The position numbers were made by a program, and so were the translations under genes. From a virus: 64,000 bases of DNA. This document shows positions 1-64,000 of the stretch, one piece after another. Where the stretch lies: positions 3,308 to 67,307 of IMG/VR virus record IMGVR_UViG_3300009104_000017; one strand, written 5' to 3'. Within the stretch, counting starts at the first letter, position 1. The number at the start of each line of letters is the position of its first letter. The notes under the pieces are model-generated. The model saw only the letters and a program-made list of their open reading frames with translations. It had not been told where the DNA came from and did not search any database.

Positions 1-1
1 T

Positions 2-301
2 GTTCTTTGCAAGTCCTGATGCGTCGTGGCTGAGATTATTACCTGCGCCAATTGTTCCAGTTGCTTTCAAGAAGACGATAAGTCCGCTTCCTGTTATAAC
101 TGATGCTGGGTCTCCGTTTGTTGCGTCAACAAACAAAACACCAATAGCATTTGATTGGTCTGGTAAATCTGCGTCAGCTGCGACTACATTTGCACTGTCA
201 AAAATCACAAAAGTTCCTGCATCGATATCTGCGCCTGCGTTAGCAACCTTCATGATACGTGCAGGTGCGCCACCGTCATTTACTAATATATTTGGGGCCA
301 T
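2..301 (-). CDS. capsid cement/decoration-like protein (runs off left edge)
   Basis: Manual translation MAPNILVNDGGAPARIMKVANAGADIDAGTFV...AIGVLFVDATNGDPASV; GGTGA RBS; follows protease/scaffold gene; Gly/Ala-rich pattern like DUF2190-type cement proteins. Confidence 0.55.
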   Translation of the reverse strand, partial: MAPNILVNDGGAPARIMKVANAGADIDAGTFVIFDSANVVAADADLPDQSNAIGVLFVDATNGDPASVITGSGLIVFLKATGTIGAGNNLSHDASGLAKN

Positions 302-311
302 ATTTCTTCAC

Positions 312-1577
312 CTATTTTTCTTCTCCTGTAAAAACAATGCGTCCATTTTCCATCGCAAACATGCGTGGTGTTTCTGCTTCTGCTTCTACTGGCTGTTCCT
401 CATCACTGTGAGCTTTACCTTTTCCAAAAGTACGTTCTGCTTCCTCTGGTACTGGCATAGACTCCATAGCGATTGAGAATCCTTCTAGCTTAACCTCATC
501 CCAAGACGTGAGCTCCGAAACACGTGCTTCCTTGGCGTCGTCATCGACTTTGCCCAAGAGAGCTTCCTTCTCTATGATTGTGTTGACGAAGTTAGACTTT
601 CTTGCTTCTGCTTCTGCTTCTGCTAGTTTTGTCTTCTCTTCCTCAAAGCTTGTAATCATAGCGAGGGCTTCTTCGTGCTTGGCGTTCAGCTCATCGTAGG
701 AGGTCTTCATTTCTGCGAGTTGGTCTCTCATAGCTGCGAATTCACGCTCTACGATTGACTCTTCTCCAGAAACATCCTTATTTTCTACTGTTTCTTCAGC
801 CATAGTTATTTCCTCGCTGTGTGTCCCGTGTGTTTCACAGGCACATGCATCTTCTCCATGGCTACCACAGCCACAAGAAGATTCTGATTCCTCACCGAAT
901 TCACGGTGGTCATCACATTTCTTTCCTTCTTCAATTGTACATGCGTCACAAACGGGCGTGCGGGTTTCATTATCTATGAAACTCACCTCGATAGGACGTA
1001 TGTCGGTTGCAAACGGCTCTCCCATGACATCGATGTCTTTGGAGAACCAATCGATACTCACATGCGTCATATCACCGTTTTCTATCTTTTCTAGCACTTC
1101 ATTAGCTTTTGCTGCATCCTTATGAATGCGTGCAAGCATTTTAATACCTTTTTTACCATCTTCCATGTCAACCAACTCTGGGTTGATAGCCTTTCCGAGT
1201 AAATCGTCGTCGGTTCTCTGGTGATTGTAATAAACAGGCAGCTCTTCAAAAGCTTTCATATTCTGTTCGAGTATGGAGGGTTCTATAAAAACCTTTTGGT
1301 CGCCATCCTCGTCGTGGGGGCCCGACGTGATAGCAACAACTGGATATTCTATAAAATCATCTCCAACTATTGCGTCTCCTAAACCTAGCGCAAAAGTGCG
1401 CTGGGTCCCTTTTCGGTCCCCGGCAAAAGAACGAATATTTCTATCTTTAAATACTCCTTCATCTACCCTCATGCGGCATATATTGGCCGCAGTCTCTTCG
1501 TAGTTTTTGTCTCCACGCTTTTTTAGCGTAGGAGCTACTTCTATCAAACAACGCTCGTACACGTATTCATCGCTCAT
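312..1577 (-). CDS. prohead protease fused to acidic coiled-coil scaffold
   Basis: Follows portal; PVYYNH...LGK and HVSIDW...IEVSFID HK97-type protease motifs; acidic coiled-coil C-terminus. Confidence 0.75.
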   Translation of the reverse strand: MSDEYVYERCLIEVAPTLKKRGDKNYEETAANICRMRVDEGVFKDRNIRSFAGDRKGTQRTFALGLGDAIVGDDFIEYPVVAITSGPHDEDGDQKVFIEPSILEQNMKAFEELPVYYNHQRTDDDLLGKAINPELVDMEDGKKGIKMLARIHKDAAKANEVLEKIENGDMTHVSIDWFSKDIDVMGEPFATDIRPIEVSFIDNETRTPVCDACTIEEGKKCDDHREFGEESESSCGCGSHGEDACACETHGTHSEEITMAEETVENKDVSGEESIVEREFAAMRDQLAEMKTSYDELNAKHEEALAMITSFEEEKTKLAEAEAEARKSNFVNTIIEKEALLGKVDDDAKEARVSELTSWDEVKLEGFSIAMESMPVPEEAERTFGKGKAHSDEEQPVEAEAETPRMFAMENGRIVFTGEEK

Positions 1578-2854
1578 TCTTCTCTATCCCCCGTAGTATT
1601 AGCGGCTGGTTCGTTACCAGCGCGTTTCTCAGTCCTTGCGGACTCTTCTTTCTTATCTTGGTCTTTACCACCGGAAACATTTACATTTTCTTCCGTTTCT
1701 ATCTCTTCCACTATTCCATCTGGATTTAGACCTCTCTCCAATCTTACTTCTTGAGGTGAAAGAACTCCCTCAGAAAGATAAATCATGTCTGTCTTAGCTT
1801 TCAAGAAAGCGTCATCAACATTCATTTGTCGGAATCTAAATTTAGCTTCTCCAGATTCTATCTGCGGCATAAGCTGCTGGTTGATAGATGCTTCTATCAT
1901 ATTCTGGAGGTGTCTAACATAAGGTTCGAATATAGGACGTGCTTGTTCTGGTTTGTCCCACATAGTCATTGGTACTTTAAGAGCCATATGTATCTTCTTT
2001 AATAAATCATCTGTGTACTTACCATATTCAAATGCTCTTTGAGTTCCTTGAAGTTCTCTAACTTCTATATCATTACCGTGAATTATATCTTCTCCCGGTT
2101 CTAATCCGTTGAAGGCTGATACAATTTCATTAATTTTGTCAGGACCATAAGGCATATCGGGAAGTCCAGCGCTAATATCAAACCTACTACTAGCGTATTT
2201 GTTGAGAGCAGTGCCAATATCCCGTTCTGCATAATCCTTAAGGTCAACCAAGTACAAAATTGGATGGATGTCACTAAGACCGTAAGCATAATCATCAAAT
2301 GGATTGTTTTTGAACTCAATAATTTCATTTTCTTCAAACCTCACAGATTCCTCATCCCCACCTAAGTCTTGGTAATAATATTTTATCTGTCCATTCTCAT
2401 CTCTTTGAACATACATGTTCTGAGAAGAGCGTAAAACTAGGTTATCTCCTGTATATTCTAAATAAGAAGTACCAAATATTCTACCATTTCTTATCCAACT
2501 ATATAATACAGTTTCTATGTTTATATCGTCAAATAACTGGGTGATAGCCATTCTTTCGTCGTCATTATCGGTCACTATGTCGTATCCATCCTTAGATGCA
2601 TAAAGACATGGCAAATCTATAAGGGTTCTCACAATAGGGTCAGACAAATAAACGTTCATGTAGGTACGATAATCGCCTACCTGCGGTTCCTTGCTTCCAC
2701 TACTCCTCCCAAAGGAGCTTGAATTGTCTTGCAACTGAATCCTTCGAATAACTCCAGAGCCGTAGCTTCTAGGGTCATCCTTTGAGAAGGGTGGGTCTTG
2801 CCCAACAGTTGCGAAACTCCGCCTTTTAAAAGGCCAATAATCACTCAGAGCCAT
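1574..2854 (-). CDS. portal protein
   Basis: 426 aa between terminase and protease; EIIEFK...YGLSDI and LSPQEVRLERGL portal-like motifs. Confidence 0.85.
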   Translation of the reverse strand: MALSDYWPFKRRSFATVGQDPPFSKDDPRSYGSGVIRRIQLQDNSSSFGRSSGSKEPQVGDYRTYMNVYLSDPIVRTLIDLPCLYASKDGYDIVTDNDDERMAITQLFDDINIETVLYSWIRNGRIFGTSYLEYTGDNLVLRSSQNMYVQRDENGQIKYYYQDLGGDEESVRFEENEIIEFKNNPFDDYAYGLSDIHPILYLVDLKDYAERDIGTALNKYASSRFDISAGLPDMPYGPDKINEIVSAFNGLEPGEDIIHGNDIEVRELQGTQRAFEYGKYTDDLLKKIHMALKVPMTMWDKPEQARPIFEPYVRHLQNMIEASINQQLMPQIESGEAKFRFRQMNVDDAFLKAKTDMIYLSEGVLSPQEVRLERGLNPDGIVEEIETEENVNVSGGKDQDKKEESARTEKRAGNEPAANTTGDREE

Positions 2855-2883
2855 GGCTATCTTATAACTCTAGTTGCCCCTAG

Positions 2884-2897
2884 TATATAAAGCTTTC
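2884..2897 (-). promoter_or_regulatory. archaeal-type BRE/TATA promoter GAAAGCTTTATATA
   Basis: ~30 nt upstream of portal ATG; same or near-identical motif on - at 5327-5340, 5427-5438, 7492-7505, 58987-59000 and on + at 13745, 14210, 15008, 16612, 21374, 23585, 24303, 26645, 38675, 41279, 42375, upstream of genes or candidate RNAs. Confidence 0.85.
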
Positions 2898-2898
2898 G

Positions 2899-4578
2899 CT
2901 AGATTCCACCGGGTGAATGCTTTCTAAGGGGTCTTCTTGACCTACTTTTAGTAAATAAAGGCGTTGAAGAGTAGGATTTAAAGGTTTCGGTTGTTGTACG
3001 TGTAGGAGTATTTAAACTAACTGATGAAAATGATGATTCTGGTGGTAACATACCTAATGCTGCATGTAATGCAATCACTGTGCTATCACAATAATCGTCG
3101 TGTTTTCCTTCAGGTGCTGCAATTTTCTCTGTTTTTTGTGCAGCGTCCATAACATATTCCAAATCTATATGTTCTCTAAGCCATTTGTTGACTAACTTTG
3201 CTTCGTTCGGAGGTAATCCTTTAGGGTCAGGAACTTTAACCATTCCTTTTTGTATATAGGACACCATATCTCTATATACTTGTGTTTTAGTTCCTTTTGG
3301 TCCTCCTGTAAATATAAACGGTGTAAAATGTATTTGTGGTTTGTGTTGTATGCACGCCAGTCTCATCTCTTGTTCAATCGCTCCGCCAATACCTGTAGCG
3401 TCGATAATAAGCCTACTAGCACCAAAATCCCTACAATTAGCGAGTATACGACTTCGCTGATAAGGAATATCGTGTCCTCCAGATTTAGGTCCAATCTCTT
3501 CCAAGGAAATAAGTCTAGCAATGTTTCCCTCGTTTCCTTTTTCAGTAGCCCAAATACTAATAACAGTTGAATTAACGGACTTACCAATATCCACGCCCAC
3601 AACACAGTTATTAACTTTTGTTCCGCGCTCGACAAAGGAATAGGCTTCTCTACAGGCTTTAACAGCTTCGGGATTGAAGATTTGCGAAACCGACTCGATG
3701 AACTCGCACTCATATTCTGTCCTCCAATAAATTGAATCTTCTCCCCATTCAGTCATTTTAGTTAACATATCACTTTCTGTATATGGGGCAGAATAAGCTC
3801 TGCCTGCTTGAACAGCGTCTCTCCATGTAAAATGCATTCTATCAAAACTATCTCCATATCCATCATCGTAGAGATAGCGATACATATGGTTCTCTTTACT
3901 CTTAGGCGTACCTAAATTAATGAAAGGTGCCTTATTAGATACAATACATGGCTCTACATTATCTATAAAAAGCTTATCATCTATAAGTGGACTCTCATCT
4001 ACTACTAAGAAAGTAGGATGTTGTCCTCTAATAGCTTGACCTTGATTTGAAGCTGCGATAGGAGCTCTACGAAGCACCGTCCCACCCTTCATTGTGATAT
4101 TAGGCTTATTGTGATGCCTAAAATGGTCTATTAAGCCCATTAAAAAATCATTATCCGCAAAATGTCTATAACAGTAATTAAAGATAAGTGAAGCTTGGTC
4201 CTCAGATGGAGCCAAAACAAATATTAAATCTCTAAATCTTTTAAAGAACATATATATAACTACAGCTACAGAAAGAGCGTAGGATTTGCCTGAACCACGT
4301 GGAGCCAATATAGCTACCTTACGATGTTTTGCGGGGTCACCGGACGGGTGTGTCAAACATTTTAATACTATTTGTTCTTGTAATGGTCGTAGCTTTAGAG
4401 GTCTTCGATGTTGGTCAATTAGATAAGATTCACAAAATGCTCTAATCAATAATAACATTTTCTTATCGTCTTTTCTACATGCTTCAAAAACTTGTTCTAA
4501 TGCTCTAGAATCGTGTGCTAACTTCCCACTAATAGCTGCGTTCAGTTTCTTCTGTTCGTTCTTCACCGGGGTCGTCAT
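2899..4578 (-). CDS. terL: terminase large subunit
   Basis: Walker A APRGSGKS, Walker B LVVDES, nuclease GVDIG and HDDYCDS motifs. Confidence 0.95.
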   Translation of the reverse strand: MTTPVKNEQKKLNAAISGKLAHDSRALEQVFEACRKDDKKMLLLIRAFCESYLIDQHRRPLKLRPLQEQIVLKCLTHPSGDPAKHRKVAILAPRGSGKSYALSVAVVIYMFFKRFRDLIFVLAPSEDQASLIFNYCYRHFADNDFLMGLIDHFRHHNKPNITMKGGTVLRRAPIAASNQGQAIRGQHPTFLVVDESPLIDDKLFIDNVEPCIVSNKAPFINLGTPKSKENHMYRYLYDDGYGDSFDRMHFTWRDAVQAGRAYSAPYTESDMLTKMTEWGEDSIYWRTEYECEFIESVSQIFNPEAVKACREAYSFVERGTKVNNCVVGVDIGKSVNSTVISIWATEKGNEGNIARLISLEEIGPKSGGHDIPYQRSRILANCRDFGASRLIIDATGIGGAIEQEMRLACIQHKPQIHFTPFIFTGGPKGTKTQVYRDMVSYIQKGMVKVPDPKGLPPNEAKLVNKWLREHIDLEYVMDAAQKTEKIAAPEGKHDDYCDSTVIALHAALGMLPPESSFSSVSLNTPTRTTTETFKSYSSTPLFTKSRSRRPLRKHSPGGI

Positions 4579-4867
4579 CTAGGTCTCCTAGGAATGCCAT
4601 AAAATTCTCTGTATTCTTTTCAGTCACTGTAGGCACTTCAATATTTAATGCTTTAAATTCAGTATGTATATCACGCACTATCGAGTTTCTTTGTCGCAAG
4701 AGCTCTGTTCGTAAGTCAACATCCCGAATATGTAAAGAAATTTCTTCCCAAAGCACGTCTTCAAGCGCAAGATTGCGCGCCAGAAGGCGGACAAGCTCTT
4801 TATGCCTAGCATATTCAGCTTCTCCTACCCTCTCGCGAAGTCGCGTTTCGTATCCCTCGACGTCCAT
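4529..4867 (-). CDS. probable terminase small subunit
   Basis: Helical 112 aa protein directly upstream of and overlapping terL. Confidence 0.55.
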   Translation of the reverse strand: MDVEGYETRLRERVGEAEYARHKELVRLLARNLALEDVLWEEISLHIRDVDLRTELLRQRNSIVRDIHTEFKALNIEVPTVTEKNTENFMAFLGDLDDDPGEERTEETERSY

Positions 4868-5292
4868 TACTTTTGTTCGGCAAGGGCTGCTTTAACTTTA
4901 GATTTTACTAAGCCAGCAAGTTCATCGTCTTTTTCATCCCATGCTGTAATTAATACATTACGGACTAAAGAGTCTTTAACATGCTTTTGTGCTTGTTCAT
5001 CTAAAGCATCAAATGCTTTCATCTGGGCTTTTGTTAGATTCTTATCTAATATTCCCATTAATTCAGCTTCGTTATTCTTCAAATACTTGAAAACTAACAT
5101 TTTAACTGCTGGCACTGTGTAAGCAATGTATGCTCCCATAGCCAATACAATAGCAGCTAAAGCCATCAATAATGGTTCATCCATAAGCTGGTCTAACAAA
5201 CCGCTTTCTTCTACAGTGTCCAAGATAGCAGTAAGATTTCCATCATCACTGGTCTCATTGGCAGCTGTTTCGTTAGTTGTTTCGTTTGTCAT
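4867..5292 (-). CDS. single-TM membrane protein
   Basis: Hydrophobic LLMALAAIVLAMGAYIAY segment; own promoter and GGTGA RBS. Confidence 0.6.
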   Translation of the reverse strand: MTNETTNETAANETSDDGNLTAILDTVEESGLLDQLMDEPLLMALAAIVLAMGAYIAYTVPAVKMLVFKYLKNNEAELMGILDKNLTKAQMKAFDALDEQAQKHVKDSLVRNVLITAWDEKDDELAGLVKSKVKAALAEQK

Positions 5293-5344
5293 AGGTTTTC
5301 ACCTGTTTACTAATAGGGGAGGCCCCTATTTAAAGCTTTCGTTG

Positions 5345-5405
5345 TGTGGCCCCTAAGACACATATTGTAAGTATCCTGTGGTTTAGTGGTCCGTAAGGAG
5401 CCACA
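5345..5405 (-). ncRNA. candidate ~60-nt small RNA
   Basis: Own TATA promoter at 5427-5438; predicted start coincides with a 10-bp terminal stem UGUGGCUCCU/AGGGGCCACA. Confidence 0.5.
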
Positions 5406-5442
5406 TATTATAATAGGAGGCGCATGTATATAAAGCTTATGC

Positions 5443-5613
5443 TTATGCGTCAACTATAAGTATATAAGCCCATTGATTTCCAACTTGGAATACTTCTAAC
5501 AAGCGTATTGTTTTGCCAGTATCTATAGCGTCTAATTTAGTTTCTATAGCTGCTGCGCAAAGTGCTAAACTTGCGTACATTCCTGTGTGGTCATCTACGT
5601 CGTAATTTGCCAT
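5443..5613 (-). CDS. hypothetical 56-aa protein
   Basis: MANYDVDDHTGMYASLALCAAAIETKLDAID...; AGGAG RBS; below ORF-track cutoff. Confidence 0.65.
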   Translation of the reverse strand: MANYDVDDHTGMYASLALCAAAIETKLDAIDTGKTIRLLEVFQVGNQWAYILIVDA

Positions 5614-5624
5614 TTATATTTCTC

Positions 5625-6212
5625 CTATTTTTTCTTTGGTAATGTTATACCTGTTTCTATCATGTGTGCCTGCGCTTGTGCTTTACTTTCTATATCTTGT
5701 GCTTGCTTCTGAGCTTGATTATTATAATCAATTACAGACTGTGCTTTAATCTTATAGAATGCTGTTTTCTCTGCTTGTTCTTGTTTCCAAACGTCAAGGG
5801 CGTCTTTTATAATTAGAAGGGCTGGCCCACCTAATATAGCTATTAAAGTTGTATATGCTTCAATATTCTCAAGAACGGCTGCATTATTAAGTCCCGTATG
5901 TATAACGAACCCTGCAAACCCAACCCAGAGTAGCACTAAAGGTACGGCTATCAAAAACATGAAGATGTCATTAAATGTGACAGCTTCTTTTGCTACATCT
6001 TTTTCGTTGCTCATATATTCAGTCCTCCTTTTCGGTTTTATTTCGATTTTGTTTCTTTTGGGTAATCTTATCCGTGGTAATCGTAATGTAGGTATTTTTA
6101 TTAATCGACGTAAAAAAGAATACATTACCATAAATGCTAACATCACTGCGAAAGATGCCATGATGATTGCTAGTATTAGTAATATGTTGTTCAGTAACTC
6201 CGTATCTACCAT
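5625..6212 (-). CDS. multi-TM membrane protein (holin-like?), possible internal start at 6014
   Basis: Three hydrophobic segments; GGAGG SD before the internal ATG. Confidence 0.55.
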   Translation of the reverse strand: MVDTELLNNILLILAIIMASFAVMLAFMVMYSFLRRLIKIPTLRLPRIRLPKRNKIEIKPKRRTEYMSNEKDVAKEAVTFNDIFMFLIAVPLVLLWVGFAGFVIHTGLNNAAVLENIEAYTTLIAILGGPALLIIKDALDVWKQEQAEKTAFYKIKAQSVIDYNNQAQKQAQDIESKAQAQAHMIETGITLPKKK

Positions 6213-6215
6213 TTA

Positions 6216-6350
6216 TCATTCTTCCTCCATGAATCCGTTTTGTTTCACTTCTTCCATTTTTAAATCATTAATCATTTGTTTCAAATCATCCATATCGGAT
6301 ATAATTTTTTCTAACATATTTGTAAGTGAAAGCATTTGCTTTGCTTTCAT
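6216..6350 (-). CDS. 44-aa coiled-coil microprotein
   Basis: GGAGG RBS, ATGA overlap with upstream ORF. Confidence 0.6.
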   Translation of the reverse strand: MKAKQMLSLTNMLEKIISDMDDLKQMINDLKMEEVKQNGFMEEE

Positions 6351-6412
6351 TCCTCCTCCTTACAGCATGAGCAATCGCATTTTTCACAACACTCACAATC
6401 TATACAACACAT
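6347..6412 (-). CDS. 21-aa Cys-rich peptide MCCIDCECCEKCDCSCCKEEE
   Basis: TAATG overlap upstream and ATGA overlap downstream; 9 Cys. Confidence 0.55.
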   Translation of the reverse strand: MCCIDCECCEKCDCSCCKEEE

Positions 6413-7467
6413 TATACTTCAATCCTCCATCCTATTTCTTCTATGTCTCCGTCACCCCAATTAGTGGAATAACCTACATATTCTTCTACAAAGTTTCCTT
6501 CACTATCTTCATATCCGTAATAGTCACCATCTCCATTATAATCTGCATAATAAGACGTATAATAGAACCAGTAACCTTCATAAATGTCATTAAAATCTTC
6601 TTCTAACCCAACACCATATAATTCTTCATAATCAAACCAATGTTCATCTTCAGACCATCCTGAAATATTAAAGAACACTTGAGTATATACATAATTGTCG
6701 TAAGATAAGGATTTATTACCATTCTCATCTTCTTCAACCATAACATGTACTAAATCATAATATACCATTATAGGTAAAGGGTCTTCCATATCATCACAAT
6801 TGGTATCAAAGTCCATATAGAAGTCTATAACATTAACTGATGGTCTAGATACATTTCCATGAGATAATCCATCCCAAGCATACATATCTGTGTGATTACA
6901 GTGGTTTTCCTCATTCTCATAGTCGCAAGAACCATCGTCTTCTTCTGCTTTATCATTATAGTTGTTAGCGTCTATATCCATACAACCATACACAGTTTCG
7001 TTAGTATTTGTGTTGTTATCGGTGTTATTTCCGCCCTGATTAAGGATATTACACCTTCCATTGTCATGAGTAGCTTGAGGGTCATAATTAACCGCTTCAG
7101 GGTCAGTACAACCATAAACTATCACTACAAAATTACAACTTCCGTCGTCAAAAGTAGCTTTTGGGTTATAATTAGTTGCATTTTCCTCTAAACAGCCCCC
7201 GATGGGGCCAATATCTTCTTCACCATTCAAAAAATCGTGTATGATGGACATATTAGCCCCCCCACTCAAGAGCGCGAGCAACACAACGGTTAAAATTGTA
7301 CCTATTTTCTTACCGACTTGAGTTTCTCCTATCTTATCAGCTGCTTTGCCAATAGTTTCGAAGAGCTTCTCCTCTTCATCATCAGGTCTTTTGGAGCCTC
7401 CTATGCCTAGGATTTCACGTTCTTCTTCAGAAATCACGTTAATGGCTCCATAATCGTCGCGCGCCAT
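6412..7467 (-). CDS. acidic membrane-anchored protein with three GCxxxxAxNY...DxGxC repeats
   Basis: One TM helix, three Cys-bounded repeats, very acidic C-terminus; own promoter. Confidence 0.7.
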   Translation of the reverse strand: MARDDYGAINVISEEEREILGIGGSKRPDDEEEKLFETIGKAADKIGETQVGKKIGTILTVVLLALLSGGANMSIIHDFLNGEEDIGPIGGCLEENATNYNPKATFDDGSCNFVVIVYGCTDPEAVNYDPQATHDNGRCNILNQGGNNTDNNTNTNETVYGCMDIDANNYNDKAEEDDGSCDYENEENHCNHTDMYAWDGLSHGNVSRPSVNVIDFYMDFDTNCDDMEDPLPIMVYYDLVHVMVEEDENGNKSLSYDNYVYTQVFFNISGWSEDEHWFDYEELYGVGLEEDFNDIYEGYWFYYTSYYADYNGDGDYYGYEDSEGNFVEEYVGYSTNWGDGDIEEIGWRIEV

Positions 7468-7511
7468 TAATTATATTTTAGAACACGGTAGTATATAAAG
7501 CTTTCTCTCTA

Positions 7512-8516
7512 TTAGTCATCCCAAACGGTATTTTTCTCCCCTTCACCACTTTCTTCCATAGAAGAAAGCCCTAATTCCACATCAGAATCAGTAAAAACTA
7601 CGTTTTCGGCCTTTGCATACTTCTTTTTTGTACTTTTATTCTTAGGTTTCCATTTTGGTATCTCCGCATCACACGTTCCACCATTAGATGTGTGAAAAGA
7701 ACACCATTTACAGAGATTTTGAGGTTTTTGCTCGTAATTTTCCTCAATTTCCATCTTTTCCTTTAAACAATCGTGTACAAACATGATAATTTCCTTAGCT
7801 TCGTCTAAAACACCTTGGTTTACCTTAACATAGAAGGTATCGTCGAAACGTAAATAGTTAACACCAACAAAATTAGGCATGTCACCCATCTCTAATGTGT
7901 ACAAAAATGCGTAAATGATTAGCTGTCTGTAGTAATCTTCAGGTAAGTAAGGTCCATAACGCTTAGATGTTTTATAATCTAATAGGGTTGTACCGCCGTC
8001 AAAGTCATTACAGACAGCATCCACTATCCCAATTATGGCATAATCGTTGGATTTTACCCATTTTTCAGCATATTTTGGGGCTACAGAGTTCCAAGCTTGG
8101 TATTTTGACTTATAAATTTTCCATTCTACCATTTCATTAAGCTTTTTATCGACAGAAGCAACAAAATTCTGTAATAATGCCTCTGTTTCGACCTTCATAG
8201 CGTCCATTTCTTCGTCAGAATGCAATTCTCGCAGCCAAAACTTAGAATCTATGTCTTTTTTCCACCTAGTTTCGAATTGTTCTTGCATCCAAGCCGCTGG
8301 AGAGCCGTCTTCCCACTGTTTAAACGATTTAAACTGTTTTTTAAACAAATCTTCGAGCACAGCGTGTACCAAAGTACCTCTAAATAGGTGAATTGTCTTC
8401 TTTTCTGGTATTTTTGCTATGTATTTGTAGTAAAATTCGCGAGGACACTTCATGTAAGTGTTAATTTTGGACGGAGACAACCGCATAAAACTGGGTTCCC
8501 ACTTCTTTTCGCTCAT
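7512..8516 (-). CDS. Cas4/RecB-like PD-(D/E)XK exonuclease
   Basis: LSPSKINTYMKCP, GTLVH, GIVD...LLDYKT, QLIIY, C-terminal CKWC...C (split Fe-S ligand set). Confidence 0.88.
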   Translation of the reverse strand: MSEKKWEPSFMRLSPSKINTYMKCPREFYYKYIAKIPEKKTIHLFRGTLVHAVLEDLFKKQFKSFKQWEDGSPAAWMQEQFETRWKKDIDSKFWLRELHSDEEMDAMKVETEALLQNFVASVDKKLNEMVEWKIYKSKYQAWNSVAPKYAEKWVKSNDYAIIGIVDAVCNDFDGGTTLLDYKTSKRYGPYLPEDYYRQLIIYAFLYTLEMGDMPNFVGVNYLRFDDTFYVKVNQGVLDEAKEIIMFVHDCLKEKMEIEENYEQKPQNLCKWCSFHTSNGGTCDAEIPKWKPKNKSTKKKYAKAENVVFTDSDVELGLSSMEESGEGEKNTVWDD

Positions 8517-8640
8517 TCTTCCTCCGATTCTATCCAAGCGGTGTACTTTCTACCCTCTTTAGAAGGTTCGCTATCGACGCAAAGCGTCGCCGCGGGGCTA
8601 TCTCTTAGAGATTCTCTTAGTTTTTCTATTTCTGCTTCAT

Positions 8641-8955
8641 TCATGCTATCGGTTGCTCCAAATTTATAGTTATAGAAGCACTATTGGCTCCATTTTGCTC
8701 CCCGTTAGCTATTTTTAGCAATAGGAGATATCCAATTAAGTCATCTAGTGTATCTTCAGTAACATCATTGAGCCCAATGTTGTTTATACGGCTCAACTTA
8801 TCATCAATTCGAGCTTTGATAGCCTCAGCCGAATTGAGCTTAGAGAATATCCCCAAGGGCTTCAATGCACTATCTCCATAGTTCTCGTTCTTCGAGACTA
8901 ATAGAGCCTTAATGTCGTCACAAGCTTTTGTTATCTTTTGCTTTTGAGTTGTCAT
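8641..8955 (-). CDS. DUF1599/nucleotide-modification-associated all-alpha protein
   Basis: KNENYGDSA, ARIDDKLSRI, DTLDDLIGY motifs. Confidence 0.75.
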   Translation of the reverse strand: MTTQKQKITKACDDIKALLVSKNENYGDSALKPLGIFSKLNSAEAIKARIDDKLSRINNIGLNDVTEDTLDDLIGYLLLLKIANGEQNGANSASITINLEQPIA

Positions 8956-9370
8956 ACTATACCAAGAAGGAGTGTCTATATAAGGTTTACGGTGTGTTTG
9001 AAAGTACCACTGTTTGCCATGTAGAGCCCTAATAGCTATATATTATATATTAAGCTCTATTAAGAAAAGCTCTACTGGTATTTCACACTATATCTATTAT
9101 GCTCCCCCAAAAGTGACTTTCAAAAATTCCTCGATTTGTTCAGACCCCTACCTCTAAGGACGAGACATAATCTTTATTTCGTTTAGACGGGGGGGTATGT
9201 AGCAACAAAGTATCTATTGCGGGGTTAGTGGCTACATGTTTAATTACGCCACCCTCCCCGCTATGAGACATGTTCACATAGCAAGGGGTATATAAGGCTT
9301 ACGCTATGAGAATGAAAAAGCAAATGCTTATATAGGCACACTGTATGTGTATAGTAGAGGTAATACAAAC

Positions 9371-9661
9371 ATGACAACAGACAACAGAACCGACATGGCT
9401 AAGGCCATGCTCAATAAACTAAAGGCTATGCGCGCCATGAATATGGCACGTATAGGGGGGGCATAAATGGGACAAATGGTATGCCTATGTGGTAAGAGAT
9501 ACAGTGACCCTATTAATATGTATACACAAGAGAAGGACCCCTTCTTTATATGTATGGATAAGTGCTTAAGTGATAGGAGTAAGAGGCCCTCATATGAGGA
9601 GGTGCATGAGCACAACAGTAACTATGAGTATAAGATAGGGGGCATGATATGGGGTAAGTAA
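9371..9661 (+). CDS. two early microgenes (9371-9466; 9467-9661 Cys-containing)
   Basis: GAGGT RBS after TATA cassette; adjacent ORFs. Confidence 0.5.
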
Positions 9662-9805
9662 TACCCCCCCTATATATAAAGGTATCGCCTAGCACCCCAC
9701 CACACAAGCCCTTATATAGCCCCTTCCCCAGAGGGAGGGGTATATATAGGTATGGGTGCGGGGCGCACGGCGCCAGTGTTTAACCGCGCCGGTCTCCCCG
9801 CTGAA

Positions 9806-9875
9806 AGGGGGTATATAAGGCTTTGCGTAGTCTTTATATAGGCACACCGTATAGGTATACCAGAGGAAAAACATG
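9806..9875 (+). promoter_or_regulatory. repeated back-to-back TATA plus RBS cassette
   Basis: GGGGTATATAAGGCTTTGCGTAGTCTTTATATAGGCACACCGTATAGGTATACCAGAGGAAAAACATG; close copies at ~10374-10441 and ~12239-12308, variants at ~9285-9373 and ~13157-13202. Confidence 0.85.
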
Positions 9876-9963
9876 AACTACTACTCAGAAAAACACATGG
9901 AAAAAAAGCAAGCAAAAAAATTAACATCTACACAAGAAGATTTAATAAGCGGGGATTAAAAAT

Positions 9964-10185
9964 ATGGACATAATAAGAAGAACTTTAAAGAGAGCAAACG
10001 AAGCTGAGTCAATGAGCTTTGAACAATACAGCGCCGAATCTTGGGCGCTTGGCACCCTTAAGGGTATGGTCAGCTATTGGGCTGATACAGAATGGTGTCA
10101 GGGAAAAAGACAAGAAAATGAATGGGCTAAAGAAGTCCTTCAAAGAATCAAGGAGCTTGACAGGGTATTCAAAGAAGAGCGTTAA
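9964..10185 (+). CDS. 73-aa helical early protein, paralog of 11234-11464
   Basis: IRRTLKRANEAESMSFEQYSAE vs IRTYLERARKAEPLSFEQRGAE. Confidence 0.7.
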   Translation: MDIIRRTLKRANEAESMSFEQYSAESWALGTLKGMVSYWADTEWCQGKRQENEWAKEVLQRIKELDRVFKEER

Positions 10186-10296
10186 CTATATATACCCCCT
10201 TCGACAGCGGAAGGGGTATATAAGCCTTGCGGGGCGCACGGCGCAGACACTAAGACAGCGCCGCCTACCCCGCTGAATACGATTTTTCGCTTCCAA

Positions 10297-11117
10297 AATT
10301 TAGGGCGCCCTAAATTCTAAAAGAGGGTATATAAGGCTTTCGGCCAAATTTAGGGTAGCCTAAATCCTATATTGGGGTATATAAGGCTTTGCGTAGTCTT
10401 TATATAGGCATACCGTATGGGTTATACAGAGGAAAAACATGTATCAAATACCATGCAACGGAAACTGTGGAAAAATCCTATTATCCACATCGCCAGCAAG
10501 CTCTTATAATTGGGCAACACGAGACGAGCTAACCTGTGACAACTGTGCACAGCGAATAGCTGACACCATCAGCGGTGACTTAATGAGGGACTAAATATGA
10601 AAAATATAACAAATCTAACAGACTCCCAACTAATTAAAATTGGTTGGGAAGAAGGCCAGCCAGATACACTTTGCGAAGTGTGCGCAGACAACGAGATGAT
10701 AACAGAAGCATCTCACTACAGCCACAACACAGAAATGTGTTATGACTGCTATCAGGAGGTAAACGAATAATGTTAAGAAGTGAAGTAATAACAGGCATTC
10801 AAGCTCTAAGACATTTCTTAGAAAAAAATCATTCAGGACATCCTGATGATTTAGCTTATTATGATGAGGTATTGGTTGAAGCTCGTTTAGCAGTTTTGTT
10901 AAATGAGCAGAATGACCCTCACAGCCCATAAGTATATATACCCCCTTCGACAGCGGAAGGGGTATATAAGCCTTGCGGGGCGCACGGCGCCAGTGTTTAA
11001 CGCGCCGCCTACCCCGCTGAATTAGGGTATATAAGGCTTTCGGTCCTTTATATACCCCCTTCTATCTCTTCTGAATCCTTTATATACCCCCTTCTAGAAA
11101 ATTTAGGGTAGCCTAAA
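10297..11117. promoter_or_regulatory. three TTTAGG-N4-CCTAAA operator-like palindromes
   Basis: 10297-10316 (perfect 20-bp palindrome), 10348-10365, 11101-11117. Confidence 0.6.
10439..10931 (+). CDS. three coupled microgenes (10439-10594 and 10597-10770 Cys Zn-ribbon-like; 10770-10931)
   Basis: Manual translation; RBS and TAATG coupling. Confidence 0.6.
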
Positions 11118-11233
11118 ACAGTGAGCGGGATTTTTTCCTTTATATACCCCCTTTTAGAAAAATAGGTTTCGTGCTTAGATATGACCGAAAGTGGTATAAG
11201 TTAGCTCCCCTATACTATATCAGAGGAACAAAA

Positions 11234-11464
11234 ATGCAACGAATACGAACATACCTTGAAAGAGCCAGAAAAGCAGAGCCATTAAGCTTTGAGCAAAGAG
11301 GAGCAGAAGCTATGGGCTTCATGCACCTTTGCGCAACCATGAACGCATGGGCTGAACTTGCTTCAGAGTGCGAGAGTAAAACAGAGTGGAATAACTTTGC
11401 AAAATACGTTTTGAAAGAAGTTGAAGAAATTGGAAAAGAAATAAAGGAGTCAAAAAATGAGTAA
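11234..11464 (+). CDS. 76-aa helical early protein, paralog of 9964-10185
   Basis: AGAGGA RBS; similarity over whole length. Confidence 0.7.
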   Translation: MQRIRTYLERARKAEPLSFEQRGAEAMGFMHLCATMNAWAELASECESKTEWNNFAKYVLKEVEEIGKEIKESKNE

Positions 11465-11884
11465 ATACGACATGAAACCAACAGGTAAGAAGTCCAAATA
11501 TGGACAGCCATTATTTGAGTGCACCGAGTGTGCAAACTTAAATGAAAATGTAGATGGTCACACTGTGACCTACTACTTACTAAATGCACAGCTATGCTGG
11601 AACCATTTTCAGGAGTATCACGCATGAGCAGATATAAGAACTTAGACGAGCTAATAGACGCAAACATAAATGGTAAAGCATGTATGTTTGCAAGTAGCAA
11701 AAAATACTTCATAAGTGATGCTATGGTAGGATTTATTAGCTGGTATCTATATATGTATGGAAATGATAATGATTTCGAAAGAATAATAGAAAAACCATAC
11801 TTCTATGAAGAATTATTAGAAGAATATGAAAATGATTTCGAATGGCATCACGGAGAGGGTGTAACAGCAATGGGTAGCCGTTAA
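11457..11884 (+). CDS. two coupled small genes (11457-11627 CxxC/CxxH; 11624-11884)
   Basis: Overlapping start/stop, AGGAG RBS. Confidence 0.6.
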
Positions 11885-11992
11885 CTATATATACCCCCTT
11901 CGACAGCGGAAGGGGTATATAAGGCTATCGCCGGTCACCCCTCAACTATAGTGGGGTGACTGAGACACCCTGAATAAATGAGGTAAAAAAAC

Positions 11993-12250
11993 ATGGCAAT
12001 AAAAGAACCAAACAGCGAAAACTGGTTGACACCAGAGAACATGAAAAAATACATTGAGTATCTTGATGAGCTCGATGAGATGATTGAGGCACAAATTGAG
12101 GCCCACATAGAAGCAAAACACAACGGTGATTAAATGAGTATATCACACTATAATGAGGAAGATTGCCCGCAATGCGGAGCCGTTCTTATAGAATGGCGAT
12201 ACTGCCCACCATGTGGCGCCGATTATGGCGCTGGAGAGGAGGGTATATAA
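11993..12250 (+). CDS. two microgenes (11993-12133 acidic; 12134-12250 double CPxCG zinc finger)
   Basis: CPQCG...CPPCG is typical of archaeal one-domain zinc-finger microproteins. Confidence 0.6.
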
Positions 12251-12305
12251 AGCTTATGCAAGCCTTTATATAGGCACACTGTATGAGTAAACCAGAGGTA
12301 AAACA

Positions 12306-12601
12306 ATGAGAACAAGCGAAATACTAAACGGACTTGAAGCAATAACAGAACTTCTTTACGAAGTTGACGCCTATGACAAGGAATATTCCAGCCAAGTTAT
12401 AGCTAATGCAATGGAAATAATATTGGAGGTAGACCTATGAGTCGAAAAGACTATATCGCAATCGCCAACATCTTAAAGAAATGCAAACATGGAATTTCAA
12501 CAGCAAGTCAAGCAAAACTTGCAGAAGAATTTTGTGAGCTTTTCCTTTTCGATAATGAAAGATTCGATAGTGAAAAATTCTTAGAAGCCTGTGGCCTTTA
12601 A
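12306..12601 (+). CDS. two microgenes (12306-12440; 12437-12601 MSRKDYIAIA...DNERFDSEKFLEACG)
   Basis: Second resembles a widespread small phage protein pattern RKDY..IA...DN.RFD..KF..ACG. Confidence 0.7.
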
Positions 12602-12658
12602 TTAGGTCACAGTTCATACGCACCCATAAGCTTATATAGCACCATGCTATGTTATATT

Positions 12659-12890
12659 TAACGGGGTAGCTCCCTGTTATCGTGAGTGGCCGAATAACTC
12701 CTTCCCAAAGGGAGTAAGGCACAAAAGCATATAGGAACGGACAAGTGTCTGACTTATATGTGGATGGTAAGCGCGGACAATACTTAGGTATTTGGGCCGG
12801 TGGTCTTTGGAGGTTAACCCAGAATCCTCCCTCACACCTTACGTTCAAGGTCTAAGCTCAGTCATTAATGTGGCGCTCTTAGGCCAGCGT
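12659..12890 (+). ncRNA. candidate ~200-230 nt structured RNA
   Basis: TATA at 12628-12638; no + strand ORF in the track; at least five hairpins, closing GUGAG(12682)/CUCAC(12831). Confidence 0.6.
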
Positions 12891-12994
12891 AAGGTATATA
12901 TACCCCCTTCTGCGGGGTTTGCGGCGTGGTAAAGTCCATCGCCGCCTGCCCCGCTGAGGATAAAGCTTATATAGGGGCTCCCCCCTGTGATATT

Positions 12995-13168
12995 ATGAGT
13001 CAATTCAAGAACATAAGGCGCAACTCTAACAGGTTCCGCCGTGTCAGCGGACGCACCCGCGTCAGACCCTTTCAATCAATGACCCCAATGGGTGAAGCTA
13101 TTTGGGCCAGAGATGAAGGACTAGACCAAAAGGTCGCAAAACCAATGAAGAGGGAAAGCCTTAAATAG
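12995..13168 (+). CDS. basic 57-aa protein, probably leaderless
   Basis: ATG ~30 nt after AAAGCTTATATA; Arg-rich. Confidence 0.55.
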   Translation: MSQFKNIRRNSNRFRRVSGRTRVRPFQSMTPMGEAIWARDEGLDQKVAKPMKRESLK

Positions 13169-13199
13169 GCACTCCCTCCTGTAGGTATAGAGGAAAAAC

Positions 13200-13517
13200 A
13201 TGAGTTACAGAAAAGAATCAATGTTAGCCAGAATGAGGAGATGGACAACGCACACTTATCTAAGAGATGCGTATAATCTATCAGCCCGACGCACATATGG
13301 TAAACCATACCGAAACCATATGACACCATCCTATAAGGACTACTTTATAGAAATAGGTGACTCCGTTTACGGAAAGAAAGGTAGCTGGAAAGCAGAAATA
13401 GACTTAGGATGTTTCAAGGAAGGCATGATGTCTCAAATTGAAACTGAATTAAAACTATCTAATCCAGAAGTCTTCATTGATGATGAAGTAAAAATGAGGA
13501 AGATAGGTTACGCTTAA
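13200..13517 (+). CDS. hypothetical protein
   Basis: Promoter/RBS cassette upstream. Confidence 0.7.
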   Translation: MSYRKESMLARMRRWTTHTYLRDAYNLSARRTYGKPYRNHMTPSYKDYFIEIGDSVYGKKGSWKAEIDLGCFKEGMMSQIETELKLSNPEVFIDDEVKMRKIGYA

Positions 13518-13825
13518 CCGCGTCTGTGTTGAGTGCCTCCGACCTGAGCATGTCACCAAACTGCTCACCTTATGATGGAAAAAATCGTTTTGAAGAGGAG
13601 CGAGAAAGTGGGACGCCCATCTACTCACTGAGTAGCTCGCTCCGAACTGAACGCCACTGACCCCGCAAAAATAGCGGGGCAGGCGGACACTGAGAATCGA
13701 GTCATATAAATATGATGATATAGAACCGAGTATATAAAGGACCCAAAGCTTTATATACCCCTACTACCATGTAGTTATACCCCTCCCGACAGCAATTTAG
13801 GGAGGTAATAAATAGGAGATAAACA

Positions 13826-14182
13826 ATGCCTAAAACAACAGAAAACCAAAAAAGCACAGCTATGGATTATTTGTCAGCCCCTCGTTCTGAGGGATTGGTA
13901 GTAAGCCTATTAAGCCTTTTGGGATTTACTGCCGGAGACGGTGGAAGATTACCACAAGGACTAAAATATGATACCCTTAAAGCTATGAGGGATGTTTTTA
14001 GCGCTGAAGTAGGCGCATCGACTGCCGAGTTAATCGGCGCTCGTGTGTGTGAGCTTCAAGCTGAAAGAAAAACTGCTTCTGCTCGAATAAGTGCCTCCCC
14101 TGAGTCATTAATGAACGCAGTAAAAGCAGGTAAGCTAAGCCTTGACCAGCTCAAGGAAGCTATAGCAGGATTGGAGGGTTAA
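13826..14182 (+). CDS. hypothetical protein
   Basis: Promoter at 13745, AGGAG RBS, hairpin over the stop codon. Confidence 0.75.
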   Translation: MPKTTENQKSTAMDYLSAPRSEGLVVSLLSLLGFTAGDGGRLPQGLKYDTLKAMRDVFSAEVGASTAELIGARVCELQAERKTASARISASPESLMNAVKAGKLSLDQLKEAIAGLEG

Positions 14183-14241
14183 AACCCTCCTCTAATCTGG
14201 TTTTGGGGTAACCTTTAAATAGGGCCCCTCTACTGGTATAT

Positions 14242-14578
14242 TACAGTTAAAGCACGTGCCTTAACGGGCTTGAGCTATCAGTCGCAACTTTGAACAATCA
14301 CTGGAATAAATTGAACGGTAGAATATTAGTCAAATTGATGGAGCAGTTCACTCAGTAGGATAGTCACTTGTTTAAGAGGTAATCTTAAAACTCTGGCCAG
14401 TTAAATATCTTTCTCTCAAACTATTCACTCGATAACTTTGTATCACATTCCCTGACTTCATTATACTAAGTTCTCAAGTTTCTAAATTATGTAGCAAGTT
14501 CGCCCTCTGATTTGCGCGCCCCCTCTCGTCACTGGAAACGGTTGGAATGGGGGCCAAGCCCACCCTAGTATTTTTTTT
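14242..14578 (+). ncRNA. candidate ~330-nt structured RNA
   Basis: TATA at 14210-14221, T8 run at 14571-14578, end pairing GGGCUUG(14266)/CAAGCCC(14555), GAAA tetraloop hairpin. Confidence 0.6.
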
Positions 14579-14647
14579 AAAGAGACCCCTATATATAGTT
14601 TGCGGGGTGCACGGCTTAAACGTAGATTAATGCCGCCCGCCCCGCTG

Positions 14648-14992
14648 AGATATAGAGCCCTATATAAAGCTTTCGTCTATGCTTAATTAAGCCATGATTA
14701 GACATATACTGAGCGTCTACTAGTATTTGAGGCTCTATTTTATCTCCCTCTGTAGCTGAGTAGAGCCATATGGCTCCATTAAGCATAGGAAGGGTGCTAA
14801 GTAGAGCCATAGTGCTGAGTAGAGCCGTGTATATGCTTGGGCACACTCCTACTAAGCTAATTAAGCTATAAAGGCTCTATAAGGCTAATAGGCTCTACTT
14901 ATCTCTCTATTAATGCCTTAACTAAGCTATATATGCTCTATATAGCTAATATATATAATATATAGTAATATATATAGTATAGATATAGCTAC
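14648..14992. repeat. AT-rich island with many GCTCTA/TAGAGC hexamers (origin-like)
   Basis: Clustered hexamers followed by a TATATA-rich tract. Confidence 0.5.
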
Positions 14993-15070
14993 CCCCGATT
15001 TGACCCCAACCTTTAAATACCCTGTCCCCCATGTAGATTTAGCCCCTGCCAAAGGGACTAAGGTATAACA

Positions 15071-15657
15071 ATGACCACAATTAAAGATATAGAAGAAATG
15101 ATAGGAAGCCTGTCAGCATCTCAGATAAAAGAGATAATGGCATCTACGTCTAACGTAGTAAGAAAGATAGATACCCGTGCAAGGGAAAGACGTATAGCTA
15201 AAACTGAGCTATACTTCTCAGTAGCACCACTACCGTATAAGTCACCATATGAAGAGTATAAGGACCATAGTGACTCTATCCGTGAGCAAGTATTATCAGG
15301 GGTAGACCTATGAATGAAGTAACGATAGAAGATGTGCAACACTTTATCCGAGCTAAGTCAGAGATACCCTTAATTCATGTTAGAGGTATGGATGACCCTA
15401 TCTATAAGAATATGGAAGATATAGTATTAAGGATATGGCCTGAAACAGAGAAACATCCATATGCTATTGCGCAACAGATTAAAGAGATAATGTTTACCTT
15501 TCAGTATATGGAAGAACATGACCAAACTACGTTTATAAATGTCCTAAAGAAGTATCAAGTTAAAGGAACTTCTGGAGGTATAACAGGTAAACGAACTTAT
15601 GGATATGATAAGAGTAGAATAGACAGGGCTATGATTAGACGTAAGAGAGGTAACTAA
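15071..15657 (+). CDS. two hypothetical proteins (15071-15313; 15310-15657)
   Basis: Promoter at 15008; ATGA coupling. Confidence 0.65.
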
Positions 15658-15763
15658 ATATGGAATGTAAACTTTGTGGTATAGAGTGTGATTATGAAGT
15701 TATACTTACTTATGGACATACTGATGGTATAGAAGAATTTACTTGTAGTAGCTGTGAGGAATA

Positions 15764-16420
15764 ATGTTAACATATAATTTTAATAGTATAAAGGAAGCTG
15801 AATTAGCAGTAGGAGGATTGTCAGCGCCAAGTAAGATGCCATCATACGCTTGGTCTATCTCTGCTAAGAGATGTAATACAGGTAGTAAATTAGCCAAAGT
15901 TAAAGGTAGTGTTTGCTACAACTGTTATGCGCTTAAGGGAAGATATATGTTTAATAATGTTCAAGACGCTTTAGAACGTAGGTTCGATGCATGGAATAGT
16001 AATAGGGACAAGTGGAAAGATGCTATGATATACATCATGCACAATAAGAAACATATAGTAGATAACCAAGTATTCAGATGGTTTGATTCTGGAGACATAC
16101 AGGGAGTAGATATGCTTAATGATATAAATGTAGTAGCATGGGCTTCACCCCATATACGTTTTTGGTTACCAACAAAAGAATATAAATTAGTTAAAGATTT
16201 TGATATAGATGTTGCCCCTAACTTAATTATAAGAGTTAGTGCGCCAACAGTAGATAAAGGATTTAGCGGATATACGCATATTTCAACAGTATGGAATAAG
16301 GACAAATTGGATATGGCTGATGGAGTCATATGTCCTGCTTCTAAGCAAGGTAATGTTTGTGGTAGTTGCCGTGCCTGTTGGAATGATAAGGTTAGTGAGG
16401 TCTCATATGTCTCTCACTAA
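15764..16420 (+). CDS. GP88-family Cys-rich (radical-SAM-like) protein
   Basis: SKMP...C...C..CYA, FRWFDSGD, FWLPTKE, CPA...C..CRACW. Confidence 0.8.
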   Translation: MLTYNFNSIKEAELAVGGLSAPSKMPSYAWSISAKRCNTGSKLAKVKGSVCYNCYALKGRYMFNNVQDALERRFDAWNSNRDKWKDAMIYIMHNKKHIVDNQVFRWFDSGDIQGVDMLNDINVVAWASPHIRFWLPTKEYKLVKDFDIDVAPNLIIRVSAPTVDKGFSGYTHISTVWNKDKLDMADGVICPASKQGNVCGSCRACWNDKVSEVSYVSH

Positions 16421-16666
16421 CCAACATTTATTAGTTCGTGGTATTATAGTAGATTTTGTATACCGTTCACCCCACCACACACATATAGATAGGACAAATG
16501 TCGCTGAGTAGATGGATGCTGAATATATTTAGATATGAGACTCCCATAGGAGTATACTCATATAAAGATATATTATTTATTACTGACTACAATAGTAGTA
16601 TAGAGGTCGAGGAAAGCTTTAAATACCCCTCCGACCATTTAGGATTACCGAAAGGAATAAACAACA

Positions 16667-17683
16667 ATGAGTGAAAAGACACCATTAGAGGAGATGTTCG
16701 ATATAAGTCGAGACGAAGATAGAGATATGACCGATGAGGAAATATCTATACTTGAGTCAGGCGAAAGAGAGGATGACTCCCATGCTGAGCCAATCGTAGA
16801 AGATGAACCCGTAGTTCATATTCCAACGGTTATATCTAAGTTAAAGGGTAGTGTAGACATACCGGAAGAGTTTAAGTTTACGGATGATACTACTTTCTAT
16901 TCTATGCTTAGAAATATATATAGAGGTAAATCTATATTAGTAACAGGACCATCAGGTTGTGGTAAGAGTAGTTTAGGTAAAATACTTGCTGAGATTACTG
17001 ATAAGCCATTCCATGCGTTTAACTTTGGAGATACAATGAACCCAAGTGCTAAGCTACTTGGTGACACTAAGTTTGATAAAGAGAAAGGCACATGGTTTAA
17101 GCCATCTCGATTCGTATCTGCACTAAAAGATGAACGTGGTTCATTTATAATGTTAGATGAAGTTACGAGAGATAGAACCGGTGACTTAGCTAATATCCTT
17201 ATGCCTGTCTTAGATGGACAGAGATACTTAGCCTTAGATGAAAGTGAAGATGCTGACGTGGTAAAGATAGACGATGGCGCATTTTTCTTTGCTACTGCTA
17301 ATATTGGTAGAGAATATCTCGGTGCTTCTCATGACTTAGATAGAGCATGGAAAGATAGATTCACCGGTGGTATATATGAATTAGAATATCTACCTAAGAA
17401 TAAGGAAAAATCACTACTTATGATAAGGAACCCTAACCTTAAAGATAAAGATGCTGAACATATAACTGACTTTGCTGAAAGAGTAAGAGCATTGTATAAG
17501 GCAGATGAACTTAATACTTCTGTGTCTACCCGTATGTGTCTAACTGCGTCAGAATTAGTAGTAGACGGAATGGATTTGTTAGAAGCATTGAAGATGACAT
17601 GCTTACCTTTCTATCCTATTACTGCTGGTGATGATACTGAAAGAGTAAGAGTGATACAAACTATACAAGCTATGGGAGAGTAA
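16667..17683 (+). CDS. MoxR/CbbQ/CobS-like AAA+ ATPase
   Basis: GPSGCGKS, IMLDE, FATAN, LDRAWKDRF, VSTR. Confidence 0.9.
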   Translation: MSEKTPLEEMFDISRDEDRDMTDEEISILESGEREDDSHAEPIVEDEPVVHIPTVISKLKGSVDIPEEFKFTDDTTFYSMLRNIYRGKSILVTGPSGCGKSSLGKILAEITDKPFHAFNFGDTMNPSAKLLGDTKFDKEKGTWFKPSRFVSALKDERGSFIMLDEVTRDRTGDLANILMPVLDGQRYLALDESEDADVVKIDDGAFFFATANIGREYLGASHDLDRAWKDRFTGGIYELEYLPKNKEKSLLMIRNPNLKDKDAEHITDFAERVRALYKADELNTSVSTRMCLTASELVVDGMDLLEALKMTCLPFYPITAGDDTERVRVIQTIQAMGE

Positions 17684-18067
17684 ATGGCTAAAAGTAGAAA
17701 GAAAGACATATATTGGCATAATGTAGCAAGGATATGTATTGAGTATGGATTTAAACCAGCTCAAACAGCTAAGGTAATAAAAGAGATATTTCCACAGGCT
17801 GAAGTTACAGGTAGGCACATTGGTGCTTACAAACGTAGACTTACATCCGAAGGGGCAATAACAGAAGTATTACCGTCTAACCTTATATCTATTAGAGATA
17901 TGGTAGAACAAGCTAAAGATATGGTTACAGGTGAAGATATGTTTATCTATAAATGTTCCGTTGGTAGTCATAAGAGAAGTCTAAAGTGCTTTGAGTATAA
18001 ACTAACAGCAGAATTAGAAGATGAAATAACAAAGATAGAAACATGGATAGAGACGATAAAGAAATAG
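17684..18067 (+). CDS. hypothetical protein (possible HTH)
   Basis: In operon between the AAA+ and vWA genes. Confidence 0.6.
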   Translation: MAKSRKKDIYWHNVARICIEYGFKPAQTAKVIKEIFPQAEVTGRHIGAYKRRLTSEGAITEVLPSNLISIRDMVEQAKDMVTGEDMFIYKCSVGSHKRSLKCFEYKLTAELEDEITKIETWIETIKK

Positions 18068-20055
18068 AATACGCACCTAAAGGTATGTTTCCTGAAGATG
18101 ATGAAGATTCTTATGAGATAGAATTAGATTCTGACTTAGACGTATGGAATCGTGGTAGTGGTTATACTTGGGGTGGTGGCACTTCATGGTGGCAATCAAG
18201 TCACGGTGGTTCTACCATGTCGAGTATGTGGTCATGGGGTGGCAGTAGTTATACCCATAACAACGCATCTCGTATGCTTAAACATAAAACTCATATTGAT
18301 AGTTTATGTAAAGTTACTGACCCTAATGTTTCTCATACCCTTGATTTTGCATCCGACCATACAAGTGGTCATACTGATATGAATCGTGGTCATATTGTTG
18401 TTGATGGTAGTCTTATCAAAGATAACGATGATAAGTTAGACGTATTATCAGGATTGGCTATACACGAAAAGCTACACGTTATTCATAGTAAACCATTAAT
18501 GAGATGGCAAAGTGATAAGAGATATGAGTTATGTAAAACTCAAGGTAGTAGAGAATTATTACATTCTATCGCTAATATTGTAGAAGATGAGTATATAGAA
18601 CGTCAGTTACATAAGACATGTGCTGGGTATGTTCATTATATCGAAGCTTGTAAGAAACATTACTTTGATTCTCAAGCCGATGCTATTAATAGTGATACTA
18701 ATGAGTTTAGTGATATACTAAATACTTTCCTTATGTTAGTTAGATACCCATCTGAGATAGATTTAGATAGGCGTAAACGCCATGCGCCCCACATCCGAGT
18801 GATGATGAGTGCCATTAGGAAAGGTATAGACAGCCGTGAGGCTACATATGTTTGTATAGAAACTATATTTAGATATATGTTAGCTATTGCAGAAAAGATG
18901 GCTGAAAAAGATAAAGATAAACTTTCTAAAGATATGGCTGAACGTGCAGAAAAGATGGCAGAGAAAAGATATGGTGAAGAGTTTGGTGATATGGAAGGTA
19001 TAGATGATGCTATGAAAAAGGAGATAAAAGAAGGATTAGCTAAAGATATACTAAAAAGACTACTAAGTAGGATGGACCCATCTGATAGTGTTTCTACTGT
19101 ATGGGATAAGGCTATGAAGAAAGCCGTTGAAGCGTTATCTGATTATAAAGCTGAAACTATTGATGAAGCTCTCCGTAAAGAGATAAAAGAATTAGCAGAT
19201 AGTGACTACTATGAAACAAAGATAGGAAGAGAGATAGCTATTTCTTCAGGACAAAGAGATATAGCATGGCAAAAAGCTATGCCTTCAGAATATGACAGAG
19301 ATAGATATAAGACTGAAAAAAGACTTATGAAAGGTCAAATTTCTAAATTAAAAAAGAAAATACAACTCTATGGAAATTTACAAAAACACCATATATACAA
19401 CCAAAAGAGAGGTATATTAGATAAGCGTCAGCTACATAAGATACCTATGGGTATGACTGATATTTTTAGAGCTACTGTAATTCAGGAAGATAAACCATTG
19501 GATATATGTATACTTGTAGATGAGTCCGGTAGTATGGGTAGTTACACTATGAGAGATGCGCGTATGGGTGCTATCGCTGTTAAAGAAGCATTAGCTGATA
19601 ATGAAAAGATAAACCTATGGGTATACGGACATAGTGCTGATGAAACTGTTAAAGGTCAAACTGATATGATTGAATATTGGTCTCCTACTATGAAAGATAG
19701 ACCTATGGCTATGGGTGGTATGAAAGCAAGGTATGAAAACCGTGATGGTAATGCCATAGTAGCAAGTGCGGATAAAGTTAAAAGTGAATCTGATAACAAT
19801 GCCCATAAGCTTATGATTGTAATGTCAGATGGTGCGCCATCTGCTGACGGATATAGAGGTCACGGTGCTAAAGACCATACTAAGAAATGTGTTAAGCATA
19901 TAGAGCAACAAGGTTGGAGTGTTATCCAAGTTGGATTTAGTGGTGCTTACGAATGGATGATGAAGGATATGTTTGATAATTGGGTATATGTAGATAATAC
20001 AGATAAACTCGGTGACGAACTATCAAAGATTATCCGTAAGGTGGTAAAGATATGA
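18043..20055 (+). CDS. CobT-like vWA-domain partner of the AAA+ ATPase
   Basis: MIDAS DESGSM, MSDGAP; N-terminal HEKLH...NIVED.YIE. Confidence 0.88.
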   Translation: MDRDDKEIEYAPKGMFPEDDEDSYEIELDSDLDVWNRGSGYTWGGGTSWWQSSHGGSTMSSMWSWGGSSYTHNNASRMLKHKTHIDSLCKVTDPNVSHTLDFASDHTSGHTDMNRGHIVVDGSLIKDNDDKLDVLSGLAIHEKLHVIHSKPLMRWQSDKRYELCKTQGSRELLHSIANIVEDEYIERQLHKTCAGYVHYIEACKKHYFDSQADAINSDTNEFSDILNTFLMLVRYPSEIDLDRRKRHAPHIRVMMSAIRKGIDSREATYVCIETIFRYMLAIAEKMAEKDKDKLSKDMAERAEKMAEKRYGEEFGDMEGIDDAMKKEIKEGLAKDILKRLLSRMDPSDSVSTVWDKAMKKAVEALSDYKAETIDEALRKEIKELADSDYYETKIGREIAISSGQRDIAWQKAMPSEYDRDRYKTEKRLMKGQISKLKKKIQLYGNLQKHHIYNQKRGILDKRQLHKIPMGMTDIFRATVIQEDKPLDICILVDESGSMGSYTMRDARMGAIAVKEALADNEKINLWVYGHSADETVKGQTDMIEYWSPTMKDRPMAMGGMKARYENRDGNAIVASADKVKSESDNNAHKLMIVMSDGAPSADGYRGHGAKDHTKKCVKHIEQQGWSVIQVGFSGAYEWMMKDMFDNWVYVDNTDKLGDELSKIIRKVVKI

Positions 20056-20553
20056 ATGGACTACACTTAGATGGAAACGTAGGATGTATGTATTTTCTTA
20101 GATGGGAAAATATAGTAAATGATAATATCACTACTGAATTACTATGGTGTTCTAACTTAGATATACCATTAGAAGAAATGGACCATGATTATTTAGTAGA
20201 AACCTTAGAATATATCTTTAAAGATAACTATGGAAGTATAGTAAAAGATGTGCATGAATGGGAACCTAATTGGGCTATCCCTGACGGTGCTTACTTTAAC
20301 TTAGGATATGATTGATATGGTAACGATAAAGAATAATGCAAAAGCAACCTTAAAAGGTAAGACTAAGATTAGTCGTATGTGGTTGATACGAAAATTATGT
20401 CAGAAGAAATATAAAACCGTTCGCCCCACCGCTGTCCAGATAAAGGGAGTGATAGACGAATATGGCCTGAATAGATATACTACTGATGGTAAGAAAAGAG
20501 ATAAAGAGGTGATTACTAAAGCTATGCAAAAGGCTATTGCCTCTTTACGCTAA
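20052..20553 (+). CDS. two hypothetical proteins (20052-20315 acidic; 20308-20553 basic)
   Basis: Overlapping ORFs on the coding strand. Confidence 0.6.
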
Positions 20554-20631
20554 GTGGATAGGATAGGAGTAGGAACCCAATTTTTTAATTGACTCATTGT
20601 TTACCTCTTTACCTGCTCTTATCCCCATAAA

Positions 20632-21365
20632 TAGTCGTATAGACTTGAACATTCGCCCCTAAAGTCACAGAGAGAACTTATATCAACCCTGTAAAGCTAC
20701 GGAAATCTCAAGGAGTAAGCTCAAGGGATAATCCCTTTAAAAATATGGGTGATAAACAAGGAGAAGGAGTATGGTTGTTGATATAGGACTATAACTGACT
20801 GAGATATAGAAAGGCCACGCTTACCGCTATCGAGACAATGTCACGCGTATATGTAAGTAGTAGGACTTGGGCTATATCCCAAACAGGTGAGATATACATT
20901 CGAACTTCGTAGTAATACCAAAATCGAATACACATCTCTGGAAAACTGTCGTTATAGATATGTGTTTGCTGGTGAGGAATAACCGATGGAGTATTTTATA
21001 CCTAAAGTAGGTTATGCGCTATCCCTGAGTCATGGAATTTCACTGTCCACTATAAGGATATAATGAACATGAACATATAGCTTAGACCGGAACACTATTC
21101 TTAGTAGGAAGGAGGGTATATGGTTCCTCCTTTAAACTGAACCAAGCTTAGGAGATATATCTTTGTAGCAGAACAGTCGTTGCGATAGTTCCTGAACAGA
21201 TATATAGCTAATCATTATGCACTACCTTTGCGTAAAGCGAGAATCCTACCGTTATTTGATGGAATTAGAAGAATCAGATAATGTATGCGCTTCAGATGAG
21301 TAGTTATCTGAACATCGTATATGAGAACCTCTGCTTTGTTTAGGGGAAGTCTCTCTATACGACTA
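20632..21365 (+). ncRNA. candidate large (~735 nt) multi-domain structured ncRNA
   Basis: Gap with no + strand ORF; perfect 12-bp terminal pairing, nested long-range stems and many hairpins; next promoter at 21374; strand inferred from context and G-U pairs. Confidence 0.75.
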
Positions 21366-21543
21366 CCATGACCGAAACCTTTAAATAGGATGGTGCAGTT
21401 ATTATGATGATGAAAAAGAAGTCGTTGGCTAAACAGCCTTATGAGTCCTATGAATTGCCTAAATCTGCTGAGAAAGGCGGGTCTTTTGTAGACTTCAATA
21501 GGATTATAGAGAGAAAACCTGTAAAGGTAGTGAGAAAGAAAAA

Positions 21544-23499
21544 ATGATACCCCAAACGAGATGTAACACTTGCGGATGCACATTAGCATTAGCATATGCT
21601 AAGTATAAAGATACTGCTGGGAATACCTATTGCTATGTATGCTATCAGAGGTTACTATGAGTAATAGAGACGATATGATATCATCTGATTCAGTTATGCT
21701 TGTAACCGGTATGTTATTCGGATTTTGTATTGGGCTTGTGGTAGGATATTGGATATTATGAACACAAAAGTTATAGAGTTGGCTCGTGAGCTTTTAGAAA
21801 CGAGTGATTATTTATGGGAAAAAGCCATAGAGATGGCTGAGGAAGAATTAGGCATAGGTTATTATGATGAAAATTAGAGATGTGTGGGATTATCCTACAC
21901 GTATGAATGAAGCTATGTGGTATATCCTTATAGCTTTCTTCGCAATGATATGGATGTGGATGTTTATATGGGCATAAGTTGGAGAGTAACATATGAAGAG
22001 TTTTGTTTTGGATATCTCCAGATATTTATTGCCTTAGCAATATGGGGTATTTAGATGGATATTTGCACTTGGTGTAATATTGAAAGAGAAGAGTTATATA
22101 TGGGCGGAGGATTATATGTATATAAATGCCCTAAATGTAATAGTAGAATGGAAGTGAAACAATGAAAAGAGATAGAAGTAGTTTAGCTACACGAATAAAG
22201 AAGCTGGAAGCTGAGAATGAACTATTGAAAGACTATATTGATAATATAGCTTGTATAATAGAATGTCAGATGCCTTTAAAGGAACAGGATTTATGGGTAG
22301 ATGATGTAGTTGATATGGGATGGTATAAACGTGGTAGCGACTAAGAACGAGATAGAAGAGATAGTTAGAGTTATGTGCCAATGGTTACCTGAAACCTATG
22401 CTTATGATATGATGACAGAAGTATGGGATGTGGTTGGGCAGTATACTGATAATGAATCTCTTAAAGAAACTATTAGATTAATAGTAGATGAAATAGAGAA
22501 TCAGGACCACATTAAGTGGGATGGTATAGAAGAGATTAGATGAGTGGTGATTGGAGTTTATATAATGTCAAATACTGTAAAATATGTAGTGATAGGATTC
22601 GCCTTAGTCAGCACATTCTGTATGATAGCACTTGTTTCGCTTGTTTGGAGAACATAAGAGATGCCAAAAAAGATAAAAAGCGTAAAGAAATCGAAAAGCT
22701 CAAAGCCCAAGTCGAGTGGGATGACTAAAGTCAGTAAAGAAGAGCTTGAGAATATACTTATACGAGAAATACAAAAAGAAAATGCACCAAAGATTGCTCT
22801 ACATAATGCATTATTAGAGATAGAATCATTAAAAGAAAAGATAAGACACCCTACATATCATGACTTAGGAAAACCACATGCTTTCCATAAACCTGAGAGT
22901 TTTTACATTGATAATGAACTTGAAGTATGGAGTGACGTAAATAATAGGATGATGCAGATGGAACTTACTAATATAACTTCTTTCTTTATGACTACTGTCG
23001 TGAGTATAATGGCTTGTGTTGTAGTTGGTTTATGGGTGGTATGGCCGTGAGTTGGTATAATATTAAACAAACAATACGAGAAGTATTAGGATTAAGCTTT
23101 AATTATAAATGAGAAAAAAACATTATATCAATCCTGAATTGAAAACAACATGGTGTGGTAGACCTTTGAAAGGTAGGCATATAAGGTCAGGTATGAAAAG
23201 CCTTAAGTATGTTAACTGTAAACATTGTTTAAATCAAGTCACGGGAGATAAACCTGATAAATATTGGAATAAATATCCTGAATACAAAAAGTTATATGAA
23301 AGTTAATGGTAGAAGAGGATTCAAAAAGACTGATACAGTCATACCCGACCACAGGGGTAATAAATGTTATAACTGTGGTAAAAACACACGCAACAAAGAG
23401 AGAATATACTGTAAGAAGTGTAGATATGACCTACATTATGGTAGACGTCATGGCTTTATGTCATTAGAGGAGTTTGTAAACGACCCTTTCTATGACTGA
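21544..23499 (+). CDS. run of small hypothetical genes, several CxxC Zn-ribbons (e.g. 22162-22344, 22540-22728, 23109-23306, 23296-23499)
   Basis: Closely packed short ORFs; individual boundaries less certain. Confidence 0.5.
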
Positions 23500-23653
23500 G
23501 CTACTACTAAGCATATATATATTATATAAAGCTCTATTGGTATTTAATAAGGCTCTATTAAGATAGCTTAATATATATATTACCGAAAGCTTTATATAGA
23601 ACCATGCTCTATATAGATATATAGCTTTAATAGAGCTATATGAGTGGCATGGC

Positions 23654-24148
23654 ATGGCTAAGAATACAGGAAAGAACTTCGAGAATGAGATAAGGAGGAG
23701 CCTAAAGGCATGTGATTGTTGGTGGTTCCGTATACAGGATACTAATGACGTCAGTAGATATGTCAAACGGGCAGTCGCAGAAAAGCAACCCGCTGATTTT
23801 ATGGCTGTGTATCGTAGTCGGCCTGTTCTTATCGAGTGTAAAACCACACGTAATCTTACTTCTTTTCCTTTATATTATGGTGCTACTCGGTCTATACCTA
23901 CACACCAAATTAAAATGGCGCGACAAGCACAACAACATGGGGCGTTAGCATTTATACTTATAAGACGTGACGAACCGAGAAATAAACGCGTCTTTGCTAT
24001 AACGCCTGAACAGGCTGATTACCTTTACAAAAAGAAGGATGGAAAAAGCATAAATTGGAAATGGTTTCATGCTAATGCCTTCGAATTAAAAAAACTATCA
24101 ACCCCATTAAGATGGGAAATGATACCACTATTTGAGGAACACTTATGA
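23654..24148 (+). CDS. Holliday junction resolvase (RecU/Hjc-like PD-(D/E)XK)
   Basis: GKNFENEI, PADF, IECKTT. Confidence 0.85.
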   Translation: MAKNTGKNFENEIRRSLKACDCWWFRIQDTNDVSRYVKRAVAEKQPADFMAVYRSRPVLIECKTTRNLTSFPLYYGATRSIPTHQIKMARQAQQHGALAFILIRRDEPRNKRVFAITPEQADYLYKKKDGKSINWKWFHANAFELKKLSTPLRWEMIPLFEEHL

Positions 24149-24348
24149 ATAACGACGGAACTCGTATGTATACTTGCCATAATTGTCACGAAATGATGCC
24201 TGAGAAACTTAGGTATGGACAGCAAACCTATCCGATAGGTGAATGGCACGTATGTGATGAGTGTATGGAAGCTGAGTTTCAGGAGAATCTCGGTGAGTAA
24301 CCGAAAGCTTTATATACCCTCTCGCTATGACATTAACAAGGTGATAAA

Positions 24349-24645
24349 ATGAAAAGCAGAACAGCAAATCAGTTGGTAGAAGCAGTTATGCACTACCAAA
24401 AAACAGGAAATCACAAACAAGTGGTTATAAATTACAATCCAGCTAACAGGACTGAATATAAGTTTAGTGGTTGGAAACATGAGAGAGACCATCACTCTCC
24501 ACGTTCTATACTTCCAGAAGATATAGTTGTGAGTAAAGATGGAAATATGCTTGTTGTAGGATATGACAACAGATATAACTTAAAACAGTTTACATCTCAG
24601 CATCCTCAACATATAAGAGCATACAGAATGGATAGAATATGCTAA
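24349..24645 (+). CDS. stand-alone WYL-like domain protein
   Basis: RSILPEDIVVSKDGNMLVVGYD...IRAYRMDRI follows the WYL pattern. Confidence 0.65.
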   Translation: MKSRTANQLVEAVMHYQKTGNHKQVVINYNPANRTEYKFSGWKHERDHHSPRSILPEDIVVSKDGNMLVVGYDNRYNLKQFTSQHPQHIRAYRMDRIC

Positions 24646-24968
24646 AAGAGTTTGTTGAGTTAATTGATTCAGATAACGAAATGATTGATGTTAAAGAATT
24701 ATTTAACATAACCGACAAACGCAAATGGCAGAAATGGATTGATATATTCGAAACCATACGTATAGATAGTGTCGCAAGTGGTTTAAAAGAAGTGTCTGAG
24801 ACATATAAGTTAAACAAAACTGAAGAGATAACTATCTTAGCATACGTCAAGTTCCTTGAGCTAATGATAGCCAAAGTTGAGGTTGCGGGGCGTATGGAAA
24901 AGGAAATGAATAAAGATAAGGTCGGCGACAAAGTCACTGAGTCGAATTGGAGTGGAATGTATGGGTAG
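24639..24968 (+). CDS. hypothetical protein
   Basis: Overlaps upstream ORF. Confidence 0.6.
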   Translation: MLKEFVELIDSDNEMIDVKELFNITDKRKWQKWIDIFETIRIDSVASGLKEVSETYKLNKTEEITILAYVKFLELMIAKVEVAGRMEKEMNKDKVGDKVTESNWSGMYG

Positions 24969-25099
24969 AAGTAAAGGAAATTTGGGGCGTAGAGTCCCAG
25001 CACATCATATGAACCCACCAAATAAGGAGATACATCCAGAGTGGTGGGAAGATGAGGCCAATCTTATGAGATTGCACCCATCGTATCAGGAGAGAAAAA

Positions 25100-25519
25100 A
25101 TGTGGAAAAAAAGAGACAACAGAAGAAATAACAACCTTGACGATACGTTTAGCGAGTTATTAGATGCTTGGATGGATATGTTAAGCATATCTATGCCGGT
25201 AAGCCAGATGAATGATTGGGTAGAGATGCCCTCTAAAGTTAAAAAGAACAACGCTATGTCATATGAAGATAGAGATAAAGATATAGTCTTTACTATCGAT
25301 ATGCCGGGTGTTCAAAAGAAGGATATAGATATAACAATAGAAGAACATTCTATTAAAGTAACTGCTCAAAACGAAAAGGGTAGAAATTATAACTATACTC
25401 GTAGATTTAAACCAACAGTAGATGAAAATAGTGCTGTTGCCACTTTCACTAATGGTGTATTAGATATCACTGTTAAGAAAGTAGAGGAAAAGAAAGGAAA
25501 ACAGGTGAAAATAAAATGA
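25100..25519 (+). CDS. hsp20: small heat shock protein (Hsp20/alpha-crystallin)
   Basis: DMPGVQKKDIDI and ATFTNGVLDITVKK. Confidence 0.92.
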   Translation: MWKKRDNRRNNNLDDTFSELLDAWMDMLSISMPVSQMNDWVEMPSKVKKNNAMSYEDRDKDIVFTIDMPGVQKKDIDITIEEHSIKVTAQNEKGRNYNYTRRFKPTVDENSAVATFTNGVLDITVKKVEEKKGKQVKIK

Positions 25520-25683
25520 ATCAAATAGGAACTGTTAAGCGTATAGACCAATACGAACGTGTATATGTCCCAAAACAAATCTTAGAAGCTCTAGGATTGG
25601 AGAAGGAAGTAGGACATTGCGTTTGGGTAGAGACTGAACAAGGTTTTATGCTTAAGAAAGCAAATGTAGAGATAGAAGAGTGA
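25516..25683 (+). CDS. AbrB/SpoVT/MazE-like DNA-binding protein
   Basis: MNQIGTVKRIDQYERVYVPKQILEALGL resembles AbrB GIVRKVDELGRVVIP; ATGA overlap; not in ORF track. Confidence 0.7.
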   Translation: MNQIGTVKRIDQYERVYVPKQILEALGLEKEVGHCVWVETEQGFMLKKANVEIEE

Positions 25684-26655
25684 GCAAAGACAAAAAGTTA
25701 CAGTTCAACCGAATCTGGGAAAAAGGAGGGAAAGCTAAGCAAACCCTCCTCCAGAAGGTTGCTGTTAGGGGTCTAGAAACTACTGAAAAAATCTGTTTTG
25801 AATATTATATGGGGTGGATAAAACCCTTTGTAGTTACAAAATGGGGAAAAGTAGAGTGGAAAAACCCGTATTGGGATAGGAGTTTTAGAAATGTTAGACG
25901 AGGAAAGAAACGTTTTAAAGGACATAATAAGAGAAAGAACAAAAAATCACGTAGGTGATTGGACTCCGTTTGTCCATAATGTTGAAGACTTACTTAGTCA
26001 TATAGATGAGTTATCTTCTAGCATTGATGAACTAAAGAATGAGATTGGTGAAGTGAAAGGAATGGTGAAAAACTTGAGAAAAATATTAATAAAACTGGAG
26101 GTCATAGATGACAGATTCATCTTCTGAAGATAATCGAGATGCTATGACTGAGATGGCTGGTGACTTAATCCAAGCTAAAATGGATGCGGCACGGCAGCCT
26201 CAAAATTTGACTCATCTATTAAAATTAGGTTGTTTCCATATGGAAATTGTCCCTAGTAAAGATATAGATGTAGAGACTGTCTTTAAAGATGTTATAGCTG
26301 ACTTACATAAAAAGTTTGGTGATAAAATCTTAGAGATAGATATAAAGGGCTTACATAACGAGCATACTGGAGGTATGCACGGATGAGACAGCCCGAAGCA
26401 GGAACTACCGTAGGAAAATGCACCTTCTGTAAAGATTATATTATAGAAGGTATGGGCAATAGAGCCAAACATGCTACTGTCAGAAGTGGACATTGGATGT
26501 GTGGTGACTGTGTTATAGGTATGAAAGATATCGTTCTTAATGCTTTTATGGATTACCATAGAGAAGCAGAGACCGAAAAAGAAGAGCTACTGGCTCAAGT
26601 GAAAAAGTATGGATGGTCTGTGAACCCTGAAACGGGAAAGCTACAAAAGCTTTAA
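25680..26655 (+). CDS. four hypothetical proteins (25680-25958, 25891-26127 coiled coil, 26108-26386, 26383-26655 Zn finger)
   Basis: Overlapping operon-like ORFs. Confidence 0.55.
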
Positions 26656-26689
26656 ATAGACCCCTGTATATATAGGAGAAGTGATTACA

Positions 26690-26899
26690 ATGGCTGAACA
26701 AACAGAATTAGTAAACGTAGGCGGATTATTCCGCAATGAAAGCAAGAAAGGTGACGTCTATTACTCAGGTAAGGGTGAAGATGAAACTAACTATGTTCTA
26801 TTCAGGAACGCATATTGGAAAGAAGGTGAAAATAAACCTTACTTCCGATTAATGAAGAAAGTTCCCGTAGGTTCTGCACCAACTAAGGTGCAAGACTGA
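26690..26899 (+). CDS. DUF736-like small nucleic-acid-binding protein
   Basis: VGGLFRNESKKGDVYYSGK...NKPYFRL. Confidence 0.55.
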   Translation: MAEQTELVNVGGLFRNESKKGDVYYSGKGEDETNYVLFRNAYWKEGENKPYFRLMKKVPVGSAPTKVQD

Positions 26900-27588
26900 T
26901 GGAATATAGCGACTGGGTTGAATCTAATGGTAGGGTATGGTTACACGACGATATGACTGCTTTAGGGCAGTTTGCATACGTCAACCCTATTATTAGAGCA
27001 AACCATTGGCATAATGGTAGGAAGAAAAGGTGTTATAAGAATGATTATGAAAAGTGTTTTAGCTGTGAAAAAGGCGTTCCAAGTCAGTTGGAATATACTT
27101 ATGGAATTTTTACGGTTAGTAAAGACAAAACTGTCAGATACTTATCAACGAATCTCTCTACTCATAACTCTATTCAAAGAAGCTTCGCCCAGCTTCTTGA
27201 AGAGAATGTTAACCCTTGTTCGATTTTATTCGAAATTCACAGGGGGAAAGTAAAAACTGCTACTGGTAGAGAAGTTAAAGGATATAACCTTAGCGGAATG
27301 ATAGATATACAAGATGGTGAAATAACTACCTTAGCTACTCCATTTATAGATGAAGTAGATAGGCCGTCTCCCTTCCCTGATGAAGCTGAGTGGGTCGTTC
27401 CACGAATAATAGCTGACGGGTTGTTGGATAAAGATGGACATGAATTTGACCTTATATCTCTATTCTTACTTATGAAAGATAGGTTTCCCAGTCATACAGA
27501 TAAAGACTTAAAGCAATATGCTATAAGATTAATAAATAATGGCACGTTAGATTTAAGACGTGCTGTGGAGAACGCATGGGAAATTTAG
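26899..27588 (+). CDS. putative ssDNA-binding protein (gp32-like Zn motif)
   Basis: HW...RC...CFSC; in replication operon. Confidence 0.45.
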   Translation: MEYSDWVESNGRVWLHDDMTALGQFAYVNPIIRANHWHNGRKKRCYKNDYEKCFSCEKGVPSQLEYTYGIFTVSKDKTVRYLSTNLSTHNSIQRSFAQLLEENVNPCSILFEIHRGKVKTATGREVKGYNLSGMIDIQDGEITTLATPFIDEVDRPSPFPDEAEWVVPRIIADGLLDKDGHEFDLISLFLLMKDRFPSHTDKDLKQYAIRLINNGTLDLRRAVENAWEI

Positions 27589-28022
27589 CAGATAAAAGAA
27601 GATTAAGAAAAGAAAAAGATAAGCAGATATATGATGGTGACATAGTTATATCAGAAAAGGATGAGCATATGTATATACCTTTTGTAAAAAGAGGTAATGA
27701 TGAGACTCGCCCGTGGATATATAAAGGATTTTATCGTATGCCAGATGGAAATATAGATATGGAGATGATTAGAATGGATGGGCATATAGAGTTGAAATTG
27801 AATGGTGTAGATAATCATAAAGAGTATATGGGTAGAGCTGTGGGTGAATTTATAGATAAAGTATATAAAGAAAGTCCTCATGAATCTGAGACTGTATCTC
27901 TTGAGGAACATGAATCTGAGACTGACTTATTAAAGAAAGAAATTGCACATCTACATGAACGTCATGAAAAAGATAAAATCATAGTAGACCGATTTAGAAA
28001 ATTAATGGAAAATTTAGAATAA
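27576..28022 (+). CDS. hypothetical protein
   Basis: Coupled ORF; short internal repeat HESET x2. Confidence 0.55.
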   Translation: MGNLADKRRLRKEKDKQIYDGDIVISEKDEHMYIPFVKRGNDETRPWIYKGFYRMPDGNIDMEMIRMDGHIELKLNGVDNHKEYMGRAVGEFIDKVYKESPHESETVSLEEHESETDLLKKEIAHLHERHEKDKIIVDRFRKLMENLE

Positions 28023-29515
28023 TGGAAATACACGATATAGTAAGATATTTACATAATGTAAGAAAGCAAGATGGAAGTGCTAACCCTATCATCGGAGAAG
28101 ATGAATTAGGAGTAGTAGCCACTCTATCTTACTTACTTGAAGATAACAACTTTGTTATAAAAGCATATAGTGGAACAGGTAAGACTGTGATAATGGATGC
28201 AGTATTTGGGCTTTTGCCTGAAGAATACTACCATACCATTGAACACTTATCTGAAACTGCGGTTTGGTATGAGATGGATAAAATCAATCGTGCCAGATTT
28301 ATTGCTATTCCCGAAGCACAGAAGTTACCTGAAGGGGTAATGGAAGTAATTAAGACTTGGGGAGACCAAAGACCTGCCATGAGGAAAAGAACTGATGTGA
28401 CTGTGCAGGATGTTATAGAACAGAAACTCCATCCCAAATACACTTTTATGTGTGTTGCGGTTGAAAACAACAAAGGTTCATCATACTTTGATGCTGAGTT
28501 GGAGAGACGTTGTATGATAGGTCACACAAACCCTACATCTAAGCAAACTGAAGATGTGATAAGGCATAAGTTATTAGATTCTGCTGTGCCAAAATCAGAA
28601 CTAACGACGATGTCCAGTGAAGAGATAGAAGCATTAAAAAAGCATATAGTGGATGCTATAGGTAGAAGAGACGATGAGAATGCTATACTTATCAGAAATC
28701 CATGTGCACCTTTTATCTCTGAGGCCATCCCATCTTTATTTCCTGTTGCTAGAAGTAAGGTGCAATATTTATTGAAAGTTATTAATGCTGTAGGCCGATT
28801 TTATCCAGATGAGATTCTGAAAGTCGAGAAGGATGGTGTTACCTACGGTTTATTAACCCCAAAGCACACTTGGTTAGGACTACGCATCTACCTGAACTCT
28901 TTTGTGAATGAGTGCTTGCATATGCCATCACACGGAACTGACTTACTTAAGTTATTCCCCGATACTCGTATCGATAAATTTGGTCTTGCAGGTAGCGAAA
29001 TTGTCAAAATGACGAGTCGTGAGATTCGGTCTGCCGCCAAGCGTGCAGGGCTACCATTTACTAAGTTAGAACCAGTATTACAAGGTTTACTTATGACTGG
29101 TTTCTTAGAAGAAAAAGAAGAAGATGGTAAAAGATATTATTATAAAAGTCCCCTGTTATCTACTCCTGAAAGTAAGATAAAGTGGGATGAATTAATTACG
29201 TCTACTAAAGACTTTACTAGAGAACATTGGCCTGAAGTGGCTGAAGAGTATATAGAAAGGTATTGTGAAGACGTAAAAGCACAAGACCCATTTACTGGAG
29301 AAGAAGTATTTATTGCTGCTGACGCATCTGATGCAGGTAGTATAGAAGTAGTGGCTGGTGAATTTCCTGATTTCTTTAGATGTAAAGAAGATTGGGAATG
29401 GGTTAAAGATAATGAATGGGATGAAGTCTCATTCTTATTAAATGTTAAAGGTGATTATGGGAAAGAAGAAATCGAAACAATCAAAAGCTGGAAGTTCGGA
29501 GAAAAGAGCAGGTAA
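28022..29515 (+). CDS. AAA+ ATPase, probable replicative helicase (divergent MCM-like)
   Basis: YSGTGKT Walker A, ELERR arginine finger, C-terminal winged-helix-like region. Confidence 0.65.
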   Translation: MEIHDIVRYLHNVRKQDGSANPIIGEDELGVVATLSYLLEDNNFVIKAYSGTGKTVIMDAVFGLLPEEYYHTIEHLSETAVWYEMDKINRARFIAIPEAQKLPEGVMEVIKTWGDQRPAMRKRTDVTVQDVIEQKLHPKYTFMCVAVENNKGSSYFDAELERRCMIGHTNPTSKQTEDVIRHKLLDSAVPKSELTTMSSEEIEALKKHIVDAIGRRDDENAILIRNPCAPFISEAIPSLFPVARSKVQYLLKVINAVGRFYPDEILKVEKDGVTYGLLTPKHTWLGLRIYLNSFVNECLHMPSHGTDLLKLFPDTRIDKFGLAGSEIVKMTSREIRSAAKRAGLPFTKLEPVLQGLLMTGFLEEKEEDGKRYYYKSPLLSTPESKIKWDELITSTKDFTREHWPEVAEEYIERYCEDVKAQDPFTGEEVFIAADASDAGSIEVVAGEFPDFFRCKEDWEWVKDNEWDEVSFLLNVKGDYGKEEIETIKSWKFGEKSR

Positions 29516-29786
29516 ATTACCAAGAGGTGACCAACAATATGCTATTATCAGAGAAATGTCTGGAGGTAGTCGTATGGTAGCTCTTTGTGAAGATGGAAAT
29601 AACAGAATGATTAGGATTCCCGGAAAGCTTAAAAGGAGAATGTGGTGTAGACTTAATGATATAATACTAATAAAGCCTTGGCCTGTACAAGGAGATAGAA
29701 AGGCTGATTTAGTATATCGTTATTTACCAGCAGAAAGAAACTGGTTATACCGTAGGAATATGGTGCCAGAGGATTTAGTGATATAA
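29457..29786 (+). CDS. eif1a: translation initiation factor aIF-1A/eIF-1A
   Basis: GGSRMVALCEDGNNRMIRIPGKLKRRMWCRLNDIILIKPW...KADLVYRY. Confidence 0.93.
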   Translation: MGKKKSKQSKAGSSEKRAGKLPRGDQQYAIIREMSGGSRMVALCEDGNNRMIRIPGKLKRRMWCRLNDIILIKPWPVQGDRKADLVYRYLPAERNWLYRRNMVPEDLVI

Positions 29787-30097
29787 TGGATTTTGAAACA
29801 TATAAAATTTGGACAAGAGAAACAGCAGTTTATCCGAAGGATAAAGAAGAAGAATACCTAATGATAGGTTTAGCCAACGAAGTTGGAGAAGTATTAGGTA
29901 AGTATAAGAAACAAGTTCGCGGAGATGGAGATAAATATAAAGAGATTCGTGGAGAACTTGGTGATGTAATGTGGTATATAGCAAGGTTATTTGATATGTA
30001 TGATATGACTTTAATAGAAGTATTACATGAAAATTATATTAAACTAACTGACCGTAAGGAAAGGGGAGTTTTGAAAGGTGACGGGGATAATAGATAA
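29786..30097 (+). CDS. mazG: MazG-like nucleotide pyrophosphohydrolase
   Basis: GLANEVGEV, ELGDVMWY, KLTDRKERGVLKGDGDNR. Confidence 0.9.
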   Translation: MDFETYKIWTRETAVYPKDKEEEYLMIGLANEVGEVLGKYKKQVRGDGDKYKEIRGELGDVMWYIARLFDMYDMTLIEVLHENYIKLTDRKERGVLKGDGDNR

Positions 30098-30359
30098 TCA
30101 TCCAGAAGAATCTGCTCGCAAACAATGGTGTGAATTATTACACACAGCATGGATGTATCATCAGCAAATGGTAAAAGATACTGCAAGTCCTATTATAGGT
30201 GCAGAAGTTAATGATGAACAAGTATTTCATATGGGTATATCTGTTGCAATCCAAGATGCCATAGCACTAATCCAGCAAATGGAAGCATATGGTTACTTTG
30301 ATAAAGAGGAAGATAACGACGAAGTATTACCTCAACATAAAAGAGGTCCAGCAGGATGA
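30078..30359 (+). CDS. hypothetical protein
   Basis: ORF on coding strand. Confidence 0.5.
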   Translation: MTGIIDNHPEESARKQWCELLHTAWMYHQQMVKDTASPIIGAEVNDEQVFHMGISVAIQDAIALIQQMEAYGYFDKEEDNDEVLPQHKRGPAG

Positions 30360-30468
30360 TAGATTGGTTAAGTGATTATAACAGCCCCAATCACCTTGAT
30401 ATAATATTCTTTGGTATAGTATGGACATTTTTAGTAATAGAATATTACTTATGGAGAGTGAATTTTAG

Positions 30469-31812
30469 ATGAAAAAACCCGGATATCCTATGATAGATGC
30501 TATATATGTTATTTATCATAGAGAAGATGTTAGATTAAGGATAGAGAAAGGTCTTAGTGAATTAGATAACGACGTTCCTATTAAATATATAAAGGGTCCT
30601 AATGGTAATGACCCTCATTTTTCTAAATGGTTATTAGATAATGATTATAGACCTATGCCTAATTGGAAAATAGGTTTAGACCCTAATCCAGAAGGATATG
30701 CATTCAGAGATTGGCATAAGAGAGACCACAAGTATGGTGAGATTGCTTGTGCTATAGGACATTTATCTGCTTGGAAACAAGCAAAAGAAGATGGTGCGAA
30801 GTGGCCTTTGTTTTTAGAACAAGATGCTATACCTAATACGATATATACATGGAAAGAAGCATATGCAAAGACAGAATATTATCTAACTCAGTTAAATAAT
30901 AGGTCTATGGACTGGGATATTTTCTATGCTGGACAGGCAGATGCCTGTGAAAGTGACCCTATAGTAAATCCACATTTTAAAATTCAAAAAACTAATTGGA
31001 CATACTGTTTACATGCTTATGTTTTAACCCCTAAAACATTAAGTGAGATACTAAGTCATGATTTTGAGCATCATTTATGTGTGCCTGATGACTATATTCC
31101 AGCCTTCTACTCAGAAGGACATCACGCTATACATCCTAACTTAAGACATCTCGGAGGGAGACTTCGAGCTTATAATATGGAAGTTATGCCCTTTATACAA
31201 GAGCAGGGAACTGAGATAGGCTCTCATAAATTACATAGTGATACAGAGAATAGTCCTTATATAAGTGATAGTTTTTTCATAGAGATAGGAACTTCTGACT
31301 TTGATACATTAGAGCCATTGGCTCAACAAGGCTGGAAGGGGATATTTGTAGAGCCTATTGGAGAACTATTAAACAAATTAGAACGATTTGATGGTTGTTT
31401 CTATGAAGAATCTGCTATATTACACTATAATGGAAAAACTGATATTCAATATTATGACCTAGATTGGGCAGATGACTGGAAAAGAGGTGTAGGTAATACA
31501 TCTGATGTTAATAATTTTAATGCTAATCCACAGTTTAAAGAACACGTTAAGAAAGCTAGAGTAAATGTAATGACTCTTGATGCTCTAATTGATAAGTATG
31601 ACGTTAAACATATAGACTATCTTAAGATAGACATAGAAGGATTAGAGTATAAGATATTAGAGAGTTATTCATGGCGTATATTACCTAAGAAGATAAAATG
31701 CGAACACATACACTGGAATGATAGACCTATGTTGAGAGACCCATATAAAATGTTAGAAGAAAAGGGATATAAGATTACAATGTTACCGGAGGATTTTATA
31801 GCTGAACTATGA
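30469..31812 (+). CDS. GT25 (COLGALT-like) glycosyltransferase fused to FkbM-family methyltransferase
   Basis: GEIACAIGHLSAW, LEQDA, WDIFYAG, YCLHAYVL, PDDY; then IEIG, FVEP, LKIDIEG. Confidence 0.85.
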   Translation: MKKPGYPMIDAIYVIYHREDVRLRIEKGLSELDNDVPIKYIKGPNGNDPHFSKWLLDNDYRPMPNWKIGLDPNPEGYAFRDWHKRDHKYGEIACAIGHLSAWKQAKEDGAKWPLFLEQDAIPNTIYTWKEAYAKTEYYLTQLNNRSMDWDIFYAGQADACESDPIVNPHFKIQKTNWTYCLHAYVLTPKTLSEILSHDFEHHLCVPDDYIPAFYSEGHHAIHPNLRHLGGRLRAYNMEVMPFIQEQGTEIGSHKLHSDTENSPYISDSFFIEIGTSDFDTLEPLAQQGWKGIFVEPIGELLNKLERFDGCFYEESAILHYNGKTDIQYYDLDWADDWKRGVGNTSDVNNFNANPQFKEHVKKARVNVMTLDALIDKYDVKHIDYLKIDIEGLEYKILESYSWRILPKKIKCEHIHWNDRPMLRDPYKMLEEKGYKITMLPEDFIAEL

Positions 31813-32060
31813 AACCTCCCTATTATAAAGTGTTGTGGCACAAGTGTAACAGGTGTTTCACACACTATACAAGTGAAGAACCACACTTAAGAGCATACTT
31901 ATGTGACGAATGTTGGAACGCTATTCCACATTTTAAAGTAGAAACTCCGAAGGTAGTAAAGAAGAAGAAAAGCGACATAGATTGGGCAACGATAGCTTTA
32001 TATACCCTAGGCAACATATGTTGTTTGATAGTAATAGGATATTATTTATGGATAAAATGA
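31809..32060 (+). CDS. Zn-ribbon membrane microprotein
   Basis: CxxC...CxxC plus C-terminal TM. Confidence 0.55.
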   Translation: MKPPYYKVLWHKCNRCFTHYTSEEPHLRAYLCDECWNAIPHFKVETPKVVKKKKSDIDWATIALYTLGNICCLIVIGYYLWIK

Positions 32061-32142
32061 AAACAAGATGGTGGATATGCAATTGTGTGCATGGACATCA
32101 TAACTGCAAATGCGACGGAAAGACTGGAAAAAAGGTGCGTGA

Positions 32143-34362
32143 ATGAAAGTACCTCTAATAGGAATAAGCAGTCCTTACACTAAAAACATGGAGACCGGTG
32201 AACTCCAAACTATCATGTGGCGTAACGGGGTTAAGGAAGTGTATGGTAATCCATACGAGCCTTACGTATACGTTCAGGATAGCGAAACAGGGCATCAATA
32301 CAGCTTAACAGGGCAATCAGGCTCAATTTTGCTGCGTAAAGAGCCCTATAGAGCCGGAGAAGAGCTTCCATCGAGCCTAATATTAGATGGAGGCCGAGAA
32401 AATATAATGGATAGGCTCGTAATAGAGCATCCAGATTACTTTTATGGATTTCCAAATGACCAACCATTGAAAACTCTCTGTTTTGATATAGAGACACATT
32501 CACCTGACGGGTCGTTCCCCTTCGGGGAGAACTACCCCGTCGTGGCAATCGGGATTGTCACGTCAACCGGTGAAAGAGAAGTCTATCTGTGGGATGGAGA
32601 AAATGATAAGCAGGTTTTAATCGATTTTGCCTCGTTTATCAATAAGTATGACCCAGATGTAATCTATGGATATAACTTAGTAGGATATGATATACCTCAA
32701 ATTTTATTTAGAGCATCATATCACGGTATGACCAACTACAAAAAGTTATTGAATAGAGATGGGTCAGACTACGGTTGGCAACCTTCTAAGGACAGTGATG
32801 ACCTTAGAATGAAAGCAGGAGGTAGAGTAATTGTTGATGTATTAAGACATACTCGTCTAGACTACGCATTATCAGGACTCCCTCGTGGACTTAAGCCAGT
32901 CAGTAGACACTTCGGTTTAGAACCAATTGAATTGGACTTTGCTGAGAAGGACTTACTTGACTATAGCTTATCTGAAATACACGACTACGTTCTGTCTGAT
33001 GTAGACTGTACGAAGTTTTTGTTCGACAATTACTTCCCACGTCTTGAATTCACAGCGGAATTCATAGGGGTGCCACTAGAGACATATGTCAACGCCCCTA
33101 GTAGCTATGTTACTAAAATATTACAAGGTAGAGCACTCTTCGAACAGAAGATAGTAACACCTGATATAAATAGAGATAGACACCCTGACATATATAAAGG
33201 ACCGAAGGGTAATTTTCAAGCCGCTTATATTGATTTGTTTGAACCCGGCTTTCATAAAAAGAATATTAAAGTAGATTTTTCTTCTTTTTATCCTTCTATA
33301 GCTATGGCACTAAATTTAGGACCAGATACTACAAGAATAGTAGGTTATGACGAATATAGTGATAAATTAGAGGTTAAAGATAGAAAGCTTTATATACCTG
33401 ATGATAAGATAGGTAAAAGGGTTATAATAGAAATAGACCAAGATAGACGTAGTTGTTTATACTCTATGTGTAAGAAATTTACAGAACTAAGAAAACCTTA
33501 TAAGGAAATGGGAACGCTTGAAGGGGATAGTAAGAGTAATGCATTAAAGATTATGGTGAATACATTCTATGGAGCTAATACAAACCCTTACCTCAACTAC
33601 GGTGATATGTCTGTTGGTATTACAATTACTGCGGTTGCTAGGTTTTTACTTACTACCGGCATACAGCTCATACGAAAGAAATACGGTGATAAGAGCGTGG
33701 TTTATGTTCACACTGATGGTATCAATACTAATTGTGATATTGACGTGGAATGGTTAACAAAAAGATTAAGATTAATACTCGAAGCTACAATACCAAATGT
33801 AGAATCGAAATGGATAGGATTGGATAAAGATGTCTTTAAGGAAGGTCTGTGGATACAAATTGGTAATTATGTACTTCGTAATGAGGACAATAGTATTACC
33901 AAGCATGGTTCAACTTTTAAGGCTTCTACCAGAAGTAAATTTTATAAGTCAACTATTGATAAATTAATTGATGCTAGATTAGATAATAGAGTAACTCAAA
34001 CGTTTATTGATGATTTATATGACTTTGATAATTTACCTATAGAAGACCTTTTACAGAGAAGAACCCTGAATAGAAAGTTCGAGGATTATAAATCAGAAAC
34101 TGATATGATGATACCTCTAGTAAAACAAGGTATAGAAGTAGGAATACAACCTGAAATAAGAACTACATATAACTACTATAAAACTAAAGAAGGATATAAG
34201 ATTGAACAATTAGTGAAATCTAAAACTGATTTGGATGTTAGTTATTATTGGAATATAGTTTCTAGACTTTTAGATAAGTTTGGTTTGAAGCATATGATAA
34301 AGAAGAATCCCCCACTTACTATAATTGATAGGAAACAGAAATCATTGATGGAGTGGGTATGA
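32143..34362 (+). CDS. polB: family B DNA polymerase
   Basis: Exo FDIET, YNLVGYD; pol DFSSFYPS, KIMVNTFYG, YVHTDG. Confidence 0.95.
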   Translation: MKVPLIGISSPYTKNMETGELQTIMWRNGVKEVYGNPYEPYVYVQDSETGHQYSLTGQSGSILLRKEPYRAGEELPSSLILDGGRENIMDRLVIEHPDYFYGFPNDQPLKTLCFDIETHSPDGSFPFGENYPVVAIGIVTSTGEREVYLWDGENDKQVLIDFASFINKYDPDVIYGYNLVGYDIPQILFRASYHGMTNYKKLLNRDGSDYGWQPSKDSDDLRMKAGGRVIVDVLRHTRLDYALSGLPRGLKPVSRHFGLEPIELDFAEKDLLDYSLSEIHDYVLSDVDCTKFLFDNYFPRLEFTAEFIGVPLETYVNAPSSYVTKILQGRALFEQKIVTPDINRDRHPDIYKGPKGNFQAAYIDLFEPGFHKKNIKVDFSSFYPSIAMALNLGPDTTRIVGYDEYSDKLEVKDRKLYIPDDKIGKRVIIEIDQDRRSCLYSMCKKFTELRKPYKEMGTLEGDSKSNALKIMVNTFYGANTNPYLNYGDMSVGITITAVARFLLTTGIQLIRKKYGDKSVVYVHTDGINTNCDIDVEWLTKRLRLILEATIPNVESKWIGLDKDVFKEGLWIQIGNYVLRNEDNSITKHGSTFKASTRSKFYKSTIDKLIDARLDNRVTQTFIDDLYDFDNLPIEDLLQRRTLNRKFEDYKSETDMMIPLVKQGIEVGIQPEIRTTYNYYKTKEGYKIEQLVKSKTDLDVSYYWNIVSRLLDKFGLKHMIKKNPPLTIIDRKQKSLMEWV

Positions 34363-34730
34363 ATAAGATACACTGTAAACAATGTAAAACTTATTTAACT
34401 GCTGATAATTTTTGGAAAGACAAATCACACTCAAACGGATTAGAAAATAGATGTAAAGGTTGTAATCAGGATAGAATGAGACGTAGAAGATATGCTAAGA
34501 AAATGAAAATAATAGAATATCTAGGTGGTGAATGTGTAAAATGTGGAGCCACATTAGAAGATATACATTATTCTGCTTTTGACTGTAATCATAAAGACCC
34601 ATCACAGAAAAGTTTTACTATTAGTAGTGCAGGTTTTGATTTTGATAAAATAAAGAATGAATTAGACAAGTGTGAACTAGTATGTTCTAACTGTCATAGG
34701 AAAATAACATATGAGAACTTTCGTAATTAA
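34359..34730 (+). CDS. HNH endonuclease
   Basis: Zn finger then CVKCG...FDCNH...KCELVCSNCHR. Confidence 0.8.
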   Translation: MNKIHCKQCKTYLTADNFWKDKSHSNGLENRCKGCNQDRMRRRRYAKKMKIIEYLGGECVKCGATLEDIHYSAFDCNHKDPSQKSFTISSAGFDFDKIKNELDKCELVCSNCHRKITYENFRN

Positions 34731-35538
34731 TATACCTACAAGAGATGACAGACGCCAAATGATGGACATACAACTGCGAGAAACTGGTTTTGAAATACCT
34801 GAAGAAGGTAAAAAGAATGAAGAAGGATTTGAAGCTCCTGATTTGCGGGTAGAGTGGACTACGCACATGAAGTATAATATACTTGGTAGTGATATAACTG
34901 ATGAGTGGTTAGAAGAAAATGGTTTTGGATTATTTAATTGGCGTATTGAACCAGAGGTGGCTGCATTACTAGACGATGATGTGGATGATTGTTGGTGGTC
35001 TAGAGATTTAACAAAGGGAGAAATAGGATGTGCTCTAAGTCATTGGGGTATATGGAAAGAGTGTGAAAACTACGATAAACCTATAATGATATTGGAAGAT
35101 GATGCTAAATTTGATAGTAATATGGAACTTAAAAGAGATATAGCTATTGATACTTTAGAATTGATGGGTAAAGATTGGGATATACTATACTTAGGAAGAT
35201 TTCCTGTAAAACCACATCTGGAAGAAAGATTAACTGAGACTATAGTTATGCCTAAATTTTCTTATTGCACATATGCATATTGTTTGTCTCCGAAAGGTAT
35301 AAAAAGATTGCTGGCTTATAACCTTGAAAAGAGTATAATACCTGTTGATGAATTTATGTCTTCAACATATATCGTACATCCCCGAATGGACGTAAGTCTT
35401 AAATACCCCCCTTCATTAGTAGTTTATGCTATGGACCCCGTTATTGTTGAACAAAGACCTAAACATGAAGTTGGAAGTGATACTGGATTACCACCAGAAT
35501 TTAGACCAGTGTGGGACCCAAATGGATGGAAAAAATGA
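34711..35538 (+). CDS. GT25 glycosyltransferase similar to procollagen galactosyltransferase C-terminal domain
   Basis: RDLTKGEIGCALSHWGIWKE, ILEDD, WDILYLGR, SYCTYAYCLS..G...LL, PVDEF. Confidence 0.88.
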   Translation: MRTFVINIPTRDDRRQMMDIQLRETGFEIPEEGKKNEEGFEAPDLRVEWTTHMKYNILGSDITDEWLEENGFGLFNWRIEPEVAALLDDDVDDCWWSRDLTKGEIGCALSHWGIWKECENYDKPIMILEDDAKFDSNMELKRDIAIDTLELMGKDWDILYLGRFPVKPHLEERLTETIVMPKFSYCTYAYCLSPKGIKRLLAYNLEKSIIPVDEFMSSTYIVHPRMDVSLKYPPSLVVYAMDPVIVEQRPKHEVGSDTGLPPEFRPVWDPNGWKK

Positions 35539-36146
35539 TAGAAAAATTATATGCGTATAAGATAGACCCTAAAGGTTGGGCTAAGAAGATGATTGCACTA
35601 GGAACTAGAGATAATCAGTGGGATTTAGTAGTAGAGAACATTGGACCAGAAATATATAGCTTTCCTTTATTTACTAAAGAAGCGTGTGATATGATTATTC
35701 AACATGCTGAGAATACAGGTAAATGGACTAAAGCTAGACATGAATTTTATCCTACTACTGATATACTTTTAGAAGATATAGGTTTAAAAGAGATGTATGA
35801 TTATGTATTACATAATTATGCTCATCCTGTAGCTAGAAGATTATGGAAATTAGAAGGTACTAAATGGAATAAGGAATTAACTTCTGAAGATTTTATAGCC
35901 AGATATAAGGCTGAAGAACAAGCAGCATTAGACATACACCATGACCATGCTGATTATACCTTTACATTAGGTCTTAATACTGAATATGAAGGAGGGGGTA
36001 CATGGTTCCCTCGTCAACAAGTATTAGCTAATCCTAAATCAGGATATGTTTCTTTATTCCCAAGTGTTACACATAGACATGGTGGAAGACCTACTACTAA
36101 AGGAACAAGATACATAATAGTATCTTTTGTAAAGAAAGGAGTATAA
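35535..36146 (+). CDS. procollagen-lysine 5-dioxygenase-like (PLOD lysyl hydroxylase domain)
   Basis: IYSFPLFT..ACD, PTTDI, FIARYKAEEQAALDIHHD, YEGGG, THRHGGRPTTKGTRYIIVSFV. Confidence 0.85.
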   Translation: MIEKLYAYKIDPKGWAKKMIALGTRDNQWDLVVENIGPEIYSFPLFTKEACDMIIQHAENTGKWTKARHEFYPTTDILLEDIGLKEMYDYVLHNYAHPVARRLWKLEGTKWNKELTSEDFIARYKAEEQAALDIHHDHADYTFTLGLNTEYEGGGTWFPRQQVLANPKSGYVSLFPSVTHRHGGRPTTKGTRYIIVSFVKKGV

Positions 36147-36707
36147 ATGGAAAAATCAATAATTGTAATAGATGGTTTTTATAACGAACCAGAAAGAATA
36201 AGAAATGAAGCTCTTTCTATGGATTTTAATATAACAGGTAATTATCCCGGTAATAGAACTGTACCATTACCAGAAGGAGACGTAAGAGAATTTTTAGAAA
36301 GAATTATTGGTACAAAAATAGATGAGATGAGCTGGAATATAGGAGAATATACTGGAACTTATCAATTTGTGCCAGAAGGAAGTAATACATGGGTACATGC
36401 AGACAGACATACTGATTGGTCTTGTGTTGTATATTTACATCCAAACCCGAAAGAAAACTCAGGCACCTCCTTTTATAAACATAAAGAAACAGGTTCTGTA
36501 GAATGGGATGATGTCTTTGCAGGTGAAGTTGTAGAAAATGATGGAGATGACTGGGATAAATGGATAAGAACTGATACAGTATCTAATAGATTTAATAGAG
36601 CTGTTTTATTTAGAGGAAAAATGTGGCATGCAGCTGATGAATATTTTGGAACAACAAAAGAAGATGCAAGGTTATTTCAGACCTTCTTCTTCAATGAGGT
36701 GAAATAA
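36147..36707 (+). CDS. 2OG-Fe(II) oxygenase (DUF6445-like)
   Basis: WVHAD, VVYL.P, GTSFY, NRFNRAVLF...WH...RLFQTFFF. Confidence 0.8.
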   Translation: MEKSIIVIDGFYNEPERIRNEALSMDFNITGNYPGNRTVPLPEGDVREFLERIIGTKIDEMSWNIGEYTGTYQFVPEGSNTWVHADRHTDWSCVVYLHPNPKENSGTSFYKHKETGSVEWDDVFAGEVVENDGDDWDKWIRTDTVSNRFNRAVLFRGKMWHAADEYFGTTKEDARLFQTFFFNEVK

Positions 36708-37321
36708 TGGAAAGAAAAAATGTATATGTAGATATAAGAGATGAAGAAAATAGTGAAAGTACTATCAATATGGCAGACTATTACTTCTTTAGAAACGCTT
36801 TCAATGATGAAGAAATTGAACGTATAAAGAAAATAGCAATGAAATACCCTGCTCTAAATGCAGGAACAGGACAAGAATATAGTGCATCAGAAGATGATAG
36901 TGTTAGGAAGAGCACTATAAGATGGATGTATGATGAAGTGGGTGAATTAGATTGGGTTTATAAACGATTGTTTGAAATGGCTAATGAAGCTAATAATCAT
37001 TTATGGGATTTTAATTTATCTCATGCTGGAGAAGTATTGCAATATACTGAATACCCACCAGATGGAGGTCATTACGACTGGCATATAGATTGTGGACACC
37101 ATATGCAGGCCCAGAGGAAAATAAGTATTACAGTGCAATTAAATGATGACTATGATGGTGGCGAACTACAATTATGGCGTGGACAGAGTCCTGCAACTGC
37201 ACATAAAGAAAAGGGAACAGTTGTTATATTCCCTTCTTATATGTTACATAGAGTTGCGCCTGTAACAAAAGGTACTAGAAATTCACTTGTATTATGGATA
37301 GGAGGAGACCATTACCGATGA
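36707..37321 (+). CDS. 2OG-Fe(II) oxygenase, prolyl-4-hydroxylase/PKHD-like
   Basis: YDWHID, RKISITVQL, YDGGEL, FPSYMLHRVAPVTKGTRNSLV. Confidence 0.88.
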   Translation: MERKNVYVDIRDEENSESTINMADYYFFRNAFNDEEIERIKKIAMKYPALNAGTGQEYSASEDDSVRKSTIRWMYDEVGELDWVYKRLFEMANEANNHLWDFNLSHAGEVLQYTEYPPDGGHYDWHIDCGHHMQAQRKISITVQLNDDYDGGELQLWRGQSPATAHKEKGTVVIFPSYMLHRVAPVTKGTRNSLVLWIGGDHYR

Positions 37322-37869
37322 TAATAATAGATAATTTTTTAGAAGATGAAGTTATGCTTCAGAATATATCAAACAAAAACGGTGATTTCTGGAAAATAGG
37401 TTATCACTGGTGGAGTGGATGGTGGAATAATTCACCTAATACTTTAAGACAAAAATTAGTTGAGAAAATATGGACAGACCATAGAGTTCCTATATTGGAT
37501 GAAGTTATGGGTTTTGAACATTGGGTAGGTATTCTTAATAAAGAAAATACTATAGGTAATGAAAAGGGATATGCTTTAAACCACCATTTTGATAAAGATG
37601 AAGGAGGTGGTGACTTGAAACCTATGATTGGTACTGTATATTACCCTCCTATGGGAGAACCACAGTGTGAAGGTGGATATCTAAAGGTTTATGCTGGTAA
37701 CAGTCGTGATGCTCCTTATGAGCTTATAGCTCCTGTTCCTAATAGGTTAGTTGTATTTGATGCTACACAATTACATGCAGTAACAGAAATTCCAAAAGGT
37801 AATAGATATGCAATAGCTATTAACTTATGGAGTGAAAAACCAACTACAGAGATGGTGGAGGAAATATAA
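37318..37869 (+). CDS. 2OG-Fe(II) oxygenase, prolyl-hydroxylase-like
   Basis: HFDKDE, EGGYL, NRLVVFD...HAVT...RYAIAINLW. Confidence 0.82.
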   Translation: MIIIDNFLEDEVMLQNISNKNGDFWKIGYHWWSGWWNNSPNTLRQKLVEKIWTDHRVPILDEVMGFEHWVGILNKENTIGNEKGYALNHHFDKDEGGGDLKPMIGTVYYPPMGEPQCEGGYLKVYAGNSRDAPYELIAPVPNRLVVFDATQLHAVTEIPKGNRYAIAINLWSEKPTTEMVEEI

Positions 37870-38672
37870 TGCATTACAAACAAAAATTAAGTAATTATTA
37901 TTCACCGTTTATTCATGCTAACGGCCCTTCTAAATTTGAGGAAAGTTGGGATAGAACAGTTAATAGATATTTTGAGGAACCACCAGTTAAAGGTACTGTT
38001 CCAGATGATTTAACTGTAGTAACTTGGTCTATACCTACTGAAAGAACATTGCTACAGAACTGTTTCAGACATTATGGTATAGAGGATAGGCTTGTAGTTA
38101 TACCTCTAAGTGAACCAGTAGATTTCTTAGACAAAATTAGGCAAATGAATAAATATCTAGGTAAGATTAAAACTAAGTATGTTATGGCCTTAGATGCTAC
38201 AGATGTTATGCCCTTTGGTTTTGATGCCTGCACCCTTGCTTTACAATCTTTTAAAAATAAAAATGTGAAAGCTATCTTTGGTGCTGAGCTATCACAATGG
38301 CCAAATCCTAAAACAATGAAAGGTATAGCTATGCCTACTGGAGATGCACCATTTGAAATGGGTTCATGGATAAGTGATTTAAGAAAGGTTAGAGAATTAG
38401 AAGAAGTATATGAATGGTTAGGTTCTCCTTTCAAACATTTGTGTAGTGGTACATGGATAGGAGAAAGAGAGTATATGATAGATTTCTATAGTGAATGTAT
38501 GAGTAAAATACCTGAAGGACATTATGATGAAGGTTTATTTGGTGGAGACCAAGGATTTATAACTTTAGTAGCTGGGAGAAGATTTCCAGATGTTGTGTTA
38601 GATAGTCAGAGTCAAATATTTTTAAGTTTGGCATTTACTGATGAAAGTAATGTAGAATTAGCTATAGATTGA
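37869..38672 (+). CDS. PLOD-type (LH3 N-terminal) glycosyltransferase domain, permuted
   Basis: KIR...DATDV, IFGAE...WP, LCSGTWIG, DQ, LDSQSQIF; HANGPSK at N-terminus. Confidence 0.75.
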   Translation: MHYKQKLSNYYSPFIHANGPSKFEESWDRTVNRYFEEPPVKGTVPDDLTVVTWSIPTERTLLQNCFRHYGIEDRLVVIPLSEPVDFLDKIRQMNKYLGKIKTKYVMALDATDVMPFGFDACTLALQSFKNKNVKAIFGAELSQWPNPKTMKGIAMPTGDAPFEMGSWISDLRKVRELEEVYEWLGSPFKHLCSGTWIGEREYMIDFYSECMSKIPEGHYDEGLFGGDQGFITLVAGRRFPDVVLDSQSQIFLSLAFTDESNVELAID

Positions 38673-38734
38673 GGGAAAGCTTTATATACTAGCTTATACT
38701 AAGTATATAAGGACACCACGTTGGTGCTCCTACA

Positions 38735-38941
38735 ATGGAGAATAATATGGAAGAAAATGATATGAAACAAGTTATTTCTTTTTTCTCAAACGAGGAAGTT
38801 AAAGTTGTTTGGAGAGAAGAAGATAAAACAAAAGTAGGAAGAGGTAAAATAACACATGATGATGATAATTTTGTGTATTTGGCCGGAGAGAAAGGAAAAG
38901 TAATAGTCAATAAGAAAGACGTTATTGCAATAAAACAATGA
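38735..38941 (+). CDS. Sm/LSm/Hfq-like small protein
   Basis: VKVVW...GRGKITHDDDNFVYL...VIVNKKDVIAI beta-strand pattern; own promoter. Confidence 0.5.
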   Translation: MENNMEENDMKQVISFFSNEEVKVVWREEDKTKVGRGKITHDDDNFVYLAGEKGKVIVNKKDVIAIKQ

Positions 38942-39567
38942 ATTACAGCGATGATTTTAAATTTGTCTGGTGGTCTACAGGAGGAGCAGCCACTAGAAGC
39001 GTATGTGGAGTATTACAACAATCTTTTGGTTTAAACCCTAAAAACCCTGATGGAGCATCAAGTCATGATGTTGGTATTCCTGAGCACTGTTCTGATTATA
39101 AAATTATATGTAATGTTAGAAACCCATATTCTTGGTTCGTTTCTGCCTTTACAGATGAAGATATGTATAAACTTAAGTCAGAAGGGGAGCGTTTAAACTT
39201 TAGTGAATGTGTAAGAACCCCAGAATGGTTTAGAAAAATAGCTTTAAATGTTCATATATCTGAAAGATGGGAAGAATTAGGCATAAGAAACCCTGATTAT
39301 TATATTAAAATGGAAGATATACGTGGTAGTATAGAGAATATTCCTATATTACAACCTACACCTGACATCGATTGGTCTTTACATGAAGAGAATCAATATA
39401 AGCATAAAGATGACGATAGTGGAACTTATAGAAGTTATGATGAAAAAGGAGTACGTAATGATTGGAAGAAATATTATACTCAAGAATTAGCGGATATAAT
39501 ATATAATCATCCAGAAATAAAAAAAATGTTTGACCTAACGGGTTATGACAGGGATAGTTGGAAATGA
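38938..39567 (+). CDS. sulfotransferase family protein
   Basis: VRNPYSWFVSAF, IKMED, WKKYYTQELADIIY. Confidence 0.75.
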   Translation: MNYSDDFKFVWWSTGGAATRSVCGVLQQSFGLNPKNPDGASSHDVGIPEHCSDYKIICNVRNPYSWFVSAFTDEDMYKLKSEGERLNFSECVRTPEWFRKIALNVHISERWEELGIRNPDYYIKMEDIRGSIENIPILQPTPDIDWSLHEENQYKHKDDDSGTYRSYDEKGVRNDWKKYYTQELADIIYNHPEIKKMFDLTGYDRDSWK

Positions 39568-39944
39568 AATTAGTATTCGATTTAGACAATGTAATATGTA
39601 CACCCCCTAAAGGTATACAATATGGTGTTGTTGATTATATAAAGAATGCTAAACCTATAGAAGATGTGGCTGAGTTTATAGCTTGGTGTTATCCAAACCA
39701 TGAAATAATTATATGGGCTAATAGGCCCAACGATTTAGCTGTTAAATTAGAAACAGAAAAATGGTTAGAGTTACATGGTATAAAATACCATAGATTATTA
39801 TTAGATAAGCCTGAAAATCCGGTGTTTGTTAATGAGACGCCTTCTCATGCAAAGTTTTATAAACACCTAGGGGATTTGGGTATTATCGCAGAACTATACG
39901 AGGAATGGAAAAATGAAAGAAAAGGAAGTAAAGGATACGCATGA
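39564..39944 (+). CDS. HAD-superfamily phosphatase (capsule-biosynthesis type)
   Basis: VFDLDNVIC, TEKWLELHGIKYHRLLLDKP. Confidence 0.75.
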   Translation: MKLVFDLDNVICTPPKGIQYGVVDYIKNAKPIEDVAEFIAWCYPNHEIIIWANRPNDLAVKLETEKWLELHGIKYHRLLLDKPENPVFVNETPSHAKFYKHLGDLGIIAELYEEWKNERKGSKGYA

Positions 39945-40239
39945 TGCAGAAACATTAGGTTCAGTTGGACCTTATGTTAAAGTAACATGGAATGATGCTG
40001 CTAGCTCGTGGAAGCAGTATAGAATAAATGCAGAAAACCCTTCTGAACACCTTACAGTGTGTGAAACTATAGGAGAAATGGTCGCTAAAGATGATAAGGC
40101 TATAGTTTTAGTTATGCACGGCTCACGATGTGATGGTTGTGATATAATGGCTATACCTAGAGATTGGTGTCAGAAGATAGAAGTAATGGAGATAACAGGA
40201 GAATGTATTTCAGAGAATTTGGAATCCCAGCAAGAATAG
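39913..40239 (+). CDS. hypothetical phage protein
   Basis: VKVTWNDA...CETIG...MAIPR pattern. Confidence 0.6.
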   Translation: MKEKEVKDTHDAETLGSVGPYVKVTWNDAASSWKQYRINAENPSEHLTVCETIGEMVAKDDKAIVLVMHGSRCDGCDIMAIPRDWCQKIEVMEITGECISENLESQQE

Positions 40240-41276
40240 CTAGAGCATACTCACCTGAAGAATTAGAAGAACTAGTAGAGAAATATAATGGTAAAAAAAG
40301 CTGTTATACTAGTATTTATGTCTTCGATAACTTAAAAGACAATGATGGTAAGCCTAGTTATGATTCTGCCGTTATTAATGGTATATGGTTTGATTTCGAC
40401 CATAATAAAGATGTAAGTAAATGTCTTATGGATATTAGAAAATTCATCAATAAATACTGTAAACCTAGAAAAATAACACCACGTATTTATCTAACAGGTG
40501 GTAAGGGTTTTCAGATGAATATAGATTTTAAAACTCCTTTAGATATACTCGATGAACAAAAGAGAGATAGTCTAAGGAAATATTTAACGTATTTGAAAAA
40601 AGAATACAGATTAAAGACACTTGACCAAGCTTGTATTAATAATAGTGTAGCTTGCTTAAGAAGGATTCCCAATACACAGTATATTAGTAAACTTACTGGG
40701 GAACCAACAGGGGTATGGTGTGTACCTTTATCAGTTGACGAAGTCATGACTATGGATATAGAAGAACTATATGGTCTAGCAATGGAACCTAGAGATAAAC
40801 CTGACATAGTCCGAAGCAGTCGTGCTCAGAGAGATATGATTGACTTCATGTGTGATGTAGCTGGTATCAAGCACACCATCTCTAATAGTGGAGATTATCT
40901 TATAGAAAAGCTTAGAGAATCATCTACAGGCTTTACTAAGCATATATTATATAGTAAAGATAGGCTCTATAAAGCACCTAGAGAGTGTATAATTAAGCTA
41001 ATAGAGACTAATATAGCTAAGGGTAGTAGTAGCTATGAGGAAAACAAAGCAATAGTAGCAGAGCTACTGAATGCTAATTGGGCTTTGACAGATATATCTG
41101 CTGTATTCAGATTTATCTATAATGAGCCTGCTGGAGACCATGGGTGGTATAATGACGACCCAACAATCCCCGGCAAACAAATAGTAAAGTTCGACCAAAA
41201 CTTTGGACTTAGGTTCAGAAGCGAAACTCTGAAAGATAGAAATATATGCAAAGAACCTAATTGTCCATGTATTTGA
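40203..41276 (+). CDS. archaeo-eukaryotic primase (PriS-like) with C-terminal helical domain
   Basis: REFG, YTSIY, WFDFD, TGGKGF, LRRIPNT. Confidence 0.85.
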   Translation: MYFREFGIPARIARAYSPEELEELVEKYNGKKSCYTSIYVFDNLKDNDGKPSYDSAVINGIWFDFDHNKDVSKCLMDIRKFINKYCKPRKITPRIYLTGGKGFQMNIDFKTPLDILDEQKRDSLRKYLTYLKKEYRLKTLDQACINNSVACLRRIPNTQYISKLTGEPTGVWCVPLSVDEVMTMDIEELYGLAMEPRDKPDIVRSSRAQRDMIDFMCDVAGIKHTISNSGDYLIEKLRESSTGFTKHILYSKDRLYKAPRECIIKLIETNIAKGSSSYEENKAIVAELLNANWALTDISAVFRFIYNEPAGDHGWYNDDPTIPGKQIVKFDQNFGLRFRSETLKDRNICKEPNCPCI

Positions 41277-41313
41277 GCGAAAGCTTTATATACTACGATG
41301 GAGATAAAGTAAT

Positions 41314-41646
41314 ATGGCAAAAATAGAAAGACTGACCAAACGGGTCAGAGAAATGGAAAAGTGGATAGATGAGAACGAAGGTGGGCCAACATTAAATAAT
41401 TTTAATTATTTATTGGATATGCTTAGAAACGCTTCTCAGAATGTAATGCAATTGCAAGAGCAATTTAATACGCAAAGGCAATTACTCGCAGACTATCTAA
41501 CTGAAAAGGAACAGATAGAAGACTGGGACAGTTGGCTTAAGGAGAAGGATAATGCCGTTCAAGAGCAACAAACAGAGGAAGTATCTGTACAAGAAGAAGC
41601 CGAAAGTGGCGAAGAAGCTGTCGAAGCACAAGAAGAAGAGGAGTAA
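41314..41646 (+). CDS. acidic coiled-coil protein
   Basis: Promoter at 41279. Confidence 0.65.
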   Translation: MAKIERLTKRVREMEKWIDENEGGPTLNNFNYLLDMLRNASQNVMQLQEQFNTQRQLLADYLTEKEQIEDWDSWLKEKDNAVQEQQTEEVSVQEEAESGEEAVEAQEEEE

Positions 41647-41653
41647 ATAAAGG

Positions 41654-42040
41654 ATGGCACGTAAGAAATTTAAAGATACCTCTGCCAACCGAAAGAAGAG
41701 ATGGAATAAGAAATCCCCAATGGCACGTACTGGTAAACAGAACGGAGCATGGAAGGGTGGAAAATCCGCTCATTACTACCGAAGAAAAGCTAACGCAGGT
41801 AAGAATGAAGTAGTACACCATGTAAGTGGTGGTAAAGGAGGTAAGGGTAAGCCCGGCGTCCATACTGCTAAGACTGCCAAGCGTGGTAACCTTAAGAAGG
41901 TATCTGCTGCACAGCATAACAAATTACATCCAGAAAAGGGTCGTAAAGCCGCAGCAGCTAAAAAACGTAAAGGAACAAAACGTAAAGCACCTGCTAAACG
42001 TAAAACAACAAGAAAGAAAACAACAAGGAGAAAAAAATAA
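41654..42040 (+). CDS. highly basic protein with degenerate HNH-like core
   Basis: NGAWKGG, VVHH...NL......HNKLH, K/R-rich tail. Confidence 0.6.
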   Translation: MARKKFKDTSANRKKRWNKKSPMARTGKQNGAWKGGKSAHYYRRKANAGKNEVVHHVSGGKGGKGKPGVHTAKTAKRGNLKKVSAAQHNKLHPEKGRKAAAAKKRKGTKRKAPAKRKTTRKKTTRRKK

Positions 42041-42177
42041 TGACAAAAAATTGTAAATGTGTAAATTGTGAATGTAAAACATGTAACGCTGATGAGACAC
42101 CATGGGATGGAATCTGGGAATGTGATATAAATTGTAACCATGGTTCAGAAATGGGCGACTGTTGCGTGGAGAACTAA
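42040..42177 (+). CDS. metallothionein-like 45-aa peptide
   Basis: MTKNCKCVNCECKTC...ECDINCNHGSEMGDCCVEN; AGGAG RBS, TAATG coupling. Confidence 0.6.
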   Translation: MTKNCKCVNCECKTCNADETPWDGIWECDINCNHGSEMGDCCVEN

Positions 42178-42182
42178 TATTA

Positions 42183-42376
42183 GTGGTTACTACTAGTAGT
42201 AGTGATATAAAGTGCACGTGTGGTCATCCACCTCCAAGTGCAGCATGTAAGTGCAAAGGAGTAAAAAGAGTATTGGTGGACTATCAATGAGTGGTTGTCC
42301 AGTTTGTGGACGAAGAACTGTTATAACACGTTATAATGGGGAAAAATATTGTGTAACTTGTAAAGACTCACCATAA
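42183..42376 (+). CDS. two Cys microproteins (42183-42290; 42287-42376 CPVCG...CVTC)
   Basis: ATGA coupling. Confidence 0.5.
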
Positions 42377-42427
42377 GCTTTATATAGGTGGGTCTTCTAT
42401 AGTAATGAACCGAATAGGAATGATAAA

Positions 42428-44293
42428 ATGTTTAAAAACGAAGTAGCAGAATTTATTTATAAAAGAACGTATTCACGTTGGCTAGAAGAAGAAAATAGGC
42501 GGGAAGATTGGCCTGAAACAATAGAGAGGTTTTTAGAATTTGTAATTTCAGAAAGACCTGATATACCAGAGAAAACTGTAAACAAAATTAGAAAGTATAT
42601 GATGGAATTCGCAGTAATGCCATCTATGAGATTTTTATGGGCAGCAGGACCAGCAGCTAAAGCTGATAATACAACTATATACAACTGCTCATTTGCAAAG
42701 ATAAACTCCATTGAAGCTTTCGCAGAGTGTCTTTATATCCTTATGTGTGGCACTGGATTCGGATTTTCAGTAGAACAGGAAGAAATTAATAAACTTCCTG
42801 AAATACCAGAAATACGTTCAGGTCGAGCACTTAAGGAAATAGTTATTGATGATTCAAAAACTGGGTGGGCTGATTCAGTAAAGACACTCATGCAAAGTTT
42901 GTATGATGGACAGAATATCTATTTCGATTACTCAAAGATTAGACCAGAAGGTGCTAGACTCATGACAATGGGTGGAAGAGCGTCTGGTCCACAACCTTTG
43001 GTAAAACTACATGATTTCATCCGTGAAACCATGCATAATGCTCAAGGACGTCAACTCACGTCTCTCGAAGCTCATGATATATGTAATCAGATTGCTGAGA
43101 TTGTTGTTGTTGGCGGGGTACGTCGCAGCTCTCAAATATCCTTGTCGGACCTCCATGATACAGACATGCGACACGCAAAGGAGTGGCCTTATCCCATCAA
43201 ACGTGCTATGGCTAACAATAGTGCTATTTATAGGGAAAAGCCCTCCGCTGCTGAATTCTTAAAAGAATGGGCTTCATTAGCTCTATCAGGCACTGGTGAA
43301 AGAGGTATATTTAATCTAGAAGCTGCACAAAGCAAAGCTCCATCAAGAAGATATGCTCCACTTATACAGGGGACAAATCCATGTGGAGAGATAATGCTTA
43401 GAGATATGGAATTTTGTAATCTCAGTGAAGTAGTAATAAGAGCTGATGATGATTTAGATAGTTTATTAGACAAAGTAGAGACTGCTACATGGTTAGGAGT
43501 TATACAGAGCTCATTTACACACTTTCCATACCTACGAGAAACGTGGAAAAAGAACTGCGACAAAGAATGCCTTTTAGGCGTTAGTTTGACCGGTCAGATG
43601 GATAACCCTTCCCTATTGAGCTCGGAGGCTTTAAACGCCCTTAAAAGCCGTGTTATACGCATATCTCGTAAAGCATCGGGAATACTAGGAACCAAGATGC
43701 CTACTGCTACCACTTGTGTGAAGCCTAGTGGCACTGTTTCTCAGTTAGTAGATTCTGCCAGTGGAGTTCATCCAAGATATTCTCAATATTATATTCGTAG
43801 ATATAGGATAGCAGCAAGAGACCCTTTATTTGCTATGATGAGAGATATGGGTGTGCCTTGTAATCCTGAGAATGGACAAACAGAAGAAGACGCATCTACT
43901 TGGGTATTAGAATTCCCTGTTAAATCACCTGATGGGTGTATTACTCGTAAAGATGTAACTGCGCTAGACCAGTTAAGTCATTATAAGAATTTACAACATA
44001 ATTGGTGTGAACATAATGCTAGTATGACTGTATATGTCAGAGATGATGAATGGTTTGAAGTAGGGAATTGGGTTTACAAAAATTGGGATATTATAAATGG
44101 AGTCTCTTTCTTACCTTATGATGGTGGACACTACGAATTGGCCCCATATGAGGAAATTGACGTCCATTCTTACGAAAGGCTTATAAAGGCCCTCCCCCGA
44201 ATAGTATATAGCGAACTTGCTAAATACGAAACTGAGGACAATACTCAGGGAAAACAAGAGCTAGCTTGCTCAGGAGATAAATGTGACATCTGA
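42428..44293 (+). CDS. nrdJ: class II (adenosylcobalamin-dependent) ribonucleotide reductase
   Basis: YNCS, VVVGGVRRS, GTNPCGEI, CNLSE, TCVKPSGTVSQL, C-terminal CxxxxC. Confidence 0.95.
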   Translation: MFKNEVAEFIYKRTYSRWLEEENRREDWPETIERFLEFVISERPDIPEKTVNKIRKYMMEFAVMPSMRFLWAAGPAAKADNTTIYNCSFAKINSIEAFAECLYILMCGTGFGFSVEQEEINKLPEIPEIRSGRALKEIVIDDSKTGWADSVKTLMQSLYDGQNIYFDYSKIRPEGARLMTMGGRASGPQPLVKLHDFIRETMHNAQGRQLTSLEAHDICNQIAEIVVVGGVRRSSQISLSDLHDTDMRHAKEWPYPIKRAMANNSAIYREKPSAAEFLKEWASLALSGTGERGIFNLEAAQSKAPSRRYAPLIQGTNPCGEIMLRDMEFCNLSEVVIRADDDLDSLLDKVETATWLGVIQSSFTHFPYLRETWKKNCDKECLLGVSLTGQMDNPSLLSSEALNALKSRVIRISRKASGILGTKMPTATTCVKPSGTVSQLVDSASGVHPRYSQYYIRRYRIAARDPLFAMMRDMGVPCNPENGQTEEDASTWVLEFPVKSPDGCITRKDVTALDQLSHYKNLQHNWCEHNASMTVYVRDDEWFEVGNWVYKNWDIINGVSFLPYDGGHYELAPYEEIDVHSYERLIKALPRIVYSELAKYETEDNTQGKQELACSGDKCDI

Positions 44294-44495
44294 AAAAGAT
44301 ATTATAACAGGAACTAAGAAATTAGGTAGAAACGCAAACTTAACACATGATGGTAAATTAGACCAAGGGATTCATTCACTCGGCGGTATAGAACAGCCAG
44401 CTGGAACAATTGTAGCTAGAACAGCTGCTGATGAACCAGATAATGGTGACCTCGGTTCTAGAAGTAAAACTAATAAATCTATTAGAAGTTATTGA
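44283..44495 (+). CDS. hypothetical protein
   Basis: Last + strand ORF before the convergent tail operon. Confidence 0.45.
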   Translation: MTSEKDIITGTKKLGRNANLTHDGKLDQGIHSLGGIEQPAGTIVARTAADEPDNGDLGSRSKTNKSIRSY

Positions 44496-45526
44496 ATATA
44501 ACTTTTCATAACAGGAACGTCTTTATTTAATGTAAAAGAAGACATAACTCCTGATTTATCGTTCCAACTAACCTTTCGACTTTTAATGCGGTGGTTTTTC
44601 CTTAATTCAGGTTCTTCTACATTAAGTCTAATAACGTTACCTGTAGATAAATAGTGTCCTTTAGATACTGTCATAGAAACCTCTTGAACTTCTTCTTCAT
44701 TTATAATTGAATCTAAAATAGCTTCTTGTAAAGCAGAATCACTATCTTTAAATTCCCCCTTTAAAGTATGACCTATAGGTCCATATGGCATATTGCCCTT
44801 TTTATAGGTTATTCTCTTATTATTCTTATCTTCTAAATTATAAAATTGAGGAGGTGGTCTTCTTTTTGATTTTAAAGAAACTATACCATCATTCAATGAA
44901 AAAGCTACTGGATTTGCTTCTTCAATATCTCTCTCTCTATTAATAACTATATTAGATTGGGTAGCTGACTCTACCATTTTTATACTATATCTATATGGTT
45001 TTTTAGTACTATCTCTATTTGTGGGTAAATTACCAGTAATAAATTTATAAGGGTCTGCCGTAGTTCTTATTTTTTTTAGTAATACTGGTGGGTTAGGCTC
45101 GTTCAACATATCTAGGCCAATAATTGTATCATTAGTATTTATATGTTTAGAAACATAATGGTGTATAAATTGAGATATAGTAAAACCATCAAAATTATTT
45201 AATTTAGTTAAAACTACAGGTGCAGCTTCTTTACCTGTTAAAAAAGTCCTAGGGTCCATAGCTGTGAAACTGAAATTTCTATCAGTGGGATTAATCTGTC
45301 TAACATATCCTCTAAATAATGGTACTGAATCCTGTGCTCCATAATTTAAATAAAATTCTACTTTTTGATTATACCATTTGTATTCATCATATTCTGGGTC
45401 TGTTAGATTCACTTTTAATGAATTTATAGTAGAGCCTCCATTTTCAATATAGTTAACAGAACTAACGTTTACTATCTCCAGTCCCCCCACAAATAATTGA
45501 GGATTACAATATTGACTCAGACTCAC
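44489..45526 (-). CDS. tail tip/baseplate hub-like protein
   Basis: Position at distal end of tail operon; LFRGYV and V.L....L pattern. Confidence 0.55.
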   Translation of the reverse strand: MSLSQYCNPQLFVGGLEIVNVSSVNYIENGGSTINSLKVNLTDPEYDEYKWYNQKVEFYLNYGAQDSVPLFRGYVRQINPTDRNFSFTAMDPRTFLTGKEAAPVVLTKLNNFDGFTISQFIHHYVSKHINTNDTIIGLDMLNEPNPPVLLKKIRTTADPYKFITGNLPTNRDSTKKPYRYSIKMVESATQSNIVINRERDIEEANPVAFSLNDGIVSLKSKRRPPPQFYNLEDKNNKRITYKKGNMPYGPIGHTLKGEFKDSDSALQEAILDSIINEEEVQEVSMTVSKGHYLSTGNVIRLNVEEPELRKNHRIKSRKVSWNDKSGVMSSFTLNKDVPVMKSYIQ

Positions 45527-48147
45527 AAGTGGCCCCCAAAGCCAACAAATCTAGGTTTATCTATTTCTCCACCAAGTGATACCAGTCCTTCAGATACAAA
45601 CCCTCCTGAAGAATTAAACATTGCTACAGAAGATACTTGTAGGGATAAACCATATTTAGGTAGCATACCTCCTGTTGGATGGTCTTCACTCATTTCTATA
45701 ATAGTTCCATAGAATCTTGTATAATCTCCATTTTTATGGGTAACATCTAAAAATACAGGAGTAGCTTCTTTTTGATATCTATAAACAGTATCACGAGTTG
45801 AATTAACATCATTTTGTAAATCAACACCTCCAAATTTAACAACTCCTCCAGATGCTCCTATCTTTCTTATTTCTGCCATACCTAATCTATTTTCAATTAC
45901 TTGATATTTTCCCTTTCTGTTAAAAGATATCCCTTGTGCTAATACTAAATTATTTAAAGACAGACAGGTTGGGTCTATCACTTCAATATATTGCTGGTGT
46001 GAATTATCAGCTACTAATACTTTAGGTACCTGAACCTTTGCCAGTGCAGTATCAGCACCAGCCCCACTCGAAGCGTCTATTCCAATAGCTATACAAATAG
46101 CATAAGAATCAACGTCCCATGGATTTGCTAAATTATTAAGAAAGTTGTCAGTACCCAAATTAGAATTCATTGTAGTTTTCTTACATTTAACCCAATCATT
46201 TGGTGGGTCAAAAGATAACATACCCGACCTACATAATGAAGTACCTCTTTTTCTATTAAAAGTAGTATTATCCATGAATTTTAACGGTTTGAATCTAATA
46301 TAGTTAGTAGTATCAGTGAAACCTTTCTCTACACTCGGATAAAATAACTGTAATTCAATAGCTGGCCAATTACCATCTGTTGCACCTTGTATACTTATAT
46401 TGTTAAATATAGCAGATATATCATCATGTAAGGTTTTCATATATATCTTATCAAATTTCCTATCTTTAGCTATTAACAGATATGTCTTATAATTACCAGT
46501 TGTTATACTAGTACCAGATAGTGAGCTTCCTCTTAGTGTTCCATTGGCTGCCGTATCACTGTTGATTAAATTACTACAGTCTGTCCATGTAGGTGTACCG
46601 GTGTCTCCATCATAGGTTCTATACATTATACTGAAGGACTTTAAATCAGAAGGATTCCTTAATCTATAACAGTTTGATGAGTCAGATTCTATAGTACCAT
46701 CGTCATCTGTATCTCCATTCCAATATGTCTTCCCTTCAAAATGTTCTAAAAAAGAAAGTTGATTTTTATCTACAATATCATTATCTGCTCCTGCAAAAGC
46801 ATCATCAGCTTGAGTAGATGCAGAAGAATCTCTCACCTGACATTCTATAAGTCTCCCTTCTGGTAAAAACCTATTATCATCGTCTAACATATTAAATGTA
46901 AAAGAGTGTGAATATGATTCTCTTCTCACTCCATCACTAGTAGGACCAAATGCAGTGTTTTGTGTCATATAGGGAGTATTACCATAACTATCACTACTAG
47001 TTGTTTGTCTAACGTCCATTCCTCCCGTCCATACTCTATCTCTATCTAAATCAAACATAAAAGCATCTGTTGTAGCTAATGTAACATTTGATGCTCTTGT
47101 TCTACTCTCTGTAGCATCAATAGTAGCATAAAAACCTAAAGTATAATCTTCTAATATTGGATTACCTAATGATACATAAGCTATAGATACATTTTCACCT
47201 GCTCCTTGAGCATCATGTAATATATGTATTCTTTCTCCCGAAGCCAACTTATCGCTAGCAGTAGCAGATGTTGTTTCCCTATTATCTATCAACTCTACCC
47301 TTAATATTCTTCTACATGCATTTATAGTTTCTGAATGTTTTTTCTTAACTTCTCTAATTAATGCATTATCACCAGCATCAGCACTACCTGTGGGAGCTCC
47401 GCTATCTAAATAAAGAATTCTTAAATACACATCAGTTCTATCTGTGTTTTCTGAATGAATTAGAACTTGTGGATAAGTTGCATCATCAATAGATACGTCT
47501 CCTAAAAATGTATTATCAATTCCAGAAAAAATTTGTTTTCTATCTGTTTTTAACACACAAACAGGTGGTTTATTAGCTGGGCATAAAATTGGTATCCTAG
47601 GTTTAAGCTTCTTTTCCATTGTAACCATACTAAAATTATTATTACCTGCATCATATAAATTACTATCAACTCTATGAGAATCGTCTAATGCTTTAAAATC
47701 ATTATCTTCGTGAGCAGGAGTATACCATTTGGAATAAAACCCTTCTATACTTTTTGTTCTTATAAGTGGGAAGTGAGGTCCGTGTTTACTAAAAATATGA
47801 GAAGTTACTGCAAAGGCATTGGGATTTTCTAATACTATCTTACTAGTATTACTTTTCTCTGGAGTATTGTCTTCCCCGTCGTCCCAATCTATCTCAAATT
47901 CTTTTACTAAACCATTAGCTTCTATTCTAAACCAATATTCTTCAAATATAAAAAAATGATAATATCCATCAGCATGAGATGAATGAGCTGTTGCTACAGT
48001 AGCACTTGCATTAACGTCTGCCGTATCATGTGACAAGCCTCCTAAAGTGGCACTCATTACTCCTAATGGGTTAGTGTTTGCTAAGGCATCTGCTTCAGTC
48101 ATATAAACCTTCAATACATAATCAGTTGGTGATACATTTACTCCCAT
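45523..48147 (-). CDS. minor tail protein (PKD-like N-terminal motif)
   Basis: FEIDWDDGE motif; tail operon. Confidence 0.6.
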   Translation of the reverse strand: MGVNVSPTDYVLKVYMTEADALANTNPLGVMSATLGGLSHDTADVNASATVATAHSSHADGYYHFFIFEEYWFRIEANGLVKEFEIDWDDGEDNTPEKSNTSKIVLENPNAFAVTSHIFSKHGPHFPLIRTKSIEGFYSKWYTPAHEDNDFKALDDSHRVDSNLYDAGNNNFSMVTMEKKLKPRIPILCPANKPPVCVLKTDRKQIFSGIDNTFLGDVSIDDATYPQVLIHSENTDRTDVYLRILYLDSGAPTGSADAGDNALIREVKKKHSETINACRRILRVELIDNRETTSATASDKLASGERIHILHDAQGAGENVSIAYVSLGNPILEDYTLGFYATIDATESRTRASNVTLATTDAFMFDLDRDRVWTGGMDVRQTTSSDSYGNTPYMTQNTAFGPTSDGVRRESYSHSFTFNMLDDDNRFLPEGRLIECQVRDSSASTQADDAFAGADNDIVDKNQLSFLEHFEGKTYWNGDTDDDGTIESDSSNCYRLRNPSDLKSFSIMYRTYDGDTGTPTWTDCSNLINSDTAANGTLRGSSLSGTSITTGNYKTYLLIAKDRKFDKIYMKTLHDDISAIFNNISIQGATDGNWPAIELQLFYPSVEKGFTDTTNYIRFKPLKFMDNTTFNRKRGTSLCRSGMLSFDPPNDWVKCKKTTMNSNLGTDNFLNNLANPWDVDSYAICIAIGIDASSGAGADTALAKVQVPKVLVADNSHQQYIEVIDPTCLSLNNLVLAQGISFNRKGKYQVIENRLGMAEIRKIGASGGVVKFGGVDLQNDVNSTRDTVYRYQKEATPVFLDVTHKNGDYTRFYGTIIEMSEDHPTGGMLPKYGLSLQVSSVAMFNSSGGFVSEGLVSLGGEIDKPRFVGFGGHL

Positions 48148-48153
48148 ATTTAT

Positions 48154-51100
48154 CTAAGACATGTTTAATTTAAACGCAGTCTTCCTCCATGACACATTGT
48201 TTGTTTGTCTAACCTCATCAGCAGACGCTCCTCTAATATTATGGTAATCTTTGATGAACACTTTAGCAAAATGAGTTTTAGGTTCAGCATACTCAATATC
48301 TCTTAAATCAGAAAATGGTTTTTCTATTGTAATACTCGCATCTTGAGGATTAACATAATAAATTGCATACGGTAAAAATACAAATTCTTCTATACGTCCG
48401 AAAAGACCGTCACGGGCTACTTCTCCAAAATGGTGGGCCGTTGTAGTGCCCATCCATAAATGATTTGTCATTCTTCCCATTATCTCTACTATTAAATCTT
48501 CATCACTACCTACTGCCCAATCTATAGGTTCTCCTCCCTGTCCATCAGCATCATCTTGTAATTGTGTTTCAGTACCAGTTGTAGCTCTATCACCTGTATA
48601 GGCATCTAATTTTCCATTTATATATAATTTTAAATTTTGTCTTGGTAAATCCTTATCAAATGTTACTGATATATGTGTAGGGGTAACTCCATCATTTAAT
48701 AAAGCTTTCGATGATTGAATCTTTAACCATCTATTTTGGTTTTTTGCTTTCATCCATACGTTTATAAGGCCACTACTATCTAAGTAACAAAGTAGTTTTT
48801 CATGCTGCATACCCATTAAAGTCGTACCTCTACCGTATGTATTCGCTGCACTTATTGTGTTGGTTGTATCAAAATTGCCTACCCTAAATATAATACTTCG
48901 TGGAATCATAGTAATTTTACCGCCGTGTGTTGGCTTTCCACCAGAACCATTGCCAGCAGCATCAGAACCAGTTCCATATAATCCTACTTGACCACCATGG
49001 GTATTTCCTATATCCCATCCGGCAGGGTCTCCACCACTAGCGGCATAGTATGTTCCAAATCGAATCGCGTCGTTATTGTCACCCGACACGTTCCCCGGAC
49101 CTTGTGATAATCTTATATATTCTGAATTTGTTAATCCACCATTACTAGAATCACTATCAATTCTAGCTAGCATATCACCTACTTGGTTTTCTATTGCCGA
49201 AGTGCTATCATCACTTCTATATCCTGTTGGATATGAAATACTACTACTACTATGGCTATTTTTTACATCTGCACTAACTTTTATAGACCCAGTATATCTT
49301 GTATGACCTAGGCCATGTGAACCATCAGCAAAATCCATCAATGTTTGAGCAGCTCCAGCAGTGCCTTCGTTATTTACTATTGTAACAGGAACGGCGACGT
49401 CATCCTCTTTAGTTAACTCATATTCAGCTGCTGGATAACCACTAGCAGTTACTATGCAGGATATTGTAAATTGATTATCTTTAATATCACTCTTATCTAC
49501 AGTCCAAGAACCTTTACTGCTGACTGTTGTTGTGAAATTAGATGGTGGTTGGGATTCGGGTTCTTTTGTATATTGATTGTATGTAGTCTCATCTATAGTT
49601 GCGTCTGCCGGAGGAGAACCTGTGAGTAGCGTCCGTGTTATGGATGATGTAGGTATTATTTTTAGACATGCGGCACTATTAATATTTTTTGTATATTGGA
49701 AACTGTCATATACTCCAGCAGCCTCTTCCCATTCTCTTCTTCTTGATTTCTTATCTGCAACCCTATTTCCACCTAGACCATCCCATTTATATGATGTGCC
49801 TGTACACATGGTATAAAAATTCGCCCAGTTATTATAATAATATAAACCTCCCTGTTGCGTTTCTCTATATGTTAATACACCGGCACGAACATTTCGGGCT
49901 CCATAATTATAATATTTAGGTATTAAATCAGTATTATCCATTTTAGTCTTAAATAATCCACTCTGTGATGATTCATTAAGAGGTAAATGTAAAATAGCTT
50001 TATGATATTGGTGTGATATAGGTTCATCATCTACATGAATCTGTAAAAACCACAAGTCAGTATCTTGAGTGGGTTCCCATTCTAATTTAGGATATAAACC
50101 TGTCTTATCTGGTTTCACGTGGAAATTTACTAAAGGTTGTGGTAATTGGTCAAAATAATTGGCTACAATTTTAGGTTTAATATATCCTTCATCTCCTGAG
50201 CTTACACCAGATATAGAGGAAATAGCTGTAGTTGGATTGCCCCCGAAAAAAGACATTTGATGGTCAGTTCCTATGTCTTTTGCTTGAAGTAAAAATTGTA
50301 TTGTATCTCCCGGTCTTAATTTGGCAGATTTAGTAAATAAGCCCTTTCTAGATTTTAATGTATACCACCCGTCTGAAGAAGGAGAACCTTCGAGCGCATA
50401 ACCACCTTTAAATCCTTGGTTTGATTCTTCATCTGCCTCTACAAAAGAACCATATCCAAAATCAGACAGTTCTAAAATACTACTATCTGTCGAAGGAGTA
50501 AGGTCCCAAGAATTTTCGTAAGCACCTACAACAGTAGAACCATCAACAGTATATAAACTTTCATTAAAAGTAGAACCGGGGGTGCCTAAATCGCTTGTAA
50601 CTAAAACTGAACCATATGATTTTTGAGGTAACTGTTTTGCTGAATAAGGGCAATAATCGCTTGCAGCATCTAAATCCTCAGTAAAAGCTCCTACTTCAAA
50701 ATCATTCCAGTTAAAAATACGTAGACTTATCCAATACATGTATGGTGAAATCCAAAGACCGGGCATAATATCAACATCAGCCAATTTTGTAGTGCCGTCA
50801 GTTGCATACCCCGCCCAATCTAATCTTACATGATTAGTATCTATAATTTCTAAACATCTTACAGTATTATTATACATTGAATTTGTGTCAGATGCACCAC
50901 CCATAACATAAACTATAAAATCTTGGTCGTCATTAACTTTGAAAGGTTCAGTGGTATCAACAGTTGCTATACCTGTCATAGACTCATAATCTATTATCTT
51001 AGCAGACATAAAGAAATTCTCTCTTTTTCCTGCATTAGGTGTTAAAGAATCGTGAGCTCCTAAAGCTAACTTAACTAATCCCTGTCGTCTAAATCCGTTC

Positions 51101-53856
51101 ACATCTCCTATATCTGAAGTAGAACCAAAGCCATCTAAGTATATAACACTACCAGCTACAAAATTATCTGAGGTGTCAACAGATGTGTCTGAGGCAAATG
51201 TTATAGAATGGTCTTCTGTATTATTACCACTGCCTCCAATACCTGTATCCATAGAAGTATTATAATAAGATGCCTTGTTACCACATGAATTTAATGCACC
51301 TCCAAAACCTAATGCGTATGAAGTATCTCGTCCATTGTCAGATAAAAGACCACTATACATACCACCTCCGATATATATATCATTGTTTGATGCCATCACT
51401 CCTGTAGTTCCAGACTGAAGTGCTGATAAATTAGCACAATTAAAATCATTAAAAAATAAATACCGGGCAGAACCGGAGAATAAGGTACTATGTGTATTAG
51501 TGCCTATATTAATAATAGTATAACCGGGTACAGCACCTTGAGTTTTGTCAAACGTAGTAAACGTATAATCACCAGAATTTGTAAAAGTAAAAGCTCCATG
51601 GTCTTGTTCATTGTCAGATGCCACTGAATGGAATGTACTACTAGCAAGTTGTGGATTCATTCTTCTTGTGTTTCCTCCTGCAATAACTATATCACTCTGT
51701 GAAGTCTCCATACTAACTAAACCATCCTTTCCTGATTGAATTATAGTATTATTAGTCATAGGAAGATTAAAATTTCCCATCCTTATACTATCTATATTCA
51801 TTTTAATCTCTACGTTTTCATCGTGGTCTAATGATGGATTAATATCAACAGCAGTAACATCAGCGTGAGCATGATTATCCCAATCAGTTGTACCTCCTTG
51901 ATTCTTAGTGTTATTATTCCATATAGACATAAACCTAAATACTTCTCTACCACTAGAAATTGAATCACCAGCGAGTCTATCAGTATCTTTGTCAACAACA
52001 GCAAAGGTATTGCTAGCTCCTGACTTATCAATCCTTCCAAGCGCGAGGTTGTGGTAGTCTAGGTCCTCGTCTCCTACTAAAGTACCTCTTGGTGCACCAC
52101 CTGTTGGTTGTGTCCTAATCGTAGCAATCATGTTTGTACTTGTGTCATTTGCTACAGGAGCACTAACTGTAAGTGTATATGTTTCCCCTTCAACTAAAGG
52201 ACCAATCTGTGAACCATCTACATCAGACAACTTTGATGTACCAGTAGATGAATATTCTCCACCCCAACTAGAAATGTCAGAGTAATGGTCAGTTGGACCG
52301 ACACCGTCGTTCCCAAATCTTTTCATATCAAATGCCCATATACCTGATTTATCACTATCAGGAGGGTCTTTAATTAATATTATACCAGCTATAGCACCTT
52401 CTCCATTTTGATTGTTCCAAAAATCAGCACAACGTTCAGTTGATATATCAGGGCGCCTATTACTGAATATAATACATATACTTCTTCTAAACATATCTAC
52501 ATAGCCATCACTATCATGAGTATACCATGCACTTGATGACATTGAAGGTATAGTAAAGGTTATATCTATTGTACCATTATCATAACACCCATAATTATAG
52601 GAATCATTGTCAGTGGATGGATGACCCCATTCACTGTCAAAAGCTCCCGGAGGGCCGGGTATAGGGCCACAGGGCATAGGTAAAGGACCTACAACAGTTA
52701 CAGCATCTACAATACAATCTATCCCACTGGACGTTAATTTAGCCGGCTTGTCTGGGTGGGTGTCAACATTAGTATCAGCAAAAGTATATAATTGAGCACA
52801 TTTACCTTTAGAAACTACATTTTCTGCTATAAATCTAACAACTCCTGTCTTTTCAACGGTATGTACTAGGGTTCCATCCTCACCTGATGTCTCAGGTGCA
52901 GTTGCTGTGAAGAATTCACCGCACCCTCTAACTGAGGAAAATATAGTATTATCAGTATTTACCTCATCTCCATATTTTTCTGCGTCTGATAAAACTACAG
53001 GTTGAACATCTACTAATTTGCCTTTAATATCGCTTTCTTTGAAATATACCATTTGACTCAGCCCACCGGGTAAATTAATCGCAGTTTTGTAAATTCCATC
53101 TGAAGTATAATTAGCTAATTTAATGAGCCTATTTTCGCTTTTCTTCAAATTACCATCTGCATCAACATCTGTGTATGGAGATGGATGGCCCGGATATCCC
53201 GTTCCATGTTTCATTCTCATCTTTTTAATACTAGCTTTCTTACTTACTTTATATTTTATACCGGGATAATTCCTCTGTTGATGGGGGTGATAATATGGTA
53301 ATCGTGTATATCCTATTTCATAAGCATCTTCAGGAGTTATATATAAACCACCATCTCCTTTAAATTTACTTACTCTTTGGTTGGTAATAGTGAGCTCTTC
53401 AGAAGCCCATCCTTCTTGATTGCCTGTAAAATAATCACAATATATAGAAGGAAAAAAGTCTTCGATGTGAGTAGTACCTACAACAATATCTTTACTTTGG
53501 ACAGTTATATCTCCAGTTGAAAATACATTTGTTGTTGACACTGTCGATGCCAGACTGGAAGGGTCGTCTACTTTATAGGCTACCATTTTAGGAGGCTGTG
53601 ATGACTTACCTTGAGTTATCCCCGTACCATACAAAAATATCTCTATATTGTCTAATACACCACCACCATAAGGAGGTGGCTTAGGTATTTTATATGCTTG
53701 TAGTGCATGAGTTATATCTGGAGAACCTTTAACGTGAGTACCTAAACTTGAATCACCAGCATTAGGTGTATCTGGATATACTTCACTAATTTGTTCTTCT
53801 AATAAAATGTTCGAAAATGCTCGAAACGTTATTCCTTTATCTTCTTCTGCTACCAT
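48154..53856 (-). CDS. 1900-aa tail/receptor-binding protein with C-terminal LamG-like domain
   Basis: Follows tape measure; THISVTFD...LKLYING...GRIEEF. Confidence 0.7.
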   Translation of the reverse strand: MVAEEDKGITFRAFSNILLEEQISEVYPDTPNAGDSSLGTHVKGSPDITHALQAYKIPKPPPYGGGVLDNIEIFLYGTGITQGKSSQPPKMVAYKVDDPSSLASTVSTTNVFSTGDITVQSKDIVVGTTHIEDFFPSIYCDYFTGNQEGWASEELTITNQRVSKFKGDGGLYITPEDAYEIGYTRLPYYHPHQQRNYPGIKYKVSKKASIKKMRMKHGTGYPGHPSPYTDVDADGNLKKSENRLIKLANYTSDGIYKTAINLPGGLSQMVYFKESDIKGKLVDVQPVVLSDAEKYGDEVNTDNTIFSSVRGCGEFFTATAPETSGEDGTLVHTVEKTGVVRFIAENVVSKGKCAQLYTFADTNVDTHPDKPAKLTSSGIDCIVDAVTVVGPLPMPCGPIPGPPGAFDSEWGHPSTDNDSYNYGCYDNGTIDITFTIPSMSSSAWYTHDSDGYVDMFRRSICIIFSNRRPDISTERCADFWNNQNGEGAIAGIILIKDPPDSDKSGIWAFDMKRFGNDGVGPTDHYSDISSWGGEYSSTGTSKLSDVDGSQIGPLVEGETYTLTVSAPVANDTSTNMIATIRTQPTGGAPRGTLVGDEDLDYHNLALGRIDKSGASNTFAVVDKDTDRLAGDSISSGREVFRFMSIWNNNTKNQGGTTDWDNHAHADVTAVDINPSLDHDENVEIKMNIDSIRMGNFNLPMTNNTIIQSGKDGLVSMETSQSDIVIAGGNTRRMNPQLASSTFHSVASDNEQDHGAFTFTNSGDYTFTTFDKTQGAVPGYTIINIGTNTHSTLFSGSARYLFFNDFNCANLSALQSGTTGVMASNNDIYIGGGMYSGLLSDNGRDTSYALGFGGALNSCGNKASYYNTSMDTGIGGSGNNTEDHSITFASDTSVDTSDNFVAGSVIYLDGFGSTSDIGDVNGFRRQGLVKLALGAHDSLTPNAGKRENFFMSAKIIDYESMTGIATVDTTEPFKVNDDQDFIVYVMGGASDTNSMYNNTVRCLEIIDTNHVRLDWAGYATDGTTKLADVDIMPGLWISPYMYWISLRIFNWNDFEVGAFTEDLDAASDYCPYSAKQLPQKSYGSVLVTSDLGTPGSTFNESLYTVDGSTVVGAYENSWDLTPSTDSSILELSDFGYGSFVEADEESNQGFKGGYALEGSPSSDGWYTLKSRKGLFTKSAKLRPGDTIQFLLQAKDIGTDHQMSFFGGNPTTAISSISGVSSGDEGYIKPKIVANYFDQLPQPLVNFHVKPDKTGLYPKLEWEPTQDTDLWFLQIHVDDEPISHQYHKAILHLPLNESSQSGLFKTKMDNTDLIPKYYNYGARNVRAGVLTYRETQQGGLYYYNNWANFYTMCTGTSYKWDGLGGNRVADKKSRRREWEEAAGVYDSFQYTKNINSAACLKIIPTSSITRTLLTGSPPADATIDETTYNQYTKEPESQPPSNFTTTVSSKGSWTVDKSDIKDNQFTISCIVTASGYPAAEYELTKEDDVAVPVTIVNNEGTAGAAQTLMDFADGSHGLGHTRYTGSIKVSADVKNSHSSSSISYPTGYRSDDSTSAIENQVGDMLARIDSDSSNGGLTNSEYIRLSQGPGNVSGDNNDAIRFGTYYAASGGDPAGWDIGNTHGGQVGLYGTGSDAAGNGSGGKPTHGGKITMIPRSIIFRVGNFDTTNTISAANTYGRGTTLMGMQHEKLLCYLDSSGLINVWMKAKNQNRWLKIQSSKALLNDGVTPTHISVTFDKDLPRQNLKLYINGKLDAYTGDRATTGTETQLQDDADGQGGEPIDWAVGSDEDLIVEIMGRMTNHLWMGTTTAHHFGEVARDGLFGRIEEFVFLPYAIYYVNPQDASITIEKPFSDLRDIEYAEPKTHFAKVFIKDYHNIRGASADEVRQTNNVSWRKTAFKLNMS

Positions 53857-53858
53857 AA

Positions 53859-56750
53859 TTAAATTACTCCCATATCACTTTGTCTTCTCATTGCGTGTGG
53901 TAATGCCTCTGCTAATTTTTCAGCAAAGTCTGTTCCGTCTTCAGCGTGTACATCACCCATATTAACTGTAATTCCTTGAGAAGCTCCTAACATATTTTGT
54001 GTTTTTGGTATAACTGTTTCTCCCTTCTGTAACCATGCTAATCCATGGTCTCTGGTTGGGCCTCCAGTTTCTCTCATTGGAATATAAGTACCTCCTAAAT
54101 CATAACTTCTCTCTTTAGGCAACTCTCCAACACCAATTTTAGTTATTTTAGCAGGGTCTCCACCACCGCCGTCCTCTATACCATAAGCATCTCTCAACAT
54201 ACTTCTCATCATAAATGCTCCTTTGATAATTGCTGCTGCTGCTGCTATTGCTAGAACTGGTCCAACCACTGGTATACCTGCTACTGCTTTCATAGCTTTA
54301 TATGCAGACACCATTACTAATATACCTGCTAAAACAGTTAATGCGTCACTTAAAGCACCCGTGGTATTCACAGCTAATGCCATAACAGCTATAGCTGCTC
54401 CAAAAGACAAGAACATAGCTTTAGTAGATACAGTAGCTTGTAAAGTTGCTAAATTATAAGCTTTCATAGCGGCTGTTTTAGCCCAAATTGCCACAGTATG
54501 TGCTCCGGATTTTACAGTAGCCCACATGTCCGTAACTCCCATTGCGGAGGTAAGTGTAATATCTTCTTTTGTTTCATCATTTTTATTAGCTATAGCCAAC
54601 ATTAAACTCATCTCGGCCTTCGCTCTTAATAAAGTCATTATGGTATTAAATGGTAATAACTTAGCCAATACCTTATAATAAACTAACATAGTTAAGAAAT
54701 TAGGACCTAACTTATCTAATATTTTTAATGTAATCATCATAGGCTTTGTTGATAACTGTAACAGCTTAGTAAATGTCTCTAATCCACCATCTGAACCAGA
54801 TGCCTCTAAAAATACATGTTTAACTTCTCTAACCACTGTTATAAGCTCATTCATAGCTGCGATAACAAATTCTTGTAATTGATATCCAAATTCATTTAAT
54901 TTATATGAGCCTTCTTCTTCAATAATTAAGAATCCTACAAACTCATCTACAAGCTCTTTTATTCTTAATGTAAACTCATTTAATGAATTACCAGCTTCAC
55001 CTATCTTGTCAGAAAAGAAAAATGGAGCCATAAGAGCGTTCTTAACTCTTTGCATCTGATTAGCTAACGATTCTTGCTGTATGTCAGCCATACGAGTAGC
55101 TTCACCTGCTGAATTTGCTAAATCAGAAACAGCTGTTTGATATTCGTCAGCGTTCTGTACCAGTAAAGCAAACGCAGTAGCACCACGTACATTCAAATCT
55201 TCTAACATAGCAGTTAAAACTTTATAATCTTCTACGTCACCAAAGACTTGTTGGGCTTCTTTAGCTATAACTGATAAATCTTTCATTTTACCTTCAGCGT
55301 CTAAAATATCTATTCCCATCTTCTTGAAAGCAGAAGCATTATCATCTGCATGTTTTGTAAATTGCGCCAATGCCTGTCGTAAACCACGACCTGCAATACC
55401 AGCCTCTAAGGCGCGGTTGGTTAATACTTGTAGACCACCGAGTAATTGGTCTATGCTCTGTCCTGTAGCAACAAAGAAAGGCATAGCGAATTTAACTGAA
55501 CTAGATAAATCCTGCCATTCAATCAAAGATTTCTGAATAGAAAAGGCAAACTTATCAGTAAGTTCTTCAGCCTGACTCATTTCCATTCCAAAACCAGCAA
55601 TGGTCTGAACTGTTAACTTAGCTAAAGTATTGTGGTCACCTTGTGTTGCCATAGCTAACTTTAAAGTGTGTTGAAGAACTTCTTGAGATTCAGATGCTGA
55701 AAGACCAGCAGAAGCTAACTGATATAAACCTTCAGCTGCTTGTTGTGTAGACACACCATATTGTAAACCGAATGTAACTAATTCATCTGAAACTTCATGT
55801 AATTTTTCTTGAGATTCTCCAAAAACCGAATTAGCATTAATAATTGTCTTTTCGAAATCCATTACTGATTCAACTACAGGTTGCATTTTATATGCAAAAG
55901 CGCCTGCTGCTGCCGTACCTATAACAAAGGCATTCTTCATACCACCGGCTAAGCCACTAACATATTGTTGAGCTGCTTGTCCCATCTTTTTATAATGCGC
56001 AGTTCTAGTTTTTATATCTTGTAATTCTTGTTTGTTCTGTCTGTGTAATTTCTTACTATTTTTAGAATATTCTTTATAATTCTTTTTCTTTTGTTTAGCT
56101 TCTTTTTTCTCAAGTGCTATAGCTTCTTTATCAAGAGCCTTCATTGCTTTCATTTCTTTAATCAAAGCTTCATTATCTTCTGATGCTTCTGCTGCACCCT
56201 TTCCCTTTGCATTAATCAATTCTTTATTCTCATCAATCATTTTTTCAATGAGAACAATATTTCTTTGTCTTTCTTCGGCTTCTTGTTTCATAAACTTTAC
56301 GCCTGCTTTACCAGACTTATCAGTACTTATAGAACCAGCAACCTTTTGACCCATTGCCTTAGCTCTTTCAGCAAACTTACCATAATGTTTTTCCATTTTG
56401 GTGATTTCGTCTCTCCACCGTTGCCACGCTTTTGATACTTTTCCAGTTTTAGGTGTAAGTTTTTCAGGTTCGTCAGGTACTGCATCACCTAAAGCAGCTC
56501 CTGCTGCTTCTGCTGATTTTTTTATATCTTTAACACGTTGCTTACCTGCTTCTCTATCTGCTTTTTCTAACTTTTCATTTTCTTTCTGTAACTTAGTATT
56601 ACGTTCTTGAATACCCTGCACAGACTTTTGCATCTGTATAGTATTCATACTATCGGCCAAGGTTTCCATTATACCAAGAGCCTGTTGGCCAGACCTACGG
56701 TCTACGTCGAATCCGACACCAGTTCTAATGATATATTGCTCTTGTCCCAT
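53859..56750 (-). CDS. tail tape measure protein
   Basis: AAEGLYQLASAG...TLKLAMAT, AGIAGRGLRQ TP901-type core; hydrophobic C-terminus. Confidence 0.92.
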   Translation of the reverse strand: MGQEQYIIRTGVGFDVDRRSGQQALGIMETLADSMNTIQMQKSVQGIQERNTKLQKENEKLEKADREAGKQRVKDIKKSAEAAGAALGDAVPDEPEKLTPKTGKVSKAWQRWRDEITKMEKHYGKFAERAKAMGQKVAGSISTDKSGKAGVKFMKQEAEERQRNIVLIEKMIDENKELINAKGKGAAEASEDNEALIKEMKAMKALDKEAIALEKKEAKQKKKNYKEYSKNSKKLHRQNKQELQDIKTRTAHYKKMGQAAQQYVSGLAGGMKNAFVIGTAAAGAFAYKMQPVVESVMDFEKTIINANSVFGESQEKLHEVSDELVTFGLQYGVSTQQAAEGLYQLASAGLSASESQEVLQHTLKLAMATQGDHNTLAKLTVQTIAGFGMEMSQAEELTDKFAFSIQKSLIEWQDLSSSVKFAMPFFVATGQSIDQLLGGLQVLTNRALEAGIAGRGLRQALAQFTKHADDNASAFKKMGIDILDAEGKMKDLSVIAKEAQQVFGDVEDYKVLTAMLEDLNVRGATAFALLVQNADEYQTAVSDLANSAGEATRMADIQQESLANQMQRVKNALMAPFFFSDKIGEAGNSLNEFTLRIKELVDEFVGFLIIEEEGSYKLNEFGYQLQEFVIAAMNELITVVREVKHVFLEASGSDGGLETFTKLLQLSTKPMMITLKILDKLGPNFLTMLVYYKVLAKLLPFNTIMTLLRAKAEMSLMLAIANKNDETKEDITLTSAMGVTDMWATVKSGAHTVAIWAKTAAMKAYNLATLQATVSTKAMFLSFGAAIAVMALAVNTTGALSDALTVLAGILVMVSAYKAMKAVAGIPVVGPVLAIAAAAAIIKGAFMMRSMLRDAYGIEDGGGGDPAKITKIGVGELPKERSYDLGGTYIPMRETGGPTRDHGLAWLQKGETVIPKTQNMLGASQGITVNMGDVHAEDGTDFAEKLAEALPHAMRRQSDMGVI

Positions 56751-56756
56751 ATTTCC

Positions 56757-57080
56757 TTATTTTCCACTATGCATAACGCTTTCAAAGGAAGACACGCTTC
56801 TCTTTTTACCTGAAGCGGATATATATTTTTCTCTCAATTCCTTATATTCCCGATAAGAACTTCTTACATCAGGTCTGTCTTTAGCCATATCAGCTATATC
56901 TTTATCAGAATAGCCATCAAAGGCGTGTAAAGCTTCATACTGTCTAAGGGCTCCTATCAAACCCATAATTTCATATCTTGGCGTATTTTTTATTTCAGAC
57001 CAGCTCATTCCGAGGTCTTTCATTGCGGGGATGATTAAATAAACTGCATCAGGTGACCCAATCATCCAGTCGTAAAATCC
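56757..57080 (-). CDS. tail assembly chaperone extension (gpT-like), probably reached by -1 frameshift
   Basis: Overlaps upstream ORF in the -1 frame across GGATTTT; LGMSWSEIKN motif. Confidence 0.65.
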   Translation of the reverse strand, partial: GFYDWMIGSPDAVYLIIPAMKDLGMSWSEIKNTPRYEIMGLIGALRQYEALHAFDGYSDKDIADMAKDRPDVRSSYREYKELREKYISASGKKRSVSSFESVMHSGK

Positions 57081-57424
57081 GCAGCTTCTACTCCTCCTAC
57101 AATTCGGCCAGATATTTGCCATCTGAGCGTTGTAGGTAGTTTCTTTAAGTCATCTGGATTTAACGATTTTCCTTCAGGGTTCATTTCATTTGCTTTAGCA
57201 ATCATACATCTAACCCTTTCTTGAGCTAATTCTTTATAAAACTCATTTACTTCATCTGATGGTGTTCCATCATCAGGTATACTCATTTTAGGTTCTTCTG
57301 ATTCTACAAGTTCACACCATTGAATAGGTAAAACCTTTCCTGCGTATTCTATCTCAGTGCTCTGCACTGTTTCTGTCATTGCGACCAAATCGTCTATGGT
57401 CCACATTTGCTTTTCTTCGGACAT
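57062..57424 (-). CDS. tail assembly chaperone (gpG-like)
   Basis: Between tail tube and tape measure genes; AGGAG RBS. Confidence 0.7.
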   Translation of the reverse strand: MSEEKQMWTIDDLVAMTETVQSTEIEYAGKVLPIQWCELVESEEPKMSIPDDGTPSDEVNEFYKELAQERVRCMIAKANEMNPEGKSLNPDDLKKLPTTLRWQISGRIVGGVEAADFTTG

Positions 57425-57449
57425 TTCTTTTTTTCTCCTTTTTTTATAA

Positions 57450-57641
57450 TCAGTGATATCGTTTTTCGACTTCACCATTATCGTAAACTATGTTGGTATA
57501 TCCTATACCTTCTATTCTTTTAACTTCTTTTCGTCCCTGTTGAACAGGTTCTGGTTCAGGAGTAGGTTCAGGAACAGGCTCTTCTTCAAGAACCTCTTCC
57601 TCTACTTCCTCGACCATTTCTTTTTTATCTTTCTTGGCCAT
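57450..57641 (-). CDS. acidic Pro/Glu-rich small protein
   Basis: GGTGA RBS. Confidence 0.6.
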   Translation of the reverse strand: MAKKDKKEMVEEVEEEVLEEEPVPEPTPEPEPVQQGRKEVKRIEGIGYTNIVYDNGEVEKRYH

Positions 57642-57650
57642 TTAATCACC

Positions 57651-58277
57651 TTATAGTTCGTCTGATGGTGTTAAAGTAGTATGAGCTGCTGTAACTATCT
57701 TAGGGTCTACTTGTGAAATAAATTCCATTGTTTCTTCTGTTACTCCATCTACATTTAAAGACACAGAGTGTGAAGCAATAGTTGCATTCCTTATAACGAA
57801 AATTTCACCACTACTTTTTAATTGTATATGTATACGATAACCATACTGTTGTGTTGGTTTTTCTAAGCCAGTGTAAACATTAGTTGCACTGCCTGCTGTA
57901 ATATCACCAGAACATCCCCATCTTAGTGTGTTAGTTCCGTCACCATTAAAAATAACATCCCATACAGAGTCTAGTTTCTTTTTTGTTAATGTTAAAGTTG
58001 TTTCTTTTTTAATTTCTGCCTTAAGAACAGTTCTTAATCCCATGAATGTTATATCTTCATCGGTTGCTCCTATACCAAGGTCCACACCTGTTAGGTCAGT
58101 TACTTGAGCTTCTGAGTGCATTGGAGAACTTCTTGGTTTAGCAAATACTGTTTGTCCAGAACCATGTGTTCCTGTACTAGTTATTGTTAAATCAGTATCA
58201 TGTACATATACATTTGTTGCTGCTGTTGATTCATTTGCTATATAGACTTTTACATCTCTTCCTAAATAATATGCCAT
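57651..58277 (-). CDS. tail tube protein paralog 2
   Basis: MAYYLGRDV...IGATDEDI...LKAEIKKET...SLNVDGVTEET. Confidence 0.75.
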   Translation of the reverse strand: MAYYLGRDVKVYIANESTAATNVYVHDTDLTITSTGTHGSGQTVFAKPRSSPMHSEAQVTDLTGVDLGIGATDEDITFMGLRTVLKAEIKKETTLTLTKKKLDSVWDVIFNGDGTNTLRWGCSGDITAGSATNVYTGLEKPTQQYGYRIHIQLKSSGEIFVIRNATIASHSVSLNVDGVTEETMEFISQVDPKIVTAAHTTLTPSDEL

Positions 58278-58279
58278 GT

Positions 58280-58927
58280 TTATAGGTCTCCTGCATCTGT
58301 AGCACCTAAGCAATCTGCATCTGCTGCCTTGATTAATGGGTCTACATAAGACATAAGTTCTAATGTCTCTTCAGTTGTACCGTCTACATTTAATGATAAT
58401 GTATGACCGGTAATACAACAGTTTCTTAATACAAATATTTCACTGCCGTTTTTAAGTTTAACATAAACTCTGTAGCCATAATTAACATCGTCAGGTGCTC
58501 CTGCTATGTTACTTCTTATACCTGTACCTGCTGAGTTTAAACCAGAGCGGGCACCATTAAAAAGGGCTTCCCATGCATCATTTTCCTTTTTACGGGTTAG
58601 TGTGACTGAGGTCTCCTTTTTAATTTCTGCTTTCAAGGTCGTTCTTTGACCAAAGTACACTATATCTTCGTCTGTAGCACCAATACTCAAATCACAAGCA
58701 GTTAAACTTGCAATTTCATTTGAGTAGTCGTTGGAATTATCTGTCTGTGTACCGAAGACAGTTGTTCCAGTGTCTGCATTATCTTTTCGTGGACCGGCAA
58801 CAAGAGTACCGCCAGCGTATGCTCCGCTAGCTTGATATGTTGCTACTCCTGATGTGGATATTATAAAATCTCCACTATCTTCAGATGTTAGGGCTACTAC
58901 TACATCTCTTCCTAGGAAATATACCAT
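58280..58927 (-). CDS. tail tube protein paralog 1
   Basis: MVYFLGRDV...IGATDEDI...LKAEIKKET...SLNVDGTTEET; own promoter. Confidence 0.75.
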   Translation of the reverse strand: MVYFLGRDVVVALTSEDSGDFIISTSGVATYQASGAYAGGTLVAGPRKDNADTGTTVFGTQTDNSNDYSNEIASLTACDLSIGATDEDIVYFGQRTTLKAEIKKETSVTLTRKKENDAWEALFNGARSGLNSAGTGIRSNIAGAPDDVNYGYRVYVKLKNGSEIFVLRNCCITGHTLSLNVDGTTEETLELMSYVDPLIKAADADCLGATDAGDL

Positions 58928-59006
58928 GTTTTCACCATATTTATAAACGCCTCGCGATGGCGTCCTATAACTTTAGCAGGCACTAGTATATAAAGCTTTC
59001 GCTGAA

Positions 59007-60617
59007 TTACCCTAAATTCAGCCCTTCTTCTATTCCTATATATGGTGCTGCCCAAAAAATTCCACCATATTTATTATATTTAACAGCTTTTCTATAAACT
59101 GCATCTTGAATCTCCTTCTCTTTACCAGTCAAATTCTTTTGTGTAAGTTCTCCTATCCTATCTATAATACCATCAACATACTCCTTTCCAATTTTAGGAG
59201 AAAAGCTAACTGCTGTTTTATGAGTTATACCTTGATTCATATTATTTAATGTTTGCATAGTCATTGAGTTATGTTTAGTTATAGTCCCAGTGTTTTTACC
59301 ATATTGATGAGCAAAACCTATTTGTTGATTAAGACTGTTTCTTAATGACTTCGTTGTCATACTACTCTTAAAATCACTAATCATTGCTTGTCCTGCTTCT
59401 ATACCACTAACAGATTTTACTGAATTTACTGTAAAGTGAAACTTATTATCCATCTCTAAATCTATTTTAAAATACTTCTTCTGACCAGTTTGTTTATCTA
59501 CTTTATTATTTGCTCTTAATATGTCAGTCCATTCTGAATTTGCCTGTTTAGCTCCAAAACCTTTAATCTTATCTGCTATCTCGTGCTTTATTCTTCTTAT
59601 TATTTTTGGTGATATTTCAGCAGCTATACCTTTTGCTAAGTCACCACTGCTTTGTTTTATAACATGTGTACCAGCAGCCTTAGTCGAAGGTTTTTTACCA
59701 GTTTTAGTTTTTAAATCCTTCTTTGCCTTTTCAATAAGTTTATCAACTGTTTTATTCCATACGTTTATAGCATGATTATCTAAAACTGTTTTGAGTGCTT
59801 GATTTGTTTTCTTATCTTCACTAGAAACTGGAGGATATCCATGTCTTTCGTCCATCTGCATTTCAGATATTTCTGCCGGTCCCCCCTCAAATTTCATATC
59901 ACGGGGTTCTGCTTTTACTTCTGCGTCATATTTGTCTACTTTTTCTAACTCTCCACCCTTAAATACTACCTCACCCACTGCTTTACCTACATCTTCTACT
60001 TCTTTAGGGTCTATAAAATCAGCTTTATCAATCCCAAGAGTGTCTGATGCCCAGCGTGACATATTACCTCCTGCTGAAGAAAAACTACCCTTATACCATT
60101 TTTCTGCTCGTCCAAAATTAAAATTATTACTTATTATAGCTTGAGCTAAAGCTTTAGGTCCACCTTTAGGTCTATTATACCATACAAAATTACCTCTAAG
60201 TTGGAACTTTTTCATTGTGTCTTCAAGTCTTGATGCATCATCATATATCTTTTTACCATCTTCACCTTTCTTAGGCTCCATTCTCGCATCAGCCCAGCCA
60301 GCAGCACGGTGTTTACGTCCGAATAAACTACCTCTATAATCTTCTGTTTCAAACCCTTCACCATATTCACTCTCAGCTATGTGTTCTGCCTGTTTCCAAG
60401 TTTTAGTAACTTTTTGTTCATCTAATATATCTAACGTTTCATTCTTACCTCTCTTATCTACAACAGCCTGAACGTGTTTAATAAAGGATTCGTTATAACC
60501 TCTGGCAGCAACTCCTCTAGCAGATTTACTTTTATGAAAAGCTCTTTGTGGGGAACCAGATGTTAATAATGGAAACCAGCCTGTATGGATTGTTGTTCCT
60601 ATGTATTTCTTTGACAT
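59007..60617 (-). CDS. basic 536-aa morphogenesis-region protein of unknown function
   Basis: Between neck and tail tube genes. Confidence 0.6.
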   Translation of the reverse strand: MSKKYIGTTIHTGWFPLLTSGSPQRAFHKSKSARGVAARGYNESFIKHVQAVVDKRGKNETLDILDEQKVTKTWKQAEHIAESEYGEGFETEDYRGSLFGRKHRAAGWADARMEPKKGEDGKKIYDDASRLEDTMKKFQLRGNFVWYNRPKGGPKALAQAIISNNFNFGRAEKWYKGSFSSAGGNMSRWASDTLGIDKADFIDPKEVEDVGKAVGEVVFKGGELEKVDKYDAEVKAEPRDMKFEGGPAEISEMQMDERHGYPPVSSEDKKTNQALKTVLDNHAINVWNKTVDKLIEKAKKDLKTKTGKKPSTKAAGTHVIKQSSGDLAKGIAAEISPKIIRRIKHEIADKIKGFGAKQANSEWTDILRANNKVDKQTGQKKYFKIDLEMDNKFHFTVNSVKSVSGIEAGQAMISDFKSSMTTKSLRNSLNQQIGFAHQYGKNTGTITKHNSMTMQTLNNMNQGITHKTAVSFSPKIGKEYVDGIIDRIGELTQKNLTGKEKEIQDAVYRKAVKYNKYGGIFWAAPYIGIEEGLNLG

Positions 60618-61127
60618 CTATCTTTTATTTAGGAAATATATCTCAAACTCTGCTGTTGCTCCATGCCATTTGAGAGTATCAACAAAACCTATATCCCTCC
60701 ATGAATCTAGGTGTCTTTCTAAAATTTCTAACTCTTCTTCTTCATAGACTCCCCAATCAATCTCCATAACAGAATTAGCTATATTTAACATCAACCAATT
60801 AACTAATCTACGTTGTTTATATTTTGTTCCACCTATGTCTATTTCAGTATCATTATCCACTACAATGTGTACTAAAAAAGATACACCATATACTTCACCA
60901 CTACCTGTTGTAGAATCTTGTCCAAACGTAATTGAATCTCCATGAAACTTTTCCTCAAAACCGGAAGCTACCTGTTGTACTATTATAGTAGGAAATTTCA
61001 TATCTTCTGTATTAGGAAACTGTCCGTGTACGTATATATCACTACCACTAGCAGTTGCTCCATTTATCTTATCACTTATACCCATCATCAGGGCTCTCTC
61101 TATTACATTTAAATAATCCTTAGCCAT
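60618..61127 (-). CDS. probable tail terminator/completion protein
   Basis: Acidic 169 aa; FPTIIV motif; position. Confidence 0.55.
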   Translation of the reverse strand: MAKDYLNVIERALMMGISDKINGATASGSDIYVHGQFPNTEDMKFPTIIVQQVASGFEEKFHGDSITFGQDSTTGSGEVYGVSFLVHIVVDNDTEIDIGGTKYKQRRLVNWLMLNIANSVMEIDWGVYEEEELEILERHLDSWRDIGFVDTLKWHGATAEFEIYFLNKR

Positions 61128-62121
61128 ATGCTCTTCTCCTGCTTGTTCTGTCTCCTCTTACTCTAACAGCATTTATTTTCATATATTCATCTCTATAGTC
61201 TTTAATAGTCTCTAGGCTCCATTCAGCACTCTTATATATATTAATATCTTTAAGCTCTATAGAGTTAGAGCTTGATGTAGCAATTACTAGGGAGCTTAAA
61301 TAATTATTATTATCTCCATAAAGCTTATCTACATCTAGAGTTACGGTAGAAGCTGTAAATGTCAACCCCGTCCCGTTCTGATATACTTCTTTTGTACTAC
61401 TAGCGGTTATATCTCTAATAGGTAAATCTATTAGTAACCAGTCTGTAGGAGTACATGTATCAGTTGCTGTCCATACCAGTGATTTACTAGCACCACCTTC
61501 TGTTCCATTAAGTGTAATTGATGTTATGTTGTCTGCTGTCTTAATTTTAAATTGAATTCTATCTACTTCGTAGCCCGGATTATAAGTAGAGCCTGATGAA
61601 ATAGTTATTGTTTGATTACCAGTAGATGTTATATCACTAGGTGTGTATACTGCTCTTTCTATATCTATAAATTTATCGTAAGTTTCAAATTCATCAAATT
61701 GATTTGTTTCACTAAAATTATCTAACTGTCTTATTGTTGCTAAAGAGGGTGCGTAAAAGCTACATTCTCCTGAGATTCTAGCCCCTGTTCTACCTAGTAT
61801 ACCAGAACGGCTAATAACGGGCGTTTGAAGCACTTTTAAGCCTCCTATCGTTAACTCTGGTGTACTCATATGGTAGACCGTGTCAACAGCACTACCGTCG
61901 ATTGTTGTATTGTCGGAAGATTCATACCCAAAATTAACAGCAGGGCCTGATAAGGCATCAGTTCTAACACCATCTTTATTTGTGTCTTTTGTTGTTCTTG
62001 TTGATTTATTAAAAATAGCATCTCTTTGAAATAATACTTCTCTTACATTGCTAGTGCGGTAACTAAGGTGCCTTAATACTTTAGGCATGTTAAATGTACC
62101 TGTCTTTACCGTGCTAACCAT
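61120..62121 (-). CDS. probable head-closure protein with inserted beta domain
   Basis: Position after adaptor. Confidence 0.45.
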   Translation of the reverse strand: MVSTVKTGTFNMPKVLRHLSYRTSNVREVLFQRDAIFNKSTRTTKDTNKDGVRTDALSGPAVNFGYESSDNTTIDGSAVDTVYHMSTPELTIGGLKVLQTPVISRSGILGRTGARISGECSFYAPSLATIRQLDNFSETNQFDEFETYDKFIDIERAVYTPSDITSTGNQTITISSGSTYNPGYEVDRIQFKIKTADNITSITLNGTEGGASKSLVWTATDTCTPTDWLLIDLPIRDITASSTKEVYQNGTGLTFTASTVTLDVDKLYGDNNNYLSSLVIATSSSNSIELKDINIYKSAEWSLETIKDYRDEYMKINAVRVRGDRTSRRRAYG

Positions 62122-62128
62122 AATAACC

Positions 62129-62599
62129 TCAATTTATATTCCTTGGTTTTTGTCTAACATTTAAAGTACTACTTGAACCATCAATATTTTTCTTCCAATC
62201 TACATCACCAAGTGTTGGGTCTGCATTATATGTACTAGTTTTGATGCTTAATGCATTCTTCTGTAATAATGCTTCATTAGCCATATCTAAGTATTTACCA
62301 TATGGGTCTTCGTCATTATAAGATATGAATATATCTCCTATCTTCATATTCTCTATGCCTACTCCATTCTGAGCTATACTTGCTAGATATGAACTATAAT
62401 ACGTTACTGCTTGGTCTTGTAAATCATTAGTATTAACAGTATAAGTTGTGCTTTCTTGTTCTTCTAACCATTCAATAGCCATAGTCATTAATACTGACAA
62501 ATCTGAGTCATCCATCTCGGTTGCCTGAATACCTGTCAATAATCTAACACGGCTACCTATTTTATCTAAGGTCATTACTGAATCTCTACTTATTGCCAT
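62129..62599 (-). CDS. probable head-tail adaptor
   Basis: RVRLLTG...DDSDL, KIGDIFISY pattern. Confidence 0.6.
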   Translation of the reverse strand: MAISRDSVMTLDKIGSRVRLLTGIQATEMDDSDLSVLMTMAIEWLEEQESTTYTVNTNDLQDQAVTYYSSYLASIAQNGVGIENMKIGDIFISYNDEDPYGKYLDMANEALLQKNALSIKTSTYNADPTLGDVDWKKNIDGSSSTLNVRQKPRNIN

Positions 62600-62600
62600 T

Positions 62601-62816
62601 TTATATTACTCCCATTAGCATCGCTCCGCTACCAGTAGCTGCTGTTAATGCAACACCTACCCACCAGCGCATTTGATTTCTAATATCGTTCTCCCACGTT
62701 TCGTGGTGTGCTAGATGATTTGTGAAAAGAGTTTCGAATTTTTCCATTCTGTTAAAGATGGTCTTTACTCGCTCATCCACTCGAATCATCAATTCTTCTC
62801 TTTCCCAATCGTCCAT
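62601..62816 (-). CDS. small coiled-coil plus TM protein
   Basis: TNHLAH motif, C-terminal hydrophobic helix. Confidence 0.6.
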   Translation of the reverse strand: MDDWEREELMIRVDERVKTIFNRMEKFETLFTNHLAHHETWENDIRNQMRWWVGVALTAATGSGAMLMGVI

Positions 62817-62818
62817 GT

Positions 62819-63010
62819 TTATAAATTATCCTCTACGTATTTTTTTACTTCTGGCTGTGTTACTGCTATTGCATGTAATACACCAAATAGTTGCGCTTCT
62901 GTCACTTCACTAGAAATGTCTCCATCAGCTAATAAATTATTTAGCTTGGTGTTCGCTTCTGTCTTACGTTCTTCTATTTTCGCTAATATTTCCGTTTTTG
63001 TTATTGCCAT
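62819..63010 (-). CDS. hypothetical protein
   Basis: AGGAG RBS. Confidence 0.6.
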   Translation of the reverse strand: MAITKTEILAKIEERKTEANTKLNNLLADGDISSEVTEAQLFGVLHAIAVTQPEVKKYVEDNL

Positions 63011-63028
63011 TTTATTTACTCCTGTTTA

Positions 63029-64000
63029 TCATGAATAACTCTGAATTACTCCACCTGTTACTGCCGCTGTATATGAACCTATAGCCATAACATCACCAGT
63101 CATAACATTAGCAACCCATGCAGTTGCTACTTCGAAATCGTCATCTGTTCCACTGCTGCTTCCGCCAGAACCAGCTTCTCCTTTCTGTCCTTTAGAACCT
63201 TGAGAACCTGTAGAACCTGTAGGTCCTGCACTTCCTTGAGGTCCAGTAGAACCAGTTGCTCCTTTCTGTCCTTTAGAACCTTGTGGTCCTGTAGAACCAG
63301 TGTCACCTTTGTCACCTTTACTTCCTTGTGGTCCAGTTGGTCCAGTTGGTCCTGTACTTCCTGTAGAACCAACTTCTCCTTTTTGTCCTTTAGAACCTCC
63401 GCCTCCACCGCCTCCGGCTTCACCTTTTTGTCCTTTCTGTCCAACAGGGTTGAAAGATATTGTAACTGTATCATCTTCTGAGAATGGTACTGATGTACCA
63501 GTAGATGCAGTGTGTGATACTGCTATAGCGTATTCAGTAAGTCCACCAGAACTTCCAGTTAACCATGCTGATGCACTTGCTCGTAAAATAACAAAATCAG
63601 ATGCATCTCCATCTTTAACAAAACGTATATCAACTTCTTGGTTACCAGAACCTAAGTCGTCTAACCAATCGTCTATACTGTTAGAAGAATCATCTGTATG
63701 ATATTCATTAACATATACTGTAGTTATACTTGCATTAGTACCACTATTGAATTGGAACTGTCCTTTGGCTGTTTCTGTAGCACCAGTTCCGGGTTTAAAT
63801 ATATATTGTGGTCCAGCAGGCGTACCTGTTGGTCCTTTTGGTCCTGCACTTCCAGTTGGTCCAGTTGGTCCTGCACTTCCTTGAGGTCCTGCGCTTCCTT
63901 GAGGTCCTGTACTTCCAGTAGGTCCTTGAGGTCCTGTAGAACCAGTAGCTCCTTTAGAACCTTGAGGTCCAGTGCTTCCTTGAGGTCCTGTACTTCCTTG
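63029..64000 (-). CDS. collagen-like fibre protein (5' end outside window)
   Basis: Open frame with two Gly-X-Y tracts ([12 protein letters not shown]..., GQKGQKGE...GSKGDKGD) around a globular domain; missed by ORF track because the start is outside. Confidence 0.92.

What the first reader, a model, noticed from the sequence alone, without database searches (positions are those of the whole stretch)
20632..21365. ~735-nt ornate non-coding RNA candidate
Seen: in a gene-dense genome this gap is closed by TAGTCGTATAGA (20632-20643) pairing perfectly with TCTATACGACTA (21354-21365). Nested pairings include CCCCTAAA(20656)/TTTAGGGG(21339), CAGAG/CTCTG and TATATCAAC/GTTGATATA. Local stems include AAGGGA-TAA-TCCCTT, TTGGG/CCCAA, GTA-GTAA-TAC (GNRA), ATTCGA/TCGAAT, AGGAGG/CCTCCT, ATATATCT/AGATATAT and TTCAGATGA/TTATCTGAA. 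The next promoter starts 9 nt after the closing stem. Established: GOLLD, ROOL, OLE and HEARO are large RNAs of this size class, GOLLD and ROOL often in phages. I see no group II domain V and no split host gene. Inference: a new or divergent giant ncRNA in an archaeal virus.
Basis: partly seen in the sequence, partly recalled or inferred. Interest (0 to 1): 0.85.

Follow-up and report, generated by a model that had tools for sequence, protein, structure and literature searches.

The report
New modular structured RNA, marine virus
The gene-free gap holds the largest copy seen here of a conserved, folded non-coding RNA found in a group of uncultured ocean viruses, always just after the same pair of virus genes, matching no catalogued RNA family and of unknown function.

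Summary
Alone, the 12-bp closing repeat is near chance level. Relatives make it real.

The same element lies on the same strand downstream of the CobS/CobT-like genes in 19 of 23 related IMG/VR loci and in 57 of 58 metagenome loci. Forty distinct complete copies have cores of 125-734 nt, with forms down to about 57 nt. The window's copy is the largest.

Base pairs are kept through compensatory changes:
- Type A: 98.1% of cells paired, 17 of 39 pairs changed on both sides.
- Type C: 97.9% paired, 9 of 37.
- A 3' inner domain: 91.6% paired, 16 of 31.

G-U pairs far outnumber A-C, so the RNA reads on the + strand. There is no Rfam match. RNA-library contigs cover parts of it, but transcription is not proven.

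Function is unknown. My best guess is a stable RNA scaffold made from the 3' end of the cobST-like operon. An archaeal host is likely but not shown. This scan found the same family before on other DNA (e1-6196820, e1-6196832, e1-5908497).

The parts
16667..20055 (+). Upstream gene block always linked to the RNA: a CobS-like AAA+ ATPase (16667-17683), a 127-aa ORF, and a CobT-like VWA protein (18043-20055). A promoter-like box sits at 16614-16625.
   Evidence: Pfam AAA_5/CbbQ_C and VWA/CobT_C. A CobT-like gene lies upstream on the same strand, 90-1192 nt before P0, in 56 of 67 loci. Of the other 11, 10 have under 800 nt of upstream sequence and 1 (L065) is a chance match. Box.
20554..20629 (+). 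P0: conserved hairpin starting right after the stop codon of the 81-aa ORF. Arms are about 20554-20573 and 20613-20629. The loop carries a T6 run and CTCAT-N-TTTACCTC.
   Evidence: RNAalifold and pair counts: 17 P0 pairs, 100% paired in 20 type-A sequences, 7 of them changed on both sides. An invariant U-G and frequent G-U pairs point to the + strand. The loop motif CTCAT..[A/T]CCTC is present in 32 of 42 distinct P0 sequences.
20632..20643 (+). P1, 5' arm of the closing stem (TAGTCGTATAGA).
   Evidence: There are 20 distinct P1 helices among 40 distinct complete elements, each complementary to its own partner (381 Watson-Crick + 7 G-U pairs). Set against the partner of another helix, only 47% pair.
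20656..20672 (+). 5' arms of P2 (CCCCTAAA, 20656-20663) and P3 (CAGAG, 20668-20672).
   Evidence: Compensatory changes in relatives, e.g. CCCCAAAG/TTTGGGG, CCCAAGA/TCTTGGG, CTAAG/CTTAG.
20679..20785 (+). Arm specific to this window, closed by TATATCAAC (20679) / GTTGATATA (20777). It contains the AAGGGA-TAA-TCCCTT hairpin (20723-20737).
   Evidence: Present in the MFE fold. It appears as an insertion with no counterpart in the other 19 type-A sequences, so it has no comparative support.
20789..20957 (+). Middle domain. Closing pair CTATAAC (20789-20795) / GTTATAG (20951-20957). M2: GATATAG (20803-20809) / CTATATC (20872-20878). M3: GAGAT (20889-20893) / ATCTC (20934-20938). Variable hairpin ATTCGA (20898-20903) / TCGAAT (20924-20929), with GTA-GTAA-TAC inside.
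   Evidence: Alignment A7 of 7 sequences. M2 and the variable hairpin each show compensatory changes at 2 pairs. M3 never varies.
21091..21275 (+). 3' domain. Ha hairpin: GAAGGAGG (21108-21115) / CCTCCTT (21126-21132), loop GTATATGGTT. Then GAACCAAG. Hb: AAGCTTAGGAG (21144-21154) / CTACCTTTGC (21222-21231). Inserted hairpin ATATATCT (21155) / AGATATAT (21198). Hc: GC (21207-21208) / GC (21219-21220) closing the conserved loop TAATCATTAT (21209-21218).
   Evidence: Covariance model R1, built from 6 relatives, matches here at 24.9 bits, E 1.8e-5 in 951 nt. On 21 matches in relatives, 31 pairs are 91.6% paired and 16 changed on both sides. Ha has 7 of 8 pairs changed, Hb 6 of 9. This alignment is fitted to the model.
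21291..21312 (+). Terminal hairpin TTCAGATGA / TTATCTGAA.
   Evidence: No comparative support was obtained.
21329..21346 (+). 3' arms of P3 (CTCTG, 21329-21333) and P2 (TTTAGGGG, 21339-21346).
21354..21365 (+). P1, 3' arm of the closing stem (TCTATACGACTA).
21376..21387 (+). Promoter-like box AACCTTTAAATA of the next gene (47-aa ORF from 21404). It marks the 3' limit of the element.
   Evidence: 26 matches with at most 1 mismatch in the window against 2.77 expected. The 46 complete elements, 40 of them distinct, were kept only if such a box (or, in L046, L074, L077 and L084, a Shine-Dalgarno sequence plus ATG) follows the 3' arm, so this is a selection rule and not a finding.

Best explanation
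Window 20554-21365 (+) encodes the largest copy seen so far of an undescribed family of modular structured RNAs. The family belongs to a group of uncultured marine tailed viruses.

The constant part has two pieces:
- a conserved hairpin (P0) that begins at the stop codon of the last gene of the CobS/CobT-like (AAA+ ATPase / VWA) block;
- a basal platform (P1-P2-P3) made by pairing the 5' and 3' ends.

The tip of P3 carries a variable set of conserved, interchangeable arms. It is empty in a 57-nt form and holds three domains here.

I infer the following:
- The RNA is transcribed with the cobST-like operon from the box at 16614, and possibly trimmed near P0 and P1.
- It accumulates as a stable RNA.
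- It works through its folded shape, as a scaffold that binds a protein or assembles with itself. It is not a riboswitch, an intron, a mobile element or a DNA site.

Shown: the element is non-coding, conserved, fixed in position and modular, its base pairs covary, and the pairing favours the + strand.
Inferred: co-transcription, processing, stability, and action in trans.
For: Non-coding: stops in all six frames.

Fixed position:
- 19 of 23 IMG/VR relatives carry it.
- 57 of 58 metagenome loci found with a P0 pattern are true members.
- A CobT-like gene lies upstream on the same strand in 56 of 67 loci.
- P0 is nearly invariant across these loci, while the CobT-like proteins are only 44-58% identical to the window's.

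Covariation:
- Type A, 20 sequences: 98.1% of 774 cells paired; 17 of 39 pairs changed on both sides against 5.9 +/- 1.4 in shuffles (0 of 500 reach it); slid controls give 41-55% paired and 2-6 pairs.
- Type C, 13 sequences: 97.9% paired; 9 of 37 pairs against 3.4 +/- 1.1 (0 of 500); slid controls 34-52% and 0-1 pairs. This includes GAGU/GCUC becoming GAAU/GUUC in L043 and L015.
- 3' domain: 91.6% paired against 25-54% slid; 16 of 31 pairs.
- Middle-domain helices M2 and the variable hairpin covary.
- 20 distinct P1 helices in 40 distinct elements.

Strand: 64 G-U cells against 4 A-C cells in type A, and 54 against 1 in type C.

Modularity: cores run from about 57 to 734 nt with the same base. 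The hairpin GAGAACGTCGCATAGCGATGAAAG occurs at different places in different members.

No promoter box lies between 16614 and 21376.

RNA-library contigs from two studies lie on the element: X2 at 20651-20893, X3 at 20652-20961, X5 at 20928-21147. X5 also has short pieces at 21201-21240 with depth 43-85, from relatives, against about 5 for its contig on the CobT-like gene.
Against: - Transcription, RNA ends and abundance are not shown. The laid runs are assembled contigs, DNA can be present in RNA libraries, and the deep pieces cover a block shared by many relatives.
- The fold z-score is no better on the + strand (-3.16) than on the - strand (-4.34).
- Type-B P1 stems carry an A-C mismatch (L007, L080, L094, L096). 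It would be a G-U pair on the - strand.
- A 57-nt form with no arms (L019) shows that some viruses manage with the base alone. That fits a simple cis-acting hairpin as well as a scaffold.
- In L046, L074, L077 and L084 the element is followed directly by a ribosome-binding site and ATG. There it is an intercistronic part of an mRNA.
- The window's own extra arm (20679-20785) and its last hairpin have no comparative support.
- The window reached model R1 only in a local search. It did not reach E 0.01 in the 563-kb search.
- No protein partner and no target were identified.
Confidence: 0.5

Rival explanations
1. A cis-acting element of the operon mRNA. As a 3'-UTR or intercistronic structure it would protect the cobST-like transcript from 3'-to-5' decay, or insulate or terminate it before the next promoter. 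It would have no role in trans.
For: - It starts at the stop codon of the last operon gene and ends just before the next promoter box.
- P0 loops hold T runs of 3-7.
- A minimal 57-nt hairpin form exists.
- Four relatives have it between two cistrons.
Against: - A stabiliser needs no conserved loops. Yet loop sequences such as TAATCATTAT and GATATGGAT, and blocks such as CGTCAAGCGAACCTA, are kept across members whose stems covary.
- The arms are shared and reshuffled among members rather than drifting.
- T-run length is not conserved.
Confidence: 0.25
2. The P0 loop is the working part. It displays the antisense of a ribosome-binding site plus start codon (complement GAGGTAAA..ATGAG) and silences the translation of viral or host mRNAs. 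The large fold would serve as a carrier.
For: - The motif CTCAT-N(1-9)-[A/T]CCTC is in 32 of 42 distinct P0 sequences.
- A same-strand start region at window 12293-12310 matches it with one indel.
- The forward pattern hits each of 5 genomes one or two times, 7 hits in all, and the reversed control hits none.
Against: - The same-strand matches in G000, G003 and G004 head unrelated small proteins, and G001 and G002 have none.
- No match with 3 or fewer mismatches lies elsewhere in any of 32 loci, the cobS/cobT starts included.
- Type-C loops lack the CCTC half.
- Host mRNAs could not be tested.
Confidence: 0.1
3. A substrate of the archaeal splicing endonuclease. The paired ends would form a bulge-helix-bulge-like site, and the interior would be cut out and circularised, as with archaeal rRNA precursors.
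For: - The ends pair in a long stem, as in rRNA processing stems.
- A 4-bp helix (GAGU/GCUC or GAUA/UAUC) is flanked by a conserved 3-nt CYU loop.
- The host is probably archaeal.
Against: - By inspection the loops are 3x2 and 6x4 internal loops, not two 3-nt bulges on opposite strands.
- No back-joined contig was seen, though contigs could hardly show one.
Confidence: 0.05
4. A DNA-level feature: a small transposon with terminal inverted repeats, a recombination site, or a replication origin.
For: A perfect 12-bp terminal inverted repeat. Both strands fold well.
Against: - It holds a fixed position in all informative loci.
- There is no second copy in the window and none in 185,579 species' genomes with the P0 pattern.
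- There is no target-site duplication.
- Nested stems P1-P3 plus inner helices covary, and G-U far exceeds A-C. DNA-protein sites would not produce that pattern.
Confidence: 0.03
5. A self-splicing intron or a self-cleaving ribozyme.
For: Size and ornate fold. A sequence reminiscent of the hammerhead core (GATGAG after a hairpin) is in relatives.
Against: - No group I, group II, hammerhead or other ribozyme model of Rfam hits at E up to 10.
- The flanks are complete separate genes with no split frame.
- The order of elements does not fit a hammerhead.
Confidence: 0.03

Closest known systems
GOLLD and ROOL RNAs (large 'ornate' RNAs of phages and prophages, in Rfam; shown by cryo-EM to form RNA-only multimers: 10.1101/2024.12.08.627333, of which I saw only the search listing and the start of the abstract)
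   Same: Virus-borne, several hundred nucleotides long, many conserved helices with covariation, conserved loops, no known function, found by comparative analysis of metagenomes.
   Different: - No sequence or structure match in Rfam 15.
- The host is probably archaeal rather than bacterial.
- It is tied to a CobS/CobT-like operon. I recall the others lying near tRNA genes.
- Size ranges from about 57 to 734 nt on one small constant base.
- Self-assembly is untested.
manA RNA motif (Rfam RF01745; Weinberg et al. 2010, PMC2864571, passages read)
   Same: An orphan structured RNA of marine metagenomes and marine viruses. It occurs in these same viruses: above threshold in L012, L074 and L006, and at 49.5 bits against a threshold of 55.2 at window 12659-12840.
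   Different: It is a different locus and a different fold. manA does not match 20554-21403. manA is about 190 nt and sits in 5' UTRs.
3'-UTR-derived small RNAs and Y RNA-type RNAs with paired 5' and 3' ends (recalled, not tested)
   Same: Made at the end of an mRNA. A basal stem formed by the two ends carries variable upper modules. Y RNAs bind Ro60, which has a VWA domain, and the gene next to this RNA encodes a VWA protein.
   Different: No Rfam Y RNA hit. No TROVE/Ro domain was seen in the CobT-like protein (Pfam). This one is far larger. The link is an analogy only.
Earlier findings of this scan on related viral contigs (e1-6196820, e1-6196832, e1-5908497, e1-5908499, e1-6193149)
   Same: The same RNA family. 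The element of L009 shares 174 of 174 words with the first two and 9 of 174 with the others. Their follow-ups also report a constant base, swappable arms and no Rfam match.
   Different: This window holds the longest and most divergent copy. New here:
- the strict link to the CobT-like gene
- the P0 hairpin as part of the unit
- three subtypes
- forms down to 57 nt
- the G-U strand test
- the RNA-library contigs

Membership tests
Any Rfam 15 family (GOLLD, ROOL, OLE, HEARO, raiA, RNase P, SRP, riboswitches, ribozymes) | The covariance model scores at or above the family's gathering threshold. | tested here: not met
   0 matches in the 64-kb window at gathering thresholds. At E up to 10 in 20400-21600 there are only 4 chance-level hits of 13.5-15.7 bits against thresholds of 45-62. 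In 12 relatives' loci the only hits are manA, and they lie elsewhere.
Group II intron | Domain V, the GUGYG 5' end, and (often) a reverse-transcriptase ORF. | tested here: not met
   No Rfam group II model hit. The 5' end is UAGUCG here. There is no ORF of any size.
Group I intron | The P3-P9 core as scored by the Rfam model, and an interrupted host gene. | tested here: not met
   No hit. The flanking ORFs are complete and conserved as separate genes.
Transposon with terminal inverted repeats (MITE-like) | Several copies at unrelated sites, and a target-site duplication. | tested here: not met
   One copy per genome at one fixed position. There are no direct repeats at the ends.
Archaeal bulge-helix-bulge processing site | Two 3-nt bulges on opposite strands, separated by a 4-bp helix. 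| tested here: inconclusive
   A 4-bp helix with a conserved 3-nt CYU on the 5' side exists. The opposite strand has 2 unpaired bases there, and the inner loop is 6x4. This was inspection only; no cleavage data exist.
The new family itself (working definition) | A P0 hairpin after the CobT-like block; P1 closing stem; CYU/UC internal loop; P2 and P3; then a promoter box or ribosome-binding site. | tested here: met
   The window has all of these. Its 3' domain matches model R1, built from relatives.

The most novel reading that the evidence does not exclude
The RNA is the working partner of the adjacent AAA+ ATPase / VWA pair, the 'CobS/CobT' genes that so many marine viruses carry and whose role is unsettled. 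The virus would make an RNA-protein machine, or an RNA-only cage like GOLLD and ROOL, in an archaeal host. The constant base would be the docking site, and the exchangeable arms would tune it to different hosts.
Probability: 0.12. Interest if true: 0.9.

Novelty: new variant of a known kind. Interest (0 to 1): 0.72.

Why it matters
Large, richly structured non-coding RNAs are rare. Each known class (GOLLD, ROOL, OLE, raiA) has opened new questions about what RNA can do without protein.

This family is widespread in ocean metagenomes. It turned up in 57 of 58 loci from one pattern scan, besides the IMG/VR contigs. It probably belongs to viruses of archaea, where no such RNA class is catalogued.

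Its build is unusual. A small constant base carries arms that come and go, so natural 'deletion series' from 57 to 734 nt already exist for experiments.

Its strict link to the viral CobS/CobT-like genes offers a concrete lead to the function of both.

Tried and rejected
- Recoded stop codons: rejected, because all three stops occur in all six frames.
- Close DNA relatives among cultured phages: none.
- Relatives by the single CobT-like protein: one short contig whose downstream region is unrelated.
- Relatives by the 81-aa upstream ORF: none.
- A 17-nt P0 pattern in IMG/VR: 13 hits. Six were contigs already held and seven were chance matches in coding DNA.
- Host link: the P0 pattern and the CobT alignment found nothing in the genome collection. 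No host is assigned.
- The closest cultured viruses by CobT-like protein and terminase are at 19-29% identity and come from mixed hosts. This is not informative.
- Conserved target of the P0 loop: not found.
- A second copy, or related modules, elsewhere in the window: none. nhmmer gave no hit at E up to 1, and blastn gave only 20-25-nt marginal hits.
- K-turn, hammerhead and bulge-helix-bulge readings of the conserved loops: they did not fit by inspection.
- A kissing contact between the Ha and Hc loops: too little variation to test.
- RNAalifold on the whole type-A alignment recovered only the outer stems, because the interior is misaligned. RNAalifold on 13 3'-domain sequences gave 7 pairs.
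- For type C, RNAalifold preferred two local hairpins at the base. I rejected these for the long-range P2/P3 because of the GAAU/GUUC change.
- Read laying: parts of the stretch have no cover, and no joint was informative. The one joint is a relative's variant. This is no evidence of absence.
- Supplementary files of papers were not opened. The member lists of manA in Weinberg 2010 may bear on the host question.
- Literature: searches, and term look-ups in two papers, found no description of this RNA. Lopez-Perez 2019 (Marthavirus) was not in the library and is cited from recall and from the passages.
- No RadA gene was found among the 20 ORFs scanned with Pfam, so membership in Marthavirus is not claimed.
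Full report
**What is there.** The window is nearly all of a 67,307-bp IMG/VR virus record rated 96% complete. The record encodes a terminase large subunit, a portal and a prohead protease. It also encodes a family B DNA polymerase, a ribonucleotide reductase, a CobS-like AAA+ ATPase and a 670-aa CobT-like VWA protein.

Between the 81-aa ORF ending at 20553 and the 47-aa ORF starting at 21404 no frame is open. Each of the six frames of 20540-21420 holds 13-24 stops of all three kinds. The 12-nt perfect inverted repeat 20632/21354 is reported by the repeat finder (I7).

**Chance.** On its own the repeat is weak evidence. The same 2-kb scan found a 13-nt perfect inverted repeat with no support (I5). 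The stretch folds better than shuffles on both strands: z -3.16 on +, -4.34 on -, with 0 of 20 shuffles as good in each. That does not tell the strands apart.

**Relatives.** The CobT-like protein has hundreds of relatives in metagenomes (413 at E <= 1e-10). An alignment of 27 of them fetched 23 IMG/VR loci.

nhmmer and blastn with the gap sequence hit eight of them at E <= 0.001: L003, L004, L005, L006, L007, L009, L020 and L021. The hits are on the same strand, just downstream of the CobT-like gene. Reading the others showed more divergent copies. In all, 19 of 23 loci carry the element. L008 ends too early to tell. L023-L025, whose CobT-like proteins are only 33-41% identical, lack it.

A pattern taken from the hairpin in front of the element (P0) found 58 metagenome loci. 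All but L065 are true members.

A CobT-like gene lies upstream on the same strand, 90-1192 nt before P0, in 56 of 67 loci. Ten of the other eleven have under 800 nt of upstream sequence, and the eleventh is L065.

The pattern and the protein alignment found nothing in one genome each of 185,579 species.

**Anatomy.** Forty-six complete copies were kept, 40 of them distinct. A copy was kept only if a promoter-like box or a ribosome-binding site follows its 3' arm. Their cores run from 125 to 734 nt, and the window's is the longest. Divergent members go down to about 57 nt (L019).

All share the same plan:
- P0 begins a few bases after the upstream stop codon.
- A short linker follows.
- P1 is formed by the two ends.
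- A conserved internal loop follows (5' CYU, 3' UC).
- P2 and P3 come next.
- Everything else is inserted at the tip of P3.

Three base types can be told apart: A (which includes the window), B and C.

The inserted arms are conserved blocks that recur in different combinations and places. Examples are the hairpin GAGAACGTCGCATAGCGATGAAAG, the Ha hairpin with loop GATATGGAT followed by GAGAACCAAG, the loop TAATCATTAT, and CGTCAAGCGAACCTA.

**Covariation.**
- *Type A, 20 sequences.* RNAalifold predicted 39 pairs in P0-P3. Of 774 cells, 98.1% pair. Seventeen pairs changed on both sides, against 5.9 +/- 1.4 in shuffles (0 of 500). Slid partners give 41-55% paired and 2-6 such pairs.
- *Type C, 13 sequences.* With long-range P2/P3, 97.9% pair. 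Nine pairs changed on both sides against 3.4 +/- 1.1 (0 of 500), and slid controls give 0-1. One measure, further pair types, did not exceed shuffles (389 of 500).
- *Choice of model for type C.* RNAalifold itself preferred two local hairpins at the base. I chose the long-range model because L043 and L015 change GAGU/GCUC to GAAU/GUUC. That keeps the long-range pair and breaks the local one.
- *P1 across all types.* It takes 20 different sequences in 40 elements, and each is complementary to its own partner.
- *The 3' domain.* A covariance model built from six relatives found 21 matches. On their alignment 91.6% of cells pair, against 25-54% slid, and 16 of 31 pairs changed on both sides. That alignment is fitted to the model, and the helix ACCAA/UUGGU never varies. 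The window matches this model at 21091-21275, but only in a local search (24.9 bits).
- *The middle domain.* Two helices covary among seven sequences, the window included.

**Strand.** G-U cells outnumber A-C cells 64 to 4 in type A and 54 to 1 in type C. Several U-G pairs never vary. Against this, type-B P1 stems have an A-C mismatch. The element always runs in the direction of its neighbouring genes.

**Transcription.** A box AA[C/G]CTTTAWATA occurs 26 times with at most 1 mismatch, against 2.8 expected. It mostly lies 20-60 nt before start codons. From memory, it looks like an archaeal BRE/TATA promoter.

One box precedes the CobS-like gene (16614) and the next on this strand follows the element (21376). 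The RNA is therefore most simply the tail of the cobST-like transcript.

Contigs of RNA libraries from two studies lie on parts of the element. Short, deep pieces (depth 43-85) from relatives cover the conserved block at 21201-21240. These are contigs, so they show neither strand, nor ends, nor level.

**What it is not.**
- No Rfam family matches here or in relatives' elements.
- It is not an intron, because the flanks are whole genes.
- It is not a mobile element, because it holds one fixed site and has no second copy.
- The P0 loop is the antisense of a strong ribosome-binding site plus ATGAG in 32 of 42 distinct P0 sequences. But no conserved target was found in five genomes or in 32 loci.

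**Function.** It is unknown. Three things argue for an RNA that works through its three-dimensional shape rather than a mere stabilising hairpin: the conserved loops, the reshuffled arms, and the near-invariant P0 beside 44-58% identical proteins. The 57-nt forms and the intercistronic copies keep the cis-acting rival alive.

I give about 0.9 to 'a real, + strand structured RNA family'. I give about 0.5 to the scaffold/stable-RNA reading and 0.25 to a purely cis-acting role.

**Novelty.** Five full-text searches and term look-ups in two papers found no description. Rfam 15 has no model. The same family was met earlier in this scan on other contigs. Those notes agree with what I tested here.

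**Host.** Archaeal is likely, from the promoter-like box. The CobS gene is called typical of Marthaviruses in passages read. But no RadA was seen, no host link was found, and the manA motif present in these viruses is otherwise known from cyanophages and gamma-proteobacteria.

Noticed in passing
window 12659-12840 (+); L012 669-843 (+); L074 14186-14368 (-); L006 996-1179 (-): manA RNA motif (Rfam RF01745). It is above the gathering score in three relatives (57.5-63.6 bits against 55.2) and just below it in the window (49.5 bits, E 1.3e-10).
   Followed up: partly
window 20585-20612 (P0 loop) and 12293-12310: The P0 loop is the reverse complement of a textbook start region (GAGGTAAA..ATGAG). 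The 44-aa ORF at 12306 has almost the same start region, differing by one indel. L003's loop matches it at 23 of 25 positions. No conserved target gene was found.
   Followed up: partly
window, 26 sites, e.g. 16614, 21376, 23587, 41281, 58987(-): The box AA[C/G]CTTTAWATA, often as GAAAGCTTTATATA, is about nine times over-represented. It mostly lies 20-60 nt before start codons. It looks like an archaeal BRE/TATA promoter (recalled).
   Followed up: partly
window 18043-20055: The CobT-like protein has an invariant HExxH-like motif (AIHEKLH) and NI[VI]EDEY in its N-terminal part, across 27 relatives of 56-80% identity. Pfam sees only the C-terminal VWA domain.
   Followed up: no
L046, L074, L077, L084 (3' end of the element): In these four relatives the closing stem is followed at once by AAGGA(A/G)TTAATATGG, a ribosome-binding site and start codon, instead of the promoter box.
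   Followed up: no
window 21050-21062 and 21921-21933: A 13-nt perfect inverted repeat, CTATAAGGATATA / TATATCCTTATAG, with one arm inside the RNA and the other 858 nt downstream in the small-gene array. It is probably chance.
   Followed up: no
window 21404-21660 and L003 6516-6780: Two small genes after the RNA are conserved between the window and L003: a basic 47-aa protein and a 38-aa protein with two CxxC pairs. Most other relatives have different genes there (MIRE..., MQTF...).
   Followed up: no

Follow-up and report, generated by a model that had tools for sequence, protein, structure and literature searches.

A candidate collagen-lysine modification operon in an uncultured marine tailed virus with a probable archaeal host

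Six tightly packed genes in an uncultured marine virus of 67 kb (IMG/VR record IMGVR_UViG_3300009104_000017) raise the question of whether a tailed virus of a prokaryote may hydroxylate and glycosylate the lysines of its own collagen-like fibre. The stretch of DNA that was analysed, here called the window, comprises 64,000 nucleotides (positions 3,308 to 67,307 of the record), and the virus encodes HK97-type terminase, portal, prohead protease, capsid and tape measure proteins. The reading favoured here, with a probability of roughly 0.6, is that this virus, probably one of archaea, carries a toolkit for collagen-lysine modification that acts on its own fibre. We infer which molecule is modified, with which sugars and in what order, from homology; the host, too, is inferred.

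The operon (Table 1) is compact, with spacings of -13, 0, -1, -28 and -1 bases between consecutive ORFs, and it lies immediately 3' of the DNA polymerase gene, inside the replication module; some 24 kb separate it from the portion of the collagen gene that falls within the window. A sequence-only reading had described it as an animal-type collagen lysine hydroxylation and glycosylation operon in an apparent archaeal tailed virus. All six ORFs lie on the + strand at the coordinates given in that description, and the motifs quoted in it are found in the translations. The enzyme identities, the intact-looking oxygenases, the collagen rich in X-Lys-Gly and the linkage of lysyl hydroxylase (LH) with collagen genes were borne out as well, but the label "animal-type" was overstated. 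Downstream of the operon lies an ORF with weak resemblance to sulfotransferases.

Table 1. Genes of the operon, a possible additional member and the proposed substrate (window coordinates).
Feature	Coordinates	Strand	Length (aa)	Principal evidence
ORF1, GT25 glycosyltransferase, COLGALT1-like	34711..35538	+	275	Pfam PF01755, E 7.4e-21
ORF2, stand-alone lysyl-hydroxylase (PLOD LH) domain	35511..36146	+		PDB: LH3 7.4e-29, L230 4.7e-22
ORF3, 2OG-Fe(II) oxygenase, family DUF6445	36147..36707	+	186	Pfam DUF6445 5.6e-13
ORF4, prolyl-4-hydroxylase/PiuC-like 2OG-Fe(II) oxygenase	36707..37321	+	204	Pfam 2OG-FeII_Oxy_3 3.1e-18
ORF5, 2OG-Fe(II) oxygenase	37294..37869	+	191	Pfam 2OG-FeII_Oxy_3 8.6e-10
ORF6, LH3/R699-type GT-A glycosyltransferase	37869..38672	+	267	Family profile and predicted fold
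Possible further member: second GT25 domain fused to FkbM-type methyltransferase	30469..31812	+	447	Pfam FkbM 4e-14
Collagen-like fibre gene, C-terminal part (proposed substrate)	63029..64000	-		Gly-X-Y repeats

The central enzyme of the proposed pathway is the ORF2 product, a PLOD-type LH domain for which hydroxylation of lysine in X-Lys-Gly is the predicted activity. Translation probably begins at the ATG at 35526, which yields a protein of 206 aa; the copy of this protein in the ESM Atlas begins at residue 6. The closest matches in the PDB are human LH3, with query positions 20-208 aligned to chain positions 514-714, and the lower-scoring mimivirus L230, as expected for the stand-alone lysyl-hydroxylase domain that had been recognised from motifs. 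With numbering that starts at the ATG at 35526, residues H138, D140, H185 and R195 are fully or almost fully conserved across 32 homologues and align with LH3 motifs. From the LH3 literature, we take H138, D140 and H185 to be the Fe(II) triad (HxD...H) and R195 to be the arginine that binds 2-oxoglutarate.

Both glycosyltransferases that the pathway would need have candidates in the operon. ORF1 is a candidate hydroxylysine galactosyl- (or glucosyl-) transferase, with a GT25 domain scoring 75.4 bits against a Pfam cut-off of 24. Its best solved relative in a PDB search is human COLGALT1 (1.8e-22, 83 bits), whereas a bacterial GT25 (8xlz) reaches 3.9e-4 and only 22.8 bits, and mimivirus R655 scores 20.1 bits. 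In this comparison, which is one of scores, ORF1 stands nearer to COLGALT1 than to GT25 enzymes of the LPS type, in keeping with its original assignment to the COLGALT1 type. Its EDD motif (residues 129-131) aligns with that of COLGALT1, and homologues with 59-62% identity occupy the equivalent place in four related viruses.

ORF6, a candidate for the second-sugar (glucosyl) transferase, had been assigned to the PLOD/LH3 type; family profile and fold agree with this, but the Pfam score of the single protein does not reach threshold (22.3 bits against a GT_PLOD cut-off of 27). A homologue in the locus L102 passes at 40.6 bits, and GT_PLOD is matched by 58 of 61 aligned family members (E up to 0.01). 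The family profile finds R699 (2.5e-24) and the GT domain of LH3 (4.3e-22) in the PDB. An AF2 model with a pLDDT of 95.9 returned R699 and LH3 at all of ranks 1-11 in Foldseek with probability 1.00 and modest TM-scores of 0.43-0.51, the top matches being R699 and 6wfv. Within the family, H16 and D112 are invariant and D109 is nearly so; the DxxD motif and the histidine are presumably Mn-binding positions. The histidine lies upstream of DxxD in ORF6 and downstream of it in LH3, R699 and gp162 of Synechococcus phage S-PRM1, an opposite order that suggests a circular permutation placing the His-bearing strand at the N-terminus. Taken separately, the N-terminal sub-alignments of the profile are weak (i-E 8.9 and 17).

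The three additional 2OG-Fe(II) oxygenases seen in the initial reading match Pfam families and retain intact iron motifs, and they appear catalytically intact. ORF3 has HAD at position 84 and a distal His161; a sequence search of the PDB with this protein gave no match, and its AF2 model (pLDDT 81.9) is most similar in fold to OGFOD1, HygX, amino-acid hydroxylases and PHD2. ORF4 resembles PiuC (3.6e-6) and prolyl 4-hydroxylase (9.3e-6) in the PDB, and the majority of the other viral LH loci have a homologue of it close to LH. ORF5 carries HFD at position 98, His161 and an arginine within GNRY, and its tblastn matches were confined to the four loci of this lineage among 80 loci. The fusion protein listed as a possible further member has a weak Pfam match to GT25, its residues 43-216 resemble the GT25 genes of other loci, and homologues of its methyltransferase half (37%) stand immediately 3' of LH in four loci (L140, L143, L150 and L164).

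The proposed substrate is a giant fibre protein of long, uninterrupted Gly-X-Y collagen-like repeats, predicted to form a triple helix. The collagen gene reported at 63029-64000 is real and rich in X-Lys-Gly, with 52 Gly-X-Y triplets and 12 lysines, all at Y; however, this ORF is just the C-terminal piece of a gene interrupted by the ends of the record. The N-terminus is encoded beyond the window, at the very start of the record (bases 1 to about 311), and the middle is absent from the assembly. The two fragments, of 52 and 17 triplets, contain lysine 0 times at X and 20 times at Y. All four related viruses that possess the operon have one whole collagen gene each, encoding 1762-2310 aa and 406-482 triplets, with lysine 0 times at X and 368 times at Y; Pfam Collagen matches two of these proteins with E-values of 2.1e-157 and 3.3e-178. 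Every residue in the collagens of this lineage is strongly position-specific, including Pro and Asp at X and Thr and Gln at Y, so lysine at Y is by itself non-diagnostic.

The association of LH with collagen extends to other genomes, and the collagen-lysine module, as recognised by homology, is not confined to this virus lineage. LH relatives are encoded on 373 IMG/VR stretches. Collagen-like runs of 10 or more triplets occur in the available flanks of 62 of 76 LH loci from other viruses (raw count), and when viral LH homologues are clustered at 80% identity, collagen genes lie within 10 kb in eight of the 14 resulting clusters (also a raw count); in the present lineage, the collagen gene lies elsewhere in the genome. 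These co-occurrence counts support the linkage that had been put forward for checking. No collagen was found in the DNA examined for five clusters, four of which have less than 3.4 kb upstream, while L175 has 10 kb. Collagens of the cluster representatives contain lysine five times at X and 988 times at Y. The locus L102 belongs to a diverged member of this virus lineage (PolB 76%, RNR 86%), in which GT25, LH and GT_PLOD are three neighbouring genes that follow PolB at the equivalent position; retention of this trio marks it as the core of the operon.

Known systems of animals, giant viruses, cyanophages and bacteria offer points of comparison. All three catalytic domain types are shared with human LH3 (PLOD3) and COLGALT1, as are the Fe/2OG residues, the DxxD and His positions and the presumed substrate motif, X-Lys-Gly within a collagen helix. 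The viral domains differ in being separate small proteins, without the accessory domain of LH3 or the second domain of COLGALT1; the GT is apparently permuted relative to LH3, the virus has three extra oxygenases, and the viral enzymes would work in the cytoplasm of their prokaryotic host, whereas the human ones work in the ER. Mimivirus likewise encodes collagen together with its own lysine-modifying enzymes. The L230 protein, whose LH domain is matched by ORF2, is said, in work of Luther et al. from 2011, to have LH plus glucosyltransferase activity. R699, the best solved relative of the ORF6 family by both profile and fold, is named in its available description as the collagen galactosylhydroxylysyl glucosyltransferase of Acanthamoeba polyphaga mimivirus. 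Mimivirus is, however, a giant virus of amoebae with a fused L230, whereas the genes here are unfused and belong to a tailed virus with a likely archaeal host.

Synechococcus phage S-PRM1 has a collagen-like gene with lysine at Y (gp158), two 2OG oxygenases (gp160 and gp161) and, adjoining the collagen gene, a single 614-aa protein (gp162) in which GT25, GT_PLOD and LH are fused, with the GT in canonical order. S-CAM9 and S-8S53/55/56 resemble it, and the S-PRM1 proteins bear annotations of hypothetical protein or 2OG-Fe(II) oxygenase. In contrast to the present virus, S-PRM1 is a cultured, 144-kb T4-like phage of a bacterium, and its proteins share 26-28% identity with those described here. 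ORF2 and ORF1 are close to human LH3 and COLGALT1, but "animal-type" is too narrow a label, given the close stand-alone LH homologues of Thiotrichaceae, the IMG/VR relatives and the fused domains of cyanophages. Hydroxylation and sulfation have been predicted for collagen-like proteins of bacteria (Iyer, Abhiman, de Souza, Aravind, 2010; PMC2938197), which is the same idea, pairing dioxygenases with collagen-like or tail-fibre-like substrates in prokaryotic operons, and the weakly sulfotransferase-like ORF beyond the present operon is a further point of similarity; the accessible portion of that article differs in having neither the trio of PLOD LH, GT25 and LH3-type GT nor archaeal viruses.

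The host bears directly on how the operon is read. The earlier proposal of an archaeal tailed virus is supported by the HK97 module and an archaeal-type aIF-1A, while the host itself is a matter of indirect evidence, searches for CRISPR, tRNA and provirus links to any host having yielded none. An archaeal host is nevertheless likely. Among the viral genes is one for a complete aIF-1A of archaeal type (29442-29786; Pfam 2.9e-14), which scores 98.4 bits against the NCBIfam NF003084 cut-off of 91 and matches archaeal aIF1A in the PDB at 6.7e-26 versus 1.8e-13 for eukaryotic eIF1A, with bacterial IF-1 absent from its matches. This protein is 86-87% identical in the two related loci that span the region, and among non-viral clusters of the ESM Atlas the one nearest to it is archaeal. 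The motif CYTTATATA resembles an archaeal TATA box more closely than a sigma-70 promoter; 38 copies are present where 4.7 would be expected, and seven of them end 21-41 bases 5' of a start codon. Pfam and NCBIfam scans revealed no peptidoglycan hydrolase or cell-wall lysin. All of this, together with the failure of the capsid protein and aIF-1A to match any record in a phage collection, weighs against a bacterial host, under which the same self-modification of the fibre would belong to another marine phage with a cyanophage-type module and aIF-1A would be a stray acquisition. That alternative is unlikely, although it is the most serious of those considered: among named cellular organisms, Thiotrichaceae and other Gammaproteobacteria have the LH homologues nearest to ORF2 (55-61% identity), some of them encoded on chromosomes of 1-4 Mb, and Synechococcus phages carry the GT25, GT_PLOD and LH domains as well. 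It could also draw on the RecU-type resolvase of the virus, on Shine-Dalgarno-like motifs upstream of 25 of 70 genes (6% background), which do not discriminate between hosts, and on the distant relatives of TerL, which include viruses of bacteria and archaea alike.

A different objection concerns the substrate, since the enzymes might act on other virion proteins, on host envelope or S-layer proteins or on small molecules, the collagen gene being an unrelated structural gene. The operon belongs to the replication module and lies a long way from the fibre gene, which would suit this view, as would the three of six enzymes without a specific characterised relative, the five LH clusters for which no collagen was found in the DNA examined and published work on Poseidoniales viruses that counts 2OG oxygenases and prolyl hydroxylase among the auxiliary metabolic genes. 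We consider it improbable, and more so than a bacterial host, for the best-characterised relatives (LH3/L230, COLGALT1 and LH3-GT/R699) are all collagen-lysine enzymes according to their available descriptions, collagen genes accompany LH in most loci of other viruses, and lysine is confined to Y. Modification of viral DNA, in which bases would be hydroxylated and then glycosylated as in T-even or TET/JBP-type phage systems, is very improbable: TET/JBP, AlkB and hydroxymethylase families match none of the six ORFs, and the enzymes that they do match significantly are ones that modify proteins. Its attractions are the DNA polymerase gene immediately upstream and the labels "DNA endonuclease" or "DNA endonuclease V" on some matching PHROG families, but these labels sit on 2OG-oxygenase families and are unsupported by Pfam.

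If the fibre is indeed the substrate, ORF2 would hydroxylate its Y-position lysines (Gly-X-Lys) in the infected cell with the help of Fe(II), 2-oxoglutarate and O2. The COLGALT1-like GT25 (ORF1) would then add a first hexose to hydroxylysine and the LH3/R699-like GT (ORF6) a second, while ORF3-5 would probably hydroxylate other residues of the fibre, possibly prolines at X.

A more far-reaching version of this reading can be offered tentatively, as possible rather than probable: a tailed virus of marine archaea would bear a collagen fibre of about 0.35-0.4 micrometre, with its Y-position lysines hydroxylated and glycosylated by unfused counterparts, ancestral in style, of the three animal enzymes, one of them circularly permuted. 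If this is true, the collagen lysine pathway would span viruses infecting all three domains of life, and animal PLOD and COLGALT would represent late fusions of stand-alone genes circulating in prokaryotic viruses.

Six plus-strand genes, ORF1–ORF6, lie exactly where the sequence-only reading had placed an operon, and they are spaced at -13, 0, -1, -28, and -1 bases when ORF2 is counted from its probable ATG at 35526. The source record, 67,307 bases in length, of which the window spans bases 3308-67307, is classed as linear and 96% complete in IMG/VR, and the runs containing the stretch are marine or seawater metagenomes only, with no RNA run among those listed. The operon follows a family B DNA polymerase (PolB) gene and then a small zinc-ribbon/HNH-like ORF without a gap, while a 62-base spacer separates it from the next downstream gene. 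That small Cys-rich ORF is missing at the corresponding place in two other lysyl hydroxylase (LH) loci, L007 and L102, where the GT25 gene directly adjoins PolB, and it may be a homing-endonuclease-like insertion. Just 3′ of the operon, a 209-aa ORF gives a sub-threshold match to Sulfotransfer_1 (E 0.013). This ORF recalls a hydroxylation-then-sulfation scheme in which, according to the accessible part of the source, bacterial collagen-like proteins are predicted to be hydroxylated and sulfated, by other dioxygenase families (Iyer et al., 2010; PMC2938197).

Features of the viral genome discussed in the text (positions in the window)
Feature	Position	Strand	Remarks
Region with many CYTTATATA copies	8900-14700		further copies scattered
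Examples of CYTTATATA pairs	9812/9832, 10378/10398, 11028/11046, 12244/12264, 13731/13749, 38680/38704		
CobS-like AAA ATPase and CobT-like VWA	16667-20055	+	
Hsp20	25100-25519		
Archaeal-type translation initiation factor aIF-1A	29442-29786	+	probable start 5 codons in, 109 aa
MazG	29786-30097		
GT25 fused to FkbM methyltransferase	30469-31812		second GT25
PolB	32143-34362		upstream of operon
Small Cys-rich ORF	34353-34730	+	between PolB and GT25 gene; weak HNH/zinc-ribbon signal
ORF1–ORF6 operon	34711-38672	+	six genes
Sulfotransferase-like ORF	38938-39567	+	
B12-dependent class II ribonucleotide reductase	42428-44293		
Two very large tail-region proteins	45523-53856	-	874 and 1900 aa; 3′ of tape measure gene
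Collagen-like ORF	63029-64000	-	C-terminal piece

The enzyme assignments of ORF1, ORF2, and ORF6 are solid, while those of ORF3, ORF4, and ORF5 are generic. ORF1 is a GT25 glycosyltransferase (Pfam E 7.4e-21) that retains the EDD motif, and a sequence search of the PDB found human COLGALT1 to be its closest solved structure (1.8e-22, 83 bits), compared with 22.8 bits for a bacterial GT25 and 20.1 bits for mimivirus R655. The proposed COLGALT1-type identity of this protein is thus borne out, the comparison being one of scores. ORF2 aligns nearly end to end with the LH domain of human LH3 (7.4e-29) and with that of mimivirus L230 (4.7e-22), and its HxD...H iron ligands and the Arg of the GTRY motif are invariant or nearly so among 32 homologues, as expected of the stand-alone PLOD-type LH domain that had been read there. 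A second GT25 in the window is fused to an FkbM methyltransferase, and homologues of its methyltransferase half lie directly 3′ of LH in four other loci; judged from sequence, this fusion protein may belong to the system.

As a single sequence, ORF6 yielded a GT_PLOD match below the Pfam threshold and no sequence match in the PDB. An exhaustive search identified 173 representatives of its family at E up to 0.001, and 60 of these, picked for roughly full length, were aligned with it. GT_PLOD matches were obtained for 58 of the 61 aligned sequences, and the family profile matched the mimivirus glycosyltransferase R699 (2.5e-24) and the GT domain of LH3 (4.3e-22) in the PDB. Foldseek with an AlphaFold model of ORF6 (pLDDT 95.9) also returned R699 and the LH3 GT domain first, before retaining GT6 galactosyltransferases, so that profile and fold both place ORF6 with the PLOD/LH3-type enzymes to which it had been ascribed. 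The TM-scores were only 0.43–0.51, which is consistent with an altered topology. An invariant His at residue 16 of ORF6 precedes the conserved D109/D112 pair; the His of LH3, of R699, and of the cyanophage protein gp162 comes after the DxxD motif and an acidic DDQ stretch. The order of these motifs suggests that the GT domain of LH3/R699 is probably circularly permuted in the ORF6 family, with the His-bearing strand moved to the N-terminus; two short N-terminal sub-alignments of the profile were not significant alone.

The three further 2OG-Fe(II) oxygenases predicted between these genes were recovered as family members, all retaining the HxD motif and the distal His. ORF3 belongs to DUF6445, with a weaker match to 2OG-FeII_Oxy_3, the Pfam family that ORF4 and ORF5 match. 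ORF4 resembles PiuC/PKHD and prolyl 4-hydroxylases. No PDB sequence match was obtained for ORF3, by single sequence or by profile, and its predicted fold is a generic double-stranded β-helix, closest in structure to OGFOD1, HygX, amino-acid hydroxylases, and PHD2. ORF5 had neither a PDB sequence match nor an informative relative.

The collagen fibre described in the earlier reading is indeed collagen-like, with Lys at the third (Y) position of its Gly-X-Y triplets, but the ORF is the C-terminal piece of a gene rather than the whole. The N-terminal part of a collagen-like gene on the same strand extends beyond the first base of the record, and we infer a single fibre gene whose assembly was broken within its repeats. 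Four related viruses, found through ORF2 (74–77% identity), each carry one collagen gene encoding 1762–2310 aa. These fibres share a conserved 50-residue N-terminal domain and contain 406–482 Gly-X-Y triplets, broken up by globular inserts that measure 110–125 residues, and their C-terminal ends vary; Pfam Collagen matches two of them at E values of 2.1e-157 and 3.3e-178. The fibre gene is located between the capsid genes and the head-tail connector gene. The collagen helix rises about 0.29 nm per residue, and the helical part of the fibre would be roughly 350–400 nm long. In two of the fibre genes (L018:2348-7876 and L019:1728-8660), the 3′ end encodes a Hint/intein-like domain of about 210 residues, detected by weak Pfam matches, while the fibres of the other two relatives (L020, L021) and of this virus end differently. 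The fibre tip varies, and certain forms may cleave themselves.

All 368 Lys residues counted at X or Y in the fibres of the four relatives are at Y, and the corresponding counts in the fragments from this virus are 20 at Y and 0 at X. This placement fits the LH substrate motif without proving it, since other residues are equally position-specific, Pro occurring 607 times at X and 27 times at Y. As the putative substrate of the enzymes, the fibre is well supported by its context.

Linkage between LH and collagen genes extends to other viruses. A profile of LH homologues identified 373 related IMG/VR stretches, the best 80 of which were analyzed as loci. Among the 76 of these outside this lineage, the raw count was 62 with collagen-like runs of 10 or more triplets in the available flanks. 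Clustering of LH at 80% identity reduced the best 80 stretches to 14 clusters, and, again as a raw count, the predicted co-occurrence with nearby collagen is seen in eight of them. In the cluster formed by this lineage, the collagen gene is located elsewhere in the genome. Five clusters were without collagen; in four of these the upstream stretch was shorter than 3.4 kb, and in one (L175) it was 10 kb. L102, from a diverged virus of this lineage (PolB 76% and ribonucleotide reductase 86% identical), has an LH of only 44% identity, which suggests cassette exchange. In its shorter version of the operon (L102:1393-4163), GT25, LH, and GT_PLOD genes are adjacent 3′ of PolB and are followed by a different oxygenase, 2OG-FeII_Oxy_5. 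Because this trio is kept in L102, it appears to form a conserved core to which the extra oxygenases are accessory.

The HK97-type head-tail module confirms the tailed virus of the earlier reading, while its archaeal host is only probable (about 0.7), resting on aIF-1A, a TATA-like motif, and the lack of a lysin, no peptidoglycan hydrolase having been seen among the genes. No close relative of the virus was found among 50,697 phage records, and neither aIF-1A nor the capsid protein had a match in the GenBank phage collection. The initiation factor is conserved in related viruses, and, outside viruses, the ESM Atlas cluster nearest to it is archaeal; 319 homologues were found, hundreds of them marine, the best 120 of the 319 being on virus-sized contigs. 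The 9-mer CYTTATATA occurs 38 times, compared with 4.7 expected, and seven copies end 21–41 bases upstream of start codons, a spacing compatible with an archaeal TATA box and short leaders. Many of the copies are arranged as inverted pairs, 10–20 bases apart, among short ORFs on both strands; bidirectional TATA-type promoters are one possible explanation and a repeated regulatory element another. Counting against an archaeal host are a RecU-type resolvase and the nearest named cellular LH homologues, which are bacterial. Further NCBIfam scans revealed no archaeal hallmark besides aIF-1A. Neither the TerL searches nor a tRNA search, which found no tRNA in the virus, provided a direct host link. 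TerL matched 624 marine proteins and, among genome contigs, a single distant Spirochaetaceae sequence (22% identity). In the best 80 of 272 TerL loci, all but three stretches were 4–26 kb, and the three longer ones (49–67 kb) were relatives already found through LH. The virus also encodes CobS/CobT-like proteins, Hsp20 (best NCBIfam model "archaeal Hsp20," below cut-off), MazG, and class II ribonucleotide reductase, a set typical of marine viruses. Searches of Pfam, PHROG, and NCBIfam assigned no family to its two very large tail-region proteins.

To our knowledge, measurements of hydroxylated and glycosylated collagen lysines exist solely for animals and mimivirus. Structure names, two paper titles, and the opening lines of abstracts link LH3, COLGALT1, L230, and R699 with the modification of collagen lysines. 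By title and abstract opening, a literature search found no lysyl hydroxylase system described in a phage or archaeal virus, and it returned no paper joining collagen, an archaeal virus, and a hydroxylase, nor one on initiation factor 1A in a marine archaeal virus. The available text of a Poseidoniales virus paper counts 2OG oxygenases, prolyl 4-hydroxylase, CobT, and glycosyltransferases among auxiliary genes, with "collagen" absent from its main text; the accessible portion of an arTV survey mentions neither collagen nor oxygenases. The cultured cyanophage S-PRM1 encodes collagen-like gp158, two oxygenases, and gp162, which fuses the GT25, GT_PLOD, and LH domains that are separate genes here; S-CAM9, likewise a cultured Synechococcus phage, also has the fused enzyme next to a collagen gene. 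Other viruses thus share the module, and related sets are present in hundreds of contigs from marine phages, among them cultured cyanophages. Distinctive here are the unfused genes, the permuted glycosyltransferase, the three extra oxygenases, and a new, likely archaeal, virus lineage.

A small tailed virus, probably of archaea, carries a full predicted enzyme set together with a plausible giant substrate. The stand-alone enzymes are compact candidates for making modified recombinant collagen, and the system may bear on the origin of the animal collagen-lysine pathway. If the proposed modification is true, the many "2OG-Fe(II) oxygenase auxiliary metabolic genes" described from marine viruses would gain an actual function.
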